Shown: piece after piece, positions 1-64,000 of the stretch
How the letters are laid out: the number at the start of each line of letters is the position of its first letter
Numbering within the stretch: position 1 is the first letter of the stretch
DNA from: an uncultured Candidatus Poseidoniales archaeon
GTDB taxonomy: Archaea > Thermoplasmatota > Poseidoniia > Poseidoniales > Thalassarchaeaceae
Direction of reading: 5' to 3'
DNA: 64,000 nucleotides
Assembly (NCBI GenBank): GCA_964013425.1
Contig: CAXGWC010000002.1
Span: 22,818 to 86,817 of the forward strand
The notes under the pieces: model-generated
The model's database searches: none
What the model was told of the DNA's origin: nothing
What the model saw: the letters and a program-made list of their open reading frames with translations, nothing else
Made by a program: the position numbers and the translations under genes

Positions 1-1
1 T

Positions 2-298
2 TGCGGGCGCCACTACAATGAAATCCTGACTGAGGATGGAATCGGCTTCCCACTCGTGCACAGCGAGGCCCAGTTTTACCATCCACTTTCATACGGAGAT
101 ACGGTAAAATGCAAGATTTCAGTTATTGACATAGGCTCATCATCCATAACATGGGCATACGAGTTCAGAAACCAGGAGGATACGGTTTGCTGGACTTCCA
201 AACAGGTAACAGTCTGTGTTAGAATGAAGGAGATAAAGAGCAAAATTCCAGTGCCTGAATGGATGCGTGAAGGGCTTTCAAAGCTAATGGATGAATAA
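2..298 (+). CDS. acyl-CoA thioesterase (hotdog fold, YbgC/4HBT-like), 5' partial at window edge
   Basis: Frame is open from position 2. Translation ...GIGFPLVHSEAQFYHPLSYGDTVKCK... matches the 4HBT thioesterase core; ends at stop 296-298. Confidence 0.55.
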   Translation, partial: CGRHYNEILTEDGIGFPLVHSEAQFYHPLSYGDTVKCKISVIDIGSSSITWAYEFRNQEDTVCWTSKQVTVCVRMKEIKSKIPVPEWMREGLSKLMDE

Positions 299-703
299 TC
301 ACTCGTCTTCTCTTGGCCATTTCTTAGTGAGTGCCTTCCTCAGGTCGTCATTCATCTTGGCATCCCACCAGTTAGCATTCCTCCAGATGGCATATCTGCC
401 CCTGATTCCACGTAAATCGGCTCCATCGAGTTTAGATCCTTGGAAATTAGACAGGTTCATCTTTGCTTTGAGGAACACAGCATCGCGCATGTCGGCTTCA
501 TCAAAGGCTGCCTTCATGAGATTAGCTCCCTTGAATGACGCTTTTCTCATATCGGCTCCAGATAGGTCAGCCCCTTCCAAATCTGCCCTATCGAAGACCG
601 CTCTCCTGAGATCAGCACCAGAAAGATCCACACCACGCAGGTCCTTGCCAATGTGAGAAGTGTATGACCAATCTTTTGGATCTTCAGCCATACTACTCAC
701 CAA
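299..703 (-). CDS. pentapeptide-repeat protein
   Basis: Tandem A(D/N)LxxA(D/N)Lxx repeats (GADLRRAVFDRADLEGADLSGADMRKASFKGANL...). Confidence 0.75.
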   Translation of the reverse strand: MVSSMAEDPKDWSYTSHIGKDLRGVDLSGADLRRAVFDRADLEGADLSGADMRKASFKGANLMKAAFDEADMRDAVFLKAKMNLSNFQGSKLDGADLRGIRGRYAIWRNANWWDAKMNDDLRKALTKKWPREDE

Positions 704-1250
704 TTGACAAGTCCTCTAGATAATCAAGACCAGCTTCAGTCAGGATTACGAAACGATTCTTCTCGGGAGCCCCAGAAGGAAAACTAAGCAGGGGCCCACG
801 ACCTCTCCCAGCGGTTCCCCCCTCTATCATTCTGTTAATGTAAAGGGAGAGATTCCACTTCTCCACTTCCTCCTCTGTCCATCTTCCAGTCTGAGAAATC
901 AAACGACGAATTTCTCGTGGTGGGGTATTGGCCTCCCTTTCTACAGACCTAAGGTAGTGAATCGAGGCCAGGATAATATCACCTGTCTTGTCAATCCCAC
1001 AGGTATTCAGGAGGTGACCGAAGGAAGTACCCCTTTCAGGTATTTTAGCCTCCAGGGCAGATCTCGTTGCGTTTTCAATGGCCGAATCTCTCGATTTTCT
1101 AATCTTTGATAGTGCTGACTGCCAGGTATCCGTCTTCAATATCCTGGTCAAAGAGGCCTCTACCTCGGAATCACTGCCTGTTAGATCAATTTCTTCAGAC
1201 CCTACTCTGATGAAGACACGTCCAATCGGACCCGAAACTTCTTCGCTCAC
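693..1250 (-). CDS. hypothetical protein, possible C-terminal winged-helix domain
   Basis: 185-aa ORF overlapping the downstream pentapeptide gene by 11 nt (operon-like). C-terminal NRFVILTEAGLDYLEDL resembles a wHTH recognition helix. No confident family match. Confidence 0.45.
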   Translation of the reverse strand: MSEEVSGPIGRVFIRVGSEEIDLTGSDSEVEASLTRILKTDTWQSALSKIRKSRDSAIENATRSALEAKIPERGTSFGHLLNTCGIDKTGDIILASIHYLRSVEREANTPPREIRRLISQTGRWTEEEVEKWNLSLYINRMIEGGTAGRGRGPLLSFPSGAPEKNRFVILTEAGLDYLEDLSIGE

Positions 1251-1355
1251 GTCCTACCCTACAAAGGGACTTATATGAAGTTATTATTTCTACAAATTCC
1301 TTAACAATGGCGTCCAGTAGATAATATCTGTGTAACCTATGAACGAGATATTGAA

Positions 1356-2147
1356 ATGTACGTAGCTCGAGCGACAATCATGGCAGAGGAGAGCAATGCT
1401 GCTTACCCACTAGTTTTGCATTCAGAGGCAGACCCCTCAAGCCTAGGTGGAATTGCCGTATGTGGGTTTTCAACTGTTGGCTCAGTGGGCGTAATTGCAG
1501 CTACCCATCTAATCAGATCACTGAAGCTCTCTCCCATGGGCACAGTGATGCATCCAAAATTCCCTGCGATAGCACTCATTCATGACTCGGTACCGAAGCA
1601 TCCCGTCAGGGTATATCAGGGAGATGGAGTCGGAGTCTTTACTGCCGAAATCCAATTCCCTCCTGAGAACGATGCGTACTTCGGTGAGACAGTACTGGAG
1701 TGGTTCACCAAAGGAGGCTTCGAAACACTATACGTGGTAGATGGAGTGATAAGCAACGATCTAGGGATAAAGGAGGATAGCGATCTGTGGGGAGTCTCAT
1801 CTAAACCCAGCGGGCGTGATAGTTTGGACAATGCAGGCATCAAGAGAATCCAAAATGGAATAGTTTCGGGAATCGCCGGGTATCTAATTGCTGAGGGAGA
1901 GAGGAGGGGGCTGGATATCACTGCCCTCCTCGCAGAGTGTAACCCAATGTACCCGGACGCAAGAGCCGCTTTGATCGCCATAGATGGCCTAAGCGAGCTA
2001 ATGGATCTAGAAATTCCTGTTCAGGACCTTCTGGAGGATGCCAAAAACATTGAGGAGAAGGTCAGGGAGGCCTTTGAGAGAGCACGGTCAACAGCTCTTC
2101 CCGCACCAGATCCCGACGATGAAGAAGACGACCCTATGATTCTGTAA
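1356..2147 (+). CDS. PAC2-family protein (proteasome assembly chaperone-like, ATP-grasp-like fold)
   Basis: N-terminal GGIAVCGFSTVGSVGVIAATHLIRSL...PVRVYQGDG pattern typical of the PAC2/DUF75 family; acidic C-terminus. Confidence 0.45.
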   Translation: MYVARATIMAEESNAAYPLVLHSEADPSSLGGIAVCGFSTVGSVGVIAATHLIRSLKLSPMGTVMHPKFPAIALIHDSVPKHPVRVYQGDGVGVFTAEIQFPPENDAYFGETVLEWFTKGGFETLYVVDGVISNDLGIKEDSDLWGVSSKPSGRDSLDNAGIKRIQNGIVSGIAGYLIAEGERRGLDITALLAECNPMYPDARAALIAIDGLSELMDLEIPVQDLLEDAKNIEEKVREAFERARSTALPAPDPDDEEDDPMIL

Positions 2148-2771
2148 TCAGTAAAAGGGATTCTCTCCTGCCTCGTGATCTGTGGCATCAATTACTTCTG
2201 TTATCGACGGAACGTTGTCTTTGATCATGGTCTCAACTCCCTGCTTTAGAGTCACATCAGCCATTCCACATCCTTGGCAACCCCCCCCGAATACTATCAC
2301 AGCCTTTCCATCTTCTACTCCCATCAACTCAACATGCCCACCATGAGAGGCCACTGCGGGATTCACTTCGCTCTCGATAATCTCAGCAACAGCTTTTGAG
2401 ATATCATCCATCCACAGGGGATTGGGGTTCTCGAAGCTGAATCCGCCTCCCATCAGTGTCTCTTGGTAGTCAAGAGTCGTCCCATCGATGTACTTCGCAC
2501 TCTTTGGATCTATGAAAACACACATTCCATCAACATCTATCTCAATATCTCCATCTCTGGAATCCTTTCTCTCGATGAACTGCAAGTCATACTCAAAGCC
2601 GTTTCTACCCCTTCCAGTAATCTCAACCCTCAGGCAGACCTCGTCAATCTCTTCAGCGGCCTCAGCAAACTGGTCTAGCATTTCCTTAGCCTTAGAACTG
2701 AAACTCAGCATGCTTCTCATGCCTCGTAGCATTAGGTCATTCTTCAAGGCTTGCTCAGGTACCACTATCAC
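2148..2771 (-). CDS. nfuA: Fe-S cluster biogenesis protein NfuA-like (IscA-like N-domain + Nfu C-domain)
   Basis: C-terminal Nfu motif HGGHVELMGVEDGKAVIVFGGGCQGCGMADVTLKQGVE; N-terminal A-type carrier-like domain. Confidence 0.75.
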   Translation of the reverse strand: MIVVPEQALKNDLMLRGMRSMLSFSSKAKEMLDQFAEAAEEIDEVCLRVEITGRGRNGFEYDLQFIERKDSRDGDIEIDVDGMCVFIDPKSAKYIDGTTLDYQETLMGGGFSFENPNPLWMDDISKAVAEIIESEVNPAVASHGGHVELMGVEDGKAVIVFGGGCQGCGMADVTLKQGVETMIKDNVPSITEVIDATDHEAGENPFY

Positions 2772-2831
2772 CGAGGCACCTCTGCATGGACTGTGAGCGA
2801 GCCCGGAATCTTCGATACTTTAGGGAGACCG

Positions 2832-3794
2832 ATGCGGGATCTCAGGATTTCAGTGACCGACAGGTGTAACTTCAGATGCACATATTGCATGCCTAAGGAG
2901 ATATTTGGGAAGGAATTCCCATTCATGCCCAAAGACAGCATAATGACATTCGAGGAGATAGACAGAATCGCAGGGATTTTCATTTCTCTAGGGGTGAAGA
3001 AGATCAGACTCACGGGAGGAGAGCCACTTTTGCGGAGAAATCTCCATGATTTGGTATCTATGCTCTCCATGAGGGACGCAGAGATAGCGATGACGACCAA
3101 CGGGGTCCTACTTCCCAGATACGCACCAGCTCTCTCAGCGGCAGGCCTCGATAGGGTTACTGTGAGCCTGGACGCCATCGACGAAGCAACGTTCGCCGCT
3201 ATAACAGATTCAGGCCACACGGTTGCTTCAGTGATCGCTGGTATTGAGGCAGCAGAATCAGTGGGCCTAGGCCCTGTGAAAATCAATACAGTTGTCAAGA
3301 GAAATTCAAACGAGAATGAAATCCTAGATATCATTGAGAGATTTTCTAGTAGGGACATTGCTGTCCGGTTCATCGAGTACATGGATGTAGGTACGACCAA
3401 CGGATGGAATTTGGATGATGTTGTTAGCGCTTCTGAGATACGAGATATGATTGGAGACATTGAGAGAATCATACCCGAAAATAATAGCGATGTGGCCAAG
3501 AGGTACAAGCTACCCAACGGTGGCGAAGTAGGAATCATCTCCAGTGTCACTGAACCGTTCTGTGGTGACTGTACCAGAGCTAGGATTTCTTCAGATGGGA
3601 GGCTCTTCACATGTCTTTTTTCGAATAACGGGCTTGATCTCCTCTCACCAATCAGAGCTGGACATACCGACTCCCACATCACGGACCTAATTCGTGAACA
3701 TTGGAATAAGAGGCAGGACAGATACTCCGAGGAACGCTCACTGAACAGCTCCAAGACATCTGAAAGAGTGGAAATGTCCTATATTGGTGGCTGA
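2832..3794 (+). CDS. moaA: GTP 3',8-cyclase MoaA (molybdenum cofactor biosynthesis, radical SAM)
   Basis: CNFRCTYC radical-SAM motif, GGEPLLR, C-terminal Cys cluster. Start chosen at internal ATG (MRDLRISV) preceded by GGGAG; the longer ORF from 2751 would overlap nfuA. Confidence 0.85.
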   Translation: MRDLRISVTDRCNFRCTYCMPKEIFGKEFPFMPKDSIMTFEEIDRIAGIFISLGVKKIRLTGGEPLLRRNLHDLVSMLSMRDAEIAMTTNGVLLPRYAPALSAAGLDRVTVSLDAIDEATFAAITDSGHTVASVIAGIEAAESVGLGPVKINTVVKRNSNENEILDIIERFSSRDIAVRFIEYMDVGTTNGWNLDDVVSASEIRDMIGDIERIIPENNSDVAKRYKLPNGGEVGIISSVTEPFCGDCTRARISSDGRLFTCLFSNNGLDLLSPIRAGHTDSHITDLIREHWNKRQDRYSEERSLNSSKTSERVEMSYIGG

Positions 3795-5161
3795 AGACTC
3801 AAGGCCACTTCAACGATATCATCCCAACTCGCCCCTGTCCTAAATGATGGCTTTCCGTAATGAGTCAACGAGGCATTGCAACCCATCTCGTTCAGTTTCT
3901 TTACCATCATAGTGGGACTTGGTGGAGAGCCAATACCCAGCCAGCTTGATAGGTCATCAACGAGAATATGGTGCGCTGAGCCAATTACAGCTCCCTCCTG
4001 CTCTATATTTCTGACCGACCTGACAACTCTCCTCCTCTCCATCTCGAAGTCCCTCTCAGACCACCCAGCCAAATCCCCATCTGCAAACTCCGGGGCACAC
4101 AGCCTCATAGCCTTCTCTTCTGTCATAGAACACATTGCACTCTGATCGCCAATACTTCCAATCCAGAGAGGTCCGGATATCCGGGGGTCCTTTCTTTCCA
4201 CAGGATTGGATAGTGGAAGGAGACAAGTCATTGGCAGGCTATCCAAAGAACAGTTCGGATGCAATCCTGCCTCTACTGAAGCCAAAACCTCTTCATAAGA
4301 AGGCGAATGAACTCTCCACCCGATCTCATCCTCGAAAATATTAGCACCACTCCTGCTCTTTCGTACTCTTGCTGAGACTCTTAGGTGGTGCGAGTCCCAT
4401 ATGGATAGTAACGGCTCTACACAGCGATCATGTCTAGCTGCAGTACTTGCAAGGTTAGCCAGCATCACCCTAAGTGCAGAGTCGTGAGCGAGACCATCGG
4501 TTCTTACTCTAGCACCATATCTCCTCAGCATCGCTCCGCGGGATGAGCCAGTCAGAGCAGCAGTGTCGGTTGCGCTGACTTCTATCACCCCACTTCTTGC
4601 TAGAGACTGAACTGCCGTGTCAAGAAAAGGTAATGGAGATCCAAAGGGATCTATATCCACCCAATGTCTTCCATGAGAAAGAACCAGCTTTCGAAGGTCA
4701 CCAACGCAGCTCGAGAGCTGTCCCTTTCCGTGGAGAGGGGGGAAATCTCGATGATTGCCGATTGCCCAATCAATAGCCTCTCCGTCTAAATCAGAGATAG
4801 TGACATCTAGTCTCTTAGCATTGTCCTCAGAGATTTCATTCAGCCATCTCCTTGCCCGTATACCTCCTGCAGCCAGTCCGTCCAAGGCATATACCGTCCC
4901 TTCTCCTAGAATCCCGCTTTCTATCGCATGATCAAACAGAAGAACGCTTCTCGTCCTACTTCCAGACATGGCTGGATTCAAGAATACACCTCCGCCCCTT
5001 CTGGAAACAGGACCTGTCATCTGTGAATTAGGCCTCTCGGATACCCTGACTAATGTACGCCCTTCTCTGTGAATTACACCGGGCCACCCTTTCGGTTCCT
5101 CCCAGTCCATGGTGACCGGAAGTGCCCACGGCACAAGGTATTGACTATGATGCTCAATCAA
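3779..5161 (-). CDS. trm1: tRNA (guanine(26)-N2)-dimethyltransferase Trm1
   Basis: FLNPAM...VLLFDHAIESGILGEG...DGLAAGGIRARRW matches the Trm1 SAM-binding core. Start codon overlaps the purM stop (ATGA). Confidence 0.8.
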   Translation of the reverse strand: MIEHHSQYLVPWALPVTMDWEEPKGWPGVIHREGRTLVRVSERPNSQMTGPVSRRGGGVFLNPAMSGSRTRSVLLFDHAIESGILGEGTVYALDGLAAGGIRARRWLNEISEDNAKRLDVTISDLDGEAIDWAIGNHRDFPPLHGKGQLSSCVGDLRKLVLSHGRHWVDIDPFGSPLPFLDTAVQSLARSGVIEVSATDTAALTGSSRGAMLRRYGARVRTDGLAHDSALRVMLANLASTAARHDRCVEPLLSIWDSHHLRVSARVRKSRSGANIFEDEIGWRVHSPSYEEVLASVEAGLHPNCSLDSLPMTCLLPLSNPVERKDPRISGPLWIGSIGDQSAMCSMTEEKAMRLCAPEFADGDLAGWSERDFEMERRRVVRSVRNIEQEGAVIGSAHHILVDDLSSWLGIGSPPSPTMMVKKLNEMGCNASLTHYGKPSFRTGASWDDIVEVALSLQPPI

Positions 5162-6294
5162 TAACTATCGAACCTTACAGCAGGATCACTATGGGTGACG
5201 ATTCGTCCATTGTCAGTAACTGAACCTACTATACTGGCTCCTGGTAGCCTTTCTGAAATCCATTCCAATACGGAATCAGAACGGCCCTTGGACACTGCAA
5301 TAACCATTCCCATACCCATGTTGAAAGTTCTGTGCATCTCCTTGGAATCGACGGACCCACTTTTGGCAAGCCACTCGAACTCGGGATGAGGAGGGAGCGG
5401 ATTTTCAATATGCCACCCCAAGATATCATGAAGCCGAAGAAGATTGGAAAGGCCACCCCCAGTAATATGTGCTATTGCCTTGATATCAGATAAGTCGCAA
5501 GGACCACTCCCTAGCCTGCACTCTAGAATTAAATCAACCACAGGATCAACATAGATTCTAGTTGGATTCAATAAAACCTCCCCAAGACTAATTTCTCCTT
5601 CCGAATCTGGAAAGCGCTCTATCTCTCTTCCCGGGTGAGATGTATCAAAAGGAGCATCCTCAATAAGAGAATGCCCACTCCTCTCGACAATCGCTCTGAC
5701 TAGGGTGTAACCGTTTGAATGAATACCACTACTTGGCAAACCGATTAGAATGTCTCCACACTCTAGACGCTCTCCCGTAATTGCCTCTCCCTTGGGAAAC
5801 CACCCCAAAGCAGTACCTGACATGTCCAGCTCTCTCACAATTCCAGGAAGGGTCGCCGTCTCACCTCCTGCCAGTGTAACTCTAGATCTGGAGCAACCCT
5901 CTGAAAGAGACTCTCCCAATATCGAATGGACCGAGCTATCAGTCTTCGGCGTTGCAATATAGTCGACAAAGGCCACAGGCTCTGCACCTACACATATCAA
6001 ATCATTCACATTCATGGCTATACAATCTATACCGACTCCCTCTAACCTACCCAAGTGATTTGCAATTTGCAATTTTGAACCAACTCCGTCGGTAGCCAAG
6101 GCCAATCTATAGTCCCCAAACTCAATTATTCCTCCAAACCCCCCAGGTAGAGGAACTGGAGCTCCGATTTCCCCTTTCTTCCTCACAGAATTGGCAAGTG
6201 ATCCAATCAGACTTGAGACCGCCTGGGCCTCTAAATCTATGTCTACCCCACTACTTGCATAGTCCATCGGCGCACCACTCATATCTCTTCGCAC
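5158..6294 (-). CDS. purM: phosphoribosylformylglycinamidine cyclo-ligase (AIR synthetase) PurM
   Basis: DYASSGVDID N-terminal signature plus PurM N- and C-domains. Confidence 0.9.
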   Translation of the reverse strand: MRRDMSGAPMDYASSGVDIDLEAQAVSSLIGSLANSVRKKGEIGAPVPLPGGFGGIIEFGDYRLALATDGVGSKLQIANHLGRLEGVGIDCIAMNVNDLICVGAEPVAFVDYIATPKTDSSVHSILGESLSEGCSRSRVTLAGGETATLPGIVRELDMSGTALGWFPKGEAITGERLECGDILIGLPSSGIHSNGYTLVRAIVERSGHSLIEDAPFDTSHPGREIERFPDSEGEISLGEVLLNPTRIYVDPVVDLILECRLGSGPCDLSDIKAIAHITGGGLSNLLRLHDILGWHIENPLPPHPEFEWLAKSGSVDSKEMHRTFNMGMGMVIAVSKGRSDSVLEWISERLPGASIVGSVTDNGRIVTHSDPAVRFDSY

Positions 6295-6404
6295 GAGTTA
6301 CCGCTCATGATACTCTCGCTTCCCGTACTCTGAGATTTGGTAGAAAAAAAATAAGATTAAGAGCCGTTTTTCTAAAAAACGCCCTTTTTCGACTTTTTTT
6401 TGAG

Positions 6405-6425
6405 AATCTCTATAACATATATACG
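6405..6425 (+). promoter_or_regulatory. TATA-like box (tataacatatata) of the divergent purM/SBP intergenic region
   Basis: AT-rich element ~35 nt upstream of the ATG at 6458, consistent with an archaeal BRE/TATA and a short leader. Confidence 0.3.
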
Positions 6426-6457
6426 TCGTCGTGCGGGCACTGGAACGTGAGTTTCTA

Positions 6458-9400
6458 ATGAAGAACAACAAGATGATTGCAATGATGCTTACCATGAGCA
6501 TGCTGGCGGCAGCTTTCGCCGGATGCCTTGGTGGGGATGATGAAGACGACACACCTGACTGGTCCATTTCGATGGCTAGTGACGTTAGTGCCGACTTCGT
6601 GGAGTCCGCATGGGACCCCATCATTCCCAACCTGAATGCCGGCGATATGTGCGACGCTATCATATCGGCGATGACGAAGACTGACGAGCGAGAGCAAGTT
6701 GTCGACTTCACCAGGGCCTACTACACAAGTAGCCAGGGTGTAATCGGCGGATCTGGCGCCGCTTCCATCAGTGCCGTCGCAGACCTGAACGCAGAAGGAA
6801 CCACCATAGGCGTACAATCGGGGACCACCTCGGATCTGTATGCTCAGAACAACCTAGGTGCAGCTACGATCAGTGCTTACGACGACTTCCCTTCGGTAAT
6901 CGCCGCTTTGAACAATGGCGATGTACACTATGCAATGGGTGACGCCCCAGTTCTGTCCCTGGAAGGTACCTTGATGGTCACCTTCTCGGATGAGAACTTC
7001 GGTATGGCTGTGCAGGGGGATTCCTCTGGAGAGCTACTTGGCGCTCTGAACATGGCAATTGGTGCCTTGGTCGACTCAGGTGAGTACGACCTGATCTATG
7101 GTGCCAGTTTCGATGGCGCAGTAACACTAGCCGATGACACCACAATGGATACAGCTACTTCCTACCCAGTACCAACTGAGGGAAGCGACCTGACCGCAGT
7201 TCTGGAGTCCGGAAGCCTAAGGCTTTGCACAGACCCGTTCTACCCTCCATTCGAGAGCTATGCTGACGATGGATCAGTAGTCGGATTCGATGCTGACATC
7301 GCTCATGCCGTAGCAGACGAGATAGCTGCTCACTACATGGGGGCAGCAAACCCAATGTTCGTTCCACCTGTCGTGGAAGAGCCAGCCGTGACAATCAAGC
7401 TAGGATTCTTGAATGACGCAACAGGGCCAATCGCTCAGTTCGCCGCTCCATTCACCTTTGCTTGGGGAGCCGCAATGGATGATCTAAACGCAATGGGAGA
7501 CGACTACGTCTTCGAGGTAATCGAGGCAGACTCCGGATGCGATGGCCAGATGGCCGGTACAGCAGCTCAGTCCCTCGTGGACGCTGGAGTTGTCGCAGTG
7601 GCTGGAGCCGCTTGCTCCGGAGCATCAATGGGTGCTAACGCAGTCCTTTCGGCTGCTGGAATCCCCATGATATCCTACGCCAGCACATCCCCAGCTCTGA
7701 GCGACGCAACCGCGTACCCTCACTTCTACAGGATCGTTCCAAGCGACGCTCTGCAAGGACAGGCAGCAGCTGACATGATCATGGCAAGCGGGGTTTCCAA
7801 CACCGCTGTCGTGCACATGACCAACGCTTACGGTGCAGGTCTAGCAGACGCAGTAGCGCTCAACCTGGGCGAGGACAACGTCTGCCTGCAGGCAGGATAC
7901 GAGGAGACAGCAACCGATTTCCAGGGCGCCGTTCAGGCAGTCATGGACGCAGGCTGTGACTCGGTCTTCCTAGGGTCCTACTCCGCTGACGGAGCCACGA
8001 TAGTCGAGACCATGGCAGTCATGGGTGCAACAATACCGATTTTCAGCGCTGACGGAATGGCCGGAGAGGCTGCTCTAGCAGACTACACCAACCCAGCAGC
8101 CGCAAACGGAATCGAGGTAACAAGGCCCAGAGCCGCAGCAGCAGGCGCTGGAGTTTTCGCAGCCGCATGTGCTGACGACCCTGTCTGCTCCACTGGAATC
8201 TTCACTTCTGAGGCGTACGATGCAGTAATGATGATCGGTCACGCAGCAATGATGGAGGACGGAGAGAACATGGGTACGCATGTACCCATGGTAGGCGACG
8301 CATATGCTGGAGACAGCGGTACTCACACCTTCTTGGACAACGGAGACGTTGGAGGATCAGGCTACGATGTCTGTACCTTCGCTCACGTACCAACCTTTGG
8401 AGAGTACTTCAACTGCGACAGGATGTGGGAAGCCGGAGGAGCCGGAGTAACTGCAGCACCATTCATGGGAGCTACAATCAAGATCGGATTCCTGAACGAC
8501 GCCACTGGGCCTATCGCCGTGTATGCAAACGGATTCGTTGCGGCATCACAGATCGCTCTAGGTCTAGCCAACACAATCGGATACAGTAACAATGTCCAGT
8601 TCGAGATAGTCTACGCAGACTCTGGTTGCGACAGCACCATGGGTGGCGCAGCCGCCCAGACACTGGTAGACGCTGGAGTATGGGGAGTCGTTGGAGCAGC
8701 CTGCTCCGGCGCATCCATGGGAGCCAACGCGGTGCTATCCGCAGCTGGAATCCCACAGGTATCCTATGCCAGCACAAGCCCAGCACTGTCTGATGCTACT
8801 GCATACCCATCCTTCTACCGCGTCGTACCAAGCGATGCGTTCCAGGGATCGGTAGTTGCAGAAGTAATGACAGCTGATGCACAGGACAACGTCGCAGTCA
8901 TTCACATGACCAACGCGTACGGATCAGGACTAGCAGACGCCTTTGTCGCCAACATGGACTCGGCAAGCATTTGCACACAAATTGGATACGAGGAGACAGC
9001 TACTGACTTCTCCACAATCGTGAGCACGGTCGTCAATGACGGATGTACCTCAGTAATGATGGTCTCATACGCCGCTGATGGAGCTATGCTAATCGAGGAG
9101 ATGTCTCTACAGGGATTCACCGGAGCCATCTATGGCGCTGATGGAATTGCCGAGGTAGGACTAGCAGCCGATATGGCTGACAAGTCCTTGGTCGATGGCG
9201 TAATCGCCACAAAGCCTGCAGCCGCAGGCGGAATGACCACTGTAGGCATGGTCTTTGCCGCACAGTGCATGGCAAACCCCGACTGTGCTGGAGGAATCTA
9301 CACTGCAGAGGCGTTCGACGCTGTCTACATCGTGGCTTTCGCCGCCTTCACAGCCCTAGCCACCCCTGGCATCACGCCAGACATGGCAATCGCTGGGACT

Positions 9401-9562
9401 GGTAACGGTCTAGAAGGAGCCAGTGGAGGAATCACCTTCATGGCAAACGGAGACGTTCCAGCAGCTGGTTTCTGTATCGGGGAGTTCTCTCACGATGCAA
9501 CCACAGACACAGTCTCATACGACTGTGCCAGGAACTGGGACCCAGTCAACGGAATCGTTTGA
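6458..9562 (+). CDS. livK: three-domain solute-binding lipoprotein: partial/permuted SBP type-3 module + two tandem LivJ/LivK-type branched-chain amino-acid-binding domains
   Basis: Signal peptide with lipobox-like AAFAGC. Residues ~60-230 resemble polar-amino-acid SBP family 3 (AIISAMTKTDEREQVVDFTRAYY). Two paralogous type-I LivK-like domains follow (IKLGFLNDATGPIA...GAACSGASMGANAVLSAAGIP...YPHFYRIVPSD, and again IKIGFLNDATGPIA...YPSFYRVVPSD). Start set at the internal ATG (MKNNKM). Confidence 0.8.
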   Translation: MKNNKMIAMMLTMSMLAAAFAGCLGGDDEDDTPDWSISMASDVSADFVESAWDPIIPNLNAGDMCDAIISAMTKTDEREQVVDFTRAYYTSSQGVIGGSGAASISAVADLNAEGTTIGVQSGTTSDLYAQNNLGAATISAYDDFPSVIAALNNGDVHYAMGDAPVLSLEGTLMVTFSDENFGMAVQGDSSGELLGALNMAIGALVDSGEYDLIYGASFDGAVTLADDTTMDTATSYPVPTEGSDLTAVLESGSLRLCTDPFYPPFESYADDGSVVGFDADIAHAVADEIAAHYMGAANPMFVPPVVEEPAVTIKLGFLNDATGPIAQFAAPFTFAWGAAMDDLNAMGDDYVFEVIEADSGCDGQMAGTAAQSLVDAGVVAVAGAACSGASMGANAVLSAAGIPMISYASTSPALSDATAYPHFYRIVPSDALQGQAAADMIMASGVSNTAVVHMTNAYGAGLADAVALNLGEDNVCLQAGYEETATDFQGAVQAVMDAGCDSVFLGSYSADGATIVETMAVMGATIPIFSADGMAGEAALADYTNPAAANGIEVTRPRAAAAGAGVFAAACADDPVCSTGIFTSEAYDAVMMIGHAAMMEDGENMGTHVPMVGDAYAGDSGTHTFLDNGDVGGSGYDVCTFAHVPTFGEYFNCDRMWEAGGAGVTAAPFMGATIKIGFLNDATGPIAVYANGFVAASQIALGLANTIGYSNNVQFEIVYADSGCDSTMGGAAAQTLVDAGVWGVVGAACSGASMGANAVLSAAGIPQVSYASTSPALSDATAYPSFYRVVPSDAFQGSVVAEVMTADAQDNVAVIHMTNAYGSGLADAFVANMDSASICTQIGYEETATDFSTIVSTVVNDGCTSVMMVSYAADGAMLIEEMSLQGFTGAIYGADGIAEVGLAADMADKSLVDGVIATKPAAAGGMTTVGMVFAAQCMANPDCAGGIYTAEAFDAVYIVAFAAFTALATPGITPDMAIAGTGNGLEGASGGITFMANGDVPAAGFCIGEFSHDATTDTVSYDCARNWDPVNGIV

Positions 9563-9575
9563 TTGGTAACGTAAA

Positions 9576-9620
9576 GCAGTGCGGCGGGGGTTTCCCGCCG
9601 CACTGCCCCAACAATTTTAT
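9576..9620 (+). terminator. intrinsic-type terminator hairpin followed by a T-rich tract
   Basis: Perfect 13-bp GC-rich inverted repeat GCAGTGCGGCGGG-ggttt-CCCGCCGCACTGC (9576-9606), then ccaacaattttatt, 14 nt after the SBP stop. Confidence 0.55.
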
Positions 9621-9646
9621 TCAAATCATGAAGGTACGTGTAGTAG

Positions 9647-12600
9647 ATGCTGCATGAGGCTCGGCACAAGTACTCGGATCTCTCTAGGGGAACACGAAGG
9701 ATACTAGTTGCAACAATACTTTTTCTAGATGCCAACTTACTCGGAACCTCAAACGGGATAGGATTACTCAACATTGTCGATACAATTCTTGGCGGGGGGA
9801 TCCCTGACGATATGGTATGGCTCCTCCAGGTTGTAGAGTCTCTAACAGCCGGATTCATAATCATCAAGGTATTTTTTGATGATGTTCCTCAAGGTAATTT
9901 CAGAACCATAGCCTTACTCACATCCCCGTTATTCATGATCCTGGTCACTTTCTTGACTCTCGACATCCTTCTCAGTGGGCTTGGAGAGGGAGCATCCTTC
10001 ACTCTGGATCTAGTTTCAGTAGCTACAGGCACTCTGACTTGGTCCTCGACTTATCTGGCAATTGCCATAGGACTCACTCTAACTTACAAGGTCCAGAGGT
10101 ATGGGAACTTCGCCCAATCTGAATTATTCATGATCGGGATGTATCTCTCAATGATAATGATCTGGAGTGACTACTTCTTCCCTCTTTCCAGTTTAAGCAC
10201 CACTAAAGACGGTGTTCTAACTTGGTCAGTCCTAATCTTCACACTCATCGCCGCATTCGTTCTTACGGGTCTAGCTGGAGTAATCATTGACAGATTGGTC
10301 TACAGGGGATTCCGAAGGACAAAGACCACTCCCCAGGTCATGATGATCGCTTCTCTGGGTGTCGCCCTAATACTGAGGGCCATCACTTACCTAAGATTTG
10401 GCTCTGGAAGAAATATGTTCGAGCCAGAAGGAGACTGGAGGATGCCAAATCTAAGGTGGGAGATACCAACCACCAAGCTCAGACTCAATCTCGGAGATAG
10501 GTCGATAGACGAGGGCAGGACCTATACTCAGTGGACATGCGAGCAGACAGGTGTGGACGAAACAACCGGAGAGCCTATACTGTCTAGAATAGTGACTGAA
10601 GCGTCAAAACCAGCATATGAACTGTATGATACTACTGCAGACTGCGTAACACAGGCTACCACCAACTACGCGTATTACAAGGGGGCAGTACCATTCGTAA
10701 TCTTCTCATCGGTACTCCTGCTGATGCTCCTACTCAACAAGACAAGGCTTGGCAGAAGAATGAGGGCGGTTGCTGATAATCCAGAGCTTGCCGCCAGTAG
10801 CGGAATCAACGTTGAGAGGGTTCACCTTTCGAGTGCTTTCCTGTCCGCTGGAATATCTGGGATGGGTGGTGCGATATTCGCAATGACGCTCAGATTCAGT
10901 CCAGAGACTGCTTTCACCCTACTCCTCCCTTCATTCGCAATCATTGTACTAGGTACAATTGGTTCCATTCCAGGGGCCATTGTGGGCTCCATCATCGTAG
11001 GGTTCGTACGAGCACTCTCATCTCCTGTACTGATTGGCATAGGATCACCACTCGGACGATCTAACTACTCTGCTTTGGACGGTGTCATGCCCTATATTTT
11101 CCTAGTTGCAATCCTAATGATAATGCCCGAGGGGATTGGAGACGCATATGAGAAGTGGAAGATTGACAGACTCCGCAATAAGAAGGAGACCAATACGGAA
11201 AGGGATGTCAAGATTGCCACTGGCTTAGCACTCCTCCCCACTGGAATCTTCGGATTGCATCACTGGTGGAGGGGCAGAACACACAGGATGCAAACATTCT
11301 CTGTGATCGCCATTGCCTCATACGTATTCCACAGATTCAGCAATTTTGTTGAAAGGAACTCCTTCGCCGACGGCTCTTGTGCTGACTCCTGCCAGGAAAG
11401 CGAGTTTGCTGAAACCAATTTGGCAATACTGACCGGAAGGAACGACGGAGAGCTAAAACTGGAGGATAGCCCTCTGACGGAGACCCATCTGTTGGATCAG
11501 ACTAGCGCCCCCAGTGGAATGACTCCTTTCGAAACCGAACAATGGATCCCAGACGCCCTGGCCGATATGCGACAGTCCTGGCTCAATCAAATGAAATTTG
11601 AGATCGATCTTGTCAACTTTATTGCTGACGCAGGAGATTTGATTTGGCCACTAGCATTACTGGTACTCTGGGCATTCTCTGTGTATGAAGGAATCAGGAT
11701 AATGAATGGCAAGGAGAATGAGAAAATATCATTCCCACTATTCTCCAAATGGAAATCCATCTTCGACTCAACTACCTCTCCAATATCAGATACTAGGCAA
11801 AAATTATCAGAGCTGGACAGGAATCATGAAAGAATAGTTAAACAACTGAGGGAGAAATTGAGTAATTATCTCAAAACCGGAGAGTTGAAGTCCCACGCCA
11901 TAGATTTCTCACTCAGATTCACTGAACCAGTAATGAAGGCACTCAAAATTCCAGAGAGTCGTAAGACAGAACTAAAGTTGTACGGAAGACAGAGTCCAAT
12001 AGGGTCTTGGATATCATTCTTCATCCTCATAACGATCTTAGTGATGTTTCTTGTTTGGCTTCCAATAGCCGAATCGGACAATTTTGAATTTAAGAAAGTC
12101 CTCCAGGTATCGAATGTATTACTCACACTCTCTATCTTCATTTTGATGGCCTTTTCTCTAAACTTACATACCGGGTATACTGGAATGGTAAATTTCGGAA
12201 TCATCTTCTTCGTCTCTGTTGGAGCGATAACAGTCTCAATATTAACCGCTCCAGAAAGAGTGTTCGGATATAATTGGGGGATTTTAGAGGCCACAATAGT
12301 AGCTATGATACTATCCGCCGCCATCGGTTGGCTACTCGCCTATCCTACTGCCAGATTGAGGACAGACTACTTTGCCATAGTGACCATATCGCTTGGAGAA
12401 ATCGTAAGAGTTCTCTTAGCAGGAGAACCACTTTTGAGAGCGGGGCCGGTTGCTTCTGCAATTGGGATATCAGGATACCCACTACCATTGGAAGACTGGT
12501 GGTTCTGTGGCTCGGAGAAGTCCGGTCCAGATACACAGTGGGCCAGTCCCGATGCCTGCAGAGATGACATATTGTTAGACAGCACCCCGGCGTACTACAT

Positions 12601-13384
12601 AGGTGAGCTACTGAATCTTGGCGAACCGGCTCCCTATATGATGATGCTAATGCTATTATCAGTGGCTTCAGTCATAGTCGTGTGGGCACTACTATCCAGA
12701 CTACTCTCATCACCATGGGGGAGGGTACTCAAGGCCATCAGAGAAGACGAGGAAGTCGCCCAGCACCATGGCCACGACATCTTGACTCACAAGGCGGCAA
12801 GCCTCGCTCTGGGGGCTGCAATAGCTGCACTTGCTGGAGCACTTTGGGCTTGGAAGCTAACTGGTTTCGACGCGAGTTTCATGTCTCCTGCGCGCTCTAC
12901 ATTTTTAGTATGGGCCGCCTTCATTATTGGAGGTACATCCAATAACAGGGGTATGATTGTCGGGGCCTTCATCATAGTTCTTATGGAATTCGTATTCAAC
13001 GTCCTAGTAGCGGCACAGGGTTCTTCAGATCTGCCACTACATGTTACCGCTAACAGAATAGACACTCTATTCGAGTGGATAATAACAAATCAATGGGATG
13101 TAGCCACTATATTCGCTATTACGGCTCTTGTGGGTTACATTACCAGATCAGAGAGGGTTTTCGATATTGGTTTTTCAGGAGCAACAATATTCCTCTTCGC
13201 CGCACTTGCTCTTGGTGAGAGATCCATCAATGAGTCGTTCTTCGCAGGGGTTGTTAGTGCGGATATGGTTTATGTCAAGCTCATGCTGATTGGGTGCCTA
13301 ATGCTGTTCTCACTCAAATTCAATTCCAAGGGCCTATTGCCAGAAGTCCCGATCAGACCTAGTAGACCAGACGGAGGCGAATAA
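9647..13384 (+). CDS. livHM: fused LivH-LivM branched-chain amino-acid ABC permease (1245 aa) with a ~300-aa internal linker
   Basis: LivH-like LVYRGFRRTKTTPQVMMIASLGVALILRAI in the first half; LivM-like ARLRTDYFAIVTISLGEIVRVLLAGEPLLRAGP in the second half. The linker has a TM2-like GLALLPTGIFGLHHWWRG segment and a CADSC motif. True start uncertain. Confidence 0.8.
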   Translation: MLHEARHKYSDLSRGTRRILVATILFLDANLLGTSNGIGLLNIVDTILGGGIPDDMVWLLQVVESLTAGFIIIKVFFDDVPQGNFRTIALLTSPLFMILVTFLTLDILLSGLGEGASFTLDLVSVATGTLTWSSTYLAIAIGLTLTYKVQRYGNFAQSELFMIGMYLSMIMIWSDYFFPLSSLSTTKDGVLTWSVLIFTLIAAFVLTGLAGVIIDRLVYRGFRRTKTTPQVMMIASLGVALILRAITYLRFGSGRNMFEPEGDWRMPNLRWEIPTTKLRLNLGDRSIDEGRTYTQWTCEQTGVDETTGEPILSRIVTEASKPAYELYDTTADCVTQATTNYAYYKGAVPFVIFSSVLLLMLLLNKTRLGRRMRAVADNPELAASSGINVERVHLSSAFLSAGISGMGGAIFAMTLRFSPETAFTLLLPSFAIIVLGTIGSIPGAIVGSIIVGFVRALSSPVLIGIGSPLGRSNYSALDGVMPYIFLVAILMIMPEGIGDAYEKWKIDRLRNKKETNTERDVKIATGLALLPTGIFGLHHWWRGRTHRMQTFSVIAIASYVFHRFSNFVERNSFADGSCADSCQESEFAETNLAILTGRNDGELKLEDSPLTETHLLDQTSAPSGMTPFETEQWIPDALADMRQSWLNQMKFEIDLVNFIADAGDLIWPLALLVLWAFSVYEGIRIMNGKENEKISFPLFSKWKSIFDSTTSPISDTRQKLSELDRNHERIVKQLREKLSNYLKTGELKSHAIDFSLRFTEPVMKALKIPESRKTELKLYGRQSPIGSWISFFILITILVMFLVWLPIAESDNFEFKKVLQVSNVLLTLSIFILMAFSLNLHTGYTGMVNFGIIFFVSVGAITVSILTAPERVFGYNWGILEATIVAMILSAAIGWLLAYPTARLRTDYFAIVTISLGEIVRVLLAGEPLLRAGPVASAIGISGYPLPLEDWWFCGSEKSGPDTQWASPDACRDDILLDSTPAYYIGELLNLGEPAPYMMMLMLLSVASVIVVWALLSRLLSSPWGRVLKAIREDEEVAQHHGHDILTHKAASLALGAAIAALAGALWAWKLTGFDASFMSPARSTFLVWAAFIIGGTSNNRGMIVGAFIIVLMEFVFNVLVAAQGSSDLPLHVTANRIDTLFEWIITNQWDVATIFAITALVGYITRSERVFDIGFSGATIFLFAALALGERSINESFFAGVVSADMVYVKLMLIGCLMLFSLKFNSKGLLPEVPIRPSRPDGGE

Positions 13385-13385
13385 A

Positions 13386-14177
13386 GTGACTGAACCAGTT
13401 CTGAAAGTACAGAGTCTTCGAAAGGAGTTCGGGGGGCTGGTCGCAGTAAAAGACGTCTCCTTCGAGGTTGGTGAAGGCGAATTCGTTGGGTTGATTGGTC
13501 CAAACGGATGTGGCAAGTCGACCACATTCAACTGTATTAGCGGGCTACTGGAACAGACTTCCGGCAGGATCGAGATGTTTGGTGAGGATATCTCTGAACT
13601 TAGGCCAGATCAGATTCAGAACAGAGGAATGACCAGAACATTCCAGCACACAAACCTCTGGAGGGAGATGACTGTGATAGAGAACCTAATGGTTCCTCCT
13701 AGGAAGCAGTTTGGAACAAATGGGAAAGAATTCCTAAAAGCGATCTTGTCTCGAAAAAATCCATCCGAGCGAGAAAGGCTCATGGATGCATATGATGCAC
13801 TCGATCAACTAGAAGTCCCTCACATGGCACATAACCTAGCTGGTGAGTTGTCAGGAGGGCAGTCAAAGCTGGTTGATATTGGGAGGTCAATGATGGGGAG
13901 TCCCAAGCTACTACTCCTAGATGAGCCTGTAGCAGGGGTAGCTGGGCCTCTAGCAATGAAGATTTTCAATAATCTCAGAAACATAGTAAGCGAAACCGGA
14001 ATCTCGATTCTTATCATCGAGCACAATATGGACTTCATACTGAGACAGGGAGTCGACAGAATCGTCGTGATGAACGAAGGAGAGGTGCTTATGCAAGGAA
14101 CACCAGACGAGGTGAGAGCCAATCAAAAGGTAATCGAGGCATACCTTGGCGCTGCTGGAAATACGGAGGAGGAATAG
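13386..14177 (+). CDS. livG: branched-chain amino-acid ABC transporter ATP-binding protein LivG
   Basis: Walker A GPNGCGKSTTFN, signature LSGGQ, Walker B LLLLDEP. Confidence 0.9.
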   Translation: MTEPVLKVQSLRKEFGGLVAVKDVSFEVGEGEFVGLIGPNGCGKSTTFNCISGLLEQTSGRIEMFGEDISELRPDQIQNRGMTRTFQHTNLWREMTVIENLMVPPRKQFGTNGKEFLKAILSRKNPSERERLMDAYDALDQLEVPHMAHNLAGELSGGQSKLVDIGRSMMGSPKLLLLDEPVAGVAGPLAMKIFNNLRNIVSETGISILIIEHNMDFILRQGVDRIVVMNEGEVLMQGTPDEVRANQKVIEAYLGAAGNTEEE

Positions 14178-14178
14178 A

Positions 14179-14898
14179 ATGACCAGGGTACTGGAAGTGA
14201 GAAACCTAGAAGGCGGATATGGGGCCGTTCAGATTCTTTACGGAATTGATCTCTATGTCGAGGAAGGGGAGTTCGTCACTATCATTGGGCCAAACGGATG
14301 CGGAAAATCAACACTGATAAAGACGATTTTTGGAATCGCCACATATTACTCAGGCGAGGTCTTCTATAACGGTACTGAGGTATCTGGTTGGAGAACAGAT
14401 CAATTGGTCAACCAAGGAATAGCATACGTACCCCAAGTGGACAATGTTTTCCCCTCGCTTTCTGTTATGGAGAACCTCCAGATGGGGGGCAATAGCCTCT
14501 CAAGTCCCCTATTGAGTGAGAGAATAGAAAGAGCACTAGATATGTTCCCAGATCTTAGGAACCGAGTCCATGATTTGGCCGCCTCTCTATCAGGGGGGGA
14601 GAGACAAATGCTCGCTATCTCCAGAGCGCTGATCTCGGACCCGAAGTTCCTGCTCCTCGATGAGCCAACCGCCGCGCTGTCACCGCTCTATCAACAGCAA
14701 ATCATAGAAAGAATAGACTCACTAAGGGAACAGGGCATAACAGTCCTAATTGTAGAGCAGAATGCTCGCCTCTCACTAGCCAGATCAGATAGAGGATACA
14801 TCGTATCAAACGGTAAGATAGTCCATACCGGAGTCGCAAAGGAGATTCTCACAGATCCAGAAATAGGAGAATACTTCCTAGGCTCAACGGGACATTAA
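14179..14898 (+). CDS. livF: branched-chain amino-acid ABC transporter ATP-binding protein LivF
   Basis: Walker A GPNGCGKSTLIK, LSGGERQ signature. Start at the ATG after GGAGGAGG, directly following the livG stop. Confidence 0.9.
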   Translation: MTRVLEVRNLEGGYGAVQILYGIDLYVEEGEFVTIIGPNGCGKSTLIKTIFGIATYYSGEVFYNGTEVSGWRTDQLVNQGIAYVPQVDNVFPSLSVMENLQMGGNSLSSPLLSERIERALDMFPDLRNRVHDLAASLSGGERQMLAISRALISDPKFLLLDEPTAALSPLYQQQIIERIDSLREQGITVLIVEQNARLSLARSDRGYIVSNGKIVHTGVAKEILTDPEIGEYFLGSTGH

Positions 14899-15483
14899 AT
14901 CAGATGCCAGGCTCTCTAATTTTGGAAGGCACTTCTTCATCCTATGTCCATCATCGATTACGACGAGCTCTACCATTTCTGAGATACTGGATACAGTCTC
15001 CGAGACAGATAACGAGACGACATCGTCCTTCGAACCATGAACAATAGTAGTATGATGAGCCACTTCAGGCCATGACATACTCTCAGCGGCTTCCATAAAA
15101 CTCCAATCAAGATCAATCTCCAGTTCGAACCCCCTGTAAGTCCTGAAACCAGAATTCTTCCAGTCTGCAAGCTCATCTTCAGATAGACCCTCCCAACTGT
15201 CACAAAGGCCGAACGCAGGAGCAATCAGTAGCAATCGAAAATCAGAATCTCTCCGCATCGATGAGGCATTGGCAGCCGCTAAACCCCCCATGGAAGAACC
15301 AATTACCAAATCAAAATCATGCTCATCAATGCATCTGAGCAGGACCTTAGTCTGGCTTTCTATATCCCAGCCAAGCCCTGACATTATTGGAGAGGTAACT
15401 TCCCAACCAAGAACTTCTCTCATGTAGGTGGGCTTGGACCCCGATGGACCTCCTTCGAAACCATGAGCGAACAAAACCCTCAT
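14884..15483 (-). CDS. alpha/beta-hydrolase, YqiA-like esterase
   Basis: N-terminal HGF, nucleophile elbow GSSMGG, ~200 aa, architecture like UPF0227/YqiA. Confidence 0.55.
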   Translation of the reverse strand: MRVLFAHGFEGGPSGSKPTYMREVLGWEVTSPIMSGLGWDIESQTKVLLRCIDEHDFDLVIGSSMGGLAAANASSMRRDSDFRLLLIAPAFGLCDSWEGLSEDELADWKNSGFRTYRGFELEIDLDWSFMEAAESMSWPEVAHHTTIVHGSKDDVVSLSVSETVSSISEMVELVVIDDGHRMKKCLPKLESLASDLMSR

Positions 15484-15501
15484 TTCATCAGACCCATTTT
15501 C

Positions 15502-15930
15502 TCAGCTAAACTCCAACCCAAGTAGCTCAAGACCATCAAGAGGGCGTCGAGTCATAATCGCATCCTCCATCAATCTAAGATGTATTTCTGCAACAACATG
15601 CACTGTCGACTGAAACATATGGCCAGCATGAACGTTATTGTCGTCATCAGACCAGCAACAGTGGATATGGGTGAAAGGATCCCCATGTTCTGTACGTGCG
15701 ATATTACCCGACAAGCTCACTAACTCTGATGGTGAGTCCAAGGGCCTCCTTTGGTAAACACCCTCCGCATCCATGTAGCCATATTGGTTGTCACGGGTTC
15801 TCCCGATCCCACTGGTTATCACCGCTGCATCAAATGCAAGGTCATTCGCCAATGCCTTCAGTGAGGCATGAATCTCCTCTCCCGGGTCTAGCCGTACTAG
15901 GACATCATTACCCGAACGCGTATGTTCCAT
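15502..15930 (-). CDS. PPC (DUF296) domain protein
   Basis: 142 aa; pattern LDPGEEI...AVITSGIGRT...HIHCC typical of PPC/DUF296. Confidence 0.5.
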   Translation of the reverse strand: MEHTRSGNDVLVRLDPGEEIHASLKALANDLAFDAAVITSGIGRTRDNQYGYMDAEGVYQRRPLDSPSELVSLSGNIARTEHGDPFTHIHCCWSDDDNNVHAGHMFQSTVHVVAEIHLRLMEDAIMTRRPLDGLELLGLEFS

Positions 15931-16003
15931 GCCCCTCCTATCACAAACATTGATTTCAACTTCTCTAAGGAATTTTCCACTATCGGCAAAAAATCATCGT
16001 CAT

Positions 16004-16015
16004 TCCAGTGGAAGA
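16004..16015 (+). repeat. ORB-like element 1 (TTCCAGTGGAAG)
   Basis: Matches the archaeal mini-ORB core TCCAGTGGAA. Confidence 0.5.
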
Positions 16016-16053
16016 GCTAAATGCCCCAAAATGACTTTGAAAAAGAAAAAAAT

Positions 16054-16065
16054 CTCCACTGGAAC
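16054..16065 (-). repeat. ORB-like element 2, inverted (TTCCAGTGGAGA on minus strand)
   Basis: Reverse complement of element 1 across an AT-rich spacer. Confidence 0.5.
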
Positions 16066-16139
16066 AAAAGGGGTCAACATTACCATACATTTTGGTTATA
16101 GACCGTGACTTCCCGTATCATGTGCCCGGCGGTTAGAAG

Positions 16140-18317
16140 ATGACGATGGCTACTCATGATTCGGCCGCAAGATGGAAGACCTTTCTCTCTGAGGCCAAGG
16201 AGCATGATATCACACTCCTTCTGTCAAAGCAAACTACTAGTCACACGGTTTCGGTATCATTCCATGAGTTGACCGGATTCGATCCAGATTTCGCAGAGGA
16301 TATCCTGAGCAACCCCCGTAGTATAATATCCAGTGGTCACAAGGTATTGAGCGAAATTTGTAGAGATAGAGGAGAGGATCTGGATGCAAGGGTCATACTT
16401 TCTGATCTTCCAAGAGATACCCTAAGCCCACTCAGAGATATAGGATCTAGAGATATAGACAAATTGAGGAGCTTAGACGTTATAGTAACAAAAATGTCTC
16501 AATTGAAGCCTAGGATACATGTTGCTGTCTTCGAGTGCGAATCCTGTGGTAACTCCCAACAGATAGATCAGATCAACGAAAGTGAATTGATTGAGCCGTT
16601 GAGATGCCCAGAGGCCACTGGATGTGGACGTTCAATCAGAGGAAATGACTCGACTAGATTCAACTTAGTATTGAATAGCTCACGGATGATAAACAACCAA
16701 TGGCTGGAGATTCAAGAGCTACCTGAGAATGTACCTAGTGGGGCACAACCTTCTCGGGCCAACGTGCTACTGGAAGGCGACCTAGTCAACAAGCACCTTC
16801 CCGGCCAAAGAATCACTGCAAATGTGATTCCTGTTGTCAGGTCCGAAATAAAGAGAAACAAGAAAACTCCAATGTTTGATATCGTATACCAAATGATTAG
16901 CTCTAGACACGAGAGTGTTCCTTTCACTGAGATTAAGATAAATGACGAGGAAAGAGAGCAAATCGAAGAGATTGCTGCATCGGGGGAATTATTGACTCTT
17001 ATGCAGAAATCTATAGCTCCATCAATATTTGCAAATGACAAGCTCAAGCTAATCAAAAGATCCCTCGCACTCCAGCTATTTGGAGGAGTAAGAAGGAAAA
17101 CCGCTGATGATACGTATCTAAGGGGCGACATCCATATTCTACTGATGGGAGACCCTGGTGTTGCCAAGTCTCAGCTTCTCGGATATATGTCGAATATCTC
17201 TCCCAGGGGAAAGTTTGCTTCAGGGGGAGGGACTTCAGGCGCCGGCTTAACTGCGGCAGCAATCAGGGACTCCTTTGGAGATGGTAGGTTTGCCTTGGAG
17301 GCGGGAGTCCTCCCTCTCTCAGACAGAGGATTAGCGGCTATTGATGAGTTTGACAAAATCTCTCCAGACGATCGGAGCGCCATGCATCCTGCGATGGAAC
17401 AACAGAAGATTTTCGTCGCAAAGGGAGGAATAACAGCGACCCTACCCTCTAGATGTGCGGTCCTCGCAGCGGCAAATCCGAAAGACGGGAGATTCTCAAA
17501 TAGGAATGAAAGGACCTCAATAATGACCTCATTCAAAGAGACTGACTTGCCTTATCCACTAGCATCTAGATTTGACTTACTATGGTTAATCAGAGATGAT
17601 ACTGAAAAGTCCACTGACACTAAAATAGCAACGCATATACTCGACATAAGAAGCTCATCACCGAGTGAAATGAGCCTACAGGATCTACCCTTTGAACCCT
17701 CTGAGACAGACGAAGGAGAGGTATTTGGTATCGGAGTCGATGGAGACAAACACCTAACGATGGATTTTCTTAGAAAATACGTGGCATACGCCAAGAGAAC
17801 GTTCTTCCCGCAATTAAATGATAAGGCAAAATTGATGATTTCGGATTACTATGTTCAAGTCAGGAATGAGACCGCCGCGCTAGATAGGTCTCCAGGAGAG
17901 TATGAGGGCGATGGGGACAAGGATAGACCGATTCCGATCACTGCTAGGGCTATAGAAGCACTAATTCGACTTACCGAAGCACATGCTAGAATGCATCTGA
18001 AACACACGGCAGATGAAAATGATGCTAAGATGGCCCTGGCCGTCTACAAGCATTGGAGAGAGGACTCAAACATTGAGGATGAGTCAGAAATTCACTCTGG
18101 AGTTTCGGCATCAAAGAGGAATATCGACAGGAACATTAGGAAAATCATTAGAGGTATTTGTATGGAGAGAGGTGGAACTGCAGATATAGACGAGATTTAC
18201 AACAGGGCTACTGATTTGGGGATTAATGAAGGACAGGTTGATGGAGTGATTTCCTCAATGAGTATCAGTGGGGAAATTTTCTCTCCTCGAGGAGGAACGT
18301 ACTCTTTCGTCCGTTGA
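16140..18317 (+). CDS. mcm: minichromosome maintenance (MCM) replicative helicase
   Basis: Zn-finger CESCGN...C, Walker A GDPGVAKSQLL, Walker B IDEFDK, arginine-finger region SVLAAANP. 725 aa, no intein-sized insertion. Confidence 0.92.
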   Translation: MTMATHDSAARWKTFLSEAKEHDITLLLSKQTTSHTVSVSFHELTGFDPDFAEDILSNPRSIISSGHKVLSEICRDRGEDLDARVILSDLPRDTLSPLRDIGSRDIDKLRSLDVIVTKMSQLKPRIHVAVFECESCGNSQQIDQINESELIEPLRCPEATGCGRSIRGNDSTRFNLVLNSSRMINNQWLEIQELPENVPSGAQPSRANVLLEGDLVNKHLPGQRITANVIPVVRSEIKRNKKTPMFDIVYQMISSRHESVPFTEIKINDEEREQIEEIAASGELLTLMQKSIAPSIFANDKLKLIKRSLALQLFGGVRRKTADDTYLRGDIHILLMGDPGVAKSQLLGYMSNISPRGKFASGGGTSGAGLTAAAIRDSFGDGRFALEAGVLPLSDRGLAAIDEFDKISPDDRSAMHPAMEQQKIFVAKGGITATLPSRCAVLAAANPKDGRFSNRNERTSIMTSFKETDLPYPLASRFDLLWLIRDDTEKSTDTKIATHILDIRSSSPSEMSLQDLPFEPSETDEGEVFGIGVDGDKHLTMDFLRKYVAYAKRTFFPQLNDKAKLMISDYYVQVRNETAALDRSPGEYEGDGDKDRPIPITARAIEALIRLTEAHARMHLKHTADENDAKMALAVYKHWREDSNIEDESEIHSGVSASKRNIDRNIRKIIRGICMERGGTADIDEIYNRATDLGINEGQVDGVISSMSISGEIFSPRGGTYSFVR

Positions 18318-18347
18318 GCCTATGAGCAAAAGCCCACTCGTTGGACC

Positions 18348-20381
18348 ATGGAGCCACTTGGGGACGTCTCAAATCCAACCTCCTTGGATCCAGACTCCCT
18401 AGGTTTCATGTGTGGTCTAGAGATACACCAACAACTAGCTACTGGAAAACTACACTCTAGAATGCCAGGTGAGCTGTATGAGTTCGGTATTGAAGACATC
18501 CCGGAAGACTGGAATCACTCTGAGAGGAGACTCAGGGCATCCCAAGGAGAGGGGGGTAAGATAGACATCGCGGCAAGGTTCGAACAACGCAGAAATAGAA
18601 CCTTCGTGTATGTTCAACCTCCAAATGCAGGACTAATCGAGTTGGATGAGGCGCCCCCTCTCCCTCATGATCCAGAGGCCGTAGACGTAGTCCTGACAAT
18701 GTCTGCTATGCTACATGCAAAGCCCGTACCCACCCTCCAGCCAATGAGGAAAACAGTAGTCGATGGCTCCAACACGAGTGGATTCCAGAGGACCACACTA
18801 GTCTCTACGAATGGTCAATTGCTAACAGACACAGGAGAAGTGGGCGTTTCTGTGATATGCTTGGAAGAGGACTCTGCGAGAAAGCTCGAGACTAAATCAA
18901 CCCCAGATGGAGAAGTGGTAACATATACTCTTGATAGGCTAGGTCTTCCACTAGTGGAAATAGCCACCGAACCTGATATAATCACTCCCGAGCATGCAAA
19001 GGAATCAGCCATTGCACTGGGCTCCCTACTGAGGGATACAAGAAGAGTAAGAAGAGGTTTGGGTTCTATAAGGCAAGACCTCAATGTCAGTATCGCTTGT
19101 GGCGACAGGGTTGAGATCAAGGGATGTCAGGATTTAGAGTGGATTCCAAGAATAATAAGAATTGAGATGGCCAGACAGCTACACATGTACAGGCTGGCAA
19201 ATCAGTTGAGGGACGAAGCAAAATTACCCCCACTCCCACCCAATCGAAGGGATACTGAGATAACGATAGAAAACAGGGTGGCAATGGCTGCCAGATCCAG
19301 AGTTCCAATGGAGTTCCATGATATTTCCGAATCACTACTTTCATGTGAATCCTCGATGGTGAACAATGCTCTTTCTGAAGGAGCAACTCCTCTCGCTGTT
19401 AGGATTCCAGGATTCAATGGAAAATTGGGCTCAAAGTCTCCAGATCAGGAAGGAGCTCAGCTACCTCGTCTAGGAAGGGAGCTCGCCAGCGCGGCAAAAT
19501 TAGCTGGAGTAGCTGGAATCTTCCATTCAGACGAACTGCCCTCATATGGAATATCAGAAGAAGATGTAATCACAATAAGAACCGCATTGGAGCTTTCAGA
19601 GAGTGATGCCTTCGCATTCTGCATCGCCCCACACTGGCAAGCAAAGCTAGCTCTGGAATCTGTCATAGAGAGATGTAGAATGGCATATCACAGAATCCCT
19701 CAAGAAGTTAGAAATGTTGTTGTTAGAAAGGGTCAGCCAGACGATGGAACGACCACTGCACTAAGGCCCCTTCCAGGTGGAGCAAGGATGTATCCAGAGA
19801 CAGATATACCCATACAAGACATCTCTATAGAAAGATGGGAAGCAATATGCTCAAACCTACCTCTTAGCTCAGATCAGCGATTACAGAGGCTGTTTGAACT
19901 GGACATATCTCATAACCAAGCAGAATCCATTCTCAACGGAGAATTGGACGATATTCTATTCGAGGGAATAGAGGGAGATCTCGCCCTTCCAGCCAAAGCC
20001 TGGGCAAGCGCTCTTCTGGAATTTGGAACTTCAAACGTCCCCGCACTTTCAGTGGCGATCCACCTAAAGGAGACCGGCCAGATAACTAGGGAGGGTATTA
20101 TTCCCCTCGTGGAAGAATCGTCTCGAAGAAAAACCACTGATTTGATTCATTGGATGCTATCTGAGGCTACATCTCAGGGTTTCATCCCCGCTAATAACAG
20201 TGAGGTCGAGGATGCCGTGGATGCAATTATGATAGAGAAAGCCGATTTCATTTCCGAACGAGGGATGTCAGCTGTGGGTCCTCTAATGGGGTTGGTGATG
20301 CAGAGGCTGGGAGGCTCTGCCGACGGCAAGATAGTAAGTCAGGTTCTTAGAGATAAGATAAGCTCAATTTCTAATGATTAG
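18348..20381 (+). CDS. gatE: Glu-tRNA(Gln) amidotransferase subunit E (GatE)
   Basis: N-terminal GLEIHQQL signature; GatB/E catalytic domain and C-terminal GAD/YqeY-like region. gatD not in window. Confidence 0.85.
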   Translation: MEPLGDVSNPTSLDPDSLGFMCGLEIHQQLATGKLHSRMPGELYEFGIEDIPEDWNHSERRLRASQGEGGKIDIAARFEQRRNRTFVYVQPPNAGLIELDEAPPLPHDPEAVDVVLTMSAMLHAKPVPTLQPMRKTVVDGSNTSGFQRTTLVSTNGQLLTDTGEVGVSVICLEEDSARKLETKSTPDGEVVTYTLDRLGLPLVEIATEPDIITPEHAKESAIALGSLLRDTRRVRRGLGSIRQDLNVSIACGDRVEIKGCQDLEWIPRIIRIEMARQLHMYRLANQLRDEAKLPPLPPNRRDTEITIENRVAMAARSRVPMEFHDISESLLSCESSMVNNALSEGATPLAVRIPGFNGKLGSKSPDQEGAQLPRLGRELASAAKLAGVAGIFHSDELPSYGISEEDVITIRTALELSESDAFAFCIAPHWQAKLALESVIERCRMAYHRIPQEVRNVVVRKGQPDDGTTTALRPLPGGARMYPETDIPIQDISIERWEAICSNLPLSSDQRLQRLFELDISHNQAESILNGELDDILFEGIEGDLALPAKAWASALLEFGTSNVPALSVAIHLKETGQITREGIIPLVEESSRRKTTDLIHWMLSEATSQGFIPANNSEVEDAVDAIMIEKADFISERGMSAVGPLMGLVMQRLGGSADGKIVSQVLRDKISSISND

Positions 20382-20431
20382 GATGTAATAAGTATCAAAT
20401 TAAAGTACCTGTTTACGTTGGTTTAATCTCC

Positions 20432-20986
20432 ATGTCTGACAGACTTAGACTAGGCTCCACGGTCTTACTTGTGGCAGTGTTATTCCTATTTCCTTTCATC
20501 AGAGACTCCGTAAACGAAGAGGTCGCTAGGTTCGTTAGCGATAGTGAGTCCTCCCACGACGGACTGCCGACTGAATGGGATGAAAGCCAAGTCATATGCA
20601 TTTACTTCCCAGCTGAATACCCCCATTCTGTATATTCTTCCGGCGTCTCGATGATTGATGCTGATGGTTCTATAATTGGAGTCAATAATGACCTCAATCT
20701 AACCGGCGCTTGCGTGGGGGGGCTAGAGGGCTACACAGATGGATTGAATTTTATGATGGACGCAACAAGGGTCGCTGGAGGGCACTTGGCCGTGGGGTAC
20801 TTCGTGAACCCCAACTGGGGAGAATTCGTTCATACAATTGGAGGTCTTAGCGATAAAGAGATTCAAGGGGACTTTAACGGAGCATACTGGAGCCTGACTC
20901 ACAATGGTCGGTACTCCATGGTCGGAATCGGCAGTTTGGTAATGGAAGAGAGCGATGTAATAAGTTGGAATATAGAGACATGGTGA
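20432..20986 (+). CDS. DUF4430-like secreted/membrane-anchored protein
   Basis: N-terminal TM segment. C-terminal ...FVHTIGGL...GAYWSLTHNG...ESDVISWNIETW fits the DUF4430 signature (YW..NG ... D.I.W). Confidence 0.45.
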   Translation: MSDRLRLGSTVLLVAVLFLFPFIRDSVNEEVARFVSDSESSHDGLPTEWDESQVICIYFPAEYPHSVYSSGVSMIDADGSIIGVNNDLNLTGACVGGLEGYTDGLNFMMDATRVAGGHLAVGYFVNPNWGEFVHTIGGLSDKEIQGDFNGAYWSLTHNGRYSMVGIGSLVMEESDVISWNIETW

Positions 20987-21045
20987 GAACTTGATGAGCG
21001 GAATTATGAATAGACAGGCCCTCTCATCACCGGGAGAGTGATTCA

Positions 21046-21696
21046 ATGCTGGACGCACATGCAATAGTCCTATCCCCCTTCGAGACACTGGTTCTCAACC
21101 TCTCCTTACTGGCAATAGTGGCATGGTCAATGTGGAAGGCCGAGAAATCCCTAGATTCTGGAAATGACCTGACAATACTAGTATTGATCACCATATTCGC
21201 AATCACTGGAAGGATACTCCTCGAACCGCTCCCTAACGTGCAACCGGTTACCGTGGTCGTGCTCCTAGTGGGAATTCATTACGGGGCTACAAGATCTATT
21301 GGCGTGGCCACGATAATTGCAATCTCATCTAATCTAGTAATGGGTCATGGCCTCTGGACATTTTATCAGGCACTGGGATGGTCACTAGTTGGAGTCACGG
21401 GCGCCTTGCTTTCACAGAGCCTGAGGGTCGATGACAAGATTTCCGTTTCTAGGGTGGCCAGTGTCTCATTTGTTGCAGCCTTCGCTTTCGACTGGGTCGT
21501 CTCAGTAAGCGTATTGCACACCCTTCCTCTTGAGACTCTTCCAGTGTACATATTGGCGGGCCTGCCATTCGACTTGGTTCACGGCGTCGGCAATGTCGCC
21601 TTCGCAGCGTGGATGGCCGAGCCGATATCCGATATCATGTCAAGGCACTCTACTAATAGAGAGGTGGTGGTAAGCCCTGTCAAGAGTAGCTCCTGA
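21046..21696 (+). CDS. polytopic membrane protein, possible ECF-type transporter substrate-capture (S) component
   Basis: 216 aa, ~6 predicted hydrophobic helices. Sits immediately downstream of the DUF4430 gene, a known genomic association. Confidence 0.4.
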   Translation: MLDAHAIVLSPFETLVLNLSLLAIVAWSMWKAEKSLDSGNDLTILVLITIFAITGRILLEPLPNVQPVTVVVLLVGIHYGATRSIGVATIIAISSNLVMGHGLWTFYQALGWSLVGVTGALLSQSLRVDDKISVSRVASVSFVAAFAFDWVVSVSVLHTLPLETLPVYILAGLPFDLVHGVGNVAFAAWMAEPISDIMSRHSTNREVVVSPVKSSS

Positions 21697-21703
21697 GCTA
21701 ACC

Positions 21704-22048
21704 ATGGTCCTAGTCACTAGGGCCGATCTAAAGCTAACTAAGGGAAAGATGGCGGCACAGTGCGGACATGCTGTCTCTGACTGTGTACTCAAGGCAAGCT
21801 CCAAGGATAGCAGAATGCTCGACAGGTACCTCAAAGAAGGCGCTAGAAAGATTGTCGTCTCTGCCCCTCATCTAGAAGGACTGAAGAGAATTTATGGAGA
21901 AGCAGCGGAAAGCGGAATAATTTGTTCCATGATAAAGGATGCAGGACACACAGAGATTCCACCCGGAACGATAACTGTAGTGGGGCTAGGCCCCGGAATT
22001 AGAAGCGATATCGATTCAATAACGAGTAGCCTTCCCCTCGTCAAGTGA
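21704..22048 (+). CDS. pth2: peptidyl-tRNA hydrolase, archaeal Pth2 type
   Basis: MAAQCGHA catalytic signature, 114 aa. Confidence 0.85.
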   Translation: MVLVTRADLKLTKGKMAAQCGHAVSDCVLKASSKDSRMLDRYLKEGARKIVVSAPHLEGLKRIYGEAAESGIICSMIKDAGHTEIPPGTITVVGLGPGIRSDIDSITSSLPLVK

Positions 22049-22071
22049 TAATAATAGAATACTTAAAAATC

Positions 22072-22102
22072 GGCAGACTGGGAGAAAATCCCCCAGTCCG
22101 CC
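22072..22102. terminator. imperfect hairpin between convergent genes (possible bidirectional terminator)
   Basis: GGCaGACTGGG-(9 nt loop)-CCCAGTCcGCC with a 7-bp core stem, between the pth2 stop and the stop of the minus-strand membrane gene. Confidence 0.3.
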
Positions 22103-22131
22103 TTACGAATGTTCTGTTACGGTTTACAGAT

Positions 22132-22803
22132 CTAATTGACTGCTTCATCGACCTTGACAGCAACTAGTGCTCCAATGCCACACATAAGACCATCAACTAT
22201 CCAAGCCTGAGCAATTTGAGCGATATCATGACCCGAACTAAATAGAGATGATGCCATCTCACCAGCTCCACTTGTGGTCGAGGATCCTGAAGCCATCACT
22301 GCATCTCCAGCAGCATCAACTCCCACTGCCATTGTCCAATCATAGGACATCCCCATCATCCCTGCAAGAGCCATCACGGCAAATCCACTCACCCAAGCCG
22401 ATTCAGCTCTGGTGTGAACGGTCCAGAAAATAGCGCCTGCGGCAATCATTGTAATTGCGCCCCAAGCATCAGGAGCTTCGAATCCAGGTTGTATAGTCTC
22501 CCAAGGGGAGTCTAGAGCGCCCATTTCTGACATCAGTGCTATGGCCAAACCGGCTCCCACGACCTGTGCTAGTAATCGCATGCCATTAGGCATCCAGTTA
22601 CCTTCCGTATCGCCAAGGTCACTTGTCATTATGTGCATCCACGTTATCACGGGTAGCACATGAGCCCCGGAGAATGCCATCCAAACCGCAGCCATCAAGA
22701 CGGCTGCAGTCAGGTCCCACTCCATTCCAATTCCGATCACGAGCCATGCTACTGCGAAGGCACCGCCGATCTCTGCTTTCATTGCATTCATATCCATATC
22801 CAT
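22132..22803 (-). CDS. hypothetical polytopic membrane protein
   Basis: 223 aa, Ala/Gly/Met-rich hydrophobic segments. No NPA or other recognisable motif. Confidence 0.5.
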   Translation of the reverse strand: MDMDMNAMKAEIGGAFAVAWLVIGIGMEWDLTAAVLMAAVWMAFSGAHVLPVITWMHIMTSDLGDTEGNWMPNGMRLLAQVVGAGLAIALMSEMGALDSPWETIQPGFEAPDAWGAITMIAAGAIFWTVHTRAESAWVSGFAVMALAGMMGMSYDWTMAVGVDAAGDAVMASGSSTTSGAGEMASSLFSSGHDIAQIAQAWIVDGLMCGIGALVAVKVDEAVN

Positions 22804-23030
22804 TTTATTTCCTCCTCACCTCAGTGAGTGGTCAACCACATGACTCATATCTTATAATAGAGACCTAATAAAAATGCTTTAAATGGTAAATTTTGAGGGT
22901 TTTGATAAAAGCCGGTGTAGTATAAAACACCTGATAACTAAAAAAATATCTAGTTTCCACTAGTTTATAAATAATTTTTTTCAGTGCGTAGCACTGTATG
23001 CTATGAATACCAGTTTCATACTCATTTGAT

Positions 23031-24104
23031 ATGCAACCACCTTCTGGGACCCCTATGCGACACTATCCTAGCGAGCTGGTGGACCTAAGAAGCGACACTG
23101 TCACCCAGCCTACTCCAGAGATGAGAGAGGCTATGGCCAAGGCATCTGTGGGCGATGATGTATTGGGCGACGATCCTACTGTTATCGAGCTTCAGGAGAT
23201 GGTAGCAGATATTTTCGGGAAGGAAGAGGCACTCTTTGTCCCATCGGGAACTATGTCGAATGCGATTGCTATTAGGGCACAGACCGAGCCAGGAGACGAG
23301 ATCATAACAGAGAGATACAGTCATATTTACATTTACGAGGGAGGTGGATATGCCGCTCTATCAGGATGCTCAATAGCACTCGTTCCAGGAGAGGGAGGCA
23401 TAATGGATCCAGCCGATGTGGAAGCCTCAATCAGGAAGGGCGATGGAAGCCTCGGGCACTACCCTAACGGTAGCATGGTATGCGTCGAGAATACCTCTAA
23501 CCGTGGAGGTGGGACCTGCTACTCTGAGGAAAAATTGGATGGAATCGCCAAGATCGCCAGGGAAAACAATTGCAGGTCCCACATAGACGGAGCTAGGATT
23601 TTCAACGCTTCAATATCTAGCTCACTGAGTCCTAAGAGAATGGCTAGGGAGTACGATAGTATCTCGGTATGCCTCAGCAAGGGACTAGGGGCTCCTGTGG
23701 GAAGTGTACTGGTGGGGTCGGCCGAAACCCTCTACAAAGCACATAGGTGGAGAAAAATGTTCGGCGGGGGGATGAGGCAGGCAGGAGTACTGGCAGCCGC
23801 TGGGATATACTCCCTGGAGAATAACGTCCATAGACTCTCAGAAGATCATCACAGGGCTATGGAGATAGCAACGGCTGTTGAAAGAATGGATTCCTACGAA
23901 GTCGATCTTGAACAAGTACAAACTAACATGGTGTATGTAAAATGTGACCAGGGAGGGGCCGAATCGCTAATCCATAGATTGGAGAAGTTGGGCATCCAAG
24001 CCCTTACAATTGACAGCTCCACAATAAGAATAGTAACGCACCTTCACATTACTGACGATGATGTACAGAGGACAATCAGTGCCCTAGAATCAGCACAACC
24101 ATGA
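23031..24104 (+). CDS. ltaE: low-specificity L-threonine aldolase
   Basis: DLRSDTVT motif, PLP fold-type I features (GTMSNAIA...VCVENTSN), PLP-lysine region [14 protein letters not shown]. Confidence 0.85.
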
Positions 24105-24140
24105 GTAACTCTTCAATAATACAATCTTCCGGCGTTCATT

Positions 24141-25082
24141 ATGAGGGTTATCCTAGCAGTGATGATGTCCGCAGTGATTCTCCTTCCATTGCAGGCCAGT
24201 GCAGCCACAGAACAGTTCTGGGATCACGCTAGGTACGACTCCGACGGTTTGCAAGTAGACGGCGGAACGATTGGTTTCACTACGCATTGGAACCTCTCCT
24301 CTAACAATGACACCGGAGAAAACCACTCCTACAATGTAGATGAAATGCCAATTTTAGTCGAGATATACACCGCTACATGGTGCACTAACTGCGTAACCAC
24401 GCAAGGCATAATGAGCGATGCTATAGGGGACTCAGATGTGGAAATGATACACTATCACAGACATTGGTTCGAGCCACGCGACCCTTTCGGGAGTAATAGT
24501 ACTGAAGAGCGATGGACGAACACATACGGTCACGCAGTGACACTCAACGGCGGGGCACCTCGGCTAGCACCCACCAAAGTAGTTGATGGGGAGAGAATGC
24601 ATTACGGGTCTAGGGCCAACTCAGACTCTCTGATGGACGATTATACAGCTTCCCTATCCAAGGGGCCTAACGGGCTCCTCAATGGAAATATATCACTGAA
24701 TCTACATCAGTTAGAGGACTTCATTAGTTTTGATTGGGACATTTCCTCGCTAGCTATTGCCACACAAAAAGAGTATAGCTTGGAACCATGGATTCTTCTA
24801 ATAGAAGAGGAGGCATATTTCCCAAATGGGTCGAATGGATTGGAGACGTACGAACACGTTCTCCTTGAGGCACTTTCACTAGACTCAAGTAAGAACTCAT
24901 CAGGAGTCATTGAAGTCCCCCTCCCCTCGCTATGGGATGGAGACGACCTGAAAGTGGCATTATTGGTCGATTGGCTCGTTGAATACTCTCCGTCTGGATC
25001 CCCCCTTCCGCCTCCAAGCATAGTCTATCTGCTCACATCATTGGTTGCTATGGCTTACGTTAGAGGTCCTAGACTGTCCTAA
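24141..25082 (+). CDS. secreted thioredoxin-fold protein (WCxxC) with C-terminal membrane anchor
   Basis: Signal peptide; VEIYTATWCTNCV thioredoxin-like active-site motif; C-terminal hydrophobic IVYLLTSLVAMAYV. Confidence 0.5.
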   Translation: MRVILAVMMSAVILLPLQASAATEQFWDHARYDSDGLQVDGGTIGFTTHWNLSSNNDTGENHSYNVDEMPILVEIYTATWCTNCVTTQGIMSDAIGDSDVEMIHYHRHWFEPRDPFGSNSTEERWTNTYGHAVTLNGGAPRLAPTKVVDGERMHYGSRANSDSLMDDYTASLSKGPNGLLNGNISLNLHQLEDFISFDWDISSLAIATQKEYSLEPWILLIEEEAYFPNGSNGLETYEHVLLEALSLDSSKNSSGVIEVPLPSLWDGDDLKVALLVDWLVEYSPSGSPLPPPSIVYLLTSLVAMAYVRGPRLS

Positions 25083-25123
25083 ATGCTATTTATGTCAGTT
25101 GGGTTGAATAACCTCCGCCGTCC

Positions 25124-28100
25124 ATGGTTGATTCTAGGAGGGACTCGATGGAGCCGAATGTGGACTCAATTACAATTGAAGAGATACCTGTTGGAGCAAT
25201 TCCCAACTGGCTCTTCGATCATTTCGTCGACCAGGCAATAGATCCTAGGCCCGTTTCCAAAGGGGGCCCTTCGAAAGTCCTAACAATATACTCCAATGAG
25301 AACAGTAGAAGACAACACATGTCTATGCTCAGCAACATAGGTTTCGCTTTCGACAGGACCCTCCACCATACTCTGGAGTCACTCAAGTCCTCCCTAATGG
25401 CGGACCTGAGGATCCCGAGAAAAATCTCTTTAGGACCTTCCTTCGACTTAGTACTGCATAATTTATGCTCAGAAAGAGCATCGGATCTTTCCTTCCCACT
25501 GATCAATCCTCTGCCTAATATGCATTGGGGGGAGGGGAAGACTACTGCTCTCTCAGAGCTACACACTTTCCTCTCAAAAGAGTCCTCAACAGCCTCATGG
25601 GATGGTCCAGGAATGCACTCTTTCAGAGAGATTCTAAGAGACATTGAATCGAAGACGGGAGGAACTCATCCTGATTTTCTGACATCTAAGATACTGGAAG
25701 GTATTGAATTCGTTGAAACTCCTTTCACACTACTGGATATTGATGGTATTATCATGCTAGATCATGCCTCTCCCATCAACAAGTCAGATTCGGAACTACT
25801 CACTGCTCTTTCCAAAATTCGCCCCATTCATCAATTAACATATCCAGGGAGTTACAGGCTTGGATTTCACGGGTTTCAACTGGTGGATGATTTCCCTATA
25901 ACAGATACAGACGATTTGCCAGAATGGATTCCCAGACATGAAATATCCAACCACAAAAATGCCCCAACTGTGAATAGGGTTTTTGTTAATAGAGAGGAAC
26001 AGTCTTTTGAGGCCTCTATTTCGATTGCCAGAGGCTTTCTATCAGAGGAACCCAATTCAACAGTCCTAATCATCGATCCATCATTTGAAGAAAATCAAAC
26101 CAGATGGAGCAAAATGATACATGATTTGGGACTGCCCGTATCTGGACTAAAGAAACCCATAATACATTCACCATTAGGCCACTGGTTACATGAGTTGGCT
26201 AAAATTGGAAACGGCTCTAACTCTTTCTCAATGGATAAGCTAAGATTGTTGGCCTTACAGGAATCGCTCTCCCCTTTTTCTCCTTTCCACAATGAAGATA
26301 ACACCAATGATATTTCACCTCATCCCGATATAGAGCTACTATCTCAAATTGCAAGGTCAGAGCACATTCTAGGAGGACCAGGCGCTTTAGAGAGGTGGAT
26401 GGAGGCTCTATGCAGGCCCTCCAAGAAAGACGAAAAGGGCCCCGCACGTGAATCAACTCAGTGGTGGATGATCGCACTCGTATCGTCAATACTTCCACTT
26501 CTAGATAAGACAGATAGAGAACTTCTATCAAATCAAAGACTTCTCACAGGATGCCACTCCGGAAAACTTCTCGAAGTGCCCAACTCGCCATCTACTGGGG
26601 ATGAGTGGCTCGCTAGAACTTTTCAACAAATAGACACCGCTATCACAATTGACTCTCTGGATGGAAACGCAATACCAATATCGTCCATAATAAAGGCAAT
26701 CACATCTGAGCACGAGTCCTTGAGGTCACTGCAAAGATCAGTCGGACAGCCTCCTCCTGCAGGAGGGTCAGAATGGGTATCAGAGCTATCATCCATACTC
26801 AAGACCGCTTCTCTTCCGGTTCCGGTATCAGGCATCAGCTCAAGACTAAGAGTCATGGCGCCAAAAGACGCTCTTGGTTGCAACTCAGACATAGCTATAC
26901 TGGCAAATACATCAGCACCCTCATGGAATCTCAGATCGCCAAAAATACCCTTCATAGGAGAAATGGAGAGACACAAATTCGAGCTTCTGAGGCCAGACGT
27001 TCCTATTACCAAGGCACGTCATCACCTGTATCACATTCTCAATTGCTGTAGTAAAGTGATTTTGATAGACCCCAGCTTGGATAAGTCCACACCTCTAGCA
27101 CCTCCCTTGGAGGAGATCTTAGCTTACTGTACCTCACCAGTCCACTTCGATCCAAACTCCGAGGAGAATCTCGGCCCTAGGGACATTAAGCAACTTGATG
27201 GAATACTACTCCGAAACATGAAGAATTCAAGCAATCCACCCCTCAATCCCAGTGCGATTACCATTCCCCTCGATGTAGAGCTTCAGAGGGATAGGGAGAG
27301 AAGGCAACCTAGCAAGGCTGACTCAGAAGGATACCTTCCAGCCGAATATAGAAACAGGGTTATTTTGTTCGACTACGACGATTTGACAAGAAAGACTCCA
27401 GAGGGAGTAGAAAATCCTCGTAATTCTACTATTTGGCCAGTCATTGGAGCCACCAGTAGCGACGGGAAGAACTCCGTAACCATTGATCCCAGACCATTTA
27501 CTCCGATACCGTCCGGTTCAGCTGTATCGGATAGCAGACATGGCCATTCAGACGGCGCCAATCAGGAAATACAACTATGGTCTCCAAGCAGGCTTCAAGA
27601 ATGGGCTATGTGCCCTCGAAGAGGATGGCTATCAAGAGGACTCAGAATTAGAGAGGAAGAGACACAGAGCGAAGATCTTGATCCGAGAATCCATGGGGAC
27701 CTCCTTCACCAGGTACATCACGATCTTATTTGTGAGGTCCTAGGCATGCAAGAGCAAGTGGAAAGGGACATATCAGGAGCTCTAGAGGGGCATTTTCCCA
27801 CCAATATAGCCGATTCGGGCTTAGAAGAGCAAGACATCATGCAGAAGGCCCTCGAAATCCTTGACAAACTAGCACCATGGCTGGAACGATCTGATGGTGT
27901 TTCCACCTTTAGACTCAGAATGCTCACCGGTATGTCACACATTGAATGGAAAGACTGGCTGGCCAACCCAGTCAGGGCCCCGCTAGGAGGTAGAATAGGA
28001 GCAATGATAAGATCAGAAATGCAACTTTCAGACTCAATGCCCATTGCGTTGGAATGGGAAATTTCTAATGGTTCAGAGACAGGCTCAGAAATTTCTCTGA

Positions 28101-28729
28101 ATCAAAATGAAACCAGTCCAAATCAGATAGAATTGCCTTCCATAATGATCAATGGAAAGATAGACAGGGTGGATATAATTCCATTCGACAAAGAAGGCAA
28201 TGAATGGATTAATGATGACGGATCAATTGAGATAGCGCCATTAAGACTCTTCGAAAAGAATGACTGGAAACCTCGTAGAAGAGTGATTATCAGAGATTTG
28301 AAGACTTCAGAGAAAAAGCCTTCAGATAGGAACAAGGAAGGCCTTCTTAACGAACTTCAATTGGCAATTTATTCCAGAGCATGGGAGATCAACCACCCAG
28401 GAGACTTGGTCGTGGGGGCTGGTATCTCAACCATTGGGCACTCCACAGAACATCTCGTTGAGCCTTCAGCCAACCATCGATCAGAATTAGAATCACTTTC
28501 AGTAGGAACGACCACCTCTCTGACCACCAGATTGCATAGATTCCCAGACGAATCCACCAATCCCAAGAGTGACCCCTTCAGAGCATGGATGGCCCAGCGA
28601 CTTTCAGTTGCATTAGGGGTTGCTAATGGGGCCGTTGAAGGTAGAGTACACCCAACTCCATCCAAATCAGCATGCAGATACTGCCCAGTGAGTAGTATAT
28701 GCGCAGTCAAAATGGAGGATGACTACTGA
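25124..28729 (+). CDS. addB: AddB/RexB-like nuclease subunit: degenerate N-terminal helicase-like region + C-terminal RecB-family nuclease with Cys cluster
   Basis: C-terminal nuclease motifs in AddB order: SPSRLQEWAMCPRRGWL, HGDLLHQVHH, GKIDRVD, IIRDLKTSEKK, QLAIYS, then CRYCPVSSIC (AddB-type Fe-S staple). N-terminal region has no canonical Walker A (KGGPSKV) or helicase motifs. Stop overlaps the start of the downstream helicase gene. Confidence 0.65.
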   Translation: MVDSRRDSMEPNVDSITIEEIPVGAIPNWLFDHFVDQAIDPRPVSKGGPSKVLTIYSNENSRRQHMSMLSNIGFAFDRTLHHTLESLKSSLMADLRIPRKISLGPSFDLVLHNLCSERASDLSFPLINPLPNMHWGEGKTTALSELHTFLSKESSTASWDGPGMHSFREILRDIESKTGGTHPDFLTSKILEGIEFVETPFTLLDIDGIIMLDHASPINKSDSELLTALSKIRPIHQLTYPGSYRLGFHGFQLVDDFPITDTDDLPEWIPRHEISNHKNAPTVNRVFVNREEQSFEASISIARGFLSEEPNSTVLIIDPSFEENQTRWSKMIHDLGLPVSGLKKPIIHSPLGHWLHELAKIGNGSNSFSMDKLRLLALQESLSPFSPFHNEDNTNDISPHPDIELLSQIARSEHILGGPGALERWMEALCRPSKKDEKGPARESTQWWMIALVSSILPLLDKTDRELLSNQRLLTGCHSGKLLEVPNSPSTGDEWLARTFQQIDTAITIDSLDGNAIPISSIIKAITSEHESLRSLQRSVGQPPPAGGSEWVSELSSILKTASLPVPVSGISSRLRVMAPKDALGCNSDIAILANTSAPSWNLRSPKIPFIGEMERHKFELLRPDVPITKARHHLYHILNCCSKVILIDPSLDKSTPLAPPLEEILAYCTSPVHFDPNSEENLGPRDIKQLDGILLRNMKNSSNPPLNPSAITIPLDVELQRDRERRQPSKADSEGYLPAEYRNRVILFDYDDLTRKTPEGVENPRNSTIWPVIGATSSDGKNSVTIDPRPFTPIPSGSAVSDSRHGHSDGANQEIQLWSPSRLQEWAMCPRRGWLSRGLRIREEETQSEDLDPRIHGDLLHQVHHDLICEVLGMQEQVERDISGALEGHFPTNIADSGLEEQDIMQKALEILDKLAPWLERSDGVSTFRLRMLTGMSHIEWKDWLANPVRAPLGGRIGAMIRSEMQLSDSMPIALEWEISNGSETGSEISLNQNETSPNQIELPSIMINGKIDRVDIIPFDKEGNEWINDDGSIEIAPLRLFEKNDWKPRRRVIIRDLKTSEKKPSDRNKEGLLNELQLAIYSRAWEINHPGDLVVGAGISTIGHSTEHLVEPSANHRSELESLSVGTTTSLTTRLHRFPDESTNPKSDPFRAWMAQRLSVALGVANGAVEGRVHPTPSKSACRYCPVSSICAVKMEDDY

Positions 28730-31700
28730 TGATTCCCAATACCGCTCAACGCCTCGCGCTAAACTTGGATTCACATATTGTAATCGATGCTGGAGCCGGG
28801 ACAGGAAAGACCAAGACCATCATCGATAGAGTGATTGAGCACTATCTCTGTGGAGATCAAAGGGCCACTAGGATACTCCCAGTCCCAGAAAGACCCCCTC
28901 CACCAAGAGGAGGGATCCTAATTTCCCCCTCTTCGGAGACGGTAGCTCCCAAGGATCACCCCGGGCTTCTCCCTGGAGAGGTAGTTCTGCTAACGTTCAC
29001 CAACAAGGCGGCAGATGAGATGAGGCATAGGTTGAGGGATGAGATATTGAAACTGAGAATGGGCTCCTCTTCGGTCTCCGAACAGAATAGAGCCGATCCA
29101 AGAGTAACCCATCCCGGCCTTCCTGAGCAGCTTCTAACCCTTCTGGAGGACGCCCCAATAGGTACCATAGACTCCTTCTTCAATCAATTAGTCTCTCCTT
29201 ACAGAGGATTCCTAGGAGATGCTCTCAGCAGGGAGAATATTTCTGATGCAAGCAGGATACTACTTATCGAAGACGCACTCGATACACTTTGGCGGCTTCC
29301 AAGCTCAATCTCTGGTCTAGGAGATGCAGTCGATGCAGGTATTCCAGCAGAGATAGCGTCAGATGTCCTCAAAGCCAGAGAGAGAATAGCTAGGAGATAC
29401 TCTGGTAGGAAGACCGCAGCTAGGCTACTCCGCGGTCTTGTTAGGAAATCCGTCTTCATCGAGGAAGGACTCAGGAGAATCACTGATAAGAACGGCCATG
29501 TAGACCCCCTACTACTCAGGGAAAGAATCCTATCTACAACTGATAGGAAACTAGTCGAGTCAATGTGTTCGAGGATAAATGAAAGTAGTGAGAGATATTG
29601 TGAAATCATCCTTGGATCTCCTGAAATGGTAGCTGGGGGCATTCCCCAAGAATCGAGAATGGCCTGTCTGTTAGCACTAAATAAACAGAATCCGTCTGAT
29701 ACATGGGGACAATTAGTATGGCTTGCGCATCATCTAGATTGCACCACAAGTGCGCCAACAGTTCAATCTGGTTCTCCAACCATATTTCCCAGACAAAATA
29801 TTCCTGATGACAGCCATTGGCCGAGAGGGGTAAAGTCTTGGAGCGCAATAAAGGACAAGCACACCAAGGAATCTACCAAAGAAGCACTAAACTTGGAAAT
29901 AGATAGAATCAGGAACGCATGGACCGACTCTACTGGTTCCCTGACTCTCCATTTTGCTCAGATTGCAATGCTTCTAGACTCGGCATCCCCTCCCTGCTCA
30001 CCTCCCTCTCGTGGAAAATCCCTGTCCCCCTTGCCAGACACCATCCCAGATAGGCTTCCTCAAGGAGAAAAATCAGAGAGATACTATTTCACCATAGAAG
30101 CAGAAGCTGGGAATCTGGATGATCTCAGGCTAGCACATCTGGGATTCAAAGGTATTCTGAAAAGAATGAAGGAAAGAGAAGAGGTCCACGACTTCGATGA
30201 TATACAGGCCTTAGCAGGCGACCTACTACTTTCCAAGTGCCCAGAAGTGTGTCGTAAATACTACCCCCAAGAGGTAATTAGAGAACTGGATTCCATAGGC
30301 GATGAACCTTGGAGAGACGATCATATCCTGGCTGCGTTAAAGCAGATATCCACATTAGAAAATAACCCAAAGTTAGCAGGAGAATCAATATCCGAATTAA
30401 CAGCTATCAGATCAGATCTGGAAAGGAGACACGATCTTCTCAGGACCATTCGAAGGAGATTCAGGGCATTCATCATTGACGAGGCACAGGATAACTCACC
30501 TCTCCAATGGAGGCTTCTTTCCAGACTCTGGGGAGAGAGGAGCGTCCTGGAGGGGGAGATTCCAACCCCAGATACGCCATGGCAACCCACTGTGTGCTAC
30601 GTTGGCGATGTCAAGCAGAGCATCTATGCTTTCAGACAGGCCGAGGTGGTCGGATTCCTTGAATATGCTAGAACACTGATGGCAATAAATCGTCACGAAT
30701 TCTCCAGTATCCAGTTATTACGACAAAAACCAACACTAAGAAAGATCGACAGTAGCAGGGACCCAAGAAATGCACATCTAGTGGGAATCAAACAGGCAAA
30801 GACACTGACTCGCTTATCTGGAATTGATACGACACCATGGGTTCCTTTCGATCTTCCAGATAGAGGACGTATCCCAGAGCCCGAGGAAATCGATAGAAGG
30901 AGGAACGGATTAATCCGACTAAATGTTAACTATCGTACCAAGGGAGGGCTTTTAGAAGCAATGAATCACTGGTGGGATGATGTGTTTTCAGACAGGCACA
31001 AAGACTTCCCAAGAGGAGATTTCTACGCTACATCACAACCCTTGCGCCCGTCTGAGGAAAACTCAGACTCGGCTGGTTCGATTGAATGGATATGCCCCGT
31101 ACTAAATGGCGGGGATGATGATGCTCCAGAAGATCTCACCGCTCCAATAGACTCGTTCGGTTTCGGAAAGCCGAACTCGATCGAAAGGCAGGCGATGCTA
31201 ATCGCACTGAGGGCCAAAAATTTGATCAAAGGAGAGCCAATAAGGGTTCTCTCATCATCAGGAAAGTGGAGCGAGCTACCGGCAGAAGAGCCAATCGCTC
31301 CGAGTGACATAATGATTCTCCTTCCGAGCAGGAGTAAGCTGAGAGATAGCATAATGAGAGAGCTCTCAGTTGTTGGTGTCCCTGCTCAGGCCGACAGGGA
31401 AGGAAGCCTCCTACAACGTCCGACCGCACACGCCCTCGATGGCCTACTACAGCTATTGGCAAGGCCCGACTCTCCCCATCACGCTGCATGGGTGGCAAGG
31501 TCTTCACTAATTGGCCTCGATGACAGACAACTTCAGAAATTCATTGGGGACTCATCTCGAGGGGAAGATATGCTAGCTAGATTACGAGATTTTACAGCAA
31601 ATGACAGGCATAAAGAAATGATAAAAAGATGGGAGATTCTCTCTAGGTCTAGCAGATTAGTCGAAGCTCTTAACGAGACATTGGATAGATCGGACCTATT

Positions 31701-33591
31701 GATGGCCTACCCAGATAATACCTCAAGACAGGATGCCGAGCAGTTTATCCAACTAGTGAGCACGTTGGCTATGGATCTCGGCGGTGACTGCAAAGTAATA
31801 GCGGACAGTGTCCGTAGGCTAAGAGAGGGGGATAAGAACAGTACAGAGGCAGTGAATGTGCCTGACTCAGACGCTGTCAGAGTTATGACAATCCATGGAT
31901 CAAAGGGCTTAGAATCTAAGGTAGTAATCCTGGCAGATGTATTCTCCGGAAGGCAGACCAATATCAGAATAGAATCCTCAGAGAGACTCATTGTCACTCC
32001 TGATTTATTCGGGGGGCATCCCAAGCCATGGCCTTCCAAAGATCCAGTTTCTCCTCTCTGGAAACACGTGAAGAAAATCCACTTGGCCAGAAGGAATGCT
32101 GAAGCAAGAAGGTTGCTTTACGTAGCGGCCACAAGAGCTGAAGACAAGTTGATAATTTGTGGTTCTCCCAAGCACACTAAATGGGAGGATGGAAAGGGAA
32201 TCACCTTTTCTTGGTCTTATGGAAAATCAGCTCCCCAACTCGGAGAGATGTGGCTAGAATCTCTTAGACAGGGTTCATGGAAGAGAGGAGAGGAATCATC
32301 TTATTGGCTTTCTTCAGAGGACTCACAATCTCAATCTCCTCCAAAAGTCACTAACGAAGGTATCAGGGAGATAGATCCACTATTAGCATCAACCTCTGGA
32401 ATGCTAGGGTCAAATAATCTCCATGGGATAACCATATTGCATCATCCGATGTGCTTTGAAACGACAGATAAGACAACTAGAACAGTCCTGACGCCCCTCC
32501 AAAAGATCGAGAGAACCAATCAAGCGTCTTCTGAATCAGCCGCCCTCCTTCCCGCACCAAATACTACATCCAGAAATGATAGGGGGAGCAGAGTAAGGAT
32601 CGCTCCTCACGATCTGACGGTATACAATGAATGTCCGAGGAGATATTGGCTCGAGACAAGGGGAGGTAGCCCGACAAAGAAATCGGAGTATCATTCGGGG
32701 CAACTAGAAAACAAAACATTGCCATCTGGCATAGATGCAGCCACTCTTGGTAAGGTGATTCACAGGATTTTCGAGATAGGGCTGATGAATCCTGGTCCTC
32801 CTAGTGATACCATCCCAAATCTACCCAGCTCATGGATAAGCAAGAGCCCGGACAGACTTACTGATGACTCACTTATGAAACAGGTGTTCCATGAAATACT
32901 GCCGCTGGAAGCAGATAGGGAAGGGTGCTCAAAAATTGTCAGGACAATACTTGAAAGAATTAGAAAAGGACCTCTGGGGGAACTATGCTCTGGCACCTCA
33001 GTTGATGGCCATTTAGTAGACGGCTTACGAACTGAGATGCCATTCCATATTGCTAGGACTGTAGACCCGGGAGGGATTACGAGAGGGAGATGGTCTCCTG
33101 ACGGAATAGAGCCTCTCTCATACATCGAACACGCCTCCTTAGAGATGGATGGAGTGATAGATCTGGTACTTTGTACTACGTCTGAGGAAGGGAGTTTCAT
33201 CAGGCCCATAGACTTGAAGACCGAGGAGGCAGTGAGTATCTCCGATTATGATTCCAATGGCCTAATCTCGTCTTTGGGTAACGATTCAATCAAGCCAGCA
33301 TCTCAAGCGGAGATGGATATTCTCGAACACCACGCAATGCAGTTGACGCTGTATTACTTGTCTTTGAAGTCTATCGAGGATGAGAGGAAGAAAAGAGGGC
33401 TACCTTACAGAGAGGTCCTAAGACCAGCAATATTAGTTGGCATAACTGGTAGAATCGTTGAGTACCCGGAAGACATGTTCCTAACGGCACTGCAAAAGTT
33501 AGACATGGCTATGAATACCGTAACGGAAATGGCACTCTTGTCAGAAGCCCCAATCGCTCGGTATCCTTGCACTTGCTCAACCTGCACTTAG
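28729..33591 (+). CDS. addA: AddA/RecB-like UvrD-family SF1 helicase fused to a C-terminal RecB nuclease domain (1620 aa)
   Basis: Helicase motifs: I GAGTGKT; Ia TFTNKAADEM; II IIDEAQDNSP; III GDVKQSIYAFRQA; IV NYRTKGG; V TIHGSKGLE; VI YVAATRAEDKL. Nuclease motifs: LTVYNECPRRYWLE, GKVIHRIFE, IDLVLCT...IDLKTEE, QLTLYY. Terminal ...RYPCTCSTCT. Confidence 0.75.
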   Translation: MIPNTAQRLALNLDSHIVIDAGAGTGKTKTIIDRVIEHYLCGDQRATRILPVPERPPPPRGGILISPSSETVAPKDHPGLLPGEVVLLTFTNKAADEMRHRLRDEILKLRMGSSSVSEQNRADPRVTHPGLPEQLLTLLEDAPIGTIDSFFNQLVSPYRGFLGDALSRENISDASRILLIEDALDTLWRLPSSISGLGDAVDAGIPAEIASDVLKARERIARRYSGRKTAARLLRGLVRKSVFIEEGLRRITDKNGHVDPLLLRERILSTTDRKLVESMCSRINESSERYCEIILGSPEMVAGGIPQESRMACLLALNKQNPSDTWGQLVWLAHHLDCTTSAPTVQSGSPTIFPRQNIPDDSHWPRGVKSWSAIKDKHTKESTKEALNLEIDRIRNAWTDSTGSLTLHFAQIAMLLDSASPPCSPPSRGKSLSPLPDTIPDRLPQGEKSERYYFTIEAEAGNLDDLRLAHLGFKGILKRMKEREEVHDFDDIQALAGDLLLSKCPEVCRKYYPQEVIRELDSIGDEPWRDDHILAALKQISTLENNPKLAGESISELTAIRSDLERRHDLLRTIRRRFRAFIIDEAQDNSPLQWRLLSRLWGERSVLEGEIPTPDTPWQPTVCYVGDVKQSIYAFRQAEVVGFLEYARTLMAINRHEFSSIQLLRQKPTLRKIDSSRDPRNAHLVGIKQAKTLTRLSGIDTTPWVPFDLPDRGRIPEPEEIDRRRNGLIRLNVNYRTKGGLLEAMNHWWDDVFSDRHKDFPRGDFYATSQPLRPSEENSDSAGSIEWICPVLNGGDDDAPEDLTAPIDSFGFGKPNSIERQAMLIALRAKNLIKGEPIRVLSSSGKWSELPAEEPIAPSDIMILLPSRSKLRDSIMRELSVVGVPAQADREGSLLQRPTAHALDGLLQLLARPDSPHHAAWVARSSLIGLDDRQLQKFIGDSSRGEDMLARLRDFTANDRHKEMIKRWEILSRSSRLVEALNETLDRSDLLMAYPDNTSRQDAEQFIQLVSTLAMDLGGDCKVIADSVRRLREGDKNSTEAVNVPDSDAVRVMTIHGSKGLESKVVILADVFSGRQTNIRIESSERLIVTPDLFGGHPKPWPSKDPVSPLWKHVKKIHLARRNAEARRLLYVAATRAEDKLIICGSPKHTKWEDGKGITFSWSYGKSAPQLGEMWLESLRQGSWKRGEESSYWLSSEDSQSQSPPKVTNEGIREIDPLLASTSGMLGSNNLHGITILHHPMCFETTDKTTRTVLTPLQKIERTNQASSESAALLPAPNTTSRNDRGSRVRIAPHDLTVYNECPRRYWLETRGGSPTKKSEYHSGQLENKTLPSGIDAATLGKVIHRIFEIGLMNPGPPSDTIPNLPSSWISKSPDRLTDDSLMKQVFHEILPLEADREGCSKIVRTILERIRKGPLGELCSGTSVDGHLVDGLRTEMPFHIARTVDPGGITRGRWSPDGIEPLSYIEHASLEMDGVIDLVLCTTSEEGSFIRPIDLKTEEAVSISDYDSNGLISSLGNDSIKPASQAEMDILEHHAMQLTLYYLSLKSIEDERKKRGLPYREVLRPAILVGITGRIVEYPEDMFLTALQKLDMAMNTVTEMALLSEAPIARYPCTCSTCT

Positions 33592-33625
33592 CATATTTCT
33601 CCTAACGCTGGACAGAAGAATCCAT

Positions 33626-35062
33626 TTGCTAAATTGTATACCAATACACATGGAACACGACTTGGACCGGCTTCTGACTATGAGTGATGATATATGGGAG
33701 AACTCAATTATCCCTAGTCTCAGTGAATTCATATCCATCAAGGCCCTCTCTCCACTGTTCGAACCAGAATGGCGCAGGCTAGGGGAGCTTGACGCCACAA
33801 TTGATCTATTCTGTAAGTGGGTCGAAACCCAGAATCTGAATGGAATGACCTACTCAGTTCACAGGATCGAAGACAGGTCTCCAGTTCTGCTTATCACTGT
33901 CGAGGGGACAGGACCGGGTGAGATTGTCTTCTACTCTCATCTGGACAAGCAACCCTCCAAGCCAGAACTGTGGTCCGAGGGACTCGGCCCTTTGAAAGCT
34001 GTCAGGAGAGGTCCGTGGCTCTTTGGAAGGGGAAGTATCGACGATGGATATGGAGGTTATCTATGCGTAGCTTCTCTGAAAATTCTTCAGAACTCCAATA
34101 TTCCTCATCCAAAATGCTCCTTCTTAATCGAAACATGTGAAGAATCGGGATCCTATGATCTACCTCCTTATCTCGAGGCTCTGAAGGAAGATTTAGGAGA
34201 ACCCGATATGATTGTAGTGATGGATAGTGGCGGTCCCGACTACGATCATATCTGGATTACAGAGGCACTAAGGGGTCTTATCTCGGGTACTCTTTCAATC
34301 AAGGTTTCACATGAGGGAATCCATTCGGGCACTTCTGGAGGCTCTATTCCATCTTCATTTAGAATAGCTAGGGCGCTATTAGATAGGGTTGAAGACTCAA
34401 AAACAGGTCAGATTCTAATCCCTGAAATGCACGTTGACATATCCGATGATCTCAGAAGCAAGGCAGAATCACTCGCCAATGTAGTGGGGGATTCGCTCTG
34501 GCAACAGCTGCCCACGGTAGACACGCTCCTCCCGGTTTCGGATAATACTGCAGACATGATTCTGGGAATGAATTGGCAACCCTCACTATGCGTCATAGGA
34601 GCTGATGGCCTACCGTCAGTTCAGACGGCTGGAAATGTACTAAGAACTAATACCGATCTAAAATTGAGCTTTAGGATACCTCCCGGAGTCGATGCAGGCC
34701 CTCTTGAGCCAATTCTGAAGCAAATTCTAGAGGAAAATCCACCATATGGAGCAGAGGTTTCATTCTCACCCGACTCGTCCGCAAATGGCTTTCATTCACC
34801 TCCGCTAGATGGAGAGGTAAAGAGGGCCATTACTGAGGCTTCTACGCTCTTAACCGGTAGACCGCCTTTAGCAACTTGGATTGGTGGAACAATTCCATTC
34901 ATGGCTATGATGCAGAGCAGATACCCAAATGCTAAGTTTCTATGCACAGGAGCCTCTGGACCTGGAAACAATGCGCACGGTCCCGATGAGAAGCTCCACA
35001 TTCCCACGGCAAAGAGATTGACAGCAGTACTAGCAACGACTGTAGCCGCAATATCTAGATGA
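33626..35062 (+). CDS. M20 family metallopeptidase (dipeptidase-like)
   Basis: YSHLDKQP metal-binding motif, GRGSIDDGYGG, dimerisation domain; 478 aa. Confidence 0.8.
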   Translation: MLNCIPIHMEHDLDRLLTMSDDIWENSIIPSLSEFISIKALSPLFEPEWRRLGELDATIDLFCKWVETQNLNGMTYSVHRIEDRSPVLLITVEGTGPGEIVFYSHLDKQPSKPELWSEGLGPLKAVRRGPWLFGRGSIDDGYGGYLCVASLKILQNSNIPHPKCSFLIETCEESGSYDLPPYLEALKEDLGEPDMIVVMDSGGPDYDHIWITEALRGLISGTLSIKVSHEGIHSGTSGGSIPSSFRIARALLDRVEDSKTGQILIPEMHVDISDDLRSKAESLANVVGDSLWQQLPTVDTLLPVSDNTADMILGMNWQPSLCVIGADGLPSVQTAGNVLRTNTDLKLSFRIPPGVDAGPLEPILKQILEENPPYGAEVSFSPDSSANGFHSPPLDGEVKRAITEASTLLTGRPPLATWIGGTIPFMAMMQSRYPNAKFLCTGASGPGNNAHGPDEKLHIPTAKRLTAVLATTVAAISR

Positions 35063-35130
35063 ATACACTAATCCCATGTATTTGTATCCCGTTTCCGCCG
35101 GGGTTAAAGGGGAGGCAGTAGTCCAGCTGT

Positions 35131-35778
35131 TTGGGATACACCATGAGCGATGAGGAAACGATACCTGTCGAACAGGACGATTTGGCCGAGCAACTAGCCA
35201 TGGAGAAGGAAAGACTTGACAAGCTATATGTGGCATATCAGGCAATTGAATCTGAGTTAGCCGACGCCAAGGCCCATATCGAAGTTCTTGAGAAGGACGC
35301 TATCGATAAGGAAATCGAGAAAGAGGGATTAGGGGAACTTCTCAATGAGAAGGACAGTCGTATCAGGAACCTCGAGATAGAGTCTGCTAAGGCAGGAACA
35401 AGAGTAAAGCATCTCGAACCTGAACTTGAGAAGATGGAAGAGATGTACACCAGAGAGCAAGCTAGGCTTGGAAGAGTATTCGATGTCGCAGAGGAGCTTG
35501 ATGAAGCCCTTCAGACCGCTACTTCTGAGTTGAAGGCTAGAGACGACTGGTACGTGGAGCACATGAAGATCTTCGAAGATATCAAGAAGGTCACAGAGAC
35601 AAGATTCGAGATGATTGACAGGGCTATGGAATACTTCAAGGAGTTCCAGGAGAAACAGGATACTTTCAGAGATAGGATGGATGAGACGCTTGAGGCTGTC
35701 AAGGAAGCTGCTTCTGAAAACGCTACTGTTGAAGAAGAGGCTCCTGAATCACCAGAGCAATCACAAGAAGAAGCGTGA
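35131..35778 (+). CDS. acidic coiled-coil protein, unknown function
   Basis: 215 aa, heptad-rich (LEKDAIDKEIEKEGLGELLNEKDSRIRNLEIE...), acidic Glu-rich tail. Confidence 0.5.
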   Translation: MGYTMSDEETIPVEQDDLAEQLAMEKERLDKLYVAYQAIESELADAKAHIEVLEKDAIDKEIEKEGLGELLNEKDSRIRNLEIESAKAGTRVKHLEPELEKMEEMYTREQARLGRVFDVAEELDEALQTATSELKARDDWYVEHMKIFEDIKKVTETRFEMIDRAMEYFKEFQEKQDTFRDRMDETLEAVKEAASENATVEEEAPESPEQSQEEA

Positions 35779-35789
35779 GATTAACTCCA

Positions 35790-36539
35790 CTACTCTGGTA
35801 TGGTACCATCTGCCATTCTGATACATCTAGCCGGAATTCCGCCCCATACTTCTCCTGCAGGAATGTTGGTCCACTTGGGAACTACGGCTCTGGATGCCAC
35901 GATTGCCCCCTCACCGATGACACAACCCGGCTGAATAACTGAACCCATCCCAATCAGAGCGTTCTTGCCAATATTAACCGGAGCCATCACCAACTCACCT
36001 TTCTCAGTCAAATGGGCATTGATGATTGCCTTTCCTCCTATTACCACACCATCTCCTAGAGTTACAGATCCAGCATCATTGATGTATGCTGAATTGATCT
36101 GCACCCCCTTTCCTAATTTCGCACCTGAAAGTCGATAGAAAGTGTTGCCAATGAATGACGGAACTAGAAAGGGCAAGAAGAAAAGAGCTATTTTGTGAAA
36201 AACCATCGACCACGCCCACTGGATTGTTACAAAAGACTTCAGTGGATATTTTCCCGGCTTTAGTCTCGGCCGAAATAGGCCTCCTAATAGTCCAGAGAGA
36301 ATCACAAGAGTCACTCCCCAAGCAGTTATTCCCATGCCAAGCGCCACTCCGGTGATTACAAAGCTCTCCAATGGAACACTATCTATCTCGTTGAATGAAT
36401 TTATACTGATTCCCAACAGATCAATAATCTTGAAAAAAATGTAGATCCCAGGAAAGGAGCAAAGACCTATGATGAGAGCTAGAAATGGAATTAATATAGC
36501 AGTCAGAAAATTCTGAATTATTGTGAACGACCTCATCAC
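35790..36539 (-). CDS. membrane-anchored hexapeptide-repeat (LbH) acyltransferase
   Basis: N-terminal TM segments, then left-handed beta-helix repeats (GDGVVIGGKAIINAHLTEKGELVMAPVNIGKNALIGMGSVIQPGCVIGEGAIV). Confidence 0.7.
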   Translation of the reverse strand: MMRSFTIIQNFLTAILIPFLALIIGLCSFPGIYIFFKIIDLLGISINSFNEIDSVPLESFVITGVALGMGITAWGVTLVILSGLLGGLFRPRLKPGKYPLKSFVTIQWAWSMVFHKIALFFLPFLVPSFIGNTFYRLSGAKLGKGVQINSAYINDAGSVTLGDGVVIGGKAIINAHLTEKGELVMAPVNIGKNALIGMGSVIQPGCVIGEGAIVASRAVVPKWTNIPAGEVWGGIPARCIRMADGTIPE

Positions 36540-38335
36540 ACCACTTCATTAGTTCCAGAGGCTACCTCTTCATCAACCTCTCTTGCGACGCGAATTCCTT
36601 CTTCAACATCCACAACGAAGAAGAAACACATTCCCATCAAGATGGGAACTACTACGCTCAGAAGCCCCATTCTGCTATCCATAGAGGCGGCCACTATTGC
36701 ATAAACTATCGGCCCTAGGACCGATACTGCCTTCCCTATGAAGGCGAAGAACCCAAAGAACTCAGTAGTCTTGGACGTAGGTATCAGCATACTGAAGAGA
36801 CTTCTGGATAGAGCCCCTGCGACTCCCATAACCATTCCAAACGTCATTCCCAGTATTATCCACTGTAGGTTAATTCCTATTCCCACAGGCTCCCAGACAT
36901 TATCCCTTAGCAAGTTAGGCCACCAGTCTATTGGCCCTCCTTCGATAACTGTGGGATGATCAATGCCAACTGAAGAGGCCCCATCTAATGCTCCTCCCCG
37001 GAAGGAGAAGGAGAATCTATGTTGTGTACTATTTTCCATCCTAAGGACAAGTAGTGAGGACTCTTCCAGACTAAGTAAGGGACGCTCGTCGTCGCCCGAT
37101 TTCAGGAATTGCAGGAATGCCTCCCTGAACTCTTCATCCCCCTCTCCTGACTCACTAACCCAACCGTCCACTCCCCGATTGTATAGTGTTGAAAGTTTGT
37201 ATGAATCCTCTTCCTGATCCCAATCATAACGGAAGTCATACCTCTCGTGGTCCCCCTCCAATTCAAGAGGTGCAAATCCCACTCCCAGAACCGACACAAC
37301 ACAAAATATCGCCAGAGCCCCACCTAGAATATTCTTGTTACTGTACCTACTAGCTAAGGAACCACCTATGATAGTCATTGGAATAGCAACTATATTGGCA
37401 GAAAGAAGAAGAACGAAGTTCATGCTGAAGTCTATCCTCAATACGGAATCTGCATATGCCGCGGCCAATCCTCCAATCGCATTTACTCCATCATAGAATA
37501 ACAGATACCCGCACATGAATAGAGTCAGGACCCTATATCTTCGAATCTCAGAGAATGTCTTACGAATCTCCCTGACTCCATCTATTGTCGCTTCAAAGAA
37601 TGACGTGTATTCAGTAGGATTTGGTATTTCAGGCTCGGGAGTATTTCTGAAAATAGGCACTGAAAAACCCAACCACCACAAGGCGCTAGTCAGGAAAACG
37701 AAACACTGAACATCAGGATCTTCGAATCCAAATCTTAAACCTACAATCAAATGAATTGTTAGTAGTGTAGAACCACCTAGAAAACCATAGGCATACCCCC
37801 AGCTGGAGATATGATCCATTAGACGTTTATCTCCCAGATAAGGGAGGAAGGCAGAGTAAATCGCATGACCACCAGCAAATCCTATATTGCCCATAATCAG
37901 GCAAATCGCAAGGAATTTGTACGATGACTCCTCACTCATATAGGGAGCCAATCCCATTAGAGCGGTAAATAGAATTCCAACAATAGTATAGATCTTTAAA
38001 ATCCTCTTCTTGATGGGCATCCTATCTGCTATGGCACCCAATACCGGACTGACAATAGCTACAAAGACACTGGAAATTCCAAGTACTACAGCATAGAAAC
38101 TGTCCCCAGTAAATGTCATACCGGCATATTCCGCGCTTCCTCCGTTTGCCAGGTTGAACATATTGGATAGCAGTGTCGGAACCACCACTGTGATTACCGT
38201 GAGCGCGAAGGCCTGATTAGCCCAGTCGAACCAATACCAGCTTTTCAGCGACTTCTTAGATTCCGGATCCATTTCACTGAGAAGCCTCTCAACCTCATCG
38301 GAGCTAGCAATCAGCTTGCCGAACCCCCCTGACAT
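36536..38335 (-). CDS. MFS transporter, UMF1/Atg22-like family
   Basis: WYWFDWANQAF signature near the N-terminus, ~12 TM segments, large internal hydrophilic loop. Stop overlaps the start of the downstream acyltransferase gene. Confidence 0.75.
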   Translation of the reverse strand: MSGGFGKLIASSDEVERLLSEMDPESKKSLKSWYWFDWANQAFALTVITVVVPTLLSNMFNLANGGSAEYAGMTFTGDSFYAVVLGISSVFVAIVSPVLGAIADRMPIKKRILKIYTIVGILFTALMGLAPYMSEESSYKFLAICLIMGNIGFAGGHAIYSAFLPYLGDKRLMDHISSWGYAYGFLGGSTLLTIHLIVGLRFGFEDPDVQCFVFLTSALWWLGFSVPIFRNTPEPEIPNPTEYTSFFEATIDGVREIRKTFSEIRRYRVLTLFMCGYLLFYDGVNAIGGLAAAYADSVLRIDFSMNFVLLLSANIVAIPMTIIGGSLASRYSNKNILGGALAIFCVVSVLGVGFAPLELEGDHERYDFRYDWDQEEDSYKLSTLYNRGVDGWVSESGEGDEEFREAFLQFLKSGDDERPLLSLEESSLLVLRMENSTQHRFSFSFRGGALDGASSVGIDHPTVIEGGPIDWWPNLLRDNVWEPVGIGINLQWIILGMTFGMVMGVAGALSRSLFSMLIPTSKTTEFFGFFAFIGKAVSVLGPIVYAIVAASMDSRMGLLSVVVPILMGMCFFFVVDVEEGIRVAREVDEEVASGTNEVV

Positions 38336-38442
38336 GAATCCCTGAGATTATATCTGGTCTTTAGTGTCGTCTACGTAATCAGGTATCTCACGACTCACCA
38401 CATAGTAGTCAATGTCAATAACACCTCCCTAGAGCGGAGCTC

Positions 38443-39576
38443 ATGGCCAGTTCGTGCGGCTTGATAGGAGATGGCAATAAGCCCGTTAAAATCCATCATC
38501 TAGTCAAAGCGCCCGAGAATACACCCGAATCAATAGCTTCCAGAGAGTCTTGGGATGCATCCAAGCCAGTTACAGTATACAAGACTCCCGAGAATCTTCC
38601 AGACGGCACTCCCTGTACTGCGGCCACTGTAATTCTACGCACGAAGGGCTGTGTATGGTGGTGGAAATCTGGATGTACCTTCTGCGGTTACTTCAATGAT
38701 GTCAGGGACGATGTAACTGCAGAGGATATGTTCTCTCAGTGGGAAGAGGCTAAGAGAGTCACGAGCGACTTCCGAGACTGCAAGATGGTCAAGGTTTACA
38801 CTTCAGGAACCTTCTTTGAGGATAGAGAAAACCCACCAGAATGGCAGGAGCACGTCCTCAGAGAGACTTATCAGATGGGGTTACACTTGGTAGTAGAGGC
38901 ACAAGCCCAAATGTGCACTCCTGAGAAGCTAGAATGGGTGGCTGAAAGACATCCAGGGTGTACTGTAGCCATCGGCTTAGAGGCATATGATAACACTGTT
39001 CTTAGATTCCACGCTAACAAGGGATTCTCCCTCAAGCAGTGGCATAAAGCAGTCGAAATCCTCAGAGACAATTCTCTAAGAGTCAAGACATATCTTTTGT
39101 TTAAACCACCTTTCATGTCCGAGGGGGACGCTCTTGAACACACAATCTCATGGGTCTCTGAAGTCTCCAAGATATCTGATGAGGTATCGATAAATCCGAT
39201 GAATATCCAGAGAGGGACAATAGTGGATAGGCTATTCAGGAACAGGGAATATCGGCCTCCTTGGCTCTGGTCATTGGTAGAGATGATCATCAGAACTCAT
39301 GACGATGTCTCGAAGACTGACTGCAGGGTGATCGTTCATCCAACAGCCGGTGGAAAGGCAAGAGGGTCCCACAATTGCGGATCATGCGATTCCGAGGTTG
39401 TTGCGGCGATTGAGAGATATTCAGTTTCTGGAAATCTAGGAGAATTTAATGAACTAGAATGCGAATGTAAGAAGGTCTGGCTTTCTGAGATACAGAATGA
39501 TTCTGCACTACCTACTCCTATGGGTTCCGGCATTCATCGCAGAGGGAACGCCCTGGATAGATTACGTGCCCCATGA
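38443..39576 (+). CDS. radical-SAM-like protein (archaeal TIGR01210/archaeosine synthase beta-subunit (RaSEA)-like candidate)
   Basis: Cys triad CVWWWKSGCTFCG near the N-terminus within a TIM-barrel-like region; C-terminal extra Cys cluster (HNCGSCDSE...CECK). Family assignment tentative. Confidence 0.45.
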   Translation: MASSCGLIGDGNKPVKIHHLVKAPENTPESIASRESWDASKPVTVYKTPENLPDGTPCTAATVILRTKGCVWWWKSGCTFCGYFNDVRDDVTAEDMFSQWEEAKRVTSDFRDCKMVKVYTSGTFFEDRENPPEWQEHVLRETYQMGLHLVVEAQAQMCTPEKLEWVAERHPGCTVAIGLEAYDNTVLRFHANKGFSLKQWHKAVEILRDNSLRVKTYLLFKPPFMSEGDALEHTISWVSEVSKISDEVSINPMNIQRGTIVDRLFRNREYRPPWLWSLVEMIIRTHDDVSKTDCRVIVHPTAGGKARGSHNCGSCDSEVVAAIERYSVSGNLGEFNELECECKKVWLSEIQNDSALPTPMGSGIHRRGNALDRLRAP

Positions 39577-39660
39577 TACTGAGGGACTCTGTCCCTCGCC
39601 CAACGCTTAAGGGGCCATCTCCGTTGGTTCGGTCCGCTTCTGTCGCGTCTCGCGGGGTGT

Positions 39661-39945
39661 GTGTCTATGTCTATCGAAGTACCAAGTTCAGTTGATGAGT
39701 TCATCCAAGGAGAGAAAGAGCCGGCTTCGTCGGGTGTAGTAGTGGTTCTAGGATTCGTTTCAATGCTCTCTTTCCTCATCCTCTACGGGATTCTGTTCCC
39801 AGGGAGGGACATGCCAGTAATTTCTGAAGTCTTACCCATGTTTGAGGGGGTCTTCGACTCAGGGATATGGTTCTTCCTTCTTGGAGTCATCTTCGGTGCA
39901 TTCTCAATTATAGCAACTATGCTTACGGAGGCCACTAGTGAGTGA
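39661..39945 (+). CDS. small two-TM membrane protein
   Basis: 94 aa with two hydrophobic helices; stop overlaps the start of the next membrane gene. Confidence 0.35.
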   Translation: MSMSIEVPSSVDEFIQGEKEPASSGVVVVLGFVSMLSFLILYGILFPGRDMPVISEVLPMFEGVFDSGIWFFLLGVIFGAFSIIATMLTEATSE

Positions 39946-41623
39946 GGTGATTGTCATGGATGTCGTAATATCAACCCTAGCAACTTTCTGGTTGTTGCTT
40001 GCACTATCCTTCGTTCTGATAAAGAGGGGCCTCTGGATATTCAATGATGTTGCCAAGGGCCTAAGCATGTTCATGCTGGAAAAGGCACTGGGTCCTGCCA
40101 TTGATTTTGTAAGCGGACGACCCGGTTCGTCTTCTTCTACATGGATTATCCATGGTTTAGTCTGGGCCTTCGTGGCTTCGACTCTAACATTCATGGGCCT
40201 GTGGCTAAATCATGATGCTACTGCCCTGCATAGCTTCGAATCTTGGGGCTATCACCCTGACTCCTCAGAGCTAATATATGCAGGAAGGCTAACTGCTCTT
40301 TTCGGTGCTATTGGAATGTTGGTAGTTGGGGCCTCCCTCTACTCACTTCCTAGACTATGCGGAACCCATCTTGCCAGTGAGTCAAACGCTACCTTGGTTT
40401 CTCTGCTCTGGACGCTATCTGTATTGCTAATGTTCCTGGGATCGCAGAACGCAGTAATTGCTGGCATCACCATACTTCCAATTGCAAACCTACTCTTGAC
40501 TCTAGCTTCGACTGCCTTGGTCATCAATATGATACTCACAGTTTCCGAGGCTACCCAGGAGATTCCATTCCCGGGCTGGCTCATCGTATACGCATTCATA
40601 GGAAATATAGCAGCCATCCTAGCTATCTTCATAAGCGGTGCATTCAATGAAGGAGTTGGCCAATGGTTACTCTTCCATCTCGCCGGTGGGACATTCTTCT
40701 TCTGTGGGGTAGCTGGAGTATCCCTCTACTCTGTTTCTGTCGGCTCCGGAAATCCACTATGGTCAAAGTCGCTGGTGGCATTCACTCTCTTTGGGGCTGT
40801 CATAACAATCAATCCAATGGGATCAACCGATCCCTCGATGGTTGTCGATTTATTCTCCCTCACAAGCAACGAACTCGAAGCATCATCCAGAGACGTCATT
40901 TCAGGCTCGTTCCTGATGGCTCTCTCCGCAATTCCAATTATTGCATTCAGTGCTAACATGCTGGTGACAATGAGGGGCTCAGATGCCTTCGTTGAGAATC
41001 CAGACTCTCCAGGAATTGCCGAGCTAAACCTAGGAGCTTGGATGCTAATTCCTATTGCTATAGGGTCACTGTTTGTCCAAACCGACGCTCTAGGGGGTGT
41101 CAACGAGCTGAGCGGAATATCACAGTCTCTTGATTTGATGGCAATATGGCTGGTGATGATGCCTTTGTCACTAGGAGCCGCTCTGAACGTTTTACCAAGA
41201 GCTAGTGGAAGGCACCAACTTTCGGCCAACCGCTCTCGATGGGCCTTCTGGATGATGTCAGGAGGTGCTTTCCTGGGACTACTCATTACACTGATGTCCG
41301 ACTTCACAGACATGGCACTCACCGAGTCGATGGCCGAGCAAGGCTCCTCGATTAATCAAGAACTTAGAAAGGTCGGATCAGTGATGTTCTATGGTACGGT
41401 TATCGGTGCAATATTCCACTGTACTAACACAATAAGTGGCCAGTACAGGGGACGAATTATGGGGGATATTTCCAAAGCATCATTATCATCTATAGCAATC
41501 GAGTCGTACAGCCTAACGGGGCCTACCACTATCAGGAAGATACTTGCTAGTGGCGCTACTCTTGATACAGAAGTCTCGCCCTCAGAGCAGAGCGAAGAGA
41601 AGGGCTCTGCAACCGAACTTTGA
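39938..41623 (+). CDS. large polytopic membrane protein (~13-14 TM), unknown function
   Basis: 561 aa, hydrophobic throughout, no recognisable transporter signature. Confidence 0.55.
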   Translation: MSEVIVMDVVISTLATFWLLLALSFVLIKRGLWIFNDVAKGLSMFMLEKALGPAIDFVSGRPGSSSSTWIIHGLVWAFVASTLTFMGLWLNHDATALHSFESWGYHPDSSELIYAGRLTALFGAIGMLVVGASLYSLPRLCGTHLASESNATLVSLLWTLSVLLMFLGSQNAVIAGITILPIANLLLTLASTALVINMILTVSEATQEIPFPGWLIVYAFIGNIAAILAIFISGAFNEGVGQWLLFHLAGGTFFFCGVAGVSLYSVSVGSGNPLWSKSLVAFTLFGAVITINPMGSTDPSMVVDLFSLTSNELEASSRDVISGSFLMALSAIPIIAFSANMLVTMRGSDAFVENPDSPGIAELNLGAWMLIPIAIGSLFVQTDALGGVNELSGISQSLDLMAIWLVMMPLSLGAALNVLPRASGRHQLSANRSRWAFWMMSGGAFLGLLITLMSDFTDMALTESMAEQGSSINQELRKVGSVMFYGTVIGAIFHCTNTISGQYRGRIMGDISKASLSSIAIESYSLTGPTTIRKILASGATLDTEVSPSEQSEEKGSATEL

Positions 41624-41646
41624 GGACGTAAGGCCCCTTCCGTAGA

Positions 41647-42942
41647 ATGATATCCATGCGAATAGGACTAGTGGGGAAGCCCAATGTGGGCAAATCTACT
41701 TCATTCTCAGCACTTACAGAGACCCCTGTAGAGATCGCAAACTACCCCTTTACCACTATAGATCCTAACGTCGGTGTCGCATGGATTCCACTAAGGGACC
41801 CATGTGCCTGCCTCGAGCTCAGGCAAAAGAGAGAACGAGAAGGAAGGCTGGAGAGTGTGGCCGATCAAGATCCACGCAAAGGAAGCATATGTACTCCCAA
41901 CTCCGGTGGATGTACAGGATATACTAGGCTGGTCCCAGTTACGATGATTGATGTCGCGGGGTTAGTCCCTGGTGCACATAAGGGGAGAGGAAGAGGGAAT
42001 CAGTTTCTCTCAGACTTAGCAAGATGCGATGCGCTAATCCAAGTCATAGATGCCTCTGGTTCGACCGATATCGAAGGAAACCCCGTTGGCTCAGGAGGAT
42101 CAAACCCTATTCAGGAATATGAATTCCTAACCGCAGAGCTAGACGCATGGATCAGTGGAATACTGAGTAATGGATGGGAAAGGGGGGCTAGGAGAGTTCA
42201 AGCAGAGGGAGAAAGAGCGCTGAATGACTTCATTCTAGACAGGCTCACTGGAATCGGTGCCAATGAGAGGCATGTCAGTGTGGGTATCTCATCTGTAAAT
42301 GAAGCGAATCCAGACGCCGGAATGCCCTGGACATGGACAGAAAACGAAATTACAATCCTGGCTTCAGCCATCAGGACTCAACTATTTCCTATATTCGTCG
42401 CCGCAAACAAGGCTGACAAGGCATCAACAGAATCTTGGACTGAATTAAAGAAAATTGTCTCGGAGTCCGGTGGAATTGTAGTTCCCACAAGCGCGGAGGC
42501 CGAACTAGCACTGAGAAGGGCTTCCAGTGCAGGTCTAATTGAAAACATACCAGGCGAGTTCGAATTTCAAATCACTGATTCAGGAGAAAAAAACCTCTCA
42601 GAAAAGCAGAGGAGCGCACTCGAGTCGATTTCGTCATCTCTTAGGGATTGGGAAGGAGGGGGCCTCCTAGGATTACTAGGAGAGGTTATTTTTGGTAATC
42701 TTGGAAGAAGAGTTGCATATCCAGTTCAGGATGAAACACATTGGACTGATGGAGACGGAAAAATTCTTCCAGACGCTCTTCTAGTCCCTTCAGGAACTAC
42801 TGCTAGGGAATTGGCATTCCTAGTCCATACTGATTTGGGACAGGGATTCATCAAGGCAGTTGATGCTCGCTCGGGGAGAGTAATCGGTGCTGAGTATGAA
42901 GTGATGGATAATGATGTGATTAGGATACATTCCAAATCGTAG
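41647..42942 (+). CDS. Obg-like GTPase of the Ygr210/YchF-related subfamily with a TGS domain
   Basis: G1 GLVGKPNVGKST, G3 DVAGLV, G4 NKAD, C-terminal TGS-like domain (VIRIHSKS). A 4-Cys insertion (PCACLELRQ...CTPNSGGCTG) lies within the G domain. Confidence 0.8.
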   Translation: MISMRIGLVGKPNVGKSTSFSALTETPVEIANYPFTTIDPNVGVAWIPLRDPCACLELRQKREREGRLESVADQDPRKGSICTPNSGGCTGYTRLVPVTMIDVAGLVPGAHKGRGRGNQFLSDLARCDALIQVIDASGSTDIEGNPVGSGGSNPIQEYEFLTAELDAWISGILSNGWERGARRVQAEGERALNDFILDRLTGIGANERHVSVGISSVNEANPDAGMPWTWTENEITILASAIRTQLFPIFVAANKADKASTESWTELKKIVSESGGIVVPTSAEAELALRRASSAGLIENIPGEFEFQITDSGEKNLSEKQRSALESISSSLRDWEGGGLLGLLGEVIFGNLGRRVAYPVQDETHWTDGDGKILPDALLVPSGTTARELAFLVHTDLGQGFIKAVDARSGRVIGAEYEVMDNDVIRIHSKS

Positions 42943-42943
42943 A

Positions 42944-43645
42944 CTACTCAGTCGGCTCAACCACCGACTCTTCAATCACCAATTCATAGGTAACCATTCT
43001 CCAAATAATATCAAAATCCTCATCAGAATCCACAAAACCTCCGACCACCGGGGCGGAGTTAATCTCAGCTGATATAGTAGCCGACCAGACACCAATTCCT
43101 AATCCATTATCATTCCAAGTCTCATATATCGTTTTCTGGGATGATTCAATACTGAAACTCTCCCCAGTGTAGTTGGTCGTCACATCCCATCTCAATGTGA
43201 AGCCACCATTTCCCCCCATACAGGTTCCTTCCGCATCCTGATCTTGAATATGTCCTGAGGAGTAACCCTCGACATCGATGAGGTCGCTAACTCCCTCCAC
43301 ACTATCCGAAAATCCAGGACCCGGGTCATCATTGTCGTTACACTGGATAACCAACTCGATGAAACCTATTTCCATATCGCCTAAATCCCCCATTCCAACT
43401 ATGAACTCGGTCATATGAGTGTCCCCATCTTCCAAAACTGTAGATTCTTCGAAAATAGACTCACTCTCACTGAAGCTAACCAACCATTCGCCCTGTCCAG
43501 AGCTCCCACCAGTTACTAAATTCTCATCCGCCAGGGGCATCCACGCGAAGTACATTGGAAATAGAAACATGAATGCGACTGTACCAGTCGCCATCCCAAT
43601 TCTTCTCGGGCTGTCGAGCATGTCAAATACCATCTGACTCAACAC
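42944..43645 (-). CDS. hypothetical acidic protein with N-terminal membrane anchor
   Basis: 233 aa; N-terminal hydrophobic segment, Asp/Glu/Gly-rich body. Confidence 0.45.
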   Translation of the reverse strand: MLSQMVFDMLDSPRRIGMATGTVAFMFLFPMYFAWMPLADENLVTGGSSGQGEWLVSFSESESIFEESTVLEDGDTHMTEFIVGMGDLGDMEIGFIELVIQCNDNDDPGPGFSDSVEGVSDLIDVEGYSSGHIQDQDAEGTCMGGNGGFTLRWDVTTNYTGESFSIESSQKTIYETWNDNGLGIGVWSATISAEINSAPVVGGFVDSDEDFDIIWRMVTYELVIEESVVEPTE

Positions 43646-43726
43646 TGGAAAATTGGCATCTCTTTCAAATCCTCTCTCTAGTCTCCTTTACAAACAGCCA
43701 TTTTCACTTTCAATCGTATATTCGGT

Positions 43727-44170
43727 TTAGAGTAATCCTTCAGAGGAGAAAACCCTCCTCGATTTCCTGAATTCGGGTATGAAGTATCCAATCATAGATC
43801 TCTCCCAGAAACTCCATTTCCACGGACATCTCGGTAATGAATCAGTCCAGTCACGAAGGAAGGAAAGCCACTCCTCTCCGTCTATTGATTCAGGAATCTC
43901 AAAAGAAACAATTGTGACTATTCCGGCTGAGCCGGGAGTGTAGCTCCATGCTCTCAGAGAGAGGCCTTCCGCAATTCCTTCACCAACTTCCATTCCTAGA
44001 ACTCTTGCGGAATTGGTTATTGGCATTATTATGGCCCATCGGTGAACCACTTTCGACTCTTCGAGTCTCGAACCAGGCCATCCCCGATTGTCACATGTGA
44101 TTCTGAAGTACCTAACTGCATCAGTAGCGGTGATGGAAACTGGAATCTCCAGTACTCGGGTAGAATGCAT
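43727..44170 (-). CDS. hypothetical protein
   Basis: 147-aa ORF co-directional with neighbours; no motif recognised. Confidence 0.4.
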   Translation of the reverse strand: MHSTRVLEIPVSITATDAVRYFRITCDNRGWPGSRLEESKVVHRWAIIMPITNSARVLGMEVGEGIAEGLSLRAWSYTPGSAGIVTIVSFEIPESIDGEEWLSFLRDWTDSLPRCPWKWSFWERSMIGYFIPEFRKSRRVFSSEGLL

Positions 44171-44232
44171 ATGTAGTCGCTGACAGGCTATCGCCCATAG
44201 CGCCTTCGCGATTTAGTTCAATTCAATACTGC

Positions 44233-44541
44233 TTATCCGAACAACGAGCCGAGACCTTCGAAGCCACCATCCTCTTCCTCAGGCTCCTCTTCAACTGCGG
44301 CCTCAGCAGGAGCTTCAGTAGCTCCTCCAGCGGCAGCAGGTGCGGCGCCCGAAGCAACGGGTGCGGCTATGGCAGTAGCCATGGCTTCTCCGATATCCAC
44401 GGATCCCAACGAAGCGACCAGTGCCTTAACACGGGCGCTGTCAGCATCCACTCCGGCGGCGGTTAGCACAGCGCTAACGCCATTCTCGTCAATCTCTTTC
44501 TCGGCCGAGTGCAGTAGCATTGCAGCGTATACATATTCCAT
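44233..44541 (-). CDS. rpl12: 50S ribosomal stalk protein P1 (aP1/L12)
   Basis: [22 protein letters not shown]... with acidic tail ending [15 protein letters not shown]. Start at the internal ATG preceded by GGTGA; the longer ORF (to 44721) overlaps rplP0. Confidence 0.85.
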
Positions 44542-44557
44542 TTTTTCACCTTCTTTT

Positions 44558-45598
44558 TCATCCGAAGAGGTCGCCAAGTCCACCGAACCCAGCTTCCTCC
44601 TCTTCCTCCTCTTCCTCGGAAACAGCTTCACTTGCTGTATCCTCTGCCGCTTCTGAGGCCGCGGCACCAACACTCGACGAGACCGTCGCCGCACCGAGTG
44701 CTGCGACAAGCTCTTCGTCAAGAGCTGAGGAATCTAATCGGCTAGCTAAAGCCATAGCGTGCGCGTTGGCGCGGGAAATTATGACGGAAGCCGTCTCATC
44801 ATTGACGACTCCAGCCTCCAAGGCAACGGAAAGAGCCTCGCTACTCGCCTTGGATAATAGTGCAGGCATTGTAGCAATGGAGAACCACTGAACATTGAAT
44901 GCCAGGTTGAATGCACCTGAGGTGGCCTGGATTATGTCATTTCTGAGCCCATCAGTATCAAGATCTAGCTCGGATGAGGAAAGAACCTGACCGTCGTCTA
45001 TAACTCCCATCAGTATGAGGCCAATTTCTATCGGGTTGATTCCTAGTTTGGAAAGCATCAAACCGAGCTCCCCCTCTATTGGATCTCCCTTGTTCACAAC
45101 AGTGACAGTTTTCTGAATGGCAACAGCCCCCTTGTCTATCTTTGCTGGGATTCCAACGGCATTGAACTCACCGACTATAGGGCCAGGACCAAACTCAGTT
45201 GGCCCCGCTTCGACGATTATATCCTCTGGAGCAATCTCTCCTTCCTTGGCTGCTCTACCCTGCCTTGTCTTTTCGAGCTCATCGAATAATTCGTAGCAGT
45301 TGAGCGAGTCAGTATGTACAACACATGGCTGTATCGCTCCTTCGAGCAACGTCTCAAGATTCTCCTCAGATAGTCCGGCCTCTTTCCAAGCCAACCTAAT
45401 CAGGCTCTTCTTGGCCATGGTCATCGTCAGCATACCTCGTAGAGAGCTTCTCATATCTAGCATATTCTTCGCGGGTACTCCTGAGATATCTACCACACCG
45501 ACGATCCCTTCTCTCCCAACTATGTCTTTCAGCTCATCAACACGGTCGGGCTTCCAACCAGCTACTTTGGGAATCAACCAATCACCTCGACCTTGCAT
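44558..45598 (-). CDS. rplP0: 50S ribosomal protein uL10 (P0)
   Basis: P0 fold, tail [18 protein letters not shown]. Start taken at [17 protein letters not shown], which aligns with archaeal P0 N-termini (alternative ATG at 45628). Overlaps the rpl1 3' end by ~25 nt. Confidence 0.85.
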
Positions 45599-46218
45599 GA
45601 TGGGCCCATGGATGTCTTGACGTAGCAAGATCTGATGTTTCCTGTGCCCCTCTCAAGCCTGCTCATGACCCTATTCCAAATCGCCATTGCGTTAAGAGTC
45701 AAGTCATTAAGGCCCTGCTCTCTGGAACCGAGTGCTGCATGGAATGTGATTTTATCTCTAGATCTAACAACTGCAGTATCCTTCAGTCCATTAGCAATCA
45801 TAGCGGGATCGACATTTGGTGGTACAGGCCTCGGCATCTTCCCTCTCGGTCCTAGAACAACCCCAAGGAACCTACCTACTGTACCCATGTGAGGTATCTC
45901 TGACAAGAAAAAGTCGTACTTATTTGCCATTTTCCTAGCCTGCTGACGGTTTCCCCCTATGTCCTCGATAGTCATAGGATCTATGACATCCAACCCCGCG
46001 GCCCTCGCCTTTGCAGACATCTCTCCACCAGCGAACATTGCAATCCTGACAGGTTTACCTCTGCCGGATGGGAGTCTTACCTCTTCTTGAATTCTGTTTG
46101 CTGGATTCTTCAAATCAACATCCTTGAGTGTGAATGAGATTTCTACTGACTCTACGAACTTTCGCTCGGGAGATTCCTCTAAGGCTTGTTGAATAGCGGT
46201 CTGTATATTTTCCTTCAT
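45574..46218 (-). CDS. rpl1: 50S ribosomal protein uL1
   Basis: 214 aa; ...YVKTSMGPS...VEVIG C-terminus and L1 core motifs. Confidence 0.9.
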   Translation of the reverse strand: MKENIQTAIQQALEESPERKFVESVEISFTLKDVDLKNPANRIQEEVRLPSGRGKPVRIAMFAGGEMSAKARAAGLDVIDPMTIEDIGGNRQQARKMANKYDFFLSEIPHMGTVGRFLGVVLGPRGKMPRPVPPNVDPAMIANGLKDTAVVRSRDKITFHAALGSREQGLNDLTLNAMAIWNRVMSRLERGTGNIRSCYVKTSMGPSCKVEVIG

Positions 46219-46272
46219 TCTAAGCCACCTCCGCGGTCAACGAGGAAAAACCTCTCCCGCAACTCGTGATTG

Positions 46273-46551
46273 TCAAGCGAAATGCTCGGCAAAATCCCCC
46301 TTGCTCATAGCACTAAGGGCGTCCTTAGGAGACATCCCTTCAATATTTACCCGCATTGAAACACAGGTTCCCATAACCTCTCTGCATCTTGCGTAAAGCG
46401 TTGCACCGGTCAACCTGTCCTTCTGGTCTTCAGCCAGCTTCTTCACCTGTTCCATGGTGAGGTTCTCAGTGGCCTCTTCCCACGATCCATTGCACTTTTT
46501 CTTACCAAGTGATTGGATGATCATGTGAGGAGTCTCATTACGTGCTGACAT
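46273..46551 (-). CDS. rpl11: 50S ribosomal protein uL11, C-terminal (rRNA-binding) domain only; N-terminal domain not encoded in place
   Basis: NLTMEQVKKLAED...REVMGTCVSMRVNIEGMSPKD...DFAEHF aligns with the L11 CTD. Only 79 nt separate it from the spt5 stop, and the frame is closed by TAA at 46648-46650. Confidence 0.7.
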   Translation of the reverse strand: MSARNETPHMIIQSLGKKKCNGSWEEATENLTMEQVKKLAEDQKDRLTGATLYARCREVMGTCVSMRVNIEGMSPKDALSAMSKGDFAEHFA

Positions 46552-46630
46552 ACTAAATCCCCCTATTGAGTGCCCCGCCGACCTGCTTTCCCTATTTGAG
46601 AGTGATGCAAACCGATGATTCCTCCAAACC

Positions 46631-47530
46631 TCACTCCATTCTCTGTGTTACTCTTACTTGATCGGCCCTGATGTTGAGTGCCACAGGTACAGCTGCTTCG
46701 AATAATTCTACGGTGACCTCTTCCTTTGACTCACTTACTCCAATCACACGAGCCGCGGCGCCCTTGAACGCGCCTCCACGGATTTCAACTATGTTTCCTT
46801 CCTCTATTCCCGATGTTGCCGCCTTTGGCTCTAGATATGGTAGTATGTCCATCAGAGGGGACTCTCCATCCAGAACCTTTCGACAATTCTTCATTGGGGT
46901 AGCCGATACTCCAACCCTTCCTATTAGCTTCTCAACATGATGGATTGCTGTAGCCTCAACAAAAATGAACCCCTTCAGGTAGCTAGGGCTCAGCACTCCG
47001 AAGATCTTGTCTTGTATGTCTTGAAGGGAGCCGGTTCCAGAAAGTCTAGCTCTGATCTCTCTCGCGACATTCTGTTCTTGTCCCATACTAGTTTTGAGGA
47101 TGTAGAGGAAAGATGCGACGTCACCGTACATGTTCCCCAGTTGGGGTACCATGTACCTCGATGATCTGCTTTCGGATGAGTCATCGGGCTCTACCCAGTT
47201 GATGTAACCTGGATCGACCCAGCTGTGATTCTTGTATAGTCCTCTGGAATTAACCTCTTCCGTGTCGCTGAGGAATAGAAGAGGGGTGACATCGTTCAGA
47301 CGGTTTCCGAATTCTAGTCCCCTGGCGTCCCCGGCTCTAATGAACGTCAGACTCTCCGGGGCAATTCCAGTGGTTTCCTCGATTCTGGCGGCAACAACGT
47401 CAAGGTCGTTGGAGTCCCCAACGCCGTAGACACCATCCCATGCTCCAGCGAAGTCTGAGACTTCGTCGGCACGTTGCATCAGTAGAACTTTCTCTGCGTG
47501 GCGGATATAGGCAACAAAAGCATCTGACAA
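46631..47530 (-). CDS. spt5: transcription elongation factor Spt5 (NGN + KOW) with a ~130-aa N-terminal Nudix-fold-like extension
   Basis: Residues ~140-299 show an Spt5 NGN start (ILKTSMGQEQNVAREIRARL) and KOW (GNIVEIRGGAFKG). The in-frame upstream 133 aa carry a degenerate Nudix box GAWDGVYGVGDSNDLDVVAARIEETTGI and run from 14 nt after the secE stop. Confidence 0.7.
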   Translation of the reverse strand: MSDAFVAYIRHAEKVLLMQRADEVSDFAGAWDGVYGVGDSNDLDVVAARIEETTGIAPESLTFIRAGDARGLEFGNRLNDVTPLLFLSDTEEVNSRGLYKNHSWVDPGYINWVEPDDSSESRSSRYMVPQLGNMYGDVASFLYILKTSMGQEQNVAREIRARLSGTGSLQDIQDKIFGVLSPSYLKGFIFVEATAIHHVEKLIGRVGVSATPMKNCRKVLDGESPLMDILPYLEPKAATSGIEEGNIVEIRGGAFKGAAARVIGVSESKEEVTVELFEAAVPVALNIRADQVRVTQRME

Positions 47531-47543
47531 ATCTCATCCCTCC

Positions 47544-47807
47544 TTAGTTAGTTAACCAGCTGAAGAAGTCGGGCAACAAAGTGTCCATACCCCAAAGCAT
47601 CACGAATCCTATTAGTCCGAGTACAAGCATTCCAATTCCACAAACTATCACTGTCTGCCTGAACTCTTGCTTCGAAGGCTTTCTGGCCATCTTCAAGATT
47701 CTGGCATATGATCCAGTTTGAAGGCCCTTGATTCTGCCTTCTATGCCATCCTGCCATCCCTGCACAGTGTCTTCTACCACACCAACATTGGAACTTTCAA
47801 CACCCAT
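47544..47807 (-). CDS. secE: protein translocase subunit SecE (Sec61 gamma)
   Basis: ARKPSKQEFRQTVIVCGIGMLVLGLIGFV; canonical position upstream of spt5. Confidence 0.8.
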   Translation of the reverse strand: MGVESSNVGVVEDTVQGWQDGIEGRIKGLQTGSYARILKMARKPSKQEFRQTVIVCGIGMLVLGLIGFVMLWGMDTLLPDFFSWLTN

Positions 47808-47887
47808 AGTTCAACCTCAAAGCGGTCTGCCGACCGACGAGCCTCATTTAAGCACAGCGGATGAGCTTGTCCGAGTACTCGGAGGGA

Positions 47888-49039
47888 CTATCCAATGAAC
47901 TCTACGGTCCTGCTCCTCAGATTCCTCATTTGAGTGTGCAATGCCGCACCATGAATCTGCTCGCTCTTGACTCCTGTGAGAACTAACAGTACTCTAATTC
48001 CATCTCCCATATTCGGGTCCGTTGTAGCTCCCCAAATTATCCTCGCATATGGATTGATTTTATCTCTAATTATTTTCGCACAGGACTCGGCATCCCCTAG
48101 TGAGAGACTTGGTCCTCCCACGACGTTTACCAAAGCACCTCTTGCATCTGAAACATCAATATCCAGCAGCGGAGATTGCAAAGCCTCCTCAGTAGCTGCC
48201 GCTGCCATTCCCTCTCCTCGGGCCTCTCCAAGACCAATCATTGCAACTCCCCCGCCGTTCTCCATAACAGATCGGAGGTCCTGAAAGTCAAGATTGACAA
48301 CCCCTTCCTTCGCAATCATCTCAGAAACTCCCTTGATACTACGCATGAGTAGCTCATCCGCTACTCTGAATGCTGCATCGAGTGGTAACTCTCTAACGCC
48401 CTCAACCTCTAGTAATCTCTCATTCGGAAGAACCACAACGGTGTCACAAACCTCTCTGAGCCTCTCAAGTCCCCACTCGGCATTCTGCCTCCTCAGTGCC
48501 CCTTCGGAAAGGAACGGATAGCTAACCACTGCAATCGTCAAGGCCCCAGCGGCCCGGGCCAGTCTGGCTACTACGTGAGCACTGCCAGTCCCAGTGCCAC
48601 CTCCGAGTCCGGCTGTGATGAAAGCCAGATCACATGCTTCAATCTCTGCTTTCAACGATCTCTCGGACTCGTAGGCGGCCTGCTCTCCTTTTTCGGGATC
48701 TCCTCCAGCGCCCCTGCCTCGCGCTGATCTCCCAATCAGTATCTTGTTTTGAACGGCTACTCGCAACAAGTGCTGCGCATCAGTGTTAACTGCTATGCCT
48801 CTGACGTAGTCGTCGTCGAACAAATCCTCATGCTCTAGTCTTGCTACAGTGTTGGAACCACACCCTCCACAACCGAACACTCTGATCTTTGGTTGTAAAG
48901 ACATCAAAAGGCTCTGTAGCTCCGGATCGCTCTCTGTGTCTATTCGTCCAGTGGGCAATTCGGACTCTTCATCAAGCTCCAGAACTCTGTTGATGAGATG
49001 CTTCACGGAGCCGAGGCGAGTATTACAGAGGATAACCAT
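47888..49039 (-). CDS. ftsZ: cell division GTPase FtsZ
   Basis: Tubulin signature GGGTGTGSAHVVARLAR, T7 loop, GCGGCGSN. Confidence 0.92.
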   Translation of the reverse strand: MVILCNTRLGSVKHLINRVLELDEESELPTGRIDTESDPELQSLLMSLQPKIRVFGCGGCGSNTVARLEHEDLFDDDYVRGIAVNTDAQHLLRVAVQNKILIGRSARGRGAGGDPEKGEQAAYESERSLKAEIEACDLAFITAGLGGGTGTGSAHVVARLARAAGALTIAVVSYPFLSEGALRRQNAEWGLERLREVCDTVVVLPNERLLEVEGVRELPLDAAFRVADELLMRSIKGVSEMIAKEGVVNLDFQDLRSVMENGGGVAMIGLGEARGEGMAAAATEEALQSPLLDIDVSDARGALVNVVGGPSLSLGDAESCAKIIRDKINPYARIIWGATTDPNMGDGIRVLLVLTGVKSEQIHGAALHTQMRNLRSRTVEFIG

Positions 49040-49093
49040 TACCCCAAATGATACACGGTATGTCGCTATTTACTCAGGCGTAAACATTTGCCG

Positions 49094-49768
49094 TCAGAGC
49101 AACTGACTGCGTGTCTTGATGAACCTAATCAAGAAAGTGTAAACTCCGCCCCATGCAGATATGGCAAGAGCGAATGTCATACCGTTAAGCTCGTTATTTC
49201 CTAGATTGAACACTTCCATTACCCAGTGCAATGAATCTAGAGATATTCCAGCCGTTCCTGTATAGGCCTGCCAAGAGGCCATAAGTAGGGCCAGAATTGT
49301 TAGAACCATCCTATCGGCCCGAGAGAATCCTCCATAGATCCTGCCGAGTCCTACTGACTGTGCCTGTGTGCCCATGTAAGACCCAAATAGTGTCAGCAAC
49401 CCCGCTATTAGACCACTGCTATAATCATCAACAAAATTTGAATTCATCCCTATGGCCACGAGTAATCCCACATCCACCACTCTGTCAATGGTATGGTCTA
49501 GGAAGTCACCATATGCGCCGTCTGTTCCTTGATGTCTCGCCAAGGCCCCATCCAGAGCGTCCAGAATACCCGCAACTAGGATAAGTAAAACCCCTCCGAT
49601 AATCCATATGGCCCCACTCGAGTCATTCCCGGCTTGCGAAAGGAGATAGAAAGATGCGATTGCTATTCCCAGACTCGTCCATGTTAACACGCTAGGATCC
49701 AAACTACCCATTCTCACGACAAGTGGCTGTATCGCCTTGGTCCATCTTTCCCTCATCTTTTCGAACAT
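49094..49768 (-). CDS. CDP-alcohol phosphatidyltransferase family protein (archaetidyl-inositol-phosphate/serine synthase-like)
   Basis: DALDGALARHQGTDGAYGDFLDHTIDRVVD = D-G-x2-A-R-x8-G-x3-D-x3-D motif; membrane protein. Confidence 0.8.
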   Translation of the reverse strand: MFEKMRERWTKAIQPLVVRMGSLDPSVLTWTSLGIAIASFYLLSQAGNDSSGAIWIIGGVLLILVAGILDALDGALARHQGTDGAYGDFLDHTIDRVVDVGLLVAIGMNSNFVDDYSSGLIAGLLTLFGSYMGTQAQSVGLGRIYGGFSRADRMVLTILALLMASWQAYTGTAGISLDSLHWVMEVFNLGNNELNGMTFALAISAWGGVYTFLIRFIKTRSQLL

Positions 49769-50310
49769 TAGGCGACCTCCTCTTCTATCCAGTCTATTCC
49801 CGTGTTGGGGGTCTTAGGCTTGAAGCCATCTGATATCCACGCCCGAATCAGTTTAACAATTGACCGAGCCGGGATCTTCGAGGTATCAAACTCAGTCCAT
49901 GGAATCGCAGAGTGATAATCATTCCATGGTCCCCCGATTAATTCCCACTCCACATTTGAATCGGACTTAGTATCATCATATCCACGCTCATTCATGCGAC
50001 TACGAAGTATGTCGGGCCTACAACGAAGTACTACGACACCGTCTACTGGTAGCAAGTGTGAGAGATGACCATCAATAAAAGTCAATTTTTGAGGAGGCTC
50101 AATCCACAACTTTTCGAGTATATCTGAGAGTATATTGATATCGATTGGACGAGCCCCATCGTTGAGATCAACATCCTCAATACATTCGTGTTCTACAGCA
50201 AGCTCCTCAACCGTGACTATCTCAAATTCACCCCTACCGAGGAGTGCGCATACACTACTCTTGCCCGTTGCAGGAGTTCCAGTCAGTGCCAGTCTCCGCA
50301 CACCTTGCAT
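49768..50310 (-). CDS. adenylate kinase isoenzyme 6-like / Fap7-type P-loop kinase
   Basis: P-loop LTGTPATGKSSV, ~180 aa, COG1936-like architecture. Stop/start overlap with the downstream gene. Confidence 0.65.
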   Translation of the reverse strand: MQGVRRLALTGTPATGKSSVCALLGRGEFEIVTVEELAVEHECIEDVDLNDGARPIDINILSDILEKLWIEPPQKLTFIDGHLSHLLPVDGVVVLRCRPDILRSRMNERGYDDTKSDSNVEWELIGGPWNDYHSAIPWTEFDTSKIPARSIVKLIRAWISDGFKPKTPNTGIDWIEEEVA

Positions 50311-50434
50311 GCACCTCGACTATAGCGAGAAGCAATGAACACTCCTGCTAAGGCGCAAATCAAACTGGATCGAGGGTGCTATGCTACTAGGCACTTACCT
50401 CGTCTTGGGAGCAGCCTTTTTGTTCCATCCATGA

Positions 50435-51934
50435 TCAGAAAGGAATTTCCAGCATCCCCACTGAGTCATACAGACTGGGTCCACTCCCTAGGTAGTACAC
50501 AGACCCGAGCCTACTTCTTGAGTCCTCGGCGGTTGAATTGAAATCAGACGCACAGGAGTCTACGCACCCATCCGCGAATGCCACGTAGACTCTGCCTTCC
50601 CTGTCTATGTGCAGGTCATTGAAGTCCAATAGATTTCTATTCGAACCGCCAATGTCACGGCAATCTCCGCTGTTGAGGCAGATGCTGCCAATTTGAACTG
50701 GGTCAGGAGAAACCCTAACTGTGTGGAAAACAGGAGATGAGTCTAGAGCATTTAGGCTGAATGTAATGTAAAGGTAGTAACTGACATTAGTAGTGGCGTA
50801 GTGGGCATTTCCAGTCCAATTCTCACCGTCAATATCTGGCTTTCCGAGCTCACTCGAGTTCTCACTTCCAAGATAGGTTATGGCTATCTTACCCGGATCT
50901 CCTGCGTCTACTTGGGGGAATGTAGTGGATATTACTTCCTTCGGACTTATCCGGATACTGGTCTGCTCCCATGTCTCTCCGGAGTCAATACTCCTTGACA
51001 TGTAGACTCCCTCATCACCACCGGTCCAGATATGGTATGCGTTAGATTGTGTATCTGTGGCAACCTCCGAGTTCTTCCTTGGGTATGGAGTTCCTACGTC
51101 CTCTCCCATCGAGTGCTCGTCCCAACTGAAGCCATTGTCCTTGGAAACTATTACAGTGGGAGTTTCAACTCTGGGGGTGACATAGACGGTCCCATCAGGC
51201 GCACTCGTTATCGCGCCATGCAGTCCGCCGTTAGAGGTGGCCAATCCGAAAATCTGTCCACCTGCTTCGAATGTCGCTCCTCCATCGAAGCTTGTGAAGC
51301 AGAAAATACCGATCCCTTTATTGTAGCAATAGTAGACAGCTTGATCGTAAAATGATTGGGAGAGAGAACCCCCTATTCCGTACCCACTACTGGTCCAAGG
51401 CCCGGTCGCGAGCTTGATGTGATCATTCAATGGCGTAGTGCCAGAATCATGTGGATTACCGAGCCAGCTTTCGCCATCGTCGTCACTCCAGCATATCCAG
51501 GATGTTTCGAGTCCCTGCATCTGGACATTGAAAATACGATCAGTGACAGGATCAACCCAACCGTATGGATCACTTGTAGTGAACGAACACTCCGGGCCAG
51601 TCACTTCCTCCCATGACTGTCCGAAATCGCATGATCGCATCACTTTTTCAAATGCTATGAAGAAAATGCAACCACTGGATGTAATCCCGATGCTCGGCTC
51701 GGCACCCTCCTCGCCTACATCGCTGAAAACGAACTCTAACGGGAGGGGGGGAATATCCAGAGACTCGCCGTCGGGCCCAGTAACGAAGATACCAGTATCG
51801 GTATTCAAGCTCTCTTCAGCCCCGTCTACGTCACTGTTGGTGTGTATACAACCAAGCCCTGAAAATGATAGCATCATGACGACGATAAGCGTTGACCCCG
51901 TCTTCATGTTCAACGCGGCTGGGAGGTCGCACAA
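50435..51934 (-). CDS. BNR/Asp-box repeat beta-propeller lipoprotein (sialidase-like fold)
   Basis: Signal peptide plus lipobox-like SGLGC; multiple Asp-boxes (SDDDGESW, SFDGGATF, SKDNGFSW, SIDSGETW). Confidence 0.7.
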   Translation of the reverse strand: MCDLPAALNMKTGSTLIVVMMLSFSGLGCIHTNSDVDGAEESLNTDTGIFVTGPDGESLDIPPLPLEFVFSDVGEEGAEPSIGITSSGCIFFIAFEKVMRSCDFGQSWEEVTGPECSFTTSDPYGWVDPVTDRIFNVQMQGLETSWICWSDDDGESWLGNPHDSGTTPLNDHIKLATGPWTSSGYGIGGSLSQSFYDQAVYYCYNKGIGIFCFTSFDGGATFEAGGQIFGLATSNGGLHGAITSAPDGTVYVTPRVETPTVIVSKDNGFSWDEHSMGEDVGTPYPRKNSEVATDTQSNAYHIWTGGDEGVYMSRSIDSGETWEQTSIRISPKEVISTTFPQVDAGDPGKIAITYLGSENSSELGKPDIDGENWTGNAHYATTNVSYYLYITFSLNALDSSPVFHTVRVSPDPVQIGSICLNSGDCRDIGGSNRNLLDFNDLHIDREGRVYVAFADGCVDSCASDFNSTAEDSRSRLGSVYYLGSGPSLYDSVGMLEIPF

Positions 51935-51957
51935 TTATGTTGCCCCGAGGAAACCTC

Positions 51958-53004
51958 TCACTCTACTACTACAATCCAACCGAATTCATCGGGTGCGCGC
52001 CTCTGCTGGATAGCAGTCAGCTCCTCGTATAACTGCCTAGTCACGGGGCCAACCTCGCCCCCATTGTACTCTGATACCTTGTCTCCGTACTCGATCTTTC
52101 CAATCGAAGAAACTACCGCGGCTGTACCTACACAGAAGCACTCATCCGCCTCCATTGCGTACTCAACGTCAACTTTTTCTTCCCTCACCTCGTAACCTCT
52201 CGAGGAAGCTAGCTCAATAATCGAGGACCTTGTTACCCCTGGCAGTATCGTCCCAGTAAGCTCTGGGGTTGATACCACACCATCCTTCACACAGAAAAAG
52301 TTCGCAGCACCGACTTCCTCTATGTATCTGTGATTGACTGCATCCAGATATATGATCTCAGAGTAACCCTCCTTCTTCGCCATCTTGGATGGAATCATCC
52401 CAGGAGCGTAATTTCCTATCGCCTTTACTCCTCCAGAGCCACCAGGAGCGGCCCTGTGGAATTTATCGGATACCCTCAGTGAAGTCGGGGTTATACCTCC
52501 TTTGAAGTAGGGCCCTACGGGTGATGTGAAAACTAGGAAGGTGTACTCAGGTGCAGGCGCAACCCCCAGAATAGGGCCACTACCCATCAAAAGCGGTCTG
52601 ATGTACAAGGCCCCCTTGCCCATCGGGGGAACCCATCTGGAGTTCTCTCTGACAGCACTAATGACTGCGTCTAGGAACATTTCTTCTGGTACAGGAGGCA
52701 TTCCAAGCCTCCTTGCACCTTCCTGAGCGCGCCTAGCGTTCTGCTGAGGCCTGAACAGAACTATGCTGCCATCAGAAGCCCGTTGCGCTTTGAGGCCTTC
52801 AAAGAGCCCTTGCCCATAGTTCAGAACACCAGCAGCAGGGGAGATCACCAAATCCTCGTAGTCCTTCATGGCACCTTTCTCCCACTCGCCCCCAATCTCG
52901 CATTTCGCCATATACATCCTGTCTGTCTGAGTGAAGCTGAAGGTCAGAGAATCCCAGTCGATTTCCGGTTCAGTATCACTTGGCATTGGCAGTCCCCTGT
53001 GCAC
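51958..53004 (-). CDS. ilvE: branched-chain amino-acid aminotransferase
   Basis: PLP fold-type IV motifs (GLFEGLKA, EVGAANFF, LTGTILPGVTR). Confidence 0.88.
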   Translation of the reverse strand: MHRGLPMPSDTEPEIDWDSLTFSFTQTDRMYMAKCEIGGEWEKGAMKDYEDLVISPAAGVLNYGQGLFEGLKAQRASDGSIVLFRPQQNARRAQEGARRLGMPPVPEEMFLDAVISAVRENSRWVPPMGKGALYIRPLLMGSGPILGVAPAPEYTFLVFTSPVGPYFKGGITPTSLRVSDKFHRAAPGGSGGVKAIGNYAPGMIPSKMAKKEGYSEIIYLDAVNHRYIEEVGAANFFCVKDGVVSTPELTGTILPGVTRSSIIELASSRGYEVREEKVDVEYAMEADECFCVGTAAVVSSIGKIEYGDKVSEYNGGEVGPVTRQLYEELTAIQQRRAPDEFGWIVVVE

Positions 53005-53121
53005 ACGGAAGCAAGTCGGCTTTCAACGATTACGCAAAGATTCCCTCCCGGTACTCTTATGGCCTTCTTCTGAGACATAGTTTGAAGGCGGTGTGTTGCC
53101 CGCTAACATTGAGGCGAGCTG

Positions 53122-55743
53122 ATGGAGTGGCAGGGCAGAATGTGCATTGTCTCCGGCTCGTACCAGTCTATCGACTCCACTGTTCCAAAAACAGTGGTAG
53201 AGTTGTGGTGCAGGGCGGAGGACGGGCACTCGGTTGTACTACTGGTTCATGGCCTCCGGCCTTACTTTGACATCGCTATACCGGGAGCCCCCAGACCGGA
53301 ACAAGACCCTGACCTGGAGTCAGTATCTGGAATGGGCGAGGTTGTCGAAGTCTCGGACCCGGTCATGAAATGGACAAGACACGGAATGAAGAGGCATTGG
53401 AGGGTCTATGCCAACCAACCCTACTCAGTAAGGAATCTCCGTAAGAAACTGGATAATTGGGAGATTACAAGCGCGGACATACCGTTTCAGAACCGTCTGA
53501 TGCTGGATCTTGATCTTGGGCCTCATATCAATGCAAGGGGAGAGGTTCTCTGGGCGGGTGAAAGAGCACCCGATGCCGTAAAAAACAGTTCCAATACTGA
53601 CCCATCCTTAGCTGAGGAAATTGTATTGAAAGACGGTGGGTCCGGAATATACCCGGTTGACATGATAGTTTCCTGCAATCTCGAAGGATTATCCAGAACC
53701 GAGCCCTTCCCCGCCCCCTTCGTTACTTTCTCTTTTGATCTTGAGACAAGTATTGCCACAAATCGAATACTCTGCGCAGCAGCGGTAATAGATCGTGCTG
53801 GGAAGCGTTCGGAGCACCAGTTCAGAGGCGAAGAGAGGGAAATTATGGAGGGGCTAACCGCCCTCGTTAGAGAGCAAGATCCAGACTTCATCACCGGGTA
53901 CAACATCGATAATTTCGACCTCCCTAGAATGCAGGAGAGGGCCGAGGTAATCTCCCCAAGGCCGAAGTACAGTAGATCACCTCTGTTCGGTTGGGGCAGA
54001 GTTCCCATGAAAGAAGGGGAGGGGAAACGGATTTTCCCAACTAGGCAGCAAAACAGGGTCTGGAGAATCCCTGGAAGAATCCCCATGGACGCATGGTGGC
54101 AGGCTCGACAGACACTGAGGCCACAAAGGGAGTCATTGAGGTACGTATCGCAGCTTCTATGGCCCGAGGACGAGGACATGAGGAAGCTCGACGTGGATGC
54201 AAGTAAGATGGACGAGGAGTGGGCTGCTAGACCCGATGTGGTGATGGAGTATTGTGTTAGAGATACTCATCTCCCCCTAGATATTCTGGGGCATCTTAAA
54301 GCCACAGCAAGGAAGGAAGCCCTTGCTTCAGTATCACTAACTGCAGTCGAGACAGCCGCTAATGGCACCACCAGCCAATGGATTGACTCATTGGTTATGA
54401 GACTGGCAGACAAGGAGTCGATAGCCGTACCAATGACAAATGCTGGACCCAGGAAGAGAGATCAGATTGCAGGAGGCTACGTGCATGAGGTCGAGCCAGG
54501 AATGGAGCCATGGGTAGTCGTTCTAGACTTCAAGTCGATGTATCCCTCGATCATGATTTCCAACAACATTTGCTCTACTACCCTTGTAACTGATGGAAAT
54601 ACGGGCGAATCACACAGTGTTTCCCCAACAACTGGAACCAGATACAAGTCAAAGGAGGAAATGAACGGGCTAGTCCCTAGGCTTTTAGAGGACTTAATGA
54701 GAAAGAGGGACCTATACAAGAGGGGCATGGAGGAGGCACAGGAGAGAAATGATCCAGTCGAGGCCTTCCTACTGGACCAACTGCAGTACGCGGTAAAGAT
54801 ACTGATGAACTCATTCTATGGGGTATTTGCGTCTAGTTTCTACAGGTTCACGCACCCAGACTTAGGGGCTAGCATAACAGAATGGGCTAGGCACAATATC
54901 AAAGCGATAATATCACAAGTCGAGGAAGGTGGCAACGACGTCATTTACTCGGATACAGACTCTATTTTCGTGAAGTCACCAGTGGACTCAGGAGCTCCGA
55001 CGAACCGATCCGAAGACCCGATAGTCTCGAAGAAATGGAAAAAGGCCAAGGAGGAGACCTTGGAGTTCGGGGAGGAGCTGGCGAGTAGATTCACAAGAGA
55101 GGGCGCTGAGTTAGAATTCGAGACAGCGCTTTCCGCATTCTTCAGCCATGGTGCCAAAAAGAGGTATGTCGGAAGAGTAGTGTGGCCCAGGGAAGAGATG
55201 CTCATTAGAGGCTATGAGGTGAGGAGGACCGACTCTTTTGATTTACTCTCTGAGACAATGACAGAGATGTTCGAGATGCTTCTCGATGGGAACACAGAAG
55301 GAGCTGTAGATATGACGAAGCTAGCGATCGACGAGGTTCGTGGGGGGGATGTCGACCCATCTAGATTAGTAATCAGCCGATCATGCAAGGGTAAGTGGAA
55401 CTCAAAGAAGAACGAATGGGATTTCGACAGTGTCTACGCTAATCCTGATGGCTTGCCATATGTCAGAGCCGCCAAGCAAAGAATTGCAGCAGGACTTCAA
55501 TTCACACCGGGAATGAAGGTAGGGTATGTAATTACTAGGCCAGAAGGTGGCGACAAGAAGCTCGGAGTCAAGGCATGGCTTGTCGACGAAATCGGTGGTG
55601 AACCACCTGAATACGATACAGATTACTACGCTAAGCGCCTGGCCAAATCCCTCGGGCGGGTTACAGAGGCATTCGGACAGGGGGAGAAGGAACTATTGGA
55701 TGGAGCTAGGCCCAAGGGCCAGAAGAGCCTCCTAGACTTCTAG
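53122..55743 (+). CDS. polB: family B DNA polymerase (PolB)
   Basis: Exo motifs (FDLET, YNIDNFDLP), Pol motifs (SLYPSI, KILMNSFYG, YSDTDS). 873 aa, no intein. Confidence 0.92.
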   Translation: MEWQGRMCIVSGSYQSIDSTVPKTVVELWCRAEDGHSVVLLVHGLRPYFDIAIPGAPRPEQDPDLESVSGMGEVVEVSDPVMKWTRHGMKRHWRVYANQPYSVRNLRKKLDNWEITSADIPFQNRLMLDLDLGPHINARGEVLWAGERAPDAVKNSSNTDPSLAEEIVLKDGGSGIYPVDMIVSCNLEGLSRTEPFPAPFVTFSFDLETSIATNRILCAAAVIDRAGKRSEHQFRGEEREIMEGLTALVREQDPDFITGYNIDNFDLPRMQERAEVISPRPKYSRSPLFGWGRVPMKEGEGKRIFPTRQQNRVWRIPGRIPMDAWWQARQTLRPQRESLRYVSQLLWPEDEDMRKLDVDASKMDEEWAARPDVVMEYCVRDTHLPLDILGHLKATARKEALASVSLTAVETAANGTTSQWIDSLVMRLADKESIAVPMTNAGPRKRDQIAGGYVHEVEPGMEPWVVVLDFKSMYPSIMISNNICSTTLVTDGNTGESHSVSPTTGTRYKSKEEMNGLVPRLLEDLMRKRDLYKRGMEEAQERNDPVEAFLLDQLQYAVKILMNSFYGVFASSFYRFTHPDLGASITEWARHNIKAIISQVEEGGNDVIYSDTDSIFVKSPVDSGAPTNRSEDPIVSKKWKKAKEETLEFGEELASRFTREGAELEFETALSAFFSHGAKKRYVGRVVWPREEMLIRGYEVRRTDSFDLLSETMTEMFEMLLDGNTEGAVDMTKLAIDEVRGGDVDPSRLVISRSCKGKWNSKKNEWDFDSVYANPDGLPYVRAAKQRIAAGLQFTPGMKVGYVITRPEGGDKKLGVKAWLVDEIGGEPPEYDTDYYAKRLAKSLGRVTEAFGQGEKELLDGARPKGQKSLLDF

Positions 55744-55758
55744 CATCTTATCGTAGGG

Positions 55759-56985
55759 TTGATTTCATACGACCCTCCAGCCGTATCCATGAGAGGGGGC
55801 AAGTCTGCGGGCCTGATGATGGTCATGATGATGATTTTCACTTCACTGGCCGGCTGCATGGATGTTCTCGGAAGCAACAGCCCCCCTACTGCAAACATGA
55901 CAGTTGACCCCTCTGGCTCTGTCAGGGCGGGAGACAGCATCACGTTCAGTGCTGTCGGGTCCTCAGATCCCGATGCCGACCCCATGACGTTCACATGGAC
56001 ATTCGGAGATGGAAACACTGGAAACGGACTTACCACTAGCCATTCATATGCTCAGCCCGGTGAGTATTCCGCCAAGCTTGCCGTGAGCGATGGTACCCAT
56101 GAAGTCACCACTAGCATGCTGATAACCGTCATCGACTCAACTGCAAGAGAGCCCCATGCGGAAATCTCCCCCAACAAAGACGATAACTGTGATGGCGACT
56201 CCCCTCCGAACGGAGATTTCGTCATGATTTGGGTATGCGAAGACAAGGAAATCGATGACAGGCAGGTTTCCGTCTCAACTACAGTGTCCCTGGACGGTTC
56301 GGGATCATGGGCCGGCTGTGATCCCGATGACTCTAATTGCTACGCGGAGGAGTACATAGTTAGCTATGAGTGGGACTTGGATAGGAACACTGACTCGGAC
56401 GAGGATGGGATCAAGGACAATGATGTTGATGCTACTGGAGAGATAGTGCAATGGGAGGACATGCCAGCCGGAGCTTGGGATATCAGGCTGACCGTCACGG
56501 ACAACAATGGACTCAGTCACTATGATGATTCCACAGTCTATATCAACTACCAAGGGAAGTGGAGTGACTTCGAGATGGATAGGAGGATTCAGGATCCAAT
56601 TACAATGACCTGGGACTTCCCAGTAACCTATGACGAGGATACCAAGGATAGAATCAGATATCTCAGAACCAAGGTAGACTACCCCCAGCAAGATGACGAT
56701 CAAGCAGGAGGGGGACTAGGAGGCGGACCAGTCACTACCACAGATAACAAGCTAGATATCTACCTTTACAACAGTACTGAGGATGAGATCGCCAACTCAA
56801 CCGGGCTGTCTAACGATAATCGTAATGCAGGAGACTGTGGTTCAGACGACTATTGTGTGTGGCTGGTGATAGGGGCCTCCACGGTTAGGGGCTTTCTTCC
56901 AGGCGAATGGTCCGCGGATTTAGTCAACGAGGAGACACATACGACAAAGGTCAACTATTTCATAGTGGAGCTTCAGTATAGATAG
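55759..56985 (+). CDS. PKD-domain surface lipoprotein
   Basis: Signal peptide with lipobox-like SLAGC; PKD motif (FSAVGSSDPDADPMTFTWTFGDGNTGNG...SHSYAQPGEYSAKLAVSDG). Confidence 0.7.
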   Translation: MISYDPPAVSMRGGKSAGLMMVMMMIFTSLAGCMDVLGSNSPPTANMTVDPSGSVRAGDSITFSAVGSSDPDADPMTFTWTFGDGNTGNGLTTSHSYAQPGEYSAKLAVSDGTHEVTTSMLITVIDSTAREPHAEISPNKDDNCDGDSPPNGDFVMIWVCEDKEIDDRQVSVSTTVSLDGSGSWAGCDPDDSNCYAEEYIVSYEWDLDRNTDSDEDGIKDNDVDATGEIVQWEDMPAGAWDIRLTVTDNNGLSHYDDSTVYINYQGKWSDFEMDRRIQDPITMTWDFPVTYDEDTKDRIRYLRTKVDYPQQDDDQAGGGLGGGPVTTTDNKLDIYLYNSTEDEIANSTGLSNDNRNAGDCGSDDYCVWLVIGASTVRGFLPGEWSADLVNEETHTTKVNYFIVELQYR

Positions 56986-57096
56986 CCCCAACGGCACACT
57001 GCTCACCACTTCGGTAACTGGTAGCGGAAAACGCTCTTGGGGAACGATTCATATACGCCCCTTCGGTCGGCGGGCCACACTTAGAGGTGTTATAAT

Positions 57097-58380
57097 ATGG
57101 GTTCACAGTGGGAAGACAAGAGCAAGCCGCATCTGAATATCGTGTTCGTAGGGCACGTAGATCACGGAAAGTCGACGACAGTTGGTCGTTTGCTTCTGGA
57201 CAGCGGTCACATCGAAGCGCACGTAATTGAAAAGAATGAGAAGCTAGCTGCCGAGGCAGGAAAGGCCGGATTCGGTCTGGCCTATGTCATGGACGGCCTG
57301 AAGGAGGAGCGCGCACGTGGTATCACCATCGATGTAGCTCACAAGGAGTTCTACACTCCTAATTATTACTTCACTATCATCGACGCTCCCGGTCACCGTG
57401 ACTTCGTCAAAAATATGATCACAGGTACAAGCCAGGCGGACGCTGCAGTACTGAATGTGGCTGCTAACGACGGTGTCAATGCACAGACAAGAGAGCACGC
57501 GTTCCTAGCAAGAGTTCTCGGCGTCAGCCAGCTAATCGTCAATGTCAACAAGATGGACATCAGTGGTGTTGACTGGTCTCAAGACAAGTACAACGAGACC
57601 GTAACTGAGGTTAGCGCCTTGCTAAAGGGCGCCGGCTACAAGCCAGATGAGATCACCTTCGTACCATGTAGCGCTTTCCATGGCGACAACGTGTTCAACA
57701 AGAGCGAAAACACCTCGTGGTACAGCGGACCTACTCTGTTTGAGGCAATCGACGCTATTGAGATGCCACCAAAGCCAACTGACAGGCCTCTACGCCTGCC
57801 AATTCAGGACGTTTACAAAATCAGCGGTATCGGAACCGTCCCAGTAGGAAAGATCGAGACTGGTGTTCTCAACACTGGAAAGACAGTCATCTTCAACCCC
57901 AGCCAGAAGTCTGCTGAGGTCAAGAGCATAGAGATGCACCACACAATGGTCGACAAGGCCGAGCCAGGCGACAACGTCGGTTTCAACGTACGTGGACTCG
58001 CAGCAACTGACATCCGCAGAGGAGACGTCGCTGGATACGGAGAGAGCGAGCCTGTATTCGTCCGACATGACGAGACTTTCGTTGGAAACATCCAGATGAT
58101 GGAGATACCAAAGGCAATCGGAGTAGGATACACTCCAGTGTTCCACGCTCACACCGCTCAGGTGGCTGTTCGATTCGTCGAGCTCATCAAGAATCTAAAG
58201 ACCGGAGAGACCCCTGCATTCCTCAAGTCTGGAGATGCAGCAACAGTAAGGTTCCAACCAACCAAGCCAATGGCTATCGAGGTCAAGGACAACTTCCCTG
58301 AGCTCTGCAGGTTCGCAATCCGTGACATGGGCAAGACCGTCGCAGCCGGAATGTGTATCGCAATCGAGAAGAAGGCTTAG
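57097..58380 (+). CDS. tuf: translation elongation factor 1-alpha (aEF-1A)
   Basis: [22 protein letters not shown]; GAGGTG RBS upstream. Confidence 0.95.
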
Positions 58381-58397
58381 GCGTAAGGTGAGTATCA

Positions 58398-58727
58398 ATG
58401 CCCGTCGTCACCACTATCAGACTGACGGGGGAAAATCACACTGACGTAAATCAGGTCTGTGATCAGATAAAGACAATATCCGATGAGACCGGAGTCAAGC
58501 TTCGAGGTCCAATCCCCCTCCCAACCAGAAGGATAGTCGTTCCTTGCAGGAAGAGTCCAGATGGAGAGGGTGCCGAGACATGGGATCACTGGGAGATGAG
58601 AGTCCACAAGAGACTTCTGGAGCTGGTAACCAACACTTCCAGGGATGAGAAGGCGCTGAGAAAGGTCCTGAGGATACCAATCCCAGACTCGGTCACCATC
58701 GAACTCTCACTGAGAAACCTAGGTTAA
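58398..58727 (+). CDS. rps10: 30S ribosomal protein uS10
   Basis: 109 aa; canonical position after tuf; RIRLTG...GPIPLPT pattern. Confidence 0.92.
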   Translation: MPVVTTIRLTGENHTDVNQVCDQIKTISDETGVKLRGPIPLPTRRIVVPCRKSPDGEGAETWDHWEMRVHKRLLELVTNTSRDEKALRKVLRIPIPDSVTIELSLRNLG

Positions 58728-60053
58728 CTAGGCCAAAGAGCCCATTGGGTCCCAAGCTTCTAGGACGATAGGTACTGTTTCCAGTCCCTTGACCATCTTC
58801 TCTGTGAGGTACTTCTTAGGAGATGCAATCTCAAACATATGTTCGTCATACCAATTATCGTTCATTGTGTAGAACCCCTTCTGTCCAGAGTCATCTCCCC
58901 ATGAGTTCTCCACTCTCCATCTCCTGGGCTTGCCTTCGTAGACGTCTACTCCAGTGAAGAGCATGGCATGGGTCATCATGGTTTGACCATATCTAAGCCT
59001 GTCAGCCTTACTCATACCATAATCCACACCATAAAGCTCGTTAGTTTCGAAAAGATTAGCATCCCAGAGCCCCCTCTTTCTGTCCATCTGCTTACCCACG
59101 TCGCAGCCCATCCAGACTGGCATACCATCTTCCAGGATTTCCTGGGTTATCGATTTCATTTCATCGCTCGGCACATTAAGATAGACAACAGGAGGACCTC
59201 CAGCAACATTCTGCAGGTAGTCAACAGTGTATGTCTGATAGTACTCATTTCTGGGATCGTTTACAATACATACGTATTCTTCCCAGTCCACGTCAACAAA
59301 CTCTTCCGCAAACTGCTGGGGAGTCATCTTTCCCCTTCTGTGAAACTCCTTGTCCTTGTCTCTCCACTGCCAGTCGAAACTCTCAGGGGGCGTTCCCAAG
59401 TGGATGCAAAGAACTCTCCAAATGTCCTCCATCCTACTATCCTTGTGTGATCTTGCTTCTTTCTCGCTACCACCGGAATCAAGGATTTCCCTAATCTCGC
59501 TAGCACTACTCCTGAGTATGTCCTTCAGAATCGAGTTCATCCATCTGGTGGAGCTACTACTGTTGGACTCTGGATATGCCGACTTTGGAACTAGTCCATG
59601 CTTCCTGATCAGGTTCATGGCCATGTTCCACTGGCCCCCGTCTCCAATCGGATCTGATAGTAGGAAGTGGATTGTCCTGTCATCAACAGGTCTTCCAGAG
59701 GTCTCAATTATGGCCTCCAAGAAGTGATTAGAACGCTCGAACTTATCCCAGAAATGAATGTGAGCCTGACTAAACTCGAACTCCTTCACATTCATCTTCT
59801 TCATAGTCCCCGGTCTGAAGAGATTCAAGGTTGCAAACAACCAGCAACGTCCGCTACTCTTCTGATTCGTGGCCTTCCACTCATCCAGTTTCGTACTGAA
59901 CGTGAAGTCTATTTCCTGAACCAAATCCCTCCTGAGAGTTACTGAGGACAGATTATTGCTGGTAACCGCGTTCTGCGCAACTCTGGCTGAAGAGTCACTT
60001 TCGAATTCCTTCCTCATCTTGTCAATTTGTTTTTTCGTAATCTCTCCTGGCAT
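58728..60053 (-). CDS. pepC: aminopeptidase C / bleomycin hydrolase-type cysteine peptidase (C1B)
   Basis: QKSSGRCWLFA catalytic Cys region; His/Asn region near the C-terminus; 441 aa. Confidence 0.85.
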   Translation of the reverse strand: MPGEITKKQIDKMRKEFESDSSARVAQNAVTSNNLSSVTLRRDLVQEIDFTFSTKLDEWKATNQKSSGRCWLFATLNLFRPGTMKKMNVKEFEFSQAHIHFWDKFERSNHFLEAIIETSGRPVDDRTIHFLLSDPIGDGGQWNMAMNLIRKHGLVPKSAYPESNSSSSTRWMNSILKDILRSSASEIREILDSGGSEKEARSHKDSRMEDIWRVLCIHLGTPPESFDWQWRDKDKEFHRRGKMTPQQFAEEFVDVDWEEYVCIVNDPRNEYYQTYTVDYLQNVAGGPPVVYLNVPSDEMKSITQEILEDGMPVWMGCDVGKQMDRKRGLWDANLFETNELYGVDYGMSKADRLRYGQTMMTHAMLFTGVDVYEGKPRRWRVENSWGDDSGQKGFYTMNDNWYDEHMFEIASPKKYLTEKMVKGLETVPIVLEAWDPMGSLA

Positions 60054-60109
60054 AGCTGCACCTCTGACGAATACTCATCGATGATGACGAACCTAAGTTA
60101 TTGCCTCTC

Positions 60110-61048
60110 TCAGAGGTCTGCGGCTTCAGCTATTCCGGCCGCTATCAGGGTATCAGCAATTATCGAAGGACAGAACTCTATGTCTCCGGCCGTCAGAGTA
60201 ATCTCCTCTCCTTCCTCTGTGATTATGGGATCATCAAGGTCTTGGAGAATCATAATCCTCCTCATATCAGGATCCTTTTGCTGTTGGGATAAGGACTCAT
60301 CCACAGATCCGCGACCCAAAGGAGATATCTCGGGAAATTCATCAATCTCCCTTATCCTATCTTCTTCGTCGTATTCCGGGTCCTCCCAGTGAGGCACAGA
60401 GTCTATGACCACAGGCGCGTCACTCTCCTCTGCTACCTCTCCACCGTTGGAATCTGGTACGAACTCAGTAAGAGGGGTATGCACAGAACTCATTGGTGGC
60501 GGAGCAGGAGAGTCCCAGTTGTTGCTTAAGAGAGCTTTCCAAGAAACCTCATGCCTGTACTTGTCAACAAGATGTCCAATTCCTGTGTAGAATACTCTCT
60601 CGGATGGGTCGTGCTTGTCCCATTCAATCGTATCCGGCATAATTCCCGCAGAAGCCCTAACATCCTCTGGCGATTGAATCAAATTTGTCAGAACTGCGTG
60701 TTGTGTGAACGCATTCAGCCTATTCCTTGTGAGATCCTTAACCGCCGTTCTAACCACTCCCAGTTTCCTCGACTGCAGTTGTGCCTTGGCAGTCATGCCC
60801 TCTGACCTAATGGTCTCAGCAAGTTCCGCCTCAAGATGCTGAACTAACTGGCCTACTGCGTCCCAGAAGTTAGGCATCGGCAACTCAACAGGAATGGATG
60901 ATCTTCTTTGCGTTCTTGCTAGCTCATCTAGTGCTCTATCAACAGCCATTAGACGATTGGCACTGAGCCTAGGCAAGCTTCCGTCGTCCATCATACTCGG
61001 TACCCGGACACGGTGCACGCAAGGAGCCTCTTGAACAATTCCTTGCAT
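60110..61048 (-). CDS. hypothetical protein, possibly GINS (Gins51-type) replication factor with a long acidic insertion
   Basis: Alpha-helical N-region (ANRLMAVDRALDELARTQRR...). C-terminal RIMILQDLDDPIITEEGEEITLTAGDIEFCPSIIADTLIAAGIAE resembles the GINS B-domain consensus. Assignment tentative. Confidence 0.35.
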   Translation of the reverse strand: MQGIVQEAPCVHRVRVPSMMDDGSLPRLSANRLMAVDRALDELARTQRRSSIPVELPMPNFWDAVGQLVQHLEAELAETIRSEGMTAKAQLQSRKLGVVRTAVKDLTRNRLNAFTQHAVLTNLIQSPEDVRASAGIMPDTIEWDKHDPSERVFYTGIGHLVDKYRHEVSWKALLSNNWDSPAPPPMSSVHTPLTEFVPDSNGGEVAEESDAPVVIDSVPHWEDPEYDEEDRIREIDEFPEISPLGRGSVDESLSQQQKDPDMRRIMILQDLDDPIITEEGEEITLTAGDIEFCPSIIADTLIAAGIAEAADL

Positions 61049-61106
61049 AACCCGACTTCATCGCTCGAGCGCGAGTATCAAGAGTGTGGATATGTTCGCA
61101 TCCCTC

Positions 61107-61191
61107 GCAGGTGTACCCGAGTGGTCAAAGGGGGAGGGCTCAAGATCCTCTGCGTAGTGCTTCGCAGGTTCGAATCCTGCCGCCTGCACCA
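61107..61191 (+). tRNA. tRNA-Leu (anticodon CAA), long variable arm, genomically encoded CCA
   Basis: Manual fold: acceptor GCAGGTG/CGCCTGC, D-arm CCC-GAGTGGTCAAA-GGG, anticodon stem GAGGG/TCCTC with loop CTCAAGA, long variable arm, T-arm GCAGG-TTCGAAT-CCTGC, discriminator A, CCA. Confidence 0.85.
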
Positions 61192-61194
61192 CTA

Positions 61195-61938
61195 CTAACC
61201 CCTGACTCTTTCCAGCAGAGCCTCTAACAGCTCTAGGGAGCCTTCCTTACCATGTGCGTCAGTCACGACGTCAGCCGCCCTAACCACATTTTCATAATGA
61301 TTGCTAACACTCACCGCAAAACCCACCAGGTCGAACATAGGGATATCGTTAGGCGCGTCCCCGCAAGCTATCACTCTCTTGGGGTCGATCCCTCTCTGCT
61401 CAAAAGCTACACGAAGTCCGGATGCTTTGTCATGCCCCGGTATAGTTAGGTGAACAGCGAACCCAGTTGGAATTACTGAGATATCGGACCACTCAGAAGA
61501 CTCGATCGCATCTCTTACTGCTTCCCAATCCTCAATCTCAGTAAGACACCATTCGGTCTCTCTCCACCTGTTAGACTCTATTCCCTCGGGATTGAGCCCC
61601 TCTATCTGGGTCCCAAGCCACTTTGCGGCCTCTTTGGGTCTAGATCCATCTGCCAGTGCCCTGATTGGGTGCCCCTCAGCTGAGTCCCAAACCATACCTC
61701 CGTTTTCACCGACTATGAACCCCGATATGCATAGTGATTGATGTATGGGGGTGATATTGGGCAGGGTCCTCCCAGAAGCCAGAGAAACAACCATTCCATT
61801 TCTCTCGAGCTCTCTAACGATGTGTATCATCTCAGGGATTATCCCATCTCTATCGAGTAAAGTACCGTCAATATCAAGCACAATCATGTCCCACTCTAGG
61901 TCGTCGGGTAGCTCCACCATGTTTTCCGAGAGTAGCAC
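61195..61938 (-). CDS. HAD-IIB hydrolase (archaeal phosphoglycolate phosphatase/Cof-like)
   Basis: Motif I LDIDGTL, motif II SLASGRT, motif IV ACGDAPNDIPMF. Confidence 0.8.
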   Translation of the reverse strand: MLLSENMVELPDDLEWDMIVLDIDGTLLDRDGIIPEMIHIVRELERNGMVVSLASGRTLPNITPIHQSLCISGFIVGENGGMVWDSAEGHPIRALADGSRPKEAAKWLGTQIEGLNPEGIESNRWRETEWCLTEIEDWEAVRDAIESSEWSDISVIPTGFAVHLTIPGHDKASGLRVAFEQRGIDPKRVIACGDAPNDIPMFDLVGFAVSVSNHYENVVRAADVVTDAHGKEGSLELLEALLERVRG

Positions 61939-62002
61939 ATGCTGATGATATCATCGTATACACTCTCATCATATTCAAGGTACTACGCCCTCTCGGGCAT
62001 CC

Positions 62003-64000
62003 ATGGAGGAGGAGGGACCAGTCTCCACCATTGTCCCTGATGGAGTTCATGAATTCGATTGGAACATCAGGGGAATGGACTGTGCTGATTGTGCTATGAA
62101 GGCTACAAAGGCAGTTAGCAGACTCCCAGGAATCAAGTCCTGTAAAATATCCGTTACAGAGGGAACTGCAAGGATATCACTAGATATCTCAAGAGGAAGG
62201 ATTTCCAGATCATGCTCCGTCTTGGAGAGTCTCGGGCACAGTCCCAAGATAGACTGGGTCCAGGCAATAGGAGTCACTCCGGGGGAGGCTGCGAAGAACC
62301 TAGGCACAAATCGAAAGGGACTCAGAGATGCGCTTCTTGCAGTGCCAGGAATATTAGCTGTTAGATTCGATGATGGCTTGATTGAATTAAGGAACGTCTG
62401 GATATCTGATCCAGACTTGAGGATGCTCGCTGAGTCGATGATTTCCACAATTCTAGGGGACGATGCTGAGTTCGTAGTATCTTCGAAGATGAGACTGAGG
62501 CCAGATCAAGTAAAGCTAATTGCAGCTGTAATGACGATTCCTGTACTATTCGCGATAATAGCGGTTGAGACAATGTCCCTACCAACCGTCCTCGCTTCAT
62601 TCCTTGGATTCTTTGGAGTTATCTTGGCGGGCTCGAGGATGTTCATGGAGGCCATAGCCAGCATTCAGAATGGTGTCCTTGGTTTTCAGGTACTAACCTC
62701 CCTAGCAGTCATCGGGGCCTCCCTGCTAGGAGAGTGGGTCGAGGCACTCACGGTGGTCGGACTAGTAGCTTTCGCATCTCATCTTGAAGATAGGGCAATA
62801 ACAAGGGCCAGAGAGTCCATGCAAGGTGGGCTAGATAGAATTCCAAGAGGTGCCCGTATAGTAAATCCAATTCAGGGAATATCGCCTAGGAAGCTCAATA
62901 TCGTTCAAATCACCCCTCAAATTCTCCCACACGGAGAGCCTGGCAAGACTCCTGTCGAAGCAGTAGTGGAAGGCGACATGGTAGAGGTACGCTCTGGAGA
63001 GGTCGTCCCGGTTGATGGGATAATCACCAGTGGAGGCGGCTCTATAGACAGAGCCCCACTCACAGGTGAGCCAGTTCCAGTCTTGGTTTCAGAAGGTGAC
63101 TTCGTTGAGGCGGGACTAACTTTGGTCAGGGGCCCTATTGTACTACGATCAGTAGCCACTGGGGAGAATACGAGACTATCCAACCTAGTAGAGCTGGTAA
63201 GGGAGTACCGTGACAAGCCCACTAGGACTCATACCACTATTGAGAACTTCACAAGAATATGGGTACCGATAGTCCTGATCGGGGCCCCGATAATTGGATT
63301 CTTCACCCATGGATGGACGGATCAGGGATTCCTGACTACACTACTGCTCTGGGTTGTTTCATGCCCATGCTCGTTGTTGCTAGCCGCCCCAATACCACAT
63401 GCCGCCGCACTCTCCACTGCCTCTGCCTCTGGGGTGATAGTTCGTGGTGGAGACGTCCTGGAAGCAACTGCAGACGTGAAACTAGCATTACTGGATAAGA
63501 CAGGGACGCTGACTAGCGGACGACCCTCGCTGACAGGCGTTACTGTAACGTCCACCGAGACAGAGGAAAGGGCAATTATGATTGCAGCAGGACTAGAGAG
63601 AATGTCCAACCACCCTTACGCGCGCACAATCATCCATGAAGCCTCAAAGAGAACACTGGAAGCTATCGATATCACCGAAATATCAGATGGACAGGCAGGA
63701 GTCGAAGGTGTCTTGGAAGGTAGTAAAACAATGTTAGGACGATCCGACTGGCTGGTGTCCGAGGGAGTCGAGTTCCCAAAGGATATCGACGACGCCCTGA
63801 CTAGGTCACGCAGGGCTGGTCACGGCTCTAGCATTCTCTCAGTATCGGGCAAGGCAATCGCAGTCTTCGAATTCTACCACGATGACGCCCGAGATGGCGT
63901 CGCCGAGCTACTTCAGTCCCTTTCAGACAGTGGGATCTCCGTAGAGATACTCAGCGGAGACGAGCAGTCAAGCGTCGAGCAGTTTGCGAGGGGTTTCGGT
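62003..64000 (+). CDS. heavy-metal-translocating P1B-type ATPase (CopA/ZntA-like), 3' partial at window edge
   Basis: N-terminal HMA domain GMDCADCAMKA, CPC transmembrane metal site (SCPCSL), phosphorylation site DKTGTLT. Frame open to the window end. Confidence 0.88.
   Translation, partial: MEEEGPVSTIVPDGVHEFDWNIRGMDCADCAMKATKAVSRLPGIKSCKISVTEGTARISLDISRGRISRSCSVLESLGHSPKIDWVQAIGVTPGEAAKNLGTNRKGLRDALLAVPGILAVRFDDGLIELRNVWISDPDLRMLAESMISTILGDDAEFVVSSKMRLRPDQVKLIAAVMTIPVLFAIIAVETMSLPTVLASFLGFFGVILAGSRMFMEAIASIQNGVLGFQVLTSLAVIGASLLGEWVEALTVVGLVAFASHLEDRAITRARESMQGGLDRIPRGARIVNPIQGISPRKLNIVQITPQILPHGEPGKTPVEAVVEGDMVEVRSGEVVPVDGIITSGGGSIDRAPLTGEPVPVLVSEGDFVEAGLTLVRGPIVLRSVATGENTRLSNLVELVREYRDKPTRTHTTIENFTRIWVPIVLIGAPIIGFFTHGWTDQGFLTTLLLWVVSCPCSLLLAAPIPHAAALSTASASGVIVRGGDVLEATADVKLALLDKTGTLTSGRPSLTGVTVTSTETEERAIMIAAGLERMSNHPYARTIIHEASKRTLEAIDITEISDGQAGVEGVLEGSKTMLGRSDWLVSEGVEFPKDIDDALTRSRRAGHGSSILSVSGKAIAVFEFYHDDARDGVAELLQSLSDSGISVEILSGDEQSSVEQFARGFG

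What the first reader, a model, noticed from the sequence alone, without database searches (positions are those of the whole stretch)
15931..16139. Candidate replication origin with inverted ORB-like repeats directly upstream of mcm
The 209-bp gap between the PPC gene and mcm contains TTCCAGTGGAAG and an inverted TCCACTGGAAC about 40 bp apart, flanking an AT-rich stretch (taaatgccccaaaatgactttgaaaaagaaaaaaa). A degenerate third copy (ttttccactatcgg) lies upstream. The TCCAGTGGAA core matches the conserved archaeal origin-recognition-box half-site bound by Orc1/Cdc6, and inverted ORBs flanking a DUE is the canonical oriC layout. Placement next to the replicative helicase gene rather than an orc1/cdc6 gene would be notable. 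No orc1/cdc6 gene is in this window.
Basis: partly seen in the sequence, partly recalled or inferred. Interest (0 to 1): 0.7.

Follow-up and report, generated by a model that had tools for sequence, protein, structure and literature searches.

The report
Initiator-binding boxes upstream of helicase gene
Two binding boxes for the archaeal replication initiator sit just upstream of the replicative helicase gene in nearly all marine Group II archaea examined, but nothing else there looks like a replication origin, so they more likely let the initiator control the helicase gene.

Summary
The 209-bp gap between a PCC-domain gene and mcm holds a mini-ORB (16003-16014) and a full origin-recognition box with G-string (CTCCACTGGAACAAAAGGGGT, 16054-16074).

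The full-ORB pattern occurs once in the window, against 0 in 100 shuffles. It recurs about 86 bp before the mcm start in 74 of 76 lineages of Poseidoniales (Marine Group II), where MCM identity falls to 60%. The 40-nt spacer length is constant. A conserved TATA-like block follows Box B.

The origin reading is not supported:
- The spacer is not consistently AT-rich (GC at or above the locus GC in 23 of 74 lineages), and other gaps in the window are more AT-rich.
- A strong strand asymmetry at four-fold sites keeps one polarity across about 84 kb. It does not flip at the site, here or in five relatives.

No orc1/cdc6 gene lies nearby. In MGIIb relatives the Orc1-1-type gene has no ORB pair within 10 kb.

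Best reading (0.5): a non-origin Orc1 docking element built into the mcm promoter. A minor or dormant origin remains possible (about 0.27). Closed genomes, coverage profiles and Orc1 binding assays would decide.

The parts
16003..16014 (.). Box A: mini-ORB dyad TTCCAGTGGAAG, without a G-string
   Evidence: Conserved about 137 bp before the mcm ATG in relatives as T[C/G]CAGT[G/A]GAAG. In L010 it carries a G-string on its left side.
16014..16053 (.). 40-nt spacer between the boxes. Its length is constant; its sequence and AT content are not.
   Evidence: 40 nt in all 74 lineages. Mean GC is 0.417 against a locus mean of 0.493, and it is at or above the locus GC in 23 of 74. Only a weak central 'CTG' is conserved.
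16054..16074 (+). Box B: full ORB CTCCACTGGAA-CAAAA-GGGGT (dyad plus G-string), with the G-string pointing towards mcm
   Evidence: Only match in the window, 0 in shuffles. About 2 bits per position in 34 dereplicated lineages. It accounts for 80 of 85 loose-pattern hits in 1.45 Mb of Poseidoniales loci. It matches published ORB consensus sequences.
16086..16109 (+). Conserved promoter-like block (consensus tCCa.TtTGtTcATAGACCgtga; TATA-like core TTATAGA at 16096-16102), starting 12 nt after the G-string
   Evidence: Searches show invariant columns T.ATA..C. Its identity as the mcm BRE/TATA is inferred from position, about 25 nt before the conserved GCCCGG block. It was not tested.
16124..16139 (+). 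Conserved GCCCGGCGG(T)GA block: likely transcription start plus a Shine-Dalgarno-like sequence before the mcm ATG
   Evidence: A similar GCCCG..GGTGAAAGAAAATG block precedes orc1 in MGIIb relatives. The role is inferred.
16140..18317 (+). mcm (replicative helicase) gene
   Evidence: Pfam MCM_OB, MCM and MCM_lid. 99% identical to MAG UBA463.
15502..15930 (-). Divergently transcribed PCC/PPC-domain (DUF296) gene. It is the conserved left neighbour of the ORB pair.
   Evidence: Pfam PF03479. The same neighbour appears in same-species contigs and in distant relatives.
15973..15986 (.). TTTTCCACTATCGG: a half-site remnant at the position where one MGIIb clade has a degenerate third dyad (TTCCnnTGGG, 33 bp before Box A)
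   Evidence: The window has 3 mismatches to the dyad. 13 of 34 lineages have 2 mismatches or fewer, against 5.3 expected.

Best explanation
The gap holds a conserved pair of recognition sites for the Orc1-1-type replication initiator: a full ORB (Box B) and a mini-ORB (Box A) five helical turns upstream. The pair is built into the divergent PCC/mcm promoter region.

Proposed mechanism:
1. Orc1 binds Box B with its winged helix on the dyad and its AAA+ domain on the G-string. This is known from Orc1-ORB crystal structures of homologues and is inferred here.
2. That places Orc1 directly upstream of the mcm BRE/TATA, about 60 bp before the presumed transcription start.
3. A second Orc1 sits on Box A, on the same face of the helix.
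4. Occupancy would follow Orc1 abundance and ATP state. It would then raise or lower mcm transcription, and perhaps transcription of the PCC gene, tying helicase supply to initiator status.

Shown: ORB identity, order-wide conservation, fixed phasing to the promoter block, absence of origin hallmarks. Inferred: Orc1 binding, the TATA and start-site assignment, and any effect on transcription and its direction.
For: - Box B equals the ORB consensus including the G-string.
- Boxes A and B are the only strongly conserved non-promoter blocks in the gap across 34 dereplicated lineages.
- The pattern is essentially confined to this one site in 1.45 Mb of relatives.
- The distances Box A to Box B (51 bp), Box B to the TATA-like block, and that block to the ATG keep their length while the sequence between them drifts. 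This is what protein-protein phasing at a promoter predicts.
- Poseidoniales encode an initiator closest to A. pernix ORC1 (2V1U, 304 bits) and S. solfataricus Orc1-1 (2QBY_A, 278 bits).
- Origin hallmarks are missing. There is no conserved AT-rich DUE. There is no strand-skew flip here or in five other lineages. Only two boxes sit in a 209-bp gap that also holds two promoters.
- Precedent: Sulfolobus Orc1/Cdc6 ChIP-seq shows multiple non-origin sites and altered transcript profiles in orc1 mutants (PMC3607249).
Against: - No binding or expression data exist for these uncultured organisms.
- In Pyrococcus abyssi, Orc1 bound essentially only oriC in vivo, and isolated mini-ORBs were not bound (PMC1904270).
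- No other replication gene in the window (for example polB at 53122) has an ORB upstream, so there is no sign of a regulon.
- The pair geometry, with the G-string pointing away from the spacer, is the same as at a true origin (Metallosphaera oriC1 control).
- MGIIb orc1 loci have no ORB pair of their own. This leaves the mcm site as the only ORB cluster found in the order.
- The replication origin of the strand asymmetry is inferred, not proven.
Confidence: 0.5

Rival explanations
1. It is a working replication origin, main or secondary, whose initiator gene has moved elsewhere. Orc1 on Boxes A and B would load MCM onto the spacer or flanks next to the helicase gene.
For: - Canonical ORB sequence, with paired sites whose G-string points away from the spacer, as at Metallosphaera oriC1.
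- The 39-47 bp spacing of predicted ORB pairs in Methanomassiliicoccales is similar.
- Order-wide conservation.
- No ORB pair within 10 kb of orc1 in four MGIIb lineages.
- The spacer is AT-rich in this genome.
Against: - The strand term of four-fold-site GC skew has the same sign on both sides: rL -0.176 +/- 0.035, rR -0.112 +/- 0.022. Flip-model RSS is 111 against 56.
- Polarity is uniform over about 84 kb, and five other lineages show no flip.
- The spacer is GC-rich in 23 of 74 lineages, and its AT content is no greater than the flanking gap DNA.
- 40 nt is much less than the 130-bp ORB3-DUE-ORB2 unit of Sulfolobus oriC1.
- The gap is not the most AT-rich one in the window.
- A rarely used or dormant origin would escape the skew test.
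Confidence: 0.27
2. It is a non-origin Orc1 reservoir that titrates the initiator or modulates its ATP state, in the manner of the bacterial datA and DARS loci, without acting on mcm transcription.
For: Conserved high-affinity-type ORB outside an apparent origin. Non-origin Orc1 sites exist in Sulfolobus.
Against: - Only two sites, which gives little titration capacity.
- The strict phasing to the mcm promoter block is not explained by a pure sink.
- No archaeal precedent was found in the papers searched.
Confidence: 0.08
3. The dyads are the operator of a different transcription factor, for example one encoded nearby, and only resemble ORBs.
For: Palindromic 9-mers at fixed distance from a promoter are typical operators. 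The neighbouring PCC-domain gene is conserved in synteny.
Against: - The invariant, asymmetric GGGGT exactly 5 nt after the dyad is an ORB-specific feature that a dimeric palindrome-binder would not need.
- As far as I know, the PCC domain is not a sequence-specific DNA binder. This rests on my own knowledge, not on a tool result.
Confidence: 0.1
4. It is a chance occurrence without function.
For: Single dyads occur elsewhere in the window inside genes.
Against: The full pattern appears in 0 of 100 shuffles. It is conserved at the same offset in 74 of 76 lineages, down to 60% MCM identity.
Confidence: 0.02

Closest known systems
Archaeal oriC1-type origins (ORB-DUE-ORB; Sulfolobus oriC1, Pyrococcus oriC, Metallosphaera control locus L104)
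   Same: Same recognition element (dyad TCCAnTGGA plus a G-string). Paired boxes with the G-string distal to the intervening DNA. Located beside a core replication gene.
   Different: - The intervening DNA is 40 nt, against roughly 110-130 bp, and is not conserved as AT-rich.
- No ucm motif (ATTATACAAAC), which is present in L104.
- Only one full ORB.
- Not next to orc1/cdc6.
- No strand-skew switch.
Predicted ORB pairs of Methanomassiliicoccales (PMC4153887)
   Same: Same phylum (Thermoplasmatota). Same 5-nt dyad-to-G-string spacing. Pairs spaced 39-47 bp.
   Different: Those pairs flank orc1/cdc6.1 and consist of two full ORBs. That paper lists none near mcm.
Non-origin Orc1/Cdc6 binding and transcriptional roles in Sulfolobales (Orc1-1 and Orc1-3 ChIP-seq sites; Orc1-2 as DNA-damage regulator)
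   Same: An initiator-family protein bound at promoters outside origins, with effects on transcription.
   Different: The known regulatory case (Orc1-2) uses a paralogue that does not bind any origin in vivo, and a different motif according to my own recollection. Here a canonical ORB sits in front of the helicase gene and is conserved across an order.
Bacterial DnaA boxes in promoters (dnaA, nrdAB) and at datA
   Same: Works like: an initiator recognition box reused outside the origin to couple gene expression or initiator availability to the replication cycle.
   Different: Unrelated protein and motif. This is an analogy only, from my own knowledge.

Membership tests
Origin recognition box (ORB) element | Dyad-symmetric core TCCA-N-TGGA(A) | tested here: met
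   Box A TCCAGTGGAA and Box B TCCACTGGAA, conserved in relatives.
Origin recognition box (ORB) element | G-rich string (GGGGT) 5-6 nt after the dyad in full ORBs | tested here: met
   Box B has CAAAA-GGGGT, and GGGGT is invariant in the 25-sequence alignment. Box A lacks it, which makes it a mini-ORB. L010 is the exception.
Origin recognition box (ORB) element | A cognate Orc1-1-type initiator is encoded by the lineage | tested here: met
   P0309 family, named Poseidoniales/Thalassarchaeaceae Orc1/Cdc6. Best solved relatives are 2V1U and 2QBY_A. Shown for MGIIb relatives; the orc1 gene of this genome was not retrieved.
Origin recognition box (ORB) element | Bound by Orc1/Cdc6 | not testable with these tools
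   Needs EMSA, footprinting or ChIP.
Archaeal chromosomal origin (oriC, ORB-DUE-ORB) | Two or more ORBs in opposed orientation around the unwinding region | tested here: inconclusive
   One full ORB plus one mini-ORB. Polarity is defined only for Box B, and for both boxes only in L010.
Archaeal chromosomal origin (oriC, ORB-DUE-ORB) | AT-rich duplex unwinding element | tested here: not met
   Spacer GC is at or above the locus GC in 23 of 74 lineages. The flanks are equally AT-shifted, and other gaps in the window are more AT-rich.
Archaeal chromosomal origin (oriC, ORB-DUE-ORB) | Adjacent to an orc1/cdc6 gene (usual but not universal) | tested here: not met
   No Orc1 homologue in the window, 10 kb beyond either end, or within 10 kb of mcm in 80 relatives.
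Archaeal chromosomal origin (oriC, ORB-DUE-ORB) | Switch of strand compositional asymmetry at the site | tested here: not met
   rL -0.176 and rR -0.112 have the same sign. No-flip RSS is 55.6 against 111.3 for a flip. The extensions and five other lineages agree. This is limited to about 84 kb; no whole genome was available.
Archaeal chromosomal origin (oriC, ORB-DUE-ORB) | Replication initiates there in vivo (marker frequency, 2D gels, initiation-point mapping) | not testable with these tools
   Needs read-depth profiles on closed genomes, or experiments.
Initiator-operated promoter (non-origin Orc1 site) | Binding site at a fixed, conserved distance from the core promoter | tested here: met
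   The G-string ends 12 nt before the conserved TATA-like block. There are no length changes between Box B, that block and the ATG across lineages. The promoter identity is inferred.
Initiator-operated promoter (non-origin Orc1 site) | Expression of the downstream gene depends on the initiator | not testable with these tools
   Needs transcription assays.

The most novel reading that the evidence does not exclude
In Poseidoniales the ancestral link between oriC and orc1 has been broken. The initiator's only conserved recognition site lies at the promoter of the replicative helicase gene. It could act as a dual-purpose element: an Orc1-controlled mcm promoter that can also fire as a conditional or dormant origin, loading newly made MCM in cis.
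Probability: 0.2. Interest if true: 0.7.

Novelty: new variant of a known kind. Interest (0 to 1): 0.5.

Why it matters
Marine Group II archaea are among the most abundant archaea in the surface ocean and remain uncultured. Nothing on their replication origin turned up in the papers searched.

A canonical initiator box fixed to the helicase promoter across a whole order would be a clear sequence-level case for an archaeal Orc1-1-type initiator acting as a gene regulator. That idea has been raised from Sulfolobus ChIP-seq, and I found no defined target for it in the papers searched.

There is also a practical caution. Origin finders that call any ORB pair an origin would mis-place oriC in these genomes. 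That would mislead growth-rate estimates based on peak-to-trough coverage.

Tried and rejected
- Rfam scan of the window found only one tRNA and no RNA family in the gap.
- The sigma-70 promoter and terminator scan does not apply to archaea and returned nothing.
- Using a Haloferax plasmid Orc and then a metagenomic Orc1 as protein queries returned only haloarchaea and Sulfolobales. The Poseidoniales Orc1 was reached only through the 50%-cluster search plus cluster look-ups.
- A metagenome scan for perfect dyad pairs gave canonical orc1-linked origins of other archaea. Its only two Poseidoniales loci were both the mcm site (L152, L154).
- A viral-contig scan for the Box A/Box B module gave chance or coding-repeat hits only.
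- The Sulfolobus ucm motif is present in the Metallosphaera control locus but absent here.
- Plain GC skew in sliding windows simply follows gene orientation and was uninformative. It was replaced by a per-gene four-fold-site model.
- The third degenerate copy is not supported in this genome.
- An RNA-hairpin reading of the inverted repeat was not pursued. Each arm is itself a palindrome, and the orientation is not conserved.

Full report
WHAT IS THERE

The window comes from a Marine Group II archaeon (order Poseidoniales). Its MCM is 99% identical to that of MAG UBA463, and the 80 best relatives are all Poseidoniales or Thalassarchaeaceae MAGs.

The gap 15931-16139 separates a PCC/PPC-domain gene on the - strand (15502-15930) from mcm on the + strand (16140-18317). 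gatE follows mcm.

The gap contains TTCCAGTGGAAG (16003-16014, Box A) and CTCCACTGGAACAAAAGGGGT (16054-16074, Box B). The two ten-base arms are perfectly complementary.

After the dyad come five bases and then GGGGT, which is the G-string of a full origin recognition box. The published archaeal consensus is CTTCCAGTGGAAACGAAAGGGGT. The consensus for Methanomassiliicoccales, which belong to the same phylum, is GTTCCAGTGGAAATGG-AGGGGT, with the same five-base spacing (PMC4153887).

The pattern TCCANTGGAA-N5-GGGG occurs once in the window and in none of 100 shuffles.

CONSERVATION

In 74 of the 76 lineages with enough upstream sequence, both boxes are found at the same offsets. Box A lies about 137 bp and Box B about 86 bp before the mcm start. 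MCM identity in these lineages falls to 60%.

A loose full-ORB expression matches 85 times in 1.45 Mb of Poseidoniales loci, counting both strands:
- 80 matches are Box B.
- One is Box A of L010, which there carries its own outward-facing G-string.
- Four lie elsewhere.

Information content across 34 dereplicated lineages shows these conserved blocks:
- Box A.
- Box B, at nearly 2 bits per position including GGGGT.
- A block tCCa.TtTGtTcATAGACC that starts 12 nt after the G-string.
- A block GCCCGG.GGTGA just before the ATG.

The sequence between the blocks drifts freely, but the lengths do not change. The spacer is 40 nt in all 74 lineages.

I read the ATAGACC block as the mcm BRE/TATA. I read GCCCGG...GGTGA as the transcription start plus a Shine-Dalgarno-like sequence. 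Both assignments are inferences from position.

The central base of each dyad varies among lineages, so the 'inverted' orientation of the dyads is not a conserved property. The polarity given by the G-string is conserved.

IS IT AN ORIGIN?

Four tests were possible.

(a) Unwinding element.
- The spacer is AT-rich in this genome (GC 0.30).
- Across lineages its mean GC (0.417) is no lower than that of the neighbouring gap DNA (0.445 and 0.413).
- In 23 of 74 lineages it equals or exceeds the locus GC, reaching 0.62.
- Within the window, three other intergenic gaps are more AT-rich.
- Two controls from the metagenome scan look different. Metallosphaera oriC1 (L104) has about 110 bp of AT-rich DNA with the ucm motif between outward-facing ORBs. 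An unidentified archaeon (L159) has more than 250 bp of very AT-rich DNA next to orc1.

(b) Strand asymmetry.
- Sliding-window GC skew just follows gene orientation.
- I therefore modelled the GC skew at four-fold degenerate sites of each gene as a gene term plus a strand term.
- The strand term is large and negative on both sides of the site: -0.176 +/- 0.035 on the left and -0.112 +/- 0.022 on the right.
- A model with a flip at 16035 fits about twice as badly as one with no flip (RSS 111.3 against 55.6).
- The same polarity holds in the 10 kb beyond each end of the window. L208 gives -0.179. L209 gives +0.140 in reversed orientation, which is -0.14 in window orientation. That makes about 84 kb and roughly 80 genes of varied function.
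- Five other lineages (L042, L054, L076, L033, L013) also have the same sign on both sides of their mcm ORB site.
- That this asymmetry is caused by replication is an inference. It is independent of gene orientation and extends over a long range, which is what replication bias looks like.
- A main origin at the site is therefore unlikely. A rarely used origin cannot be excluded.

(c) Linkage to orc1. No Orc1 homologue lies in the window, in the extensions, or within 10 kb of mcm in 80 relatives.

(d) Is there a better origin at orc1?
- After two unproductive protein searches, a Poseidoniales Orc1/Cdc6 (P0309) was identified through the 50%-cluster library and cluster names.
- It is an Orc1-1-type initiator. 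Its best solved relatives are A. pernix ORC1 (2V1U, 304 bits) and S. solfataricus Orc1-1 (2QBY_A, 278 bits). Orc1-3 and the ORC2 and Cdc6 types score far lower.
- Four MGIIb orc1 lineages were fetched as six loci (L210-L213, L229, L230). L213 comes from the same MAG as mcm locus L042.
- They show a 400-bp gap upstream of orc1 with no ORB, and no dyad pair within 10 kb.
- The only near-match is an ORB-like string inside a coding region, which is explained at least partly by protein conservation.
- The strand term does not flip at orc1 either.
- So no alternative origin was found. This keeps the origin reading alive at reduced probability.

MOST LIKELY FUNCTION

The boxes are best explained as Orc1 docking sites that are part of the mcm promoter architecture.

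Box B places Orc1 immediately upstream of the presumed BRE/TATA. Box A lies 51 bp, or about five helical turns, further upstream. All the distances are length-conserved while the sequence between them is not. This pattern is expected for proteins that must touch each other or the transcription machinery. A pure origin does not require it.

Precedent exists. Sulfolobus ChIP-seq found multiple non-origin Orc1/Cdc6 sites, the mutants have altered transcriptomes, and the authors concluded that these proteins act in transcriptional regulation (PMC3607249).

Against this reading, Pyrococcus Orc1 bound essentially only oriC in vivo (PMC1904270). No other replication gene in the window carries an ORB.

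I put the regulatory or non-origin docking reading at about 0.5. The others are:
- A real but probably minor or dormant origin: about 0.27.
- A different transcription factor: 0.1.
- A titration locus: 0.08.
- Chance: 0.02.

NOVELTY

ORBs, mini-ORBs and non-origin Orc1 binding are all known. An order-wide conserved ORB pair fixed to the helicase gene promoter, in a lineage whose orc1 gene has no ORBs beside it, was not found in the literature searched. It is a new variant of a known kind. Interest is moderate. It gives a concrete, testable target for initiator-mediated gene control in archaea. It also warns against calling origins from ORB motifs alone.

LIMITS

- The orc1 loci examined are from MGIIb, whereas the window is from the other family (MGIIa).
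- Promoter elements are inferred from position and conservation only.

Noticed in passing
L213:15334-15352, L210/L229:15372-15390, L230:15362-15380 (- strand): About 4 kb downstream of orc1 in MGIIb relatives, an ORB-like string TCCAC[A/C]GGAAG-N4-GGGGT is conserved inside an 873-aa gene of unknown function. It encodes STG(S/R)(D/E)GVPW, so protein constraint may explain it. The L230 version is identical in form to some Box B variants.
   Followed up: partly
window 1-64000 plus L208 and L209: A strong strand asymmetry that does not depend on gene orientation: the + strand is C-rich at four-fold degenerate sites (strand term about -0.13 to -0.18) over about 84 kb. This suggests the whole region lies in one replichore and that this species has usable replication skew.
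   Followed up: partly
window 25124-33591: Two very large adjacent genes: 1201 aa with a PD-(D/E)XK nuclease domain, and 1620 aa with UvrD helicase plus PD-(D/E)XK domains. They resemble a bacterial AddAB-type helicase-nuclease pair in an archaeon. A bacterial-type NAD-dependent DNA ligase lies just left of the window (L208:1732-3843).
   Followed up: no
window 6431-13384: Unusually large fused ABC-transporter components: a 1043-aa protein with matches to three kinds of solute-binding domain, and a 1245-aa branched-chain amino-acid-type permease. Two ATPase genes follow.
   Followed up: no
window 8188-8198: A further perfect dyad (CTCCACTGGAA) inside the solute-binding protein gene, with only a poor G-string on the other strand. 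Its conservation was not checked.
   Followed up: no
L152:1630-3910: A Poseidoniales-like contig whose MCM is only about 50% identical to other Group II MCMs. Its neighbours are 64% (GatE) and 91% (PCC protein) identical. It keeps the box pair, and its Box B has G-strings on both sides.
   Followed up: partly
L092:603-654 and 2280-2331: A 2.4-kb metagenome contig with two perfect dyad pairs about 1.7 kb apart and no detectable Orc1 homologue between them. The layout resembles the ORB pairs flanking orc1 in Ca. Methanomethylophilus alvus.
   Followed up: no
window 16030-16040 and homologous positions in relatives: A weakly conserved 'CTG' (often C-CTGA) near the middle of the 40-nt spacer. Its position recalls the ucm motif midway between ORBs at Sulfolobus oriC1, but the sequence is unrelated.
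   Followed up: partly
window 15502-15930 and relatives: The PCC/PPC-domain (DUF296) gene is the conserved divergent neighbour of mcm across Poseidoniales and shares the box-containing gap. Its function is unknown.
   Followed up: no

What the first reader, a model, noticed from the sequence alone, without database searches (positions are those of the whole stretch)
25124..33591. Bacterial-type AddAB/RexAB-like helicase-nuclease operon in an archaeal genomic context
Two translationally coupled genes (1201 aa + 1620 aa) reproduce the AddB-AddA architecture and gene order. The first has a helicase-dead N-region and a RecB-family nuclease with an AddB-style terminal CxxCxxxxC. The second is a complete UvrD-type SF1 helicase (motifs I-VI readable) fused to a RecB nuclease. 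The flanking genes are unmistakably archaeal (MCM, archaeal ribosomal operon, aEF-1A). Archaea normally resect DNA ends with Mre11-Rad50-HerA-NurA, so this points to horizontal acquisition or an undescribed archaeal end-processing/anti-phage machine. Both proteins are also far longer than bacterial AddA/AddB and carry large insertions, for example a Pro-rich segment between helicase motifs I and Ia.
Basis: partly seen in the sequence, partly recalled or inferred. Interest (0 to 1): 0.8.

Follow-up and report, generated by a model that had tools for sequence, protein, structure and literature searches.

The report
AddAB-like helicase-nuclease of marine archaea
Two overlapping genes in this Marine Group II archaeal genome encode a very divergent form of the bacterial AddAB enzyme that unwinds and trims broken DNA ends; the pair is a conserved core feature of the whole archaeal order, not a recent import or an assembly artefact.

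Summary

The pair is not a one-off transfer. At least 394 species-level genomes encode ORF1 relatives. The best 80 are all Poseidoniales, including single-cell genomes, and named members come from both families of the order. Gene order, neighbourhood and stop/start overlap are conserved. Codon usage is native and dN/dS is about 0.1. No relatives were found on viral contigs, and no defence-system signature was found.

Differences from described AddAB:
- Cysteine (Fe-S type) signatures in both nuclease domains.
- No Walker A in the AddB-like subunit.
- About 390 extra, conserved residues in the AddA-like subunit.

Verdict: a lineage-wide, divergent single-motor, dual-nuclease AddAB-type end processor. 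It is a new variant of a known kind, of moderate interest. Biochemistry, Chi dependence and its relation to Mre11-Rad50/HerA-NurA are untested.

The parts
25124..28729 (+). ORF1, the AddB-like subunit. Longest ORF 1201 aa; probable true start is ATG 25148, giving 1193 aa.
25137..25150 (+). GGAGG (25137-25141) followed by ATG 25148: the probable ribosome-binding site and true start of ORF1.
   Evidence: Sequence. TAGGAGG plus ATG recur in the related loci printed, three of which (L007, L008, L013) lack any in-frame start further upstream. Gene-called homologues are 1193 aa.
25148..27559 (+). ORF1 helicase-like body (about residues 1-804 of the 1193-aa form). It has the SF1/UvrD fold, no helicase motifs and no Walker A. 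Inferred to be a DNA-scanning or scaffold module.
   Evidence: Foldseek aligns about 740 columns to UvrD/PcrA/Rep at 1e-9 and the full length to AddB. 0 of 119 homologues have G-x4-GK[ST] in the first 100 residues. Weak collinear hits to addB_alphas at residues ~530-720 of family members. hhalign against S. meliloti AddB, E 8.7e-5.
27560..28726 (+). ORF1 RecB-family (PD-(D/E)XK) nuclease domain. Positions in the 1193-aa numbering: catalytic E969, D1006, D1050-x-K1052, Q1071/Y1075; four cysteines C822, C1176, C1179, C1185.
   Evidence: PDDEXK_1 2.2e-17. Invariant and near-invariant columns. C-x2-C-x5-C tail in 110 of 119 homologues. Cas4-type match around the first Cys.
28673..28702 (+). C-x2-C-x5-C (CRYCPVSSIC), the three C-terminal ligands of the putative Fe-S 'iron staple' of ORF1.
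   Evidence: Translation. Conservation. This tail is modelled with low confidence (pLDDT below 50 for residues 1168-1193).
28727..28731 (+). TGATG: the stop of ORF1 overlaps the start of ORF2 by one base (translational coupling).
   Evidence: Sequence. Of 71 related loci the overlap is 1 nt in 55, 4 nt in 10 and longer (13 or 31 nt) in 2; the other 4 have a 2-nt gap.
28729..33591 (+). ORF2, the AddA-like subunit (1620 aa): an SF1A helicase motor plus a C-terminal nuclease.
   Evidence: Pfam. NCBIfam addA_alphas 4.5e-43, recB 6.5e-40, addA_Gpos 1.6e-37. PDB best match is AddA 3u44_A. dN/dS 0.07-0.08.
28729..32178 (+). ORF2 UvrD-type helicase region (residues ~1-1150). Motifs: I GAGTGKT (22-28), Ia LLTFTNKAA (87-95), II DEAQD (584-588), III GDVKQSIY (626-633), IV NYR (734-736), V TIHGSKGLE (1054-1062), VI YVAATRA (1131-1137).
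   Evidence: Invariant and near-invariant columns in 30 homologues. Alignment to AddA and to S. meliloti AddA.
28846..28983 (+). Conserved Pro-rich insertion between helicase motifs I and Ia (residues ~40-85; RATRILPvPERPpp...). It is absent from AddA.
   Evidence: Near-invariant R45, A46, T47, R48, P51, P53, R55, P56, G62. 34-37 residue offset relative to B. subtilis and S. meliloti AddA.
32596..33588 (+). ORF2 RecB-family nuclease domain (residues ~1290-1620). Catalytic E1436, D1478, D1495-x-K1497, Q1538/Y1542. Cysteines C1302 and the C-terminal C1614-x-C1616-x2-C1619.
   Evidence: PDDEXK_1. Invariants. AF2 model pLDDT 83. Foldseek: AdnA nuclease 7e-7, AddB 7e-6, AddA 1e-5, Dna2 2e-5, RecB 3e-5. 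Homologous to the ORF1 nuclease (hhalign 94%, E 1e-7).

Best explanation
The two genes encode the subunits of a very divergent AddAB-type helicase-nuclease that belongs to the vertically inherited core genome of the Poseidoniales (Marine Group II archaea).

Proposed mechanism:
1. The two proteins are made by coupled translation and form a heterodimer that binds a double-stranded DNA end.
2. ORF2 (AddA-like) is the only motor. It is an SF1A helicase that tracks 3'->5' on one strand and unwinds the duplex.
3. The two RecB-family nuclease domains, one per subunit, each cut one of the separated strands. This is the single-motor, dual-nuclease logic of AddAB.
4. ORF1 (AddB-like) provides a helicase-shaped but ATP-blind body through which a strand passes. 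By analogy with AddB and RecC it could read a regulatory (Chi-like) sequence.
5. The product would be a 3' single-stranded tail for the archaeal recombinase RadA. Like AddAB and RecBCD, the enzyme would also destroy unprotected linear foreign DNA.

Shown here: the gene pair and its overlap; intact motor and nuclease motifs; the AddB-type fold of ORF1; lineage-wide conservation, synteny and purifying selection.

Inferred: complex formation, strand assignment, Fe-S binding by the cysteines of both subunits, any Chi-like control, hand-off to RadA, and an ancient bacterial origin.
For: - ORFs and the 1-nt overlap. The overlap is kept in 67 of 71 related loci.
- ORF2 has UvrD-helicase, UvrD_C and PDDEXK_1 domains. 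All 30 family members match AddA and RecB models (best E-value addA_alphas 2.2e-45), and addA_alphas is the top hit for the window protein. The best PDB sequence match is B. subtilis AddA. It shares 25% identity over 453 aa with S. meliloti AddA, E 9e-15. Motifs I-VI and the nuclease motifs are invariant.
- Distribution: at least 394 species genomes, and the best 80 are all Poseidoniales, including SAGs and a 1.6-Mb contig. Named members come from both Thalassarchaeaceae and Poseidoniaceae.
- The same neighbourhood (MCM-GatE-...-PTH2-Thr aldolase-pair-M20 peptidase) holds even for the most divergent members.
- Native codon usage and GC. dN/dS 0.07-0.11.
- No defence-system or viral association.
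Against: - Scores are far below NCBIfam equivalog cut-offs: 148 against 861 bits for AddA, and at most 30 against 487 bits for AddB.
- ORF1, alone or as a profile, finds no AddB in PDB by sequence. Its assignment rests on a predicted structure at about 12% identity plus weak profile hits.
- No Walker A in ORF1. In B. subtilis AddB this site stabilises the Chi complex (PMC3321194).
- The cysteine tail of ORF1 is modelled with low confidence. 38 of 119 AddA-like proteins have only C-x2-C in the tail.
- Heterodimer formation, nuclease and helicase activity, and any Chi sequence were not tested.
- Whether these genomes also carry Mre11-Rad50/HerA-NurA was not tested, so the enzyme's place in the cell's repair network is unknown.
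Confidence: 0.75

Rival explanations
1. The pair is mainly a defence nuclease against viruses or plasmids, a helicase-nuclease effector comparable to Gabija GajB, DdmDE or Druantia DruE, rather than a recombination enzyme.
For: ORF2 hits GajB (UvrD helicase) models in PADLOC, and ORF1 hits Cas4 fragments. The pair evolves faster than its neighbours: about 45% identity against 60-70% across MGIIb. AddAB and RecBCD themselves degrade foreign linear DNA (established knowledge).
Against: - The GajB hits (at most 59 bits) are weaker than the AddA/RecB hits (129-148 bits) and are generic UvrD similarity. There is no GajA or other partner gene.
- The pair is found in hundreds of species genomes of the order (all of the best 80 are Poseidoniales) at one fixed housekeeping locus. 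This is unlike patchy, island-borne defence systems.
- dN/dS is 0.07-0.11, like neighbouring housekeeping genes.
- No relatives on IMG/VR contigs.
Confidence: 0.1
2. The two proteins work independently. ORF2 would be a stand-alone UvrD-Cas4-type helicase-nuclease, as described in bacteria and mesophilic archaea. ORF1 would be an unrelated large PD-(D/E)XK nuclease that happens to be adjacent.
For: UvrD-Cas4 fusions of the PF12705 branch are reported as stand-alone genes in bacteria and mesophilic archaea (PMC5704561). Haloarchaeal plasmids carry ~1200-aa UvrD-like proteins with no AddB-like neighbour listed. No complex was demonstrated here.
Against: - ORF2 follows ORF1 in all 83 loci. The stop/start overlap is kept in 67 of 71.
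- ORF1 has the AddB fold: a helicase-like body that in AddB and RecC exists only as a partner of a motor subunit.
- The order addB-addA is the canonical one, also seen in S. meliloti.
Confidence: 0.07
3. The segment is a recent bacterial transfer, a binning contaminant or a chimeric assembly.
For: The architecture is typical of bacteria.
Against: - GC and codon usage match the rest of the window.
- The pair is flanked on both sides by the same archaeal genes in 83 loci from independent assemblies. These include single-cell genomes and contigs of 1.6 and 3.0 Mb.
- An exhaustive profile search of 1.84 billion representatives lists only this family's ~35 full-length clusters and fragments of it among the best 150 hits. 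Every one of those clusters that carries a source name is Poseidoniales.
Confidence: 0.01

Closest known systems
Alphaproteobacterial-type AddAB (NCBIfam TIGR02784 AddA / TIGR02786 AddB; reference pair from Sinorhizobium meliloti, L085)
   Same: - Gene order addB then addA.
- Single UvrD-type motor in AddA, with a RecB-family nuclease at the C-terminus of both subunits.
- AddB has no Walker A: S. meliloti 'NVFTIPAGLPFLRTV' against window 'ITIEEIPVGAIPNWL'.
- These are the best-scoring profile families for both subunits. Direct similarity: 25% over 453 aa for AddA; hhalign E 8.7e-5 for AddB.
   Different: - Scores are far below equivalog cut-offs.
- In the S. meliloti reference pair neither subunit has cysteines at the sites compared (first nuclease motif and C-terminal tail of AddB; C-terminal tail of AddA), whereas both MGII subunits carry them there.
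- ORF2 is about 430-480 aa longer, with conserved insertions.
- ORF1 is about 170 aa longer than the alpha-type model.
- The host is an archaeon with RadA, not RecA (established knowledge).
Bacillus subtilis AddAB (PDB 3U44, 3U4Q, 4CEH-4CEJ)
   Same: - ORF1's model matches AddB best, and ORF2's best PDB sequence match is AddA.
- AddB carries a 4-Cys cluster (PMC3321194). Its arrangement, one Cys upstream of the nuclease core plus C-x2-C-x5-C at the end, is from my own recollection; ORF1 has exactly that pattern.
- Single motor, two nucleases.
   Different: - B. subtilis AddB keeps a Walker A that binds ATP and stabilises Chi recognition. ORF1 has none.
- The structure paper places the Fe-S cluster in AddB and describes none in AddA. 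ORF2 has an invariant upstream Cys and a terminal C-x2-C, plus a third tail Cys in 81 of 119 homologues.
- ORF2 has extra residues relative to AddA: +34 between motifs I and Ia, +152 between Ia and II, +68 between III and IV, and +125 after VI.
Mycobacterial AdnAB
   Same: - Heterodimer of two helicase-like plus RecB-nuclease subunits that are paralogous to each other.
- The ORF1 and ORF2 nuclease domains are likewise homologous to each other.
- AdnA is the second-best structural match of ORF1 and the best match of the ORF2 nuclease domain.
   Different: - AdnA retains Walker A and B and binds nucleotide. ORF1 has lost them.
- In AdnAB the Fe-S cluster is described in AdnA (PMC8789073).
RecBCD (RecB + RecC + RecD)
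   Same: - ORF2 matches RecB nearly as well as AddA.
- RecC is a helicase-shaped, ATP-blind Chi scanner like the body of ORF1, and is the third-best fold match.
   Different: - No RecD-like second motor gene in the conserved neighbourhood.
- RecC's nuclease-like domain is inactivated (title of PMC1185551, listed), whereas ORF1 keeps all catalytic residues.
UvrD-Cas4 fusion proteins of the PF12705 branch (Hudaiberdiev et al. 2017, PMC5704561)
   Same: ORF2 has the same domain content: a UvrD-like SF1 helicase plus a PF12705 (PDDEXK_1) nuclease that carries a Cas4-type cysteine pattern. Such fusions are reported in bacteria and mesophilic archaea.
   Different: Those genes are described as stand-alone or in non-conserved contexts. 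Here the gene is always coupled to an AddB-like partner.
Archaeal Mre11-Rad50 / HerA-NurA end-resection system
   Same: Presumed functional analogue: it produces 3' tails for RadA (PMC12977600).
   Different: Unrelated proteins and mechanism. Its presence or absence in Poseidoniales was not tested here.

Membership tests
AddAB (AddA subunit) | SF1A UvrD-like helicase with intact motifs I-VI | tested here: met
   Pfam UvrD-helicase 2.3e-31 and UvrD_C. The motif residues are invariant or nearly invariant in 30 homologues. Aligned to AddA.
AddAB (AddA subunit) | C-terminal RecB-family nuclease with motifs I-III and QxxxY | tested here: met
   PDDEXK_1. E1436, D1478, D1495/K1497 and Q1538/Y1542 are invariant. 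The fold matches AdnA, AddB, AddA, Dna2 and RecB nucleases.
AddAB (AddA subunit) | Reaches the curated NCBIfam equivalog score (TIGR02784 or TIGR02785) | tested here: not met
   147.8 bits against a cut-off of 860.75, and 129 against 707.65. These are still among the best-scoring families in all 30 members.
AddAB (AddB subunit) | N-terminal UvrD-like fold with the helicase motifs lost | tested here: met
AddAB (AddB subunit) | C-terminal RecB-family nuclease with an intact active site | tested here: met
   PDDEXK_1 2.2e-17. E969, D1006, K1052, Q1071 and Y1075 are invariant and D1050 is at least 90% conserved.
AddAB (AddB subunit) | Four-cysteine Fe-S 'iron staple' (present in many, not all, AddB proteins) | tested here: met
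   The sequence signature is present: C822 plus C1176-x2-C1179-x5-C1185, and the tail motif is in 110 of 119 homologues. Metal binding itself cannot be tested here.
AddAB (AddB subunit) | Walker A (motif I) retained near the N-terminus, as in B. subtilis AddB | tested here: not met
   0 of 119 homologues. The feature is not universal: S. meliloti alpha-type AddB also lacks it.
AddAB (AddB subunit) | Reaches the curated NCBIfam equivalog score (TIGR02773 or TIGR02786) | tested here: not met
   The window protein scores 12 bits on addB_Gpos. Family members score at most 29.5 bits against a cut-off of 486.5 on addB_alphas.
AddAB (operon) | Adjacent, co-oriented addB-addA genes | tested here: met
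   Overlapping genes. Conserved in 83 loci. Same order as in S. meliloti.
AddAB (function) | Heterodimer that unwinds and degrades from dsDNA ends and responds to Chi | not testable with these tools
   No multimer prediction or biochemistry is available. No Chi search was attempted (see Tried and rejected).
RecBCD | Third subunit RecD (SF1B motor) and a nuclease-dead RecC | tested here: not met
   No further helicase gene in the conserved neighbourhood. The ORF1 nuclease site is intact.
AdnAB | Both subunits keep Walker A/B motor motifs | tested here: not met
   ORF1 lacks a Walker A and has no UvrD-helicase profile hit. The AdnA features are taken from PMC3321194 and PMC8789073.
Gabija (GajA/GajB) and other PADLOC defence systems | Full-length match to a defence-system model together with its partner genes | tested here: not met
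   Only partial GajB/UvrD matches of at most 59 bits and Cas4 fragments; no GajA. The neighbours are housekeeping genes.
Stand-alone UvrD-Cas4 fusion (PF12705 branch) | UvrD-like helicase fused to a Cas4-like Cys-containing nuclease, encoded alone | tested here: inconclusive
   The domain content fits ORF2. The stand-alone context does not fit. No phylogeny was made.

The most novel reading that the evidence does not exclude
Poseidoniales, the most abundant planktonic archaea of the surface ocean, use a bacterial-type AddAB machine as their main DNA-end resection enzyme. It would feed archaeal RadA, and would have partly or wholly displaced HerA-NurA (and perhaps Mre11-Rad50). This machine would be a previously undescribed AddAB class with Fe-S clusters in both nuclease domains and an ATP-blind AddB. 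It would possibly be controlled by an archaeal Chi-like sequence.
Probability: 0.3. Interest if true: 0.7.

Novelty: new variant of a known kind. Interest (0 to 1): 0.55.

Why it matters
Textbook accounts give archaea Mre11-Rad50/HerA-NurA for DNA-end resection and give bacteria RecBCD/AddAB (e.g. PMC12977600).

Here a whole, globally abundant archaeal order carries a conserved, selected AddAB-type pair at a fixed core locus. Public records name these genes only 'UvrD-helicase domain-containing protein' and 'PD-(D/E)XK nuclease family protein'. The papers I could search do not discuss them.

If the pair is active, three things follow:
- A bacterial-style resection motor works upstream of a eukaryote-like recombinase (RadA). 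That raises a testable question of how loading is achieved.
- Chi-like control sequences might exist in archaeal genomes.
- It would add a form of AddAB with cysteine clusters in both nucleases.

It also gives a marker for annotating MGII genomes. The general idea that addAB has reached archaea by transfer was already suggested in 2009 (cited in PMC2887965), so the kind of system is not new.

Tried and rejected
- Sequence searches of ORF1 against PDB found no AddB, either alone or as a 30-sequence profile. Only a marginal Cas4 match around the first cysteine appeared. The AddB link needed structure prediction.
- hhalign of the ORF1 family against the N-terminal fragment of S. meliloti AddB found nothing.
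- The afdb50 fold library was not available, so no organism-labelled structural neighbours could be obtained.
- Cromie 2009 (the AddAB/RecBCD phylogeny) and Yeeles 2009 (the AddB Fe-S cluster) are not held. What I say about them comes from papers that cite them.
- Defence-system reading: PADLOC gave only generic UvrD and Cas4 fragments, and the IMG/VR scan gave no relatives. Rejected as the primary reading.
- Recent-HGT or chimera reading: rejected by composition and by synteny.
- Dna2 reading: the weak PF08696 hit (0.003, below cut-off) covers only the region around the first Cys. In both proteins the nuclease is C-terminal to the helicase(-like) part, and ORF2 is a UvrD-type helicase by Pfam. 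From my own knowledge, Dna2 has the opposite order and an SF1B motor. Rejected.
- A bacterial donor could not be identified. The exhaustive profile search listed only the archaeal family among its best 150 hits. The plasmid/chromid search gave 25% identity at best.
- Literature searches for MGII with Rad50, Mre11 or DNA repair found nothing usable.
- I considered a search for strand-skewed, over-represented oligomers (Chi candidates) but did not run it. The replication direction of the window is unknown, and gene-strand codon bias dominates skew in 64 kb, so the result would have been uninterpretable.
- The third large homology search was left unused. No available query could answer whether Mre11-Rad50/HerA-NurA are present in these genomes.
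Full report
OBSERVATION

The window holds two long co-oriented ORFs exactly where stated: 25124..28729 (1201 aa) and 28729..33591 (1620 aa). The TGA of the first shares its A with the ATG of the second (TGATG).

The true start of ORF1 is probably ATG 25148, giving 1193 aa. GGAGG lies at 25137-25141. The same ATG preceded by TAGGAGG recurs in the related loci printed, three of which have no in-frame start further upstream. Gene-called homologues are 1193 aa.

The surroundings are archaeal:
- MCM and GatE.
- PAC2 and Trm1.
- L10P, Spt5, FtsZ and family-B DNA polymerase.
- L1, acidic P1, aEF-1alpha and PTH2.

WHAT THE PROTEINS ARE

ORF2 carries UvrD-helicase, UvrD_C and PDDEXK_1 domains.
- Its best NCBIfam families are addA_alphas (4.5e-43), recB (6.5e-40) and addA_Gpos (1.6e-37). 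All score far below the equivalog cut-offs. These three models also give the best E-values across the 30 family members, all of which match them.
- Its best solved-structure relative by sequence is B. subtilis AddA, followed by PcrA/UvrD/RecB and AdnB.
- Against a bona fide alpha-type AddA (S. meliloti, L085) it shows 25% identity over 453 aa, E 9e-15, plus motif II-III at 38%.
- In a 30-sequence alignment the helicase motifs are invariant or nearly so: GAGTGKT, LLTFTN-AA, DEAQD, GDVKQSIY-FR, NYR, TIHGSKGLE, YVAATRA. So are the nuclease residues E1436, D1478, D1495-x-K1497 and Q1538/Y1542.

ORF1 has only a C-terminal PDDEXK_1 domain (2.2e-17) and sub-threshold Cas4/Dna2-type matches around its first cysteine.
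- Neither ORF1 nor a 30-sequence profile of its family finds AddB in PDB by sequence.
- An AlphaFold2 model built on that alignment is confident (mean pLDDT 82.8).
- With Foldseek its five best matches are all chain B (AddB) of B. subtilis AddAB: 4e-21 to 2e-19, about 1200 aligned columns, TM about 0.5, 12% identity. AdnA (1e-15), RecC (5e-10) and UvrD/PcrA/Rep (1e-9) follow.
- Sequence support exists but is weak. 12 of 30 family members hit addB_alphas (best 2.5e-8). In five scanned members of the divergent branch of the family the hit lies in the helicase-like body, collinear with the model (residues ~530-720 against model 565-753 of 1024). hhalign of the family against S. meliloti AddB aligns the same region, E 8.7e-5.
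- The ORF1 nuclease site is intact: E969, D1006, D1050-x-K1052, Q1071/Y1075.
- Four cysteines are conserved: C822, and C1176-x2-C1179-x5-C1185. As far as I recall, this one-plus-three arrangement is that of the AddB and Cas4 Fe-S cluster; the papers read here confirm only that AddB has a 4Fe-4S cluster and that Cas4 clusters have four Cys ligands.
- No family member has a Walker A in the first 100 residues (0 of 119). At the P-loop position the window protein reads IPVGAIPNW.

FEATURES THAT DIFFER FROM DESCRIBED AddAB

1. The AddA-like nuclease also carries a cysteine signature. There is an invariant Cys in a CPRRxW motif like that of ORF1, and an invariant terminal C-x2-C. A third tail cysteine is present in 81 of 119 proteins: C-x2-C-x8-10-C in 65, and C-x-C-x2-C in the window's clade (16). 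The remaining 38 show only C-x2-C in the tail.
- The two nuclease domains are homologous to each other (hhalign 94%, E 1e-7).
- A confident model of ORF2 residues 1200-1620 (pLDDT 83) matches the nuclease domains of AdnA (7e-7), AddB (7e-6), AddA (1e-5), Dna2 and RecB. This fits an Fe-S-type RecB nuclease but is not decisive.
- In the described enzymes the cluster is reported in AddB or AdnA (PMC3321194, PMC8789073).
- In the S. meliloti reference pair the AddB nuclease start and both C-terminal tails lack cysteines.

2. The loss of Walker A separates ORF1 from B. subtilis AddB and from AdnA. It is shared with S. meliloti AddB, whose N-terminus (NVFTIPAGLPFLRTV) even resembles the archaeal one.

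3. ORF2 is 388 aa longer than B. subtilis AddA. I compared motif positions with the residue numbers given in PMC3321194. The extra residues lie as follows:
- +34 between motifs I and Ia (the conserved Pro-rich insert);
- +152 between Ia and II (domain 1B);
- +68 between III and IV;
- +125 after VI.
ORF1, by contrast, is about the length of Firmicute-type AddB.

DISTRIBUTION AND EVOLUTION

- Both proteins have hundreds of full-length homologues of constant size. Where named, they come from Poseidoniales, Thalassarchaeaceae, 'Euryarchaeota' or Thermoplasmatota MAGs.
- A scan of one genome per GTDB species found at least 394 genomes encoding ORF1 relatives. The best 80 are all Poseidoniales/MGII. 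They include single-cell genomes and a 1.6-Mb contig.
- An exhaustive HMM search of 1.84 billion representative proteins found about 35 full-length clusters plus fragments of the same family. Nothing with another architecture appeared among the best 150.
- Named members include both Thalassarchaeaceae and Poseidoniaceae.
- ORF2 follows ORF1 in all 83 loci held. Of 71 loci scored, the stop/start overlap is 1 nt in 55, 4 nt in 10 and longer in 2; the other 4 have a 2-nt gap.
- The neighbourhood is kept in 60-74 of the 80 loci from the genome scan: Thr aldolase-like, a Cys-motif membrane protein, the pair, M20 peptidase, a coiled-coil protein and a hexapeptide transferase. In the two most divergent clusters examined the wider frame MCM-GatE-...-PTH2-pair is kept; the M20 peptidase follows the pair in one of them and the aldolase-like gene precedes it in the other.
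- GC content and codon usage are native.
- dN/dS against two relatives is 0.08-0.11 for ORF1 and 0.07-0.08 for ORF2. This is similar to neighbouring housekeeping genes and higher than MCM.
- The pair was therefore present in the ancestor of the order and has been inherited vertically under purifying selection. A bacterial origin is plausible, because the architecture is otherwise bacterial and alpha-type models score best. It is neither recent nor demonstrated.

MECHANISM (INFERENCE)

The anatomy is that of a single-motor, dual-nuclease end processor: one competent SF1A motor, two competent RecB-family nucleases, and one helicase-shaped ATP-blind subunit. The most likely function is resection of double-strand ends for RadA-dependent recombination, with degradation of linear foreign DNA as a by-product, as for AddAB and RecBCD.

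Not tested: complex formation, strand assignment, Fe-S binding, Chi-like regulation and hand-off to RadA. Whether these genomes also encode Mre11-Rad50/HerA-NurA could not be tested with the tools and caps available.

RIVALS

- A dedicated defence role has no specific support. PADLOC gives only generic UvrD/GajB and Cas4 fragments, there are no viral relatives, and the locus is fixed and housekeeping.
- Independent action of the two proteins is unlikely, given obligatory coupling and the AddB fold.
- Contamination or recent transfer is excluded.

COMPARISON WITH THE LITERATURE

- Transfer of addAB 'even into the archaea' was suggested in 2009 (cited in PMC2887965).
- UvrD-Cas4 fusions in mesophilic archaea were noted in 2017 (PMC5704561).
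- The main MGII genomics paper mentions no helicase or nuclease.
- Searches combining AddA/AddB with Euryarchaeota, or Poseidoniales with nuclease/helicase or Rad50, found nothing relevant.
- Public records name the proteins only generically.

VERDICT

This is a lineage-wide, highly divergent AddAB-type system: a new variant of a known kind, of moderate interest.

Noticed in passing
window 24141..25082 (+): A 313-aa ORF lies 41 nt upstream of ORF1. It has a signal-peptide-like N-terminus, a WCTNC (thioredoxin-like CxxC) motif and a hydrophobic C-terminus, and no Pfam hit. It sits directly upstream of the pair in 74 of 80 related loci, but is poorly conserved (34-52% identity). Whether it is co-transcribed with the pair is unknown.
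   Followed up: partly
window 6431..13384 (+): An unusually fused branched-chain amino-acid type ABC transporter. It comprises a 1043-aa protein with three solute-binding domains (SBP_bac_3, Peripla_BP_6, ANF_receptor) and a 1245-aa permease with two BPD_transp_2 stretches. The binding-protein gene has GC 0.557 against about 0.48 elsewhere, and the second most deviant codon usage among the 31 ORFs compared. It may be a later acquisition.
   Followed up: partly
window 35131..35778 (+): A 215-aa acidic protein with a Glu/Lys/Leu-rich, coiled-coil-like sequence (by eye) and no Pfam hit. It is conserved two genes downstream of the pair in 66 of 80 loci.
   Followed up: no
window 23031..35778 compared with loci L003-L079: Across MGIIb the two helicase-nuclease proteins diverge faster (about 45% identity) than their syntenic neighbours (about 60-75%). 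dN/dS nevertheless stays near 0.1.
   Followed up: partly
L084:1807-5445 (Haloarcula sp. CBA1115 plasmid) and about 40 other haloarchaeal plasmids: The best plasmid-borne relatives of ORF2 are ~1200-aa 'UvrD-helicase domain-containing' proteins on haloarchaeal plasmids (25% identity over 35% of the query). In the one example inspected no AddB-like neighbour is listed. These may be the stand-alone UvrD-nuclease fusions described in mesophilic archaea.
   Followed up: partly
L085:2352-5532 (Sinorhizobium meliloti Ak57, CP090106.1): The addB gene upstream of addA is split into two overlapping ORFs (341 and 762 aa) and is missing from the gene table. This is either a frameshift or a sequencing error. 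The record is labelled pSymB but is 3.7 Mb long.
   Followed up: no
L081 (ENA ERZ26167216, contig of 3,002,195 bases): One of the most divergent versions of the pair (AddB-like 1164 aa, AddA-like 1558 aa) sits in the same MCM-GatE neighbourhood on a 3.0-Mb contig. That is larger than I would expect for an MGII genome (own knowledge: about 2 Mb), so it may be a deep or unusual lineage.
   Followed up: no
window 39938..41623 (+), 50435..51934 (-), 60110..61048 (-), 2768..3754 (-): Four sizeable ORFs (561, 499, 312 and 328 aa) have no Pfam match at 1e-5. The 2768..3754 ORF overlaps an opposite-strand ORF (2751..3794), so one of the two is probably not a gene.
   Followed up: no

What the first reader, a model, noticed from the sequence alone, without database searches (positions are those of the whole stretch)
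32590..33591. Both subunits, not only the AddB-like one, carry a Cys-stapled nuclease domain
The AddA-like protein has a Cys immediately before nuclease motif I (LTVYNECPRRYWLE). It ends with a C-x-C-x2-C cluster (RYPCTCSTCT). This mirrors the 1+3 cysteine arrangement of the AddB Fe-S staple, which the AddB-like partner also has (MCPRRGW ... CRYCPVSSIC). Bacterial AddA nuclease domains are not known for this. The complex may therefore have two Fe-S-stapled nucleases, closer to a Cas4/AdnAB-like design.
Basis: partly seen in the sequence, partly recalled or inferred. Interest (0 to 1): 0.6.

Follow-up and report, generated by a model that had tools for sequence, protein, structure and literature searches.

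The report
Doubly cysteine-stapled archaeal AddAB helicase-nuclease
A marine archaeon (Poseidoniales) encodes a two-subunit DNA-end-processing machine of the bacterial AddAB type in which the motor subunit, as well as the usual partner subunit, carries a conserved four-cysteine metal "staple" around its nuclease, a variant not described for studied enzymes.

Summary
ORF 28729-33591 (1620 aa) is a UvrD-type motor with a C-terminal RecB-family nuclease. It contains NEC(1302)PRRYW and ends in C1614-x-C1616-x2-C1619. The overlapping upstream ORF (25124-28729) folds like B. subtilis AddB and has the canonical 1 + C-x2-C-x5-C.

The window is from a Poseidoniales (Marine Group II) archaeon, and the operon is conserved in all 80 related genomes inspected. 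In 77 of 77 complete AddA-like C-termini, the N-side Cys and the CxxC are invariant. The fourth Cys sits in exactly one of three places: downstream (49), upstream as in the window (22), or beside the first Cys as CPRC (6). Trees of both genes imply three independent relocations. Two distant lineages lost all four cysteines together. This argues strongly for a four-ligand metal site. Fe-S is inferred by homology only; zinc is possible, and 3-D convergence could not be measured.

AdnAB has a single Fe-S cluster, in AdnA. Uncharacterised Deinococcus and Synechococcus plasmid pairs also have both subunits stapled, whereas S. aureus, Ralstonia, Thermus and haloarchaeal AddA-like proteins do not.

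Verdict: a new variant of a known kind, of moderate interest.

The parts
25124..28729 (+). AddB-like subunit gene (1201 aa). The true start is probably Met9 at 25148, which gives the 1193 aa seen in homologues.
   Evidence: ORF and translation. Pfam PDDEXK_1 at the C-terminus. No Walker A or DExx motif. The AF2 model (pLDDT 83) best matches B. subtilis AddB over its full length (4ceh_B, E 6e-20), then AdnA.
27575..28726 (+). AddB-like RecB-family nuclease domain with the canonical staple: Cys830 (27611-27613) plus Cys1184, Cys1187 and Cys1193 (28673-28702; C-x2-C-x5-C).
   Evidence: All four Cys are invariant in 64-71 orthologues. Codons were verified. Motifs GKIDR, RDLKT and LQLAIY are present.
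28729..33591 (+). AddA-like motor-nuclease subunit gene (1620 aa). Its ATG overlaps the AddB-like TGA by one base (TGATG).
   Evidence: Pfam UvrD-helicase, UvrD_C and PDDEXK_1. Best NCBIfam matches are addA_alphas, recB and addA_Gpos, all far below their cut-offs.
28789..28812 (+). Walker A motif AGAGTGKT of the AddA-like motor. Also present: DExx at aa 581, motif III at 625, motif V at 1054 and motif VI at 1131.
32599..33588 (+). AddA-like RecB-family nuclease domain (aa 1291-1620).
   Evidence: Pfam PDDEXK_1. The AF2 model has pLDDT 83.9. Foldseek hits are AdnA, AddA, AddB, Dna2 and RecB nuclease domains.
32632..32634 (+). Staple Cys1302 (NECPRRYW), on the N-terminal flank of the nuclease core.
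   Evidence: Cys in 77 of 77 orthologues. In the model it is the single non-helical residue between two helices, as described for AddB C801 (PMC3321194). It aligns with the AddB-like Cys830.
33160..33354 (+). Catalytic motifs of the AddA-like nuclease: Asp1478 (33160), Asp1495-x-Lys1497 (33211-33219) and Gln1538-x3-Tyr1542 (33340-33354).
   Evidence: Each is invariant in 68 of 68 orthologues. Codons were verified.
33568..33585 (+). C-terminal staple cysteines Cys1614-x-Cys1616-x2-Cys1619, one residue before the stop codon.
   Evidence: Cys1616 and Cys1619 are invariant. Cys1614 is present only in the 22 sequences that lack a downstream or N-side fourth Cys.

Best explanation
The two overlapping genes encode an AddAB-type helicase-nuclease heterodimer of a Poseidoniales (Marine Group II) archaeon. 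AddA-like is the single active SF1A motor and carries a C-terminal RecB-family nuclease. AddB-like is an ATPase-dead helicase-like scaffold with a second RecB-family nuclease. By analogy with AddAB, the complex binds a DNA end and unwinds it, and each nuclease cuts one strand (inferred, not shown).

The unusual feature is that both nuclease domains are clamped by a four-cysteine metal site. One ligand comes from a helix-turn-helix before the nuclease core and three come from the C-terminal tail. This is the 'iron staple' of AddB, AdnA, Cas4 and Dna2. In the AddA-like subunit the site is under strong selection for four ligands but tolerates moving one of them. The ancestral form is C...C-x2-C-x9-C. 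The window's clade moved the last ligand upstream and truncated the tail (C...C-x-C-x2-C). Another clade moved it next to the first ligand (CPRC...C-x2-C).

The most likely cofactor is an Fe-S cluster that stabilises the nuclease fold. This rests on homology to the partner subunit and to AddB and Cas4; it is inferred, not shown.
For: - Identity of the subunits: domain content and motor motifs are shown. The AddB-like model matches AddB chains over about 1200 aligned columns (E 6e-20). The start and stop codons overlap, and the operon is conserved in the Poseidoniales genomes inspected.
- Nuclease fold and intact catalytic residues in the AddA-like subunit.
- Conservation of the cysteines: in 77 of 77 sequences the N-side Cys and the CxxC are invariant.
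- Position of the fourth Cys: every sequence has exactly one, either downstream (49), upstream (22) or N-side (6).
- Independent relocations: neighbour-joining trees of AddA-like (tail excluded) and of the separate AddB-like gene give the same topology. Both give three state changes from a 'downstream' ancestor.
- Concerted loss: distant homologues P0064 and P0081 lack both the N-side Cys and the whole C-terminal cluster. Six others keep 1+3.
- Equivalence to the partner's staple: profile-profile alignment of the two subunits' nuclease domains puts the first Cys, motif II Asp, DxK, QxxxY and CxxC in the same columns (probability 85.5%, E 5.7e-6).
- Topology: in both AF2 models the first Cys lies at the turn between two helices, as in the AddB crystal structure (PMC3321194).
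- Precedent: independent bacterial pairs with 1+3 Cys in both subunits exist on Deinococcus and Synechococcus plasmids.
Against: - No coordinates were returned for the models, so Cys-Cys distances could not be measured.
- The C-terminal tail has only moderate to low pLDDT, 59-72. The canonical AddB-like tail is modelled even worse, below 50, so this is uninformative rather than negative.
- The metal cannot be read from sequence. The same staple holds Zn in DUF3799 (PDB 3L0A) and [2Fe-2S] in one Cas4 (PMC3466216, PMC4176176).
- C-x-C-x2-C at the extreme C-terminus, and the 2+2 CxxC...CxxC variant, are spacings typical of zinc sites.
- Some lineages lost the staple but kept the nuclease motifs, so it is not indispensable.
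- Six other Cys in the protein are also invariant within the order, so invariance alone is weak evidence.
- No sequence-level match to any solved structure was found for either nuclease domain.
- Heterodimer formation and end resection are inferred from homology only.
Confidence: 0.72

Rival explanations
1. The four cysteines of the AddA-like nuclease bind a structural zinc ion (Zn-Cys4), not an Fe-S cluster. The complex would then have one Fe-S staple (AddB-like) and one zinc staple.
For: One clade has two CxxC pairs (CPRC...CKTC) and the window clade has C-x-C-x2-C; from general knowledge these spacings are typical of zinc sites. The ligand geometry is clearly flexible, with three relocations. 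A RecB-like nuclease with the same 1+3 staple holds Zn in PDB 3L0A (PMC3466216). By my own reasoning, saving iron would be plausible for surface-ocean archaea.
Against: The ancestral and majority form (C...C-x2-C-x9-C, with Pro and aromatic residues around it) resembles the Fe-S ligand pattern of AddB and Cas4. It aligns with the partner's canonical C-x2-C-x5-C. All biochemically characterised helicase-linked staples (AddB, AdnA, Dna2, Cas4) bind Fe-S (PMC3378879, PMC13000450, PMC3466216).
Confidence: 0.2
2. The AddA-like protein is a member of the stand-alone UvrD-Cas4-like fusion family, which has been proposed to act in defence. It merely sits next to another PD-(D/E)XK nuclease gene, and no AddAB-like heterodimer forms.
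For: UvrD helicases fused to four-Cys PF12705 nucleases are known in bacteria and mesophilic archaea (PMC5704561). The protein scores far below the AddA and RecB equivalog cut-offs. Related pairs on haloarchaeal and Thermus plasmids lie beside BREX, McrBC or CRISPR genes.
Against: The upstream protein models as full-length AddB rather than a small nuclease. The genes overlap by one base and travel together in all complete loci. The same order and synteny, including the downstream M20 peptidase, hold in a 71% GC relative. The neighbours are housekeeping genes such as MCM, GatE and PolB. The described fusion family is stand-alone or linked to type III restriction-modification genes (PMC5704561).
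Confidence: 0.05
3. The cysteines are conserved for reasons unrelated to metal binding, such as buried packing or disulfides, and the resemblance to a staple is coincidental.
For: Several other Cys (C504, C508, C623, C789, C1242, C1482) are equally invariant within the order.
Against: A packing role does not explain several observations. Exactly one 'fourth' Cys is present in each of 77 sequences at mutually exclusive sites. That Cys relocated three times. The N-side and C-terminal Cys were lost together. The positions match the partner's staple column for column.
Confidence: 0.03

Closest known systems
Bacillus subtilis / S. aureus AddAB helicase-nuclease
   Same: It has two co-encoded subunits in the order addB-addA. 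AddA is the single UvrD-like motor with a C-terminal RecB-family nuclease. AddB is a helicase-like scaffold with a RecB-family nuclease stapled by 1 + C-x2-C-x5-C. The AddB-like model matches AddB chains best.
   Different: Characterised AddA has no staple: S. aureus AddA has no Cys in its last 340 aa, and the Fe-S cluster is assigned to AddB only (PMC3378879, PMC3321194). Here AddA-like has four conserved Cys and is about 400 aa longer. AddB-like lacks the Walker A motif that S. aureus AddB has. The host is an archaeon, and sequence similarity is far below the equivalog cut-offs.
Mycobacterial AdnAB
   Same: It is a heterodimer of two UvrD-like/RecB-nuclease subunits. AdnA's nuclease is the top Foldseek hit for the AddA-like nuclease model. 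AdnA carries an Fe-S subdomain.
   Different: AdnAB has one Fe-S cluster, in AdnA, the non-motor subunit (PMC13000450). AdnA also binds nucleotide, whereas the B-like subunit here has no Walker A or DExx motif. It is therefore not a precedent for two staples.
Cas4 / 'iron staple' nucleases (Cas4, Dna2, Exo5)
   Same: The RecB-family core is flanked by one N-terminal and three C-terminal Cys. The first ligand has a CPRxxW/Y-type motif. The AddB-like N-motif weakly hits the Cas4 model.
   Different: Those characterised so far are described as 5'-to-3' or 5'-strand nucleases (PMC3466216). Here the stapled domain sits on the 3'-5' motor subunit, the position that handles the 3' strand in AddAB (inference). 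The window's tail spacing, C-x-C-x2-C, is non-canonical.
UvrD-Cas4-like fusion proteins (Hudaiberdiev et al. 2017, PMC5704561)
   Same: An active UvrD-type helicase is fused to a PF12705 nuclease with four Cys. The family is present in mesophilic archaea.
   Different: Those proteins are stand-alone or linked to type III restriction-modification or Dcm-Vsr genes. This one is translationally coupled to a full-length AddB-like partner in a housekeeping neighbourhood. Whether the two are phylogenetically related was not tested.
Uncharacterised plasmid-borne AddAB-like pairs of Deinococcus and Synechococcus sp. NIES-970
   Same: The gene order is B-like then A-like, and both subunits have 1 + C-x2-C-x5-C. 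This is the only other double-staple arrangement found.
   Different: The proteins are much shorter (about 850-890 aa and 1080 aa), bacterial and plasmid-borne. Only short, low-probability profile matches link them to the Poseidoniales AddA-like nuclease. Their staple has the canonical spacing with no ligand relocation. They are annotated only as hypothetical, UvrD-helicase or addA.

Membership tests
AddAB-type helicase-nuclease (AddA subunit) | SF1A UvrD-like motor with intact ATPase and helicase motifs | tested here: met
   Pfam UvrD-helicase, AAA_19 and UvrD_C. Walker A at aa 21, DExx at 581, and motifs III, V and VI.
AddAB-type helicase-nuclease (AddA subunit) | C-terminal RecB-family PD-(D/E)XK nuclease with D...D-x-K and QxxxY | tested here: met
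   PDDEXK_1. D1478, D1495, K1497, Q1538 and Y1542 are invariant in 68 of 68. Foldseek hits are AdnA, AddA, AddB, Dna2 and RecB nucleases.
AddAB-type helicase-nuclease (AddA subunit) | Scores as an AddA equivalog (NCBIfam addA_alphas or addA_Gpos cut-offs) | tested here: not met
   147.8 bits against a cut-off of 860.75, and 129 against 707.65. Only the helicase part matches. It is a distant relative, not an equivalog.
AddAB-type helicase-nuclease (AddB subunit) | Co-encoded partner with a helicase-like N-terminal region and a C-terminal nuclease with a 1+3 Cys staple | tested here: met
   Overlapping genes. The AF2 model matches AddB chains (E 6e-20), then AdnA, UvrD and RecC. Cys830, 1184, 1187 and 1193 are invariant.
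AddAB-type helicase-nuclease | Heterodimer that resects DNA ends with two nucleases, regulated by Chi | not testable with these tools
   Needs biochemistry. No Chi-like sequence was sought.
Iron-staple nuclease domain (AddB/AdnA/Cas4/Dna2 class), applied to the AddA-like subunit | One Cys N-terminal and three Cys C-terminal of the RecB core | tested here: met
   The window has C1302 plus C1614, C1616 and C1619. The spacing C-x-C-x2-C is non-canonical. The majority of orthologues have C-x2-C-x9-C, and six have a 2+2 pattern.
Iron-staple nuclease domain (AddB/AdnA/Cas4/Dna2 class), applied to the AddA-like subunit | The four Cys are conserved across homologues | tested here: met
   All 77 sequences carry exactly four staple Cys. 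There were three relocations and concerted loss in two distant lineages.
Iron-staple nuclease domain (AddB/AdnA/Cas4/Dna2 class), applied to the AddA-like subunit | The four Cys converge around one metal site in 3-D | not testable with these tools
Iron-staple nuclease domain (AddB/AdnA/Cas4/Dna2 class), applied to the AddA-like subunit | Binds a [4Fe-4S] or [2Fe-2S] cluster | not testable with these tools
   Sequence cannot separate Fe-S from Zn (PMC3466216, PMC4176176, PMC5704561).
AdnAB | Both subunits have a UvrD-like domain with nucleotide-binding motifs | tested here: not met
   The B-like subunit has no Walker A and no DExx motif.
UvrD-Cas4-like fusion family (PMC5704561) | Stand-alone gene, or gene linked to type III restriction-modification or Dcm-Vsr genes | tested here: not met
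   The gene is coupled to the AddB-like gene. Its neighbours are MCM, GatE, threonine aldolase, an M20 peptidase and an MFS transporter.
UvrD-Cas4-like fusion family (PMC5704561) | Helicase and nuclease parts fall inside that family's monophyletic clade | not tested

The most novel reading that the evidence does not exclude
Both subunits bind an Fe-S cluster, so the Poseidoniales enzyme carries two clusters per heterodimer. Its motor-subunit nuclease would then be the first iron-staple nuclease positioned to act on the 3' strand. The repeated relocation of one ligand (C-x2-C-x9-C to C-x-C-x2-C twice, and to CPRC...CxxC once) would mark changes of cluster type or metal in iron-poor surface waters. 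The double staple, also present in some bacterial plasmid pairs, would be the ancestral state of AddAB-type enzymes, later lost in AddA and RecB of model bacteria.
Probability: 0.25. Interest if true: 0.7.

Novelty: new variant of a known kind. Interest (0 to 1): 0.48.

Why it matters
The iron staple has been treated as the hallmark of the non-motor, 5'-strand nuclease (AddB, AdnA) and of Cas4 and Dna2. Its role, structural or sensing, is still debated.

A family in which the motor subunit's nuclease is also stapled offers several things:
- a natural series of ligand-swap variants;
- lineages that lost the staple while keeping the nuclease motifs;
- a direct way to ask what the staple does, and whether cluster type or metal can change without loss of function.

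The finding also documents that one of the most abundant archaeal groups of the surface ocean universally carries a bacterial-style AddAB end-processing machine. The searchable literature did not mention this. Those genes are currently annotated only as 'UvrD-helicase domain-containing' or 'hypothetical' proteins.

Tried and rejected
- Sequence searches of both nuclease domains against PDB chains, by profile and by single sequence, found nothing meaningful. Alignment of the Cys to AddB C801, C1121, C1124 and C1130 could therefore only be made indirectly, through the partner subunit.
- Foldseek against PDB does not separate stapled from unstapled RecB nucleases. AdnA, AddA, AddB, Dna2 and RecB all score similarly.
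- I considered Cys1482 (IDLVLC) and Cys1242 as alternative ligands and rejected them. They do not co-vary with the staple. Cys1482 is Ala in relatives that keep 1+3, and the Cys1242 equivalent is kept in a relative that lost the staple.
- I tested whether the AddA-like nuclease is a recent copy of the partner's nuclease. The AddA profile aligns over 300 columns with the window AddB-like domain (E 6.6e-8), but the reciprocal comparison and more distant partners score weakly. This is inconclusive.
- I tested for a special relationship to the bacterial double-stapled pairs and found only short, low-probability matches. Also inconclusive.
- Literature searches for AddA with Fe-S, or for AddAB or RecB in Marine Group II, found nothing relevant. 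Yeeles et al. 2009 (PMC2658068) is not held.
Full report
**Observation.**
- ORF 28729-33591 (+, 1620 aa) contains LTVYNECPRRYWLE (Cys1302, codon 32632-32634). It ends RYPCTCSTCT* (Cys1614, 1616 and 1619).
- The ORF immediately upstream (25124-28729, 1201 aa) contains MCPRRGW (Cys830) and CRYCPVSSIC (Cys1184, 1187 and 1193).
- The two genes overlap by one base, TGATG.

**What the two proteins are.**
- The 1620-aa protein has Pfam UvrD-helicase, AAA_19, UvrD_C and, at aa 1291-1554, PDDEXK_1. It has Walker A, DExx and helicase motifs III, V and VI.
- Its best NCBIfam matches are addA_alphas, recB and addA_Gpos. All are far below their cut-offs and cover only the helicase part.
- An AF2 model of the last 371 aa (pLDDT 83.9) matches the nuclease domains of AdnA, AddA, AddB, Dna2 and RecB. 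Asp1478, Asp1495-x-Lys1497 and Gln1538-x3-Tyr1542 are invariant in 68 orthologues, so the nuclease is predicted to be active.
- The 1201-aa protein has only a C-terminal PDDEXK_1 hit and no ATPase motifs.
- Its AF2 model (1193 aa from Met9, pLDDT 83.0) matches B. subtilis AddB chains over about 1200 columns (E 6e-20 to 2e-17). AdnA, UvrD and RecC follow.
- The pair is therefore an AddAB-type helicase-nuclease with very divergent sequence.

**Host and distribution.**
- The window also encodes MCM, archaeal GatE and a family-B DNA polymerase. The other neighbours are housekeeping genes.
- A scan of species-representative genomes with the nuclease-domain alignment found 167 loci. All 80 retained are Poseidoniales / Marine Group II / Thermoplasmatota MAGs or single-cell genomes, and the best is 94% identical.
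- Wherever the contig allows, the AddB-like gene precedes the AddA-like gene.
- A profile search of 1.84 billion representative proteins found only 130 clusters. The full-length ones are 1500-1716 aa, so this nuclease domain is a closed, lineage-specific family.
- A 71% GC relative on a 3-Mb contig keeps the same order: AddB-like, AddA-like, then an M20 peptidase.

**Are the cysteines a unit?** I aligned 77 complete AddA-like C-termini.
- The N-side Cys is present in 77 of 77, and the C-terminal CxxC in 77 of 77.
- The fourth Cys occupies exactly one of three mutually exclusive positions:

| Position of fourth Cys | Pattern | Sequences |
|---|---|---|
| Downstream | C-x2-C-x9-C, usually ...PICGP | 49 |
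| Two residues upstream, with a truncated tail (the window's form) | C-x-C-x2-C | 22 |
| Three residues after the first ligand | CPRC...C-x2-C | 6 |

- No sequence has three or five staple Cys.
- A neighbour-joining tree of AddA-like with the tail columns removed, and an independent tree of the AddB-like partner, give the same arrangement. Fitch parsimony on both gives a 'downstream' ancestor and three changes. The upstream form arises twice and the N-side form once.
- Among distant full-length relatives, six keep 1+3 and one is degenerate. Two (P0064, P0081) have lost the N-side Cys and the whole C-terminal cluster together. In the P0064 locus the AddB-like partner still has its own 1+3.
- Relocation with conservation of number, together with concerted loss, is what a four-ligand metal site predicts. 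Conserved packing residues would not behave this way.
- Invariance alone would not be convincing, because six other Cys in the protein are also invariant within the order. Two of them (C1242, C1482) do not co-vary with the staple in distant relatives.

**Equivalence to the AddB-type staple.**
- Profile-profile alignment of the AddA-like and AddB-like nuclease domains (probability 85.5%, E 5.7e-6, 290 columns) places five features in the same columns: the first Cys (C.RR.W against CPR.GW), the motif II Asp, DLKT, Q...Y and the CxxC.
- In both AF2 models the first Cys is the single non-helical residue between two helices. That is how AddB C801 is described in the crystal structure (PMC3321194).
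- The tail has pLDDT 59-72. The canonical AddB-like tail is modelled even worse, below 50, so low confidence there says nothing either way.

**Comparison with what is known.**
- In the literature held here, the Fe-S cluster of AddAB is assigned to AddB only (PMC3378879, PMC3321194). That of AdnAB is assigned to AdnA only (PMC13000450).
- Helicase-fused four-Cys PF12705 nucleases are known as UvrD-Cas4-like fusions. They are described as stand-alone or restriction-modification-linked (PMC5704561).
- I sampled annotated plasmid and chromid records:

| Pair | A-like staple | B-like staple |
|---|---|---|
| S. aureus AddAB, Ralstonia AddAB, Thermus plasmid pair, haloarchaeal (Natrinema) plasmid pair | no | yes |
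| Rhizobium, Bradyrhizobium, Sphingomonas, Salinibacter plasmid pairs | no | no |
| Two Deinococcus plasmids, Synechococcus sp. NIES-970 plasmid | yes (1 + C-x2-C-x5-C) | yes (1 + C-x2-C-x5-C) |

- The double staple is therefore not unique to Poseidoniales. It appears to be undescribed, and those bacterial genes are annotated only as hypothetical, UvrD-helicase or addA.
- Profile comparisons did not show a specific relationship between the bacterial and archaeal double-stapled nucleases.

**Mechanism.**
- Shown: the domain architecture, intact motor and nuclease motifs, the AddB-like fold of the partner, and a conserved four-Cys set in both nuclease domains.
- Inferred: the two proteins form an AddAB-like heterodimer, each nuclease processes one unwound strand, and the four Cys of each nuclease bind one metal centre that clamps the N-terminal helices to the C-terminal tail.
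- The cofactor is most probably Fe-S, by homology. Zinc is a serious alternative. The same geometry holds Zn in PDB 3L0A and [2Fe-2S] in one Cas4 (PMC3466216, PMC4176176). The C-x-C-x2-C and CxxC...CxxC spacings are zinc-like.

**Verdict.** This is a new variant of a known kind of system, of moderate interest. The ligand-relocation series and the staple-less relatives make the function of the staple experimentally approachable.

Noticed in passing
window 30238-30252 (C504-x3-C508), and Cys623, Cys789, Cys1242 and Cys1482 of the AddA-like protein: Six further cysteines outside the staple are invariant in 68 of 68 Poseidoniales orthologues, including a KCPEVCRKYYP motif in the helicase region. 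They are only partly kept in distant relatives. They could form a second metal site or be buried residues.
   Followed up: partly
L082:4500-4660: In the lineage whose AddA-like protein lost all staple cysteines (P0064), the AddB-like gene carries an in-frame TAA directly before its CPRRAW motif, and gene callers split it into 858 aa and 323 aa. This could be a sequencing error, a pseudogene or read-through.
   Followed up: no
window 25124-25148: The AddB-like ORF probably starts at Met9 (25148) rather than at 25124. Nearly all homologues are about 1193 aa and align from that residue.
   Followed up: partly
window 28729-33591, aa ~105-560: The AddA-like protein is about 400 aa longer than bacterial AddA. 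A stretch of about 450 aa between the Walker A region and the DExx region has no Pfam coverage. It is presumably an expanded accessory domain.
   Followed up: no
window 6431-9562 and 9647-13384: These are unusually long fused transporter genes. One is a 1043-aa protein with two amino-acid ABC substrate-binding modules. The other is a 1245-aa protein combining LivH/UrtB-like and LivM/UrtC-like permeases.
   Followed up: no
window 33626-35062; L081:12703-14109: An M20-family peptidase gene directly follows the AddA-like gene, both in the window and in a 71% GC distant relative. The three-gene order is therefore old.
   Followed up: no
L083 (Natrinema plasmid), L086 (Thermus plasmid), L087 (Deinococcus plasmid): Plasmid-borne AddB-like/AddA-like pairs sit next to defence-type genes: BrxA and McrBC in Natrinema, type I-U Cas3 and toxin-antitoxin genes in Thermus, and WYL and DUF499 genes in Deinococcus. 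The Poseidoniales operon, by contrast, is chromosomal and in a housekeeping context.
   Followed up: no
L084:2246-8037, L087:2395-8243, L085:2420-8328: Short bacterial AddAB-like pairs (B-like about 850-890 aa, A-like about 1080 aa) on Deinococcus and Synechococcus sp. NIES-970 plasmids have 1 + C-x2-C-x5-C in both subunits. I found no description of this in the searchable literature.
   Followed up: partly
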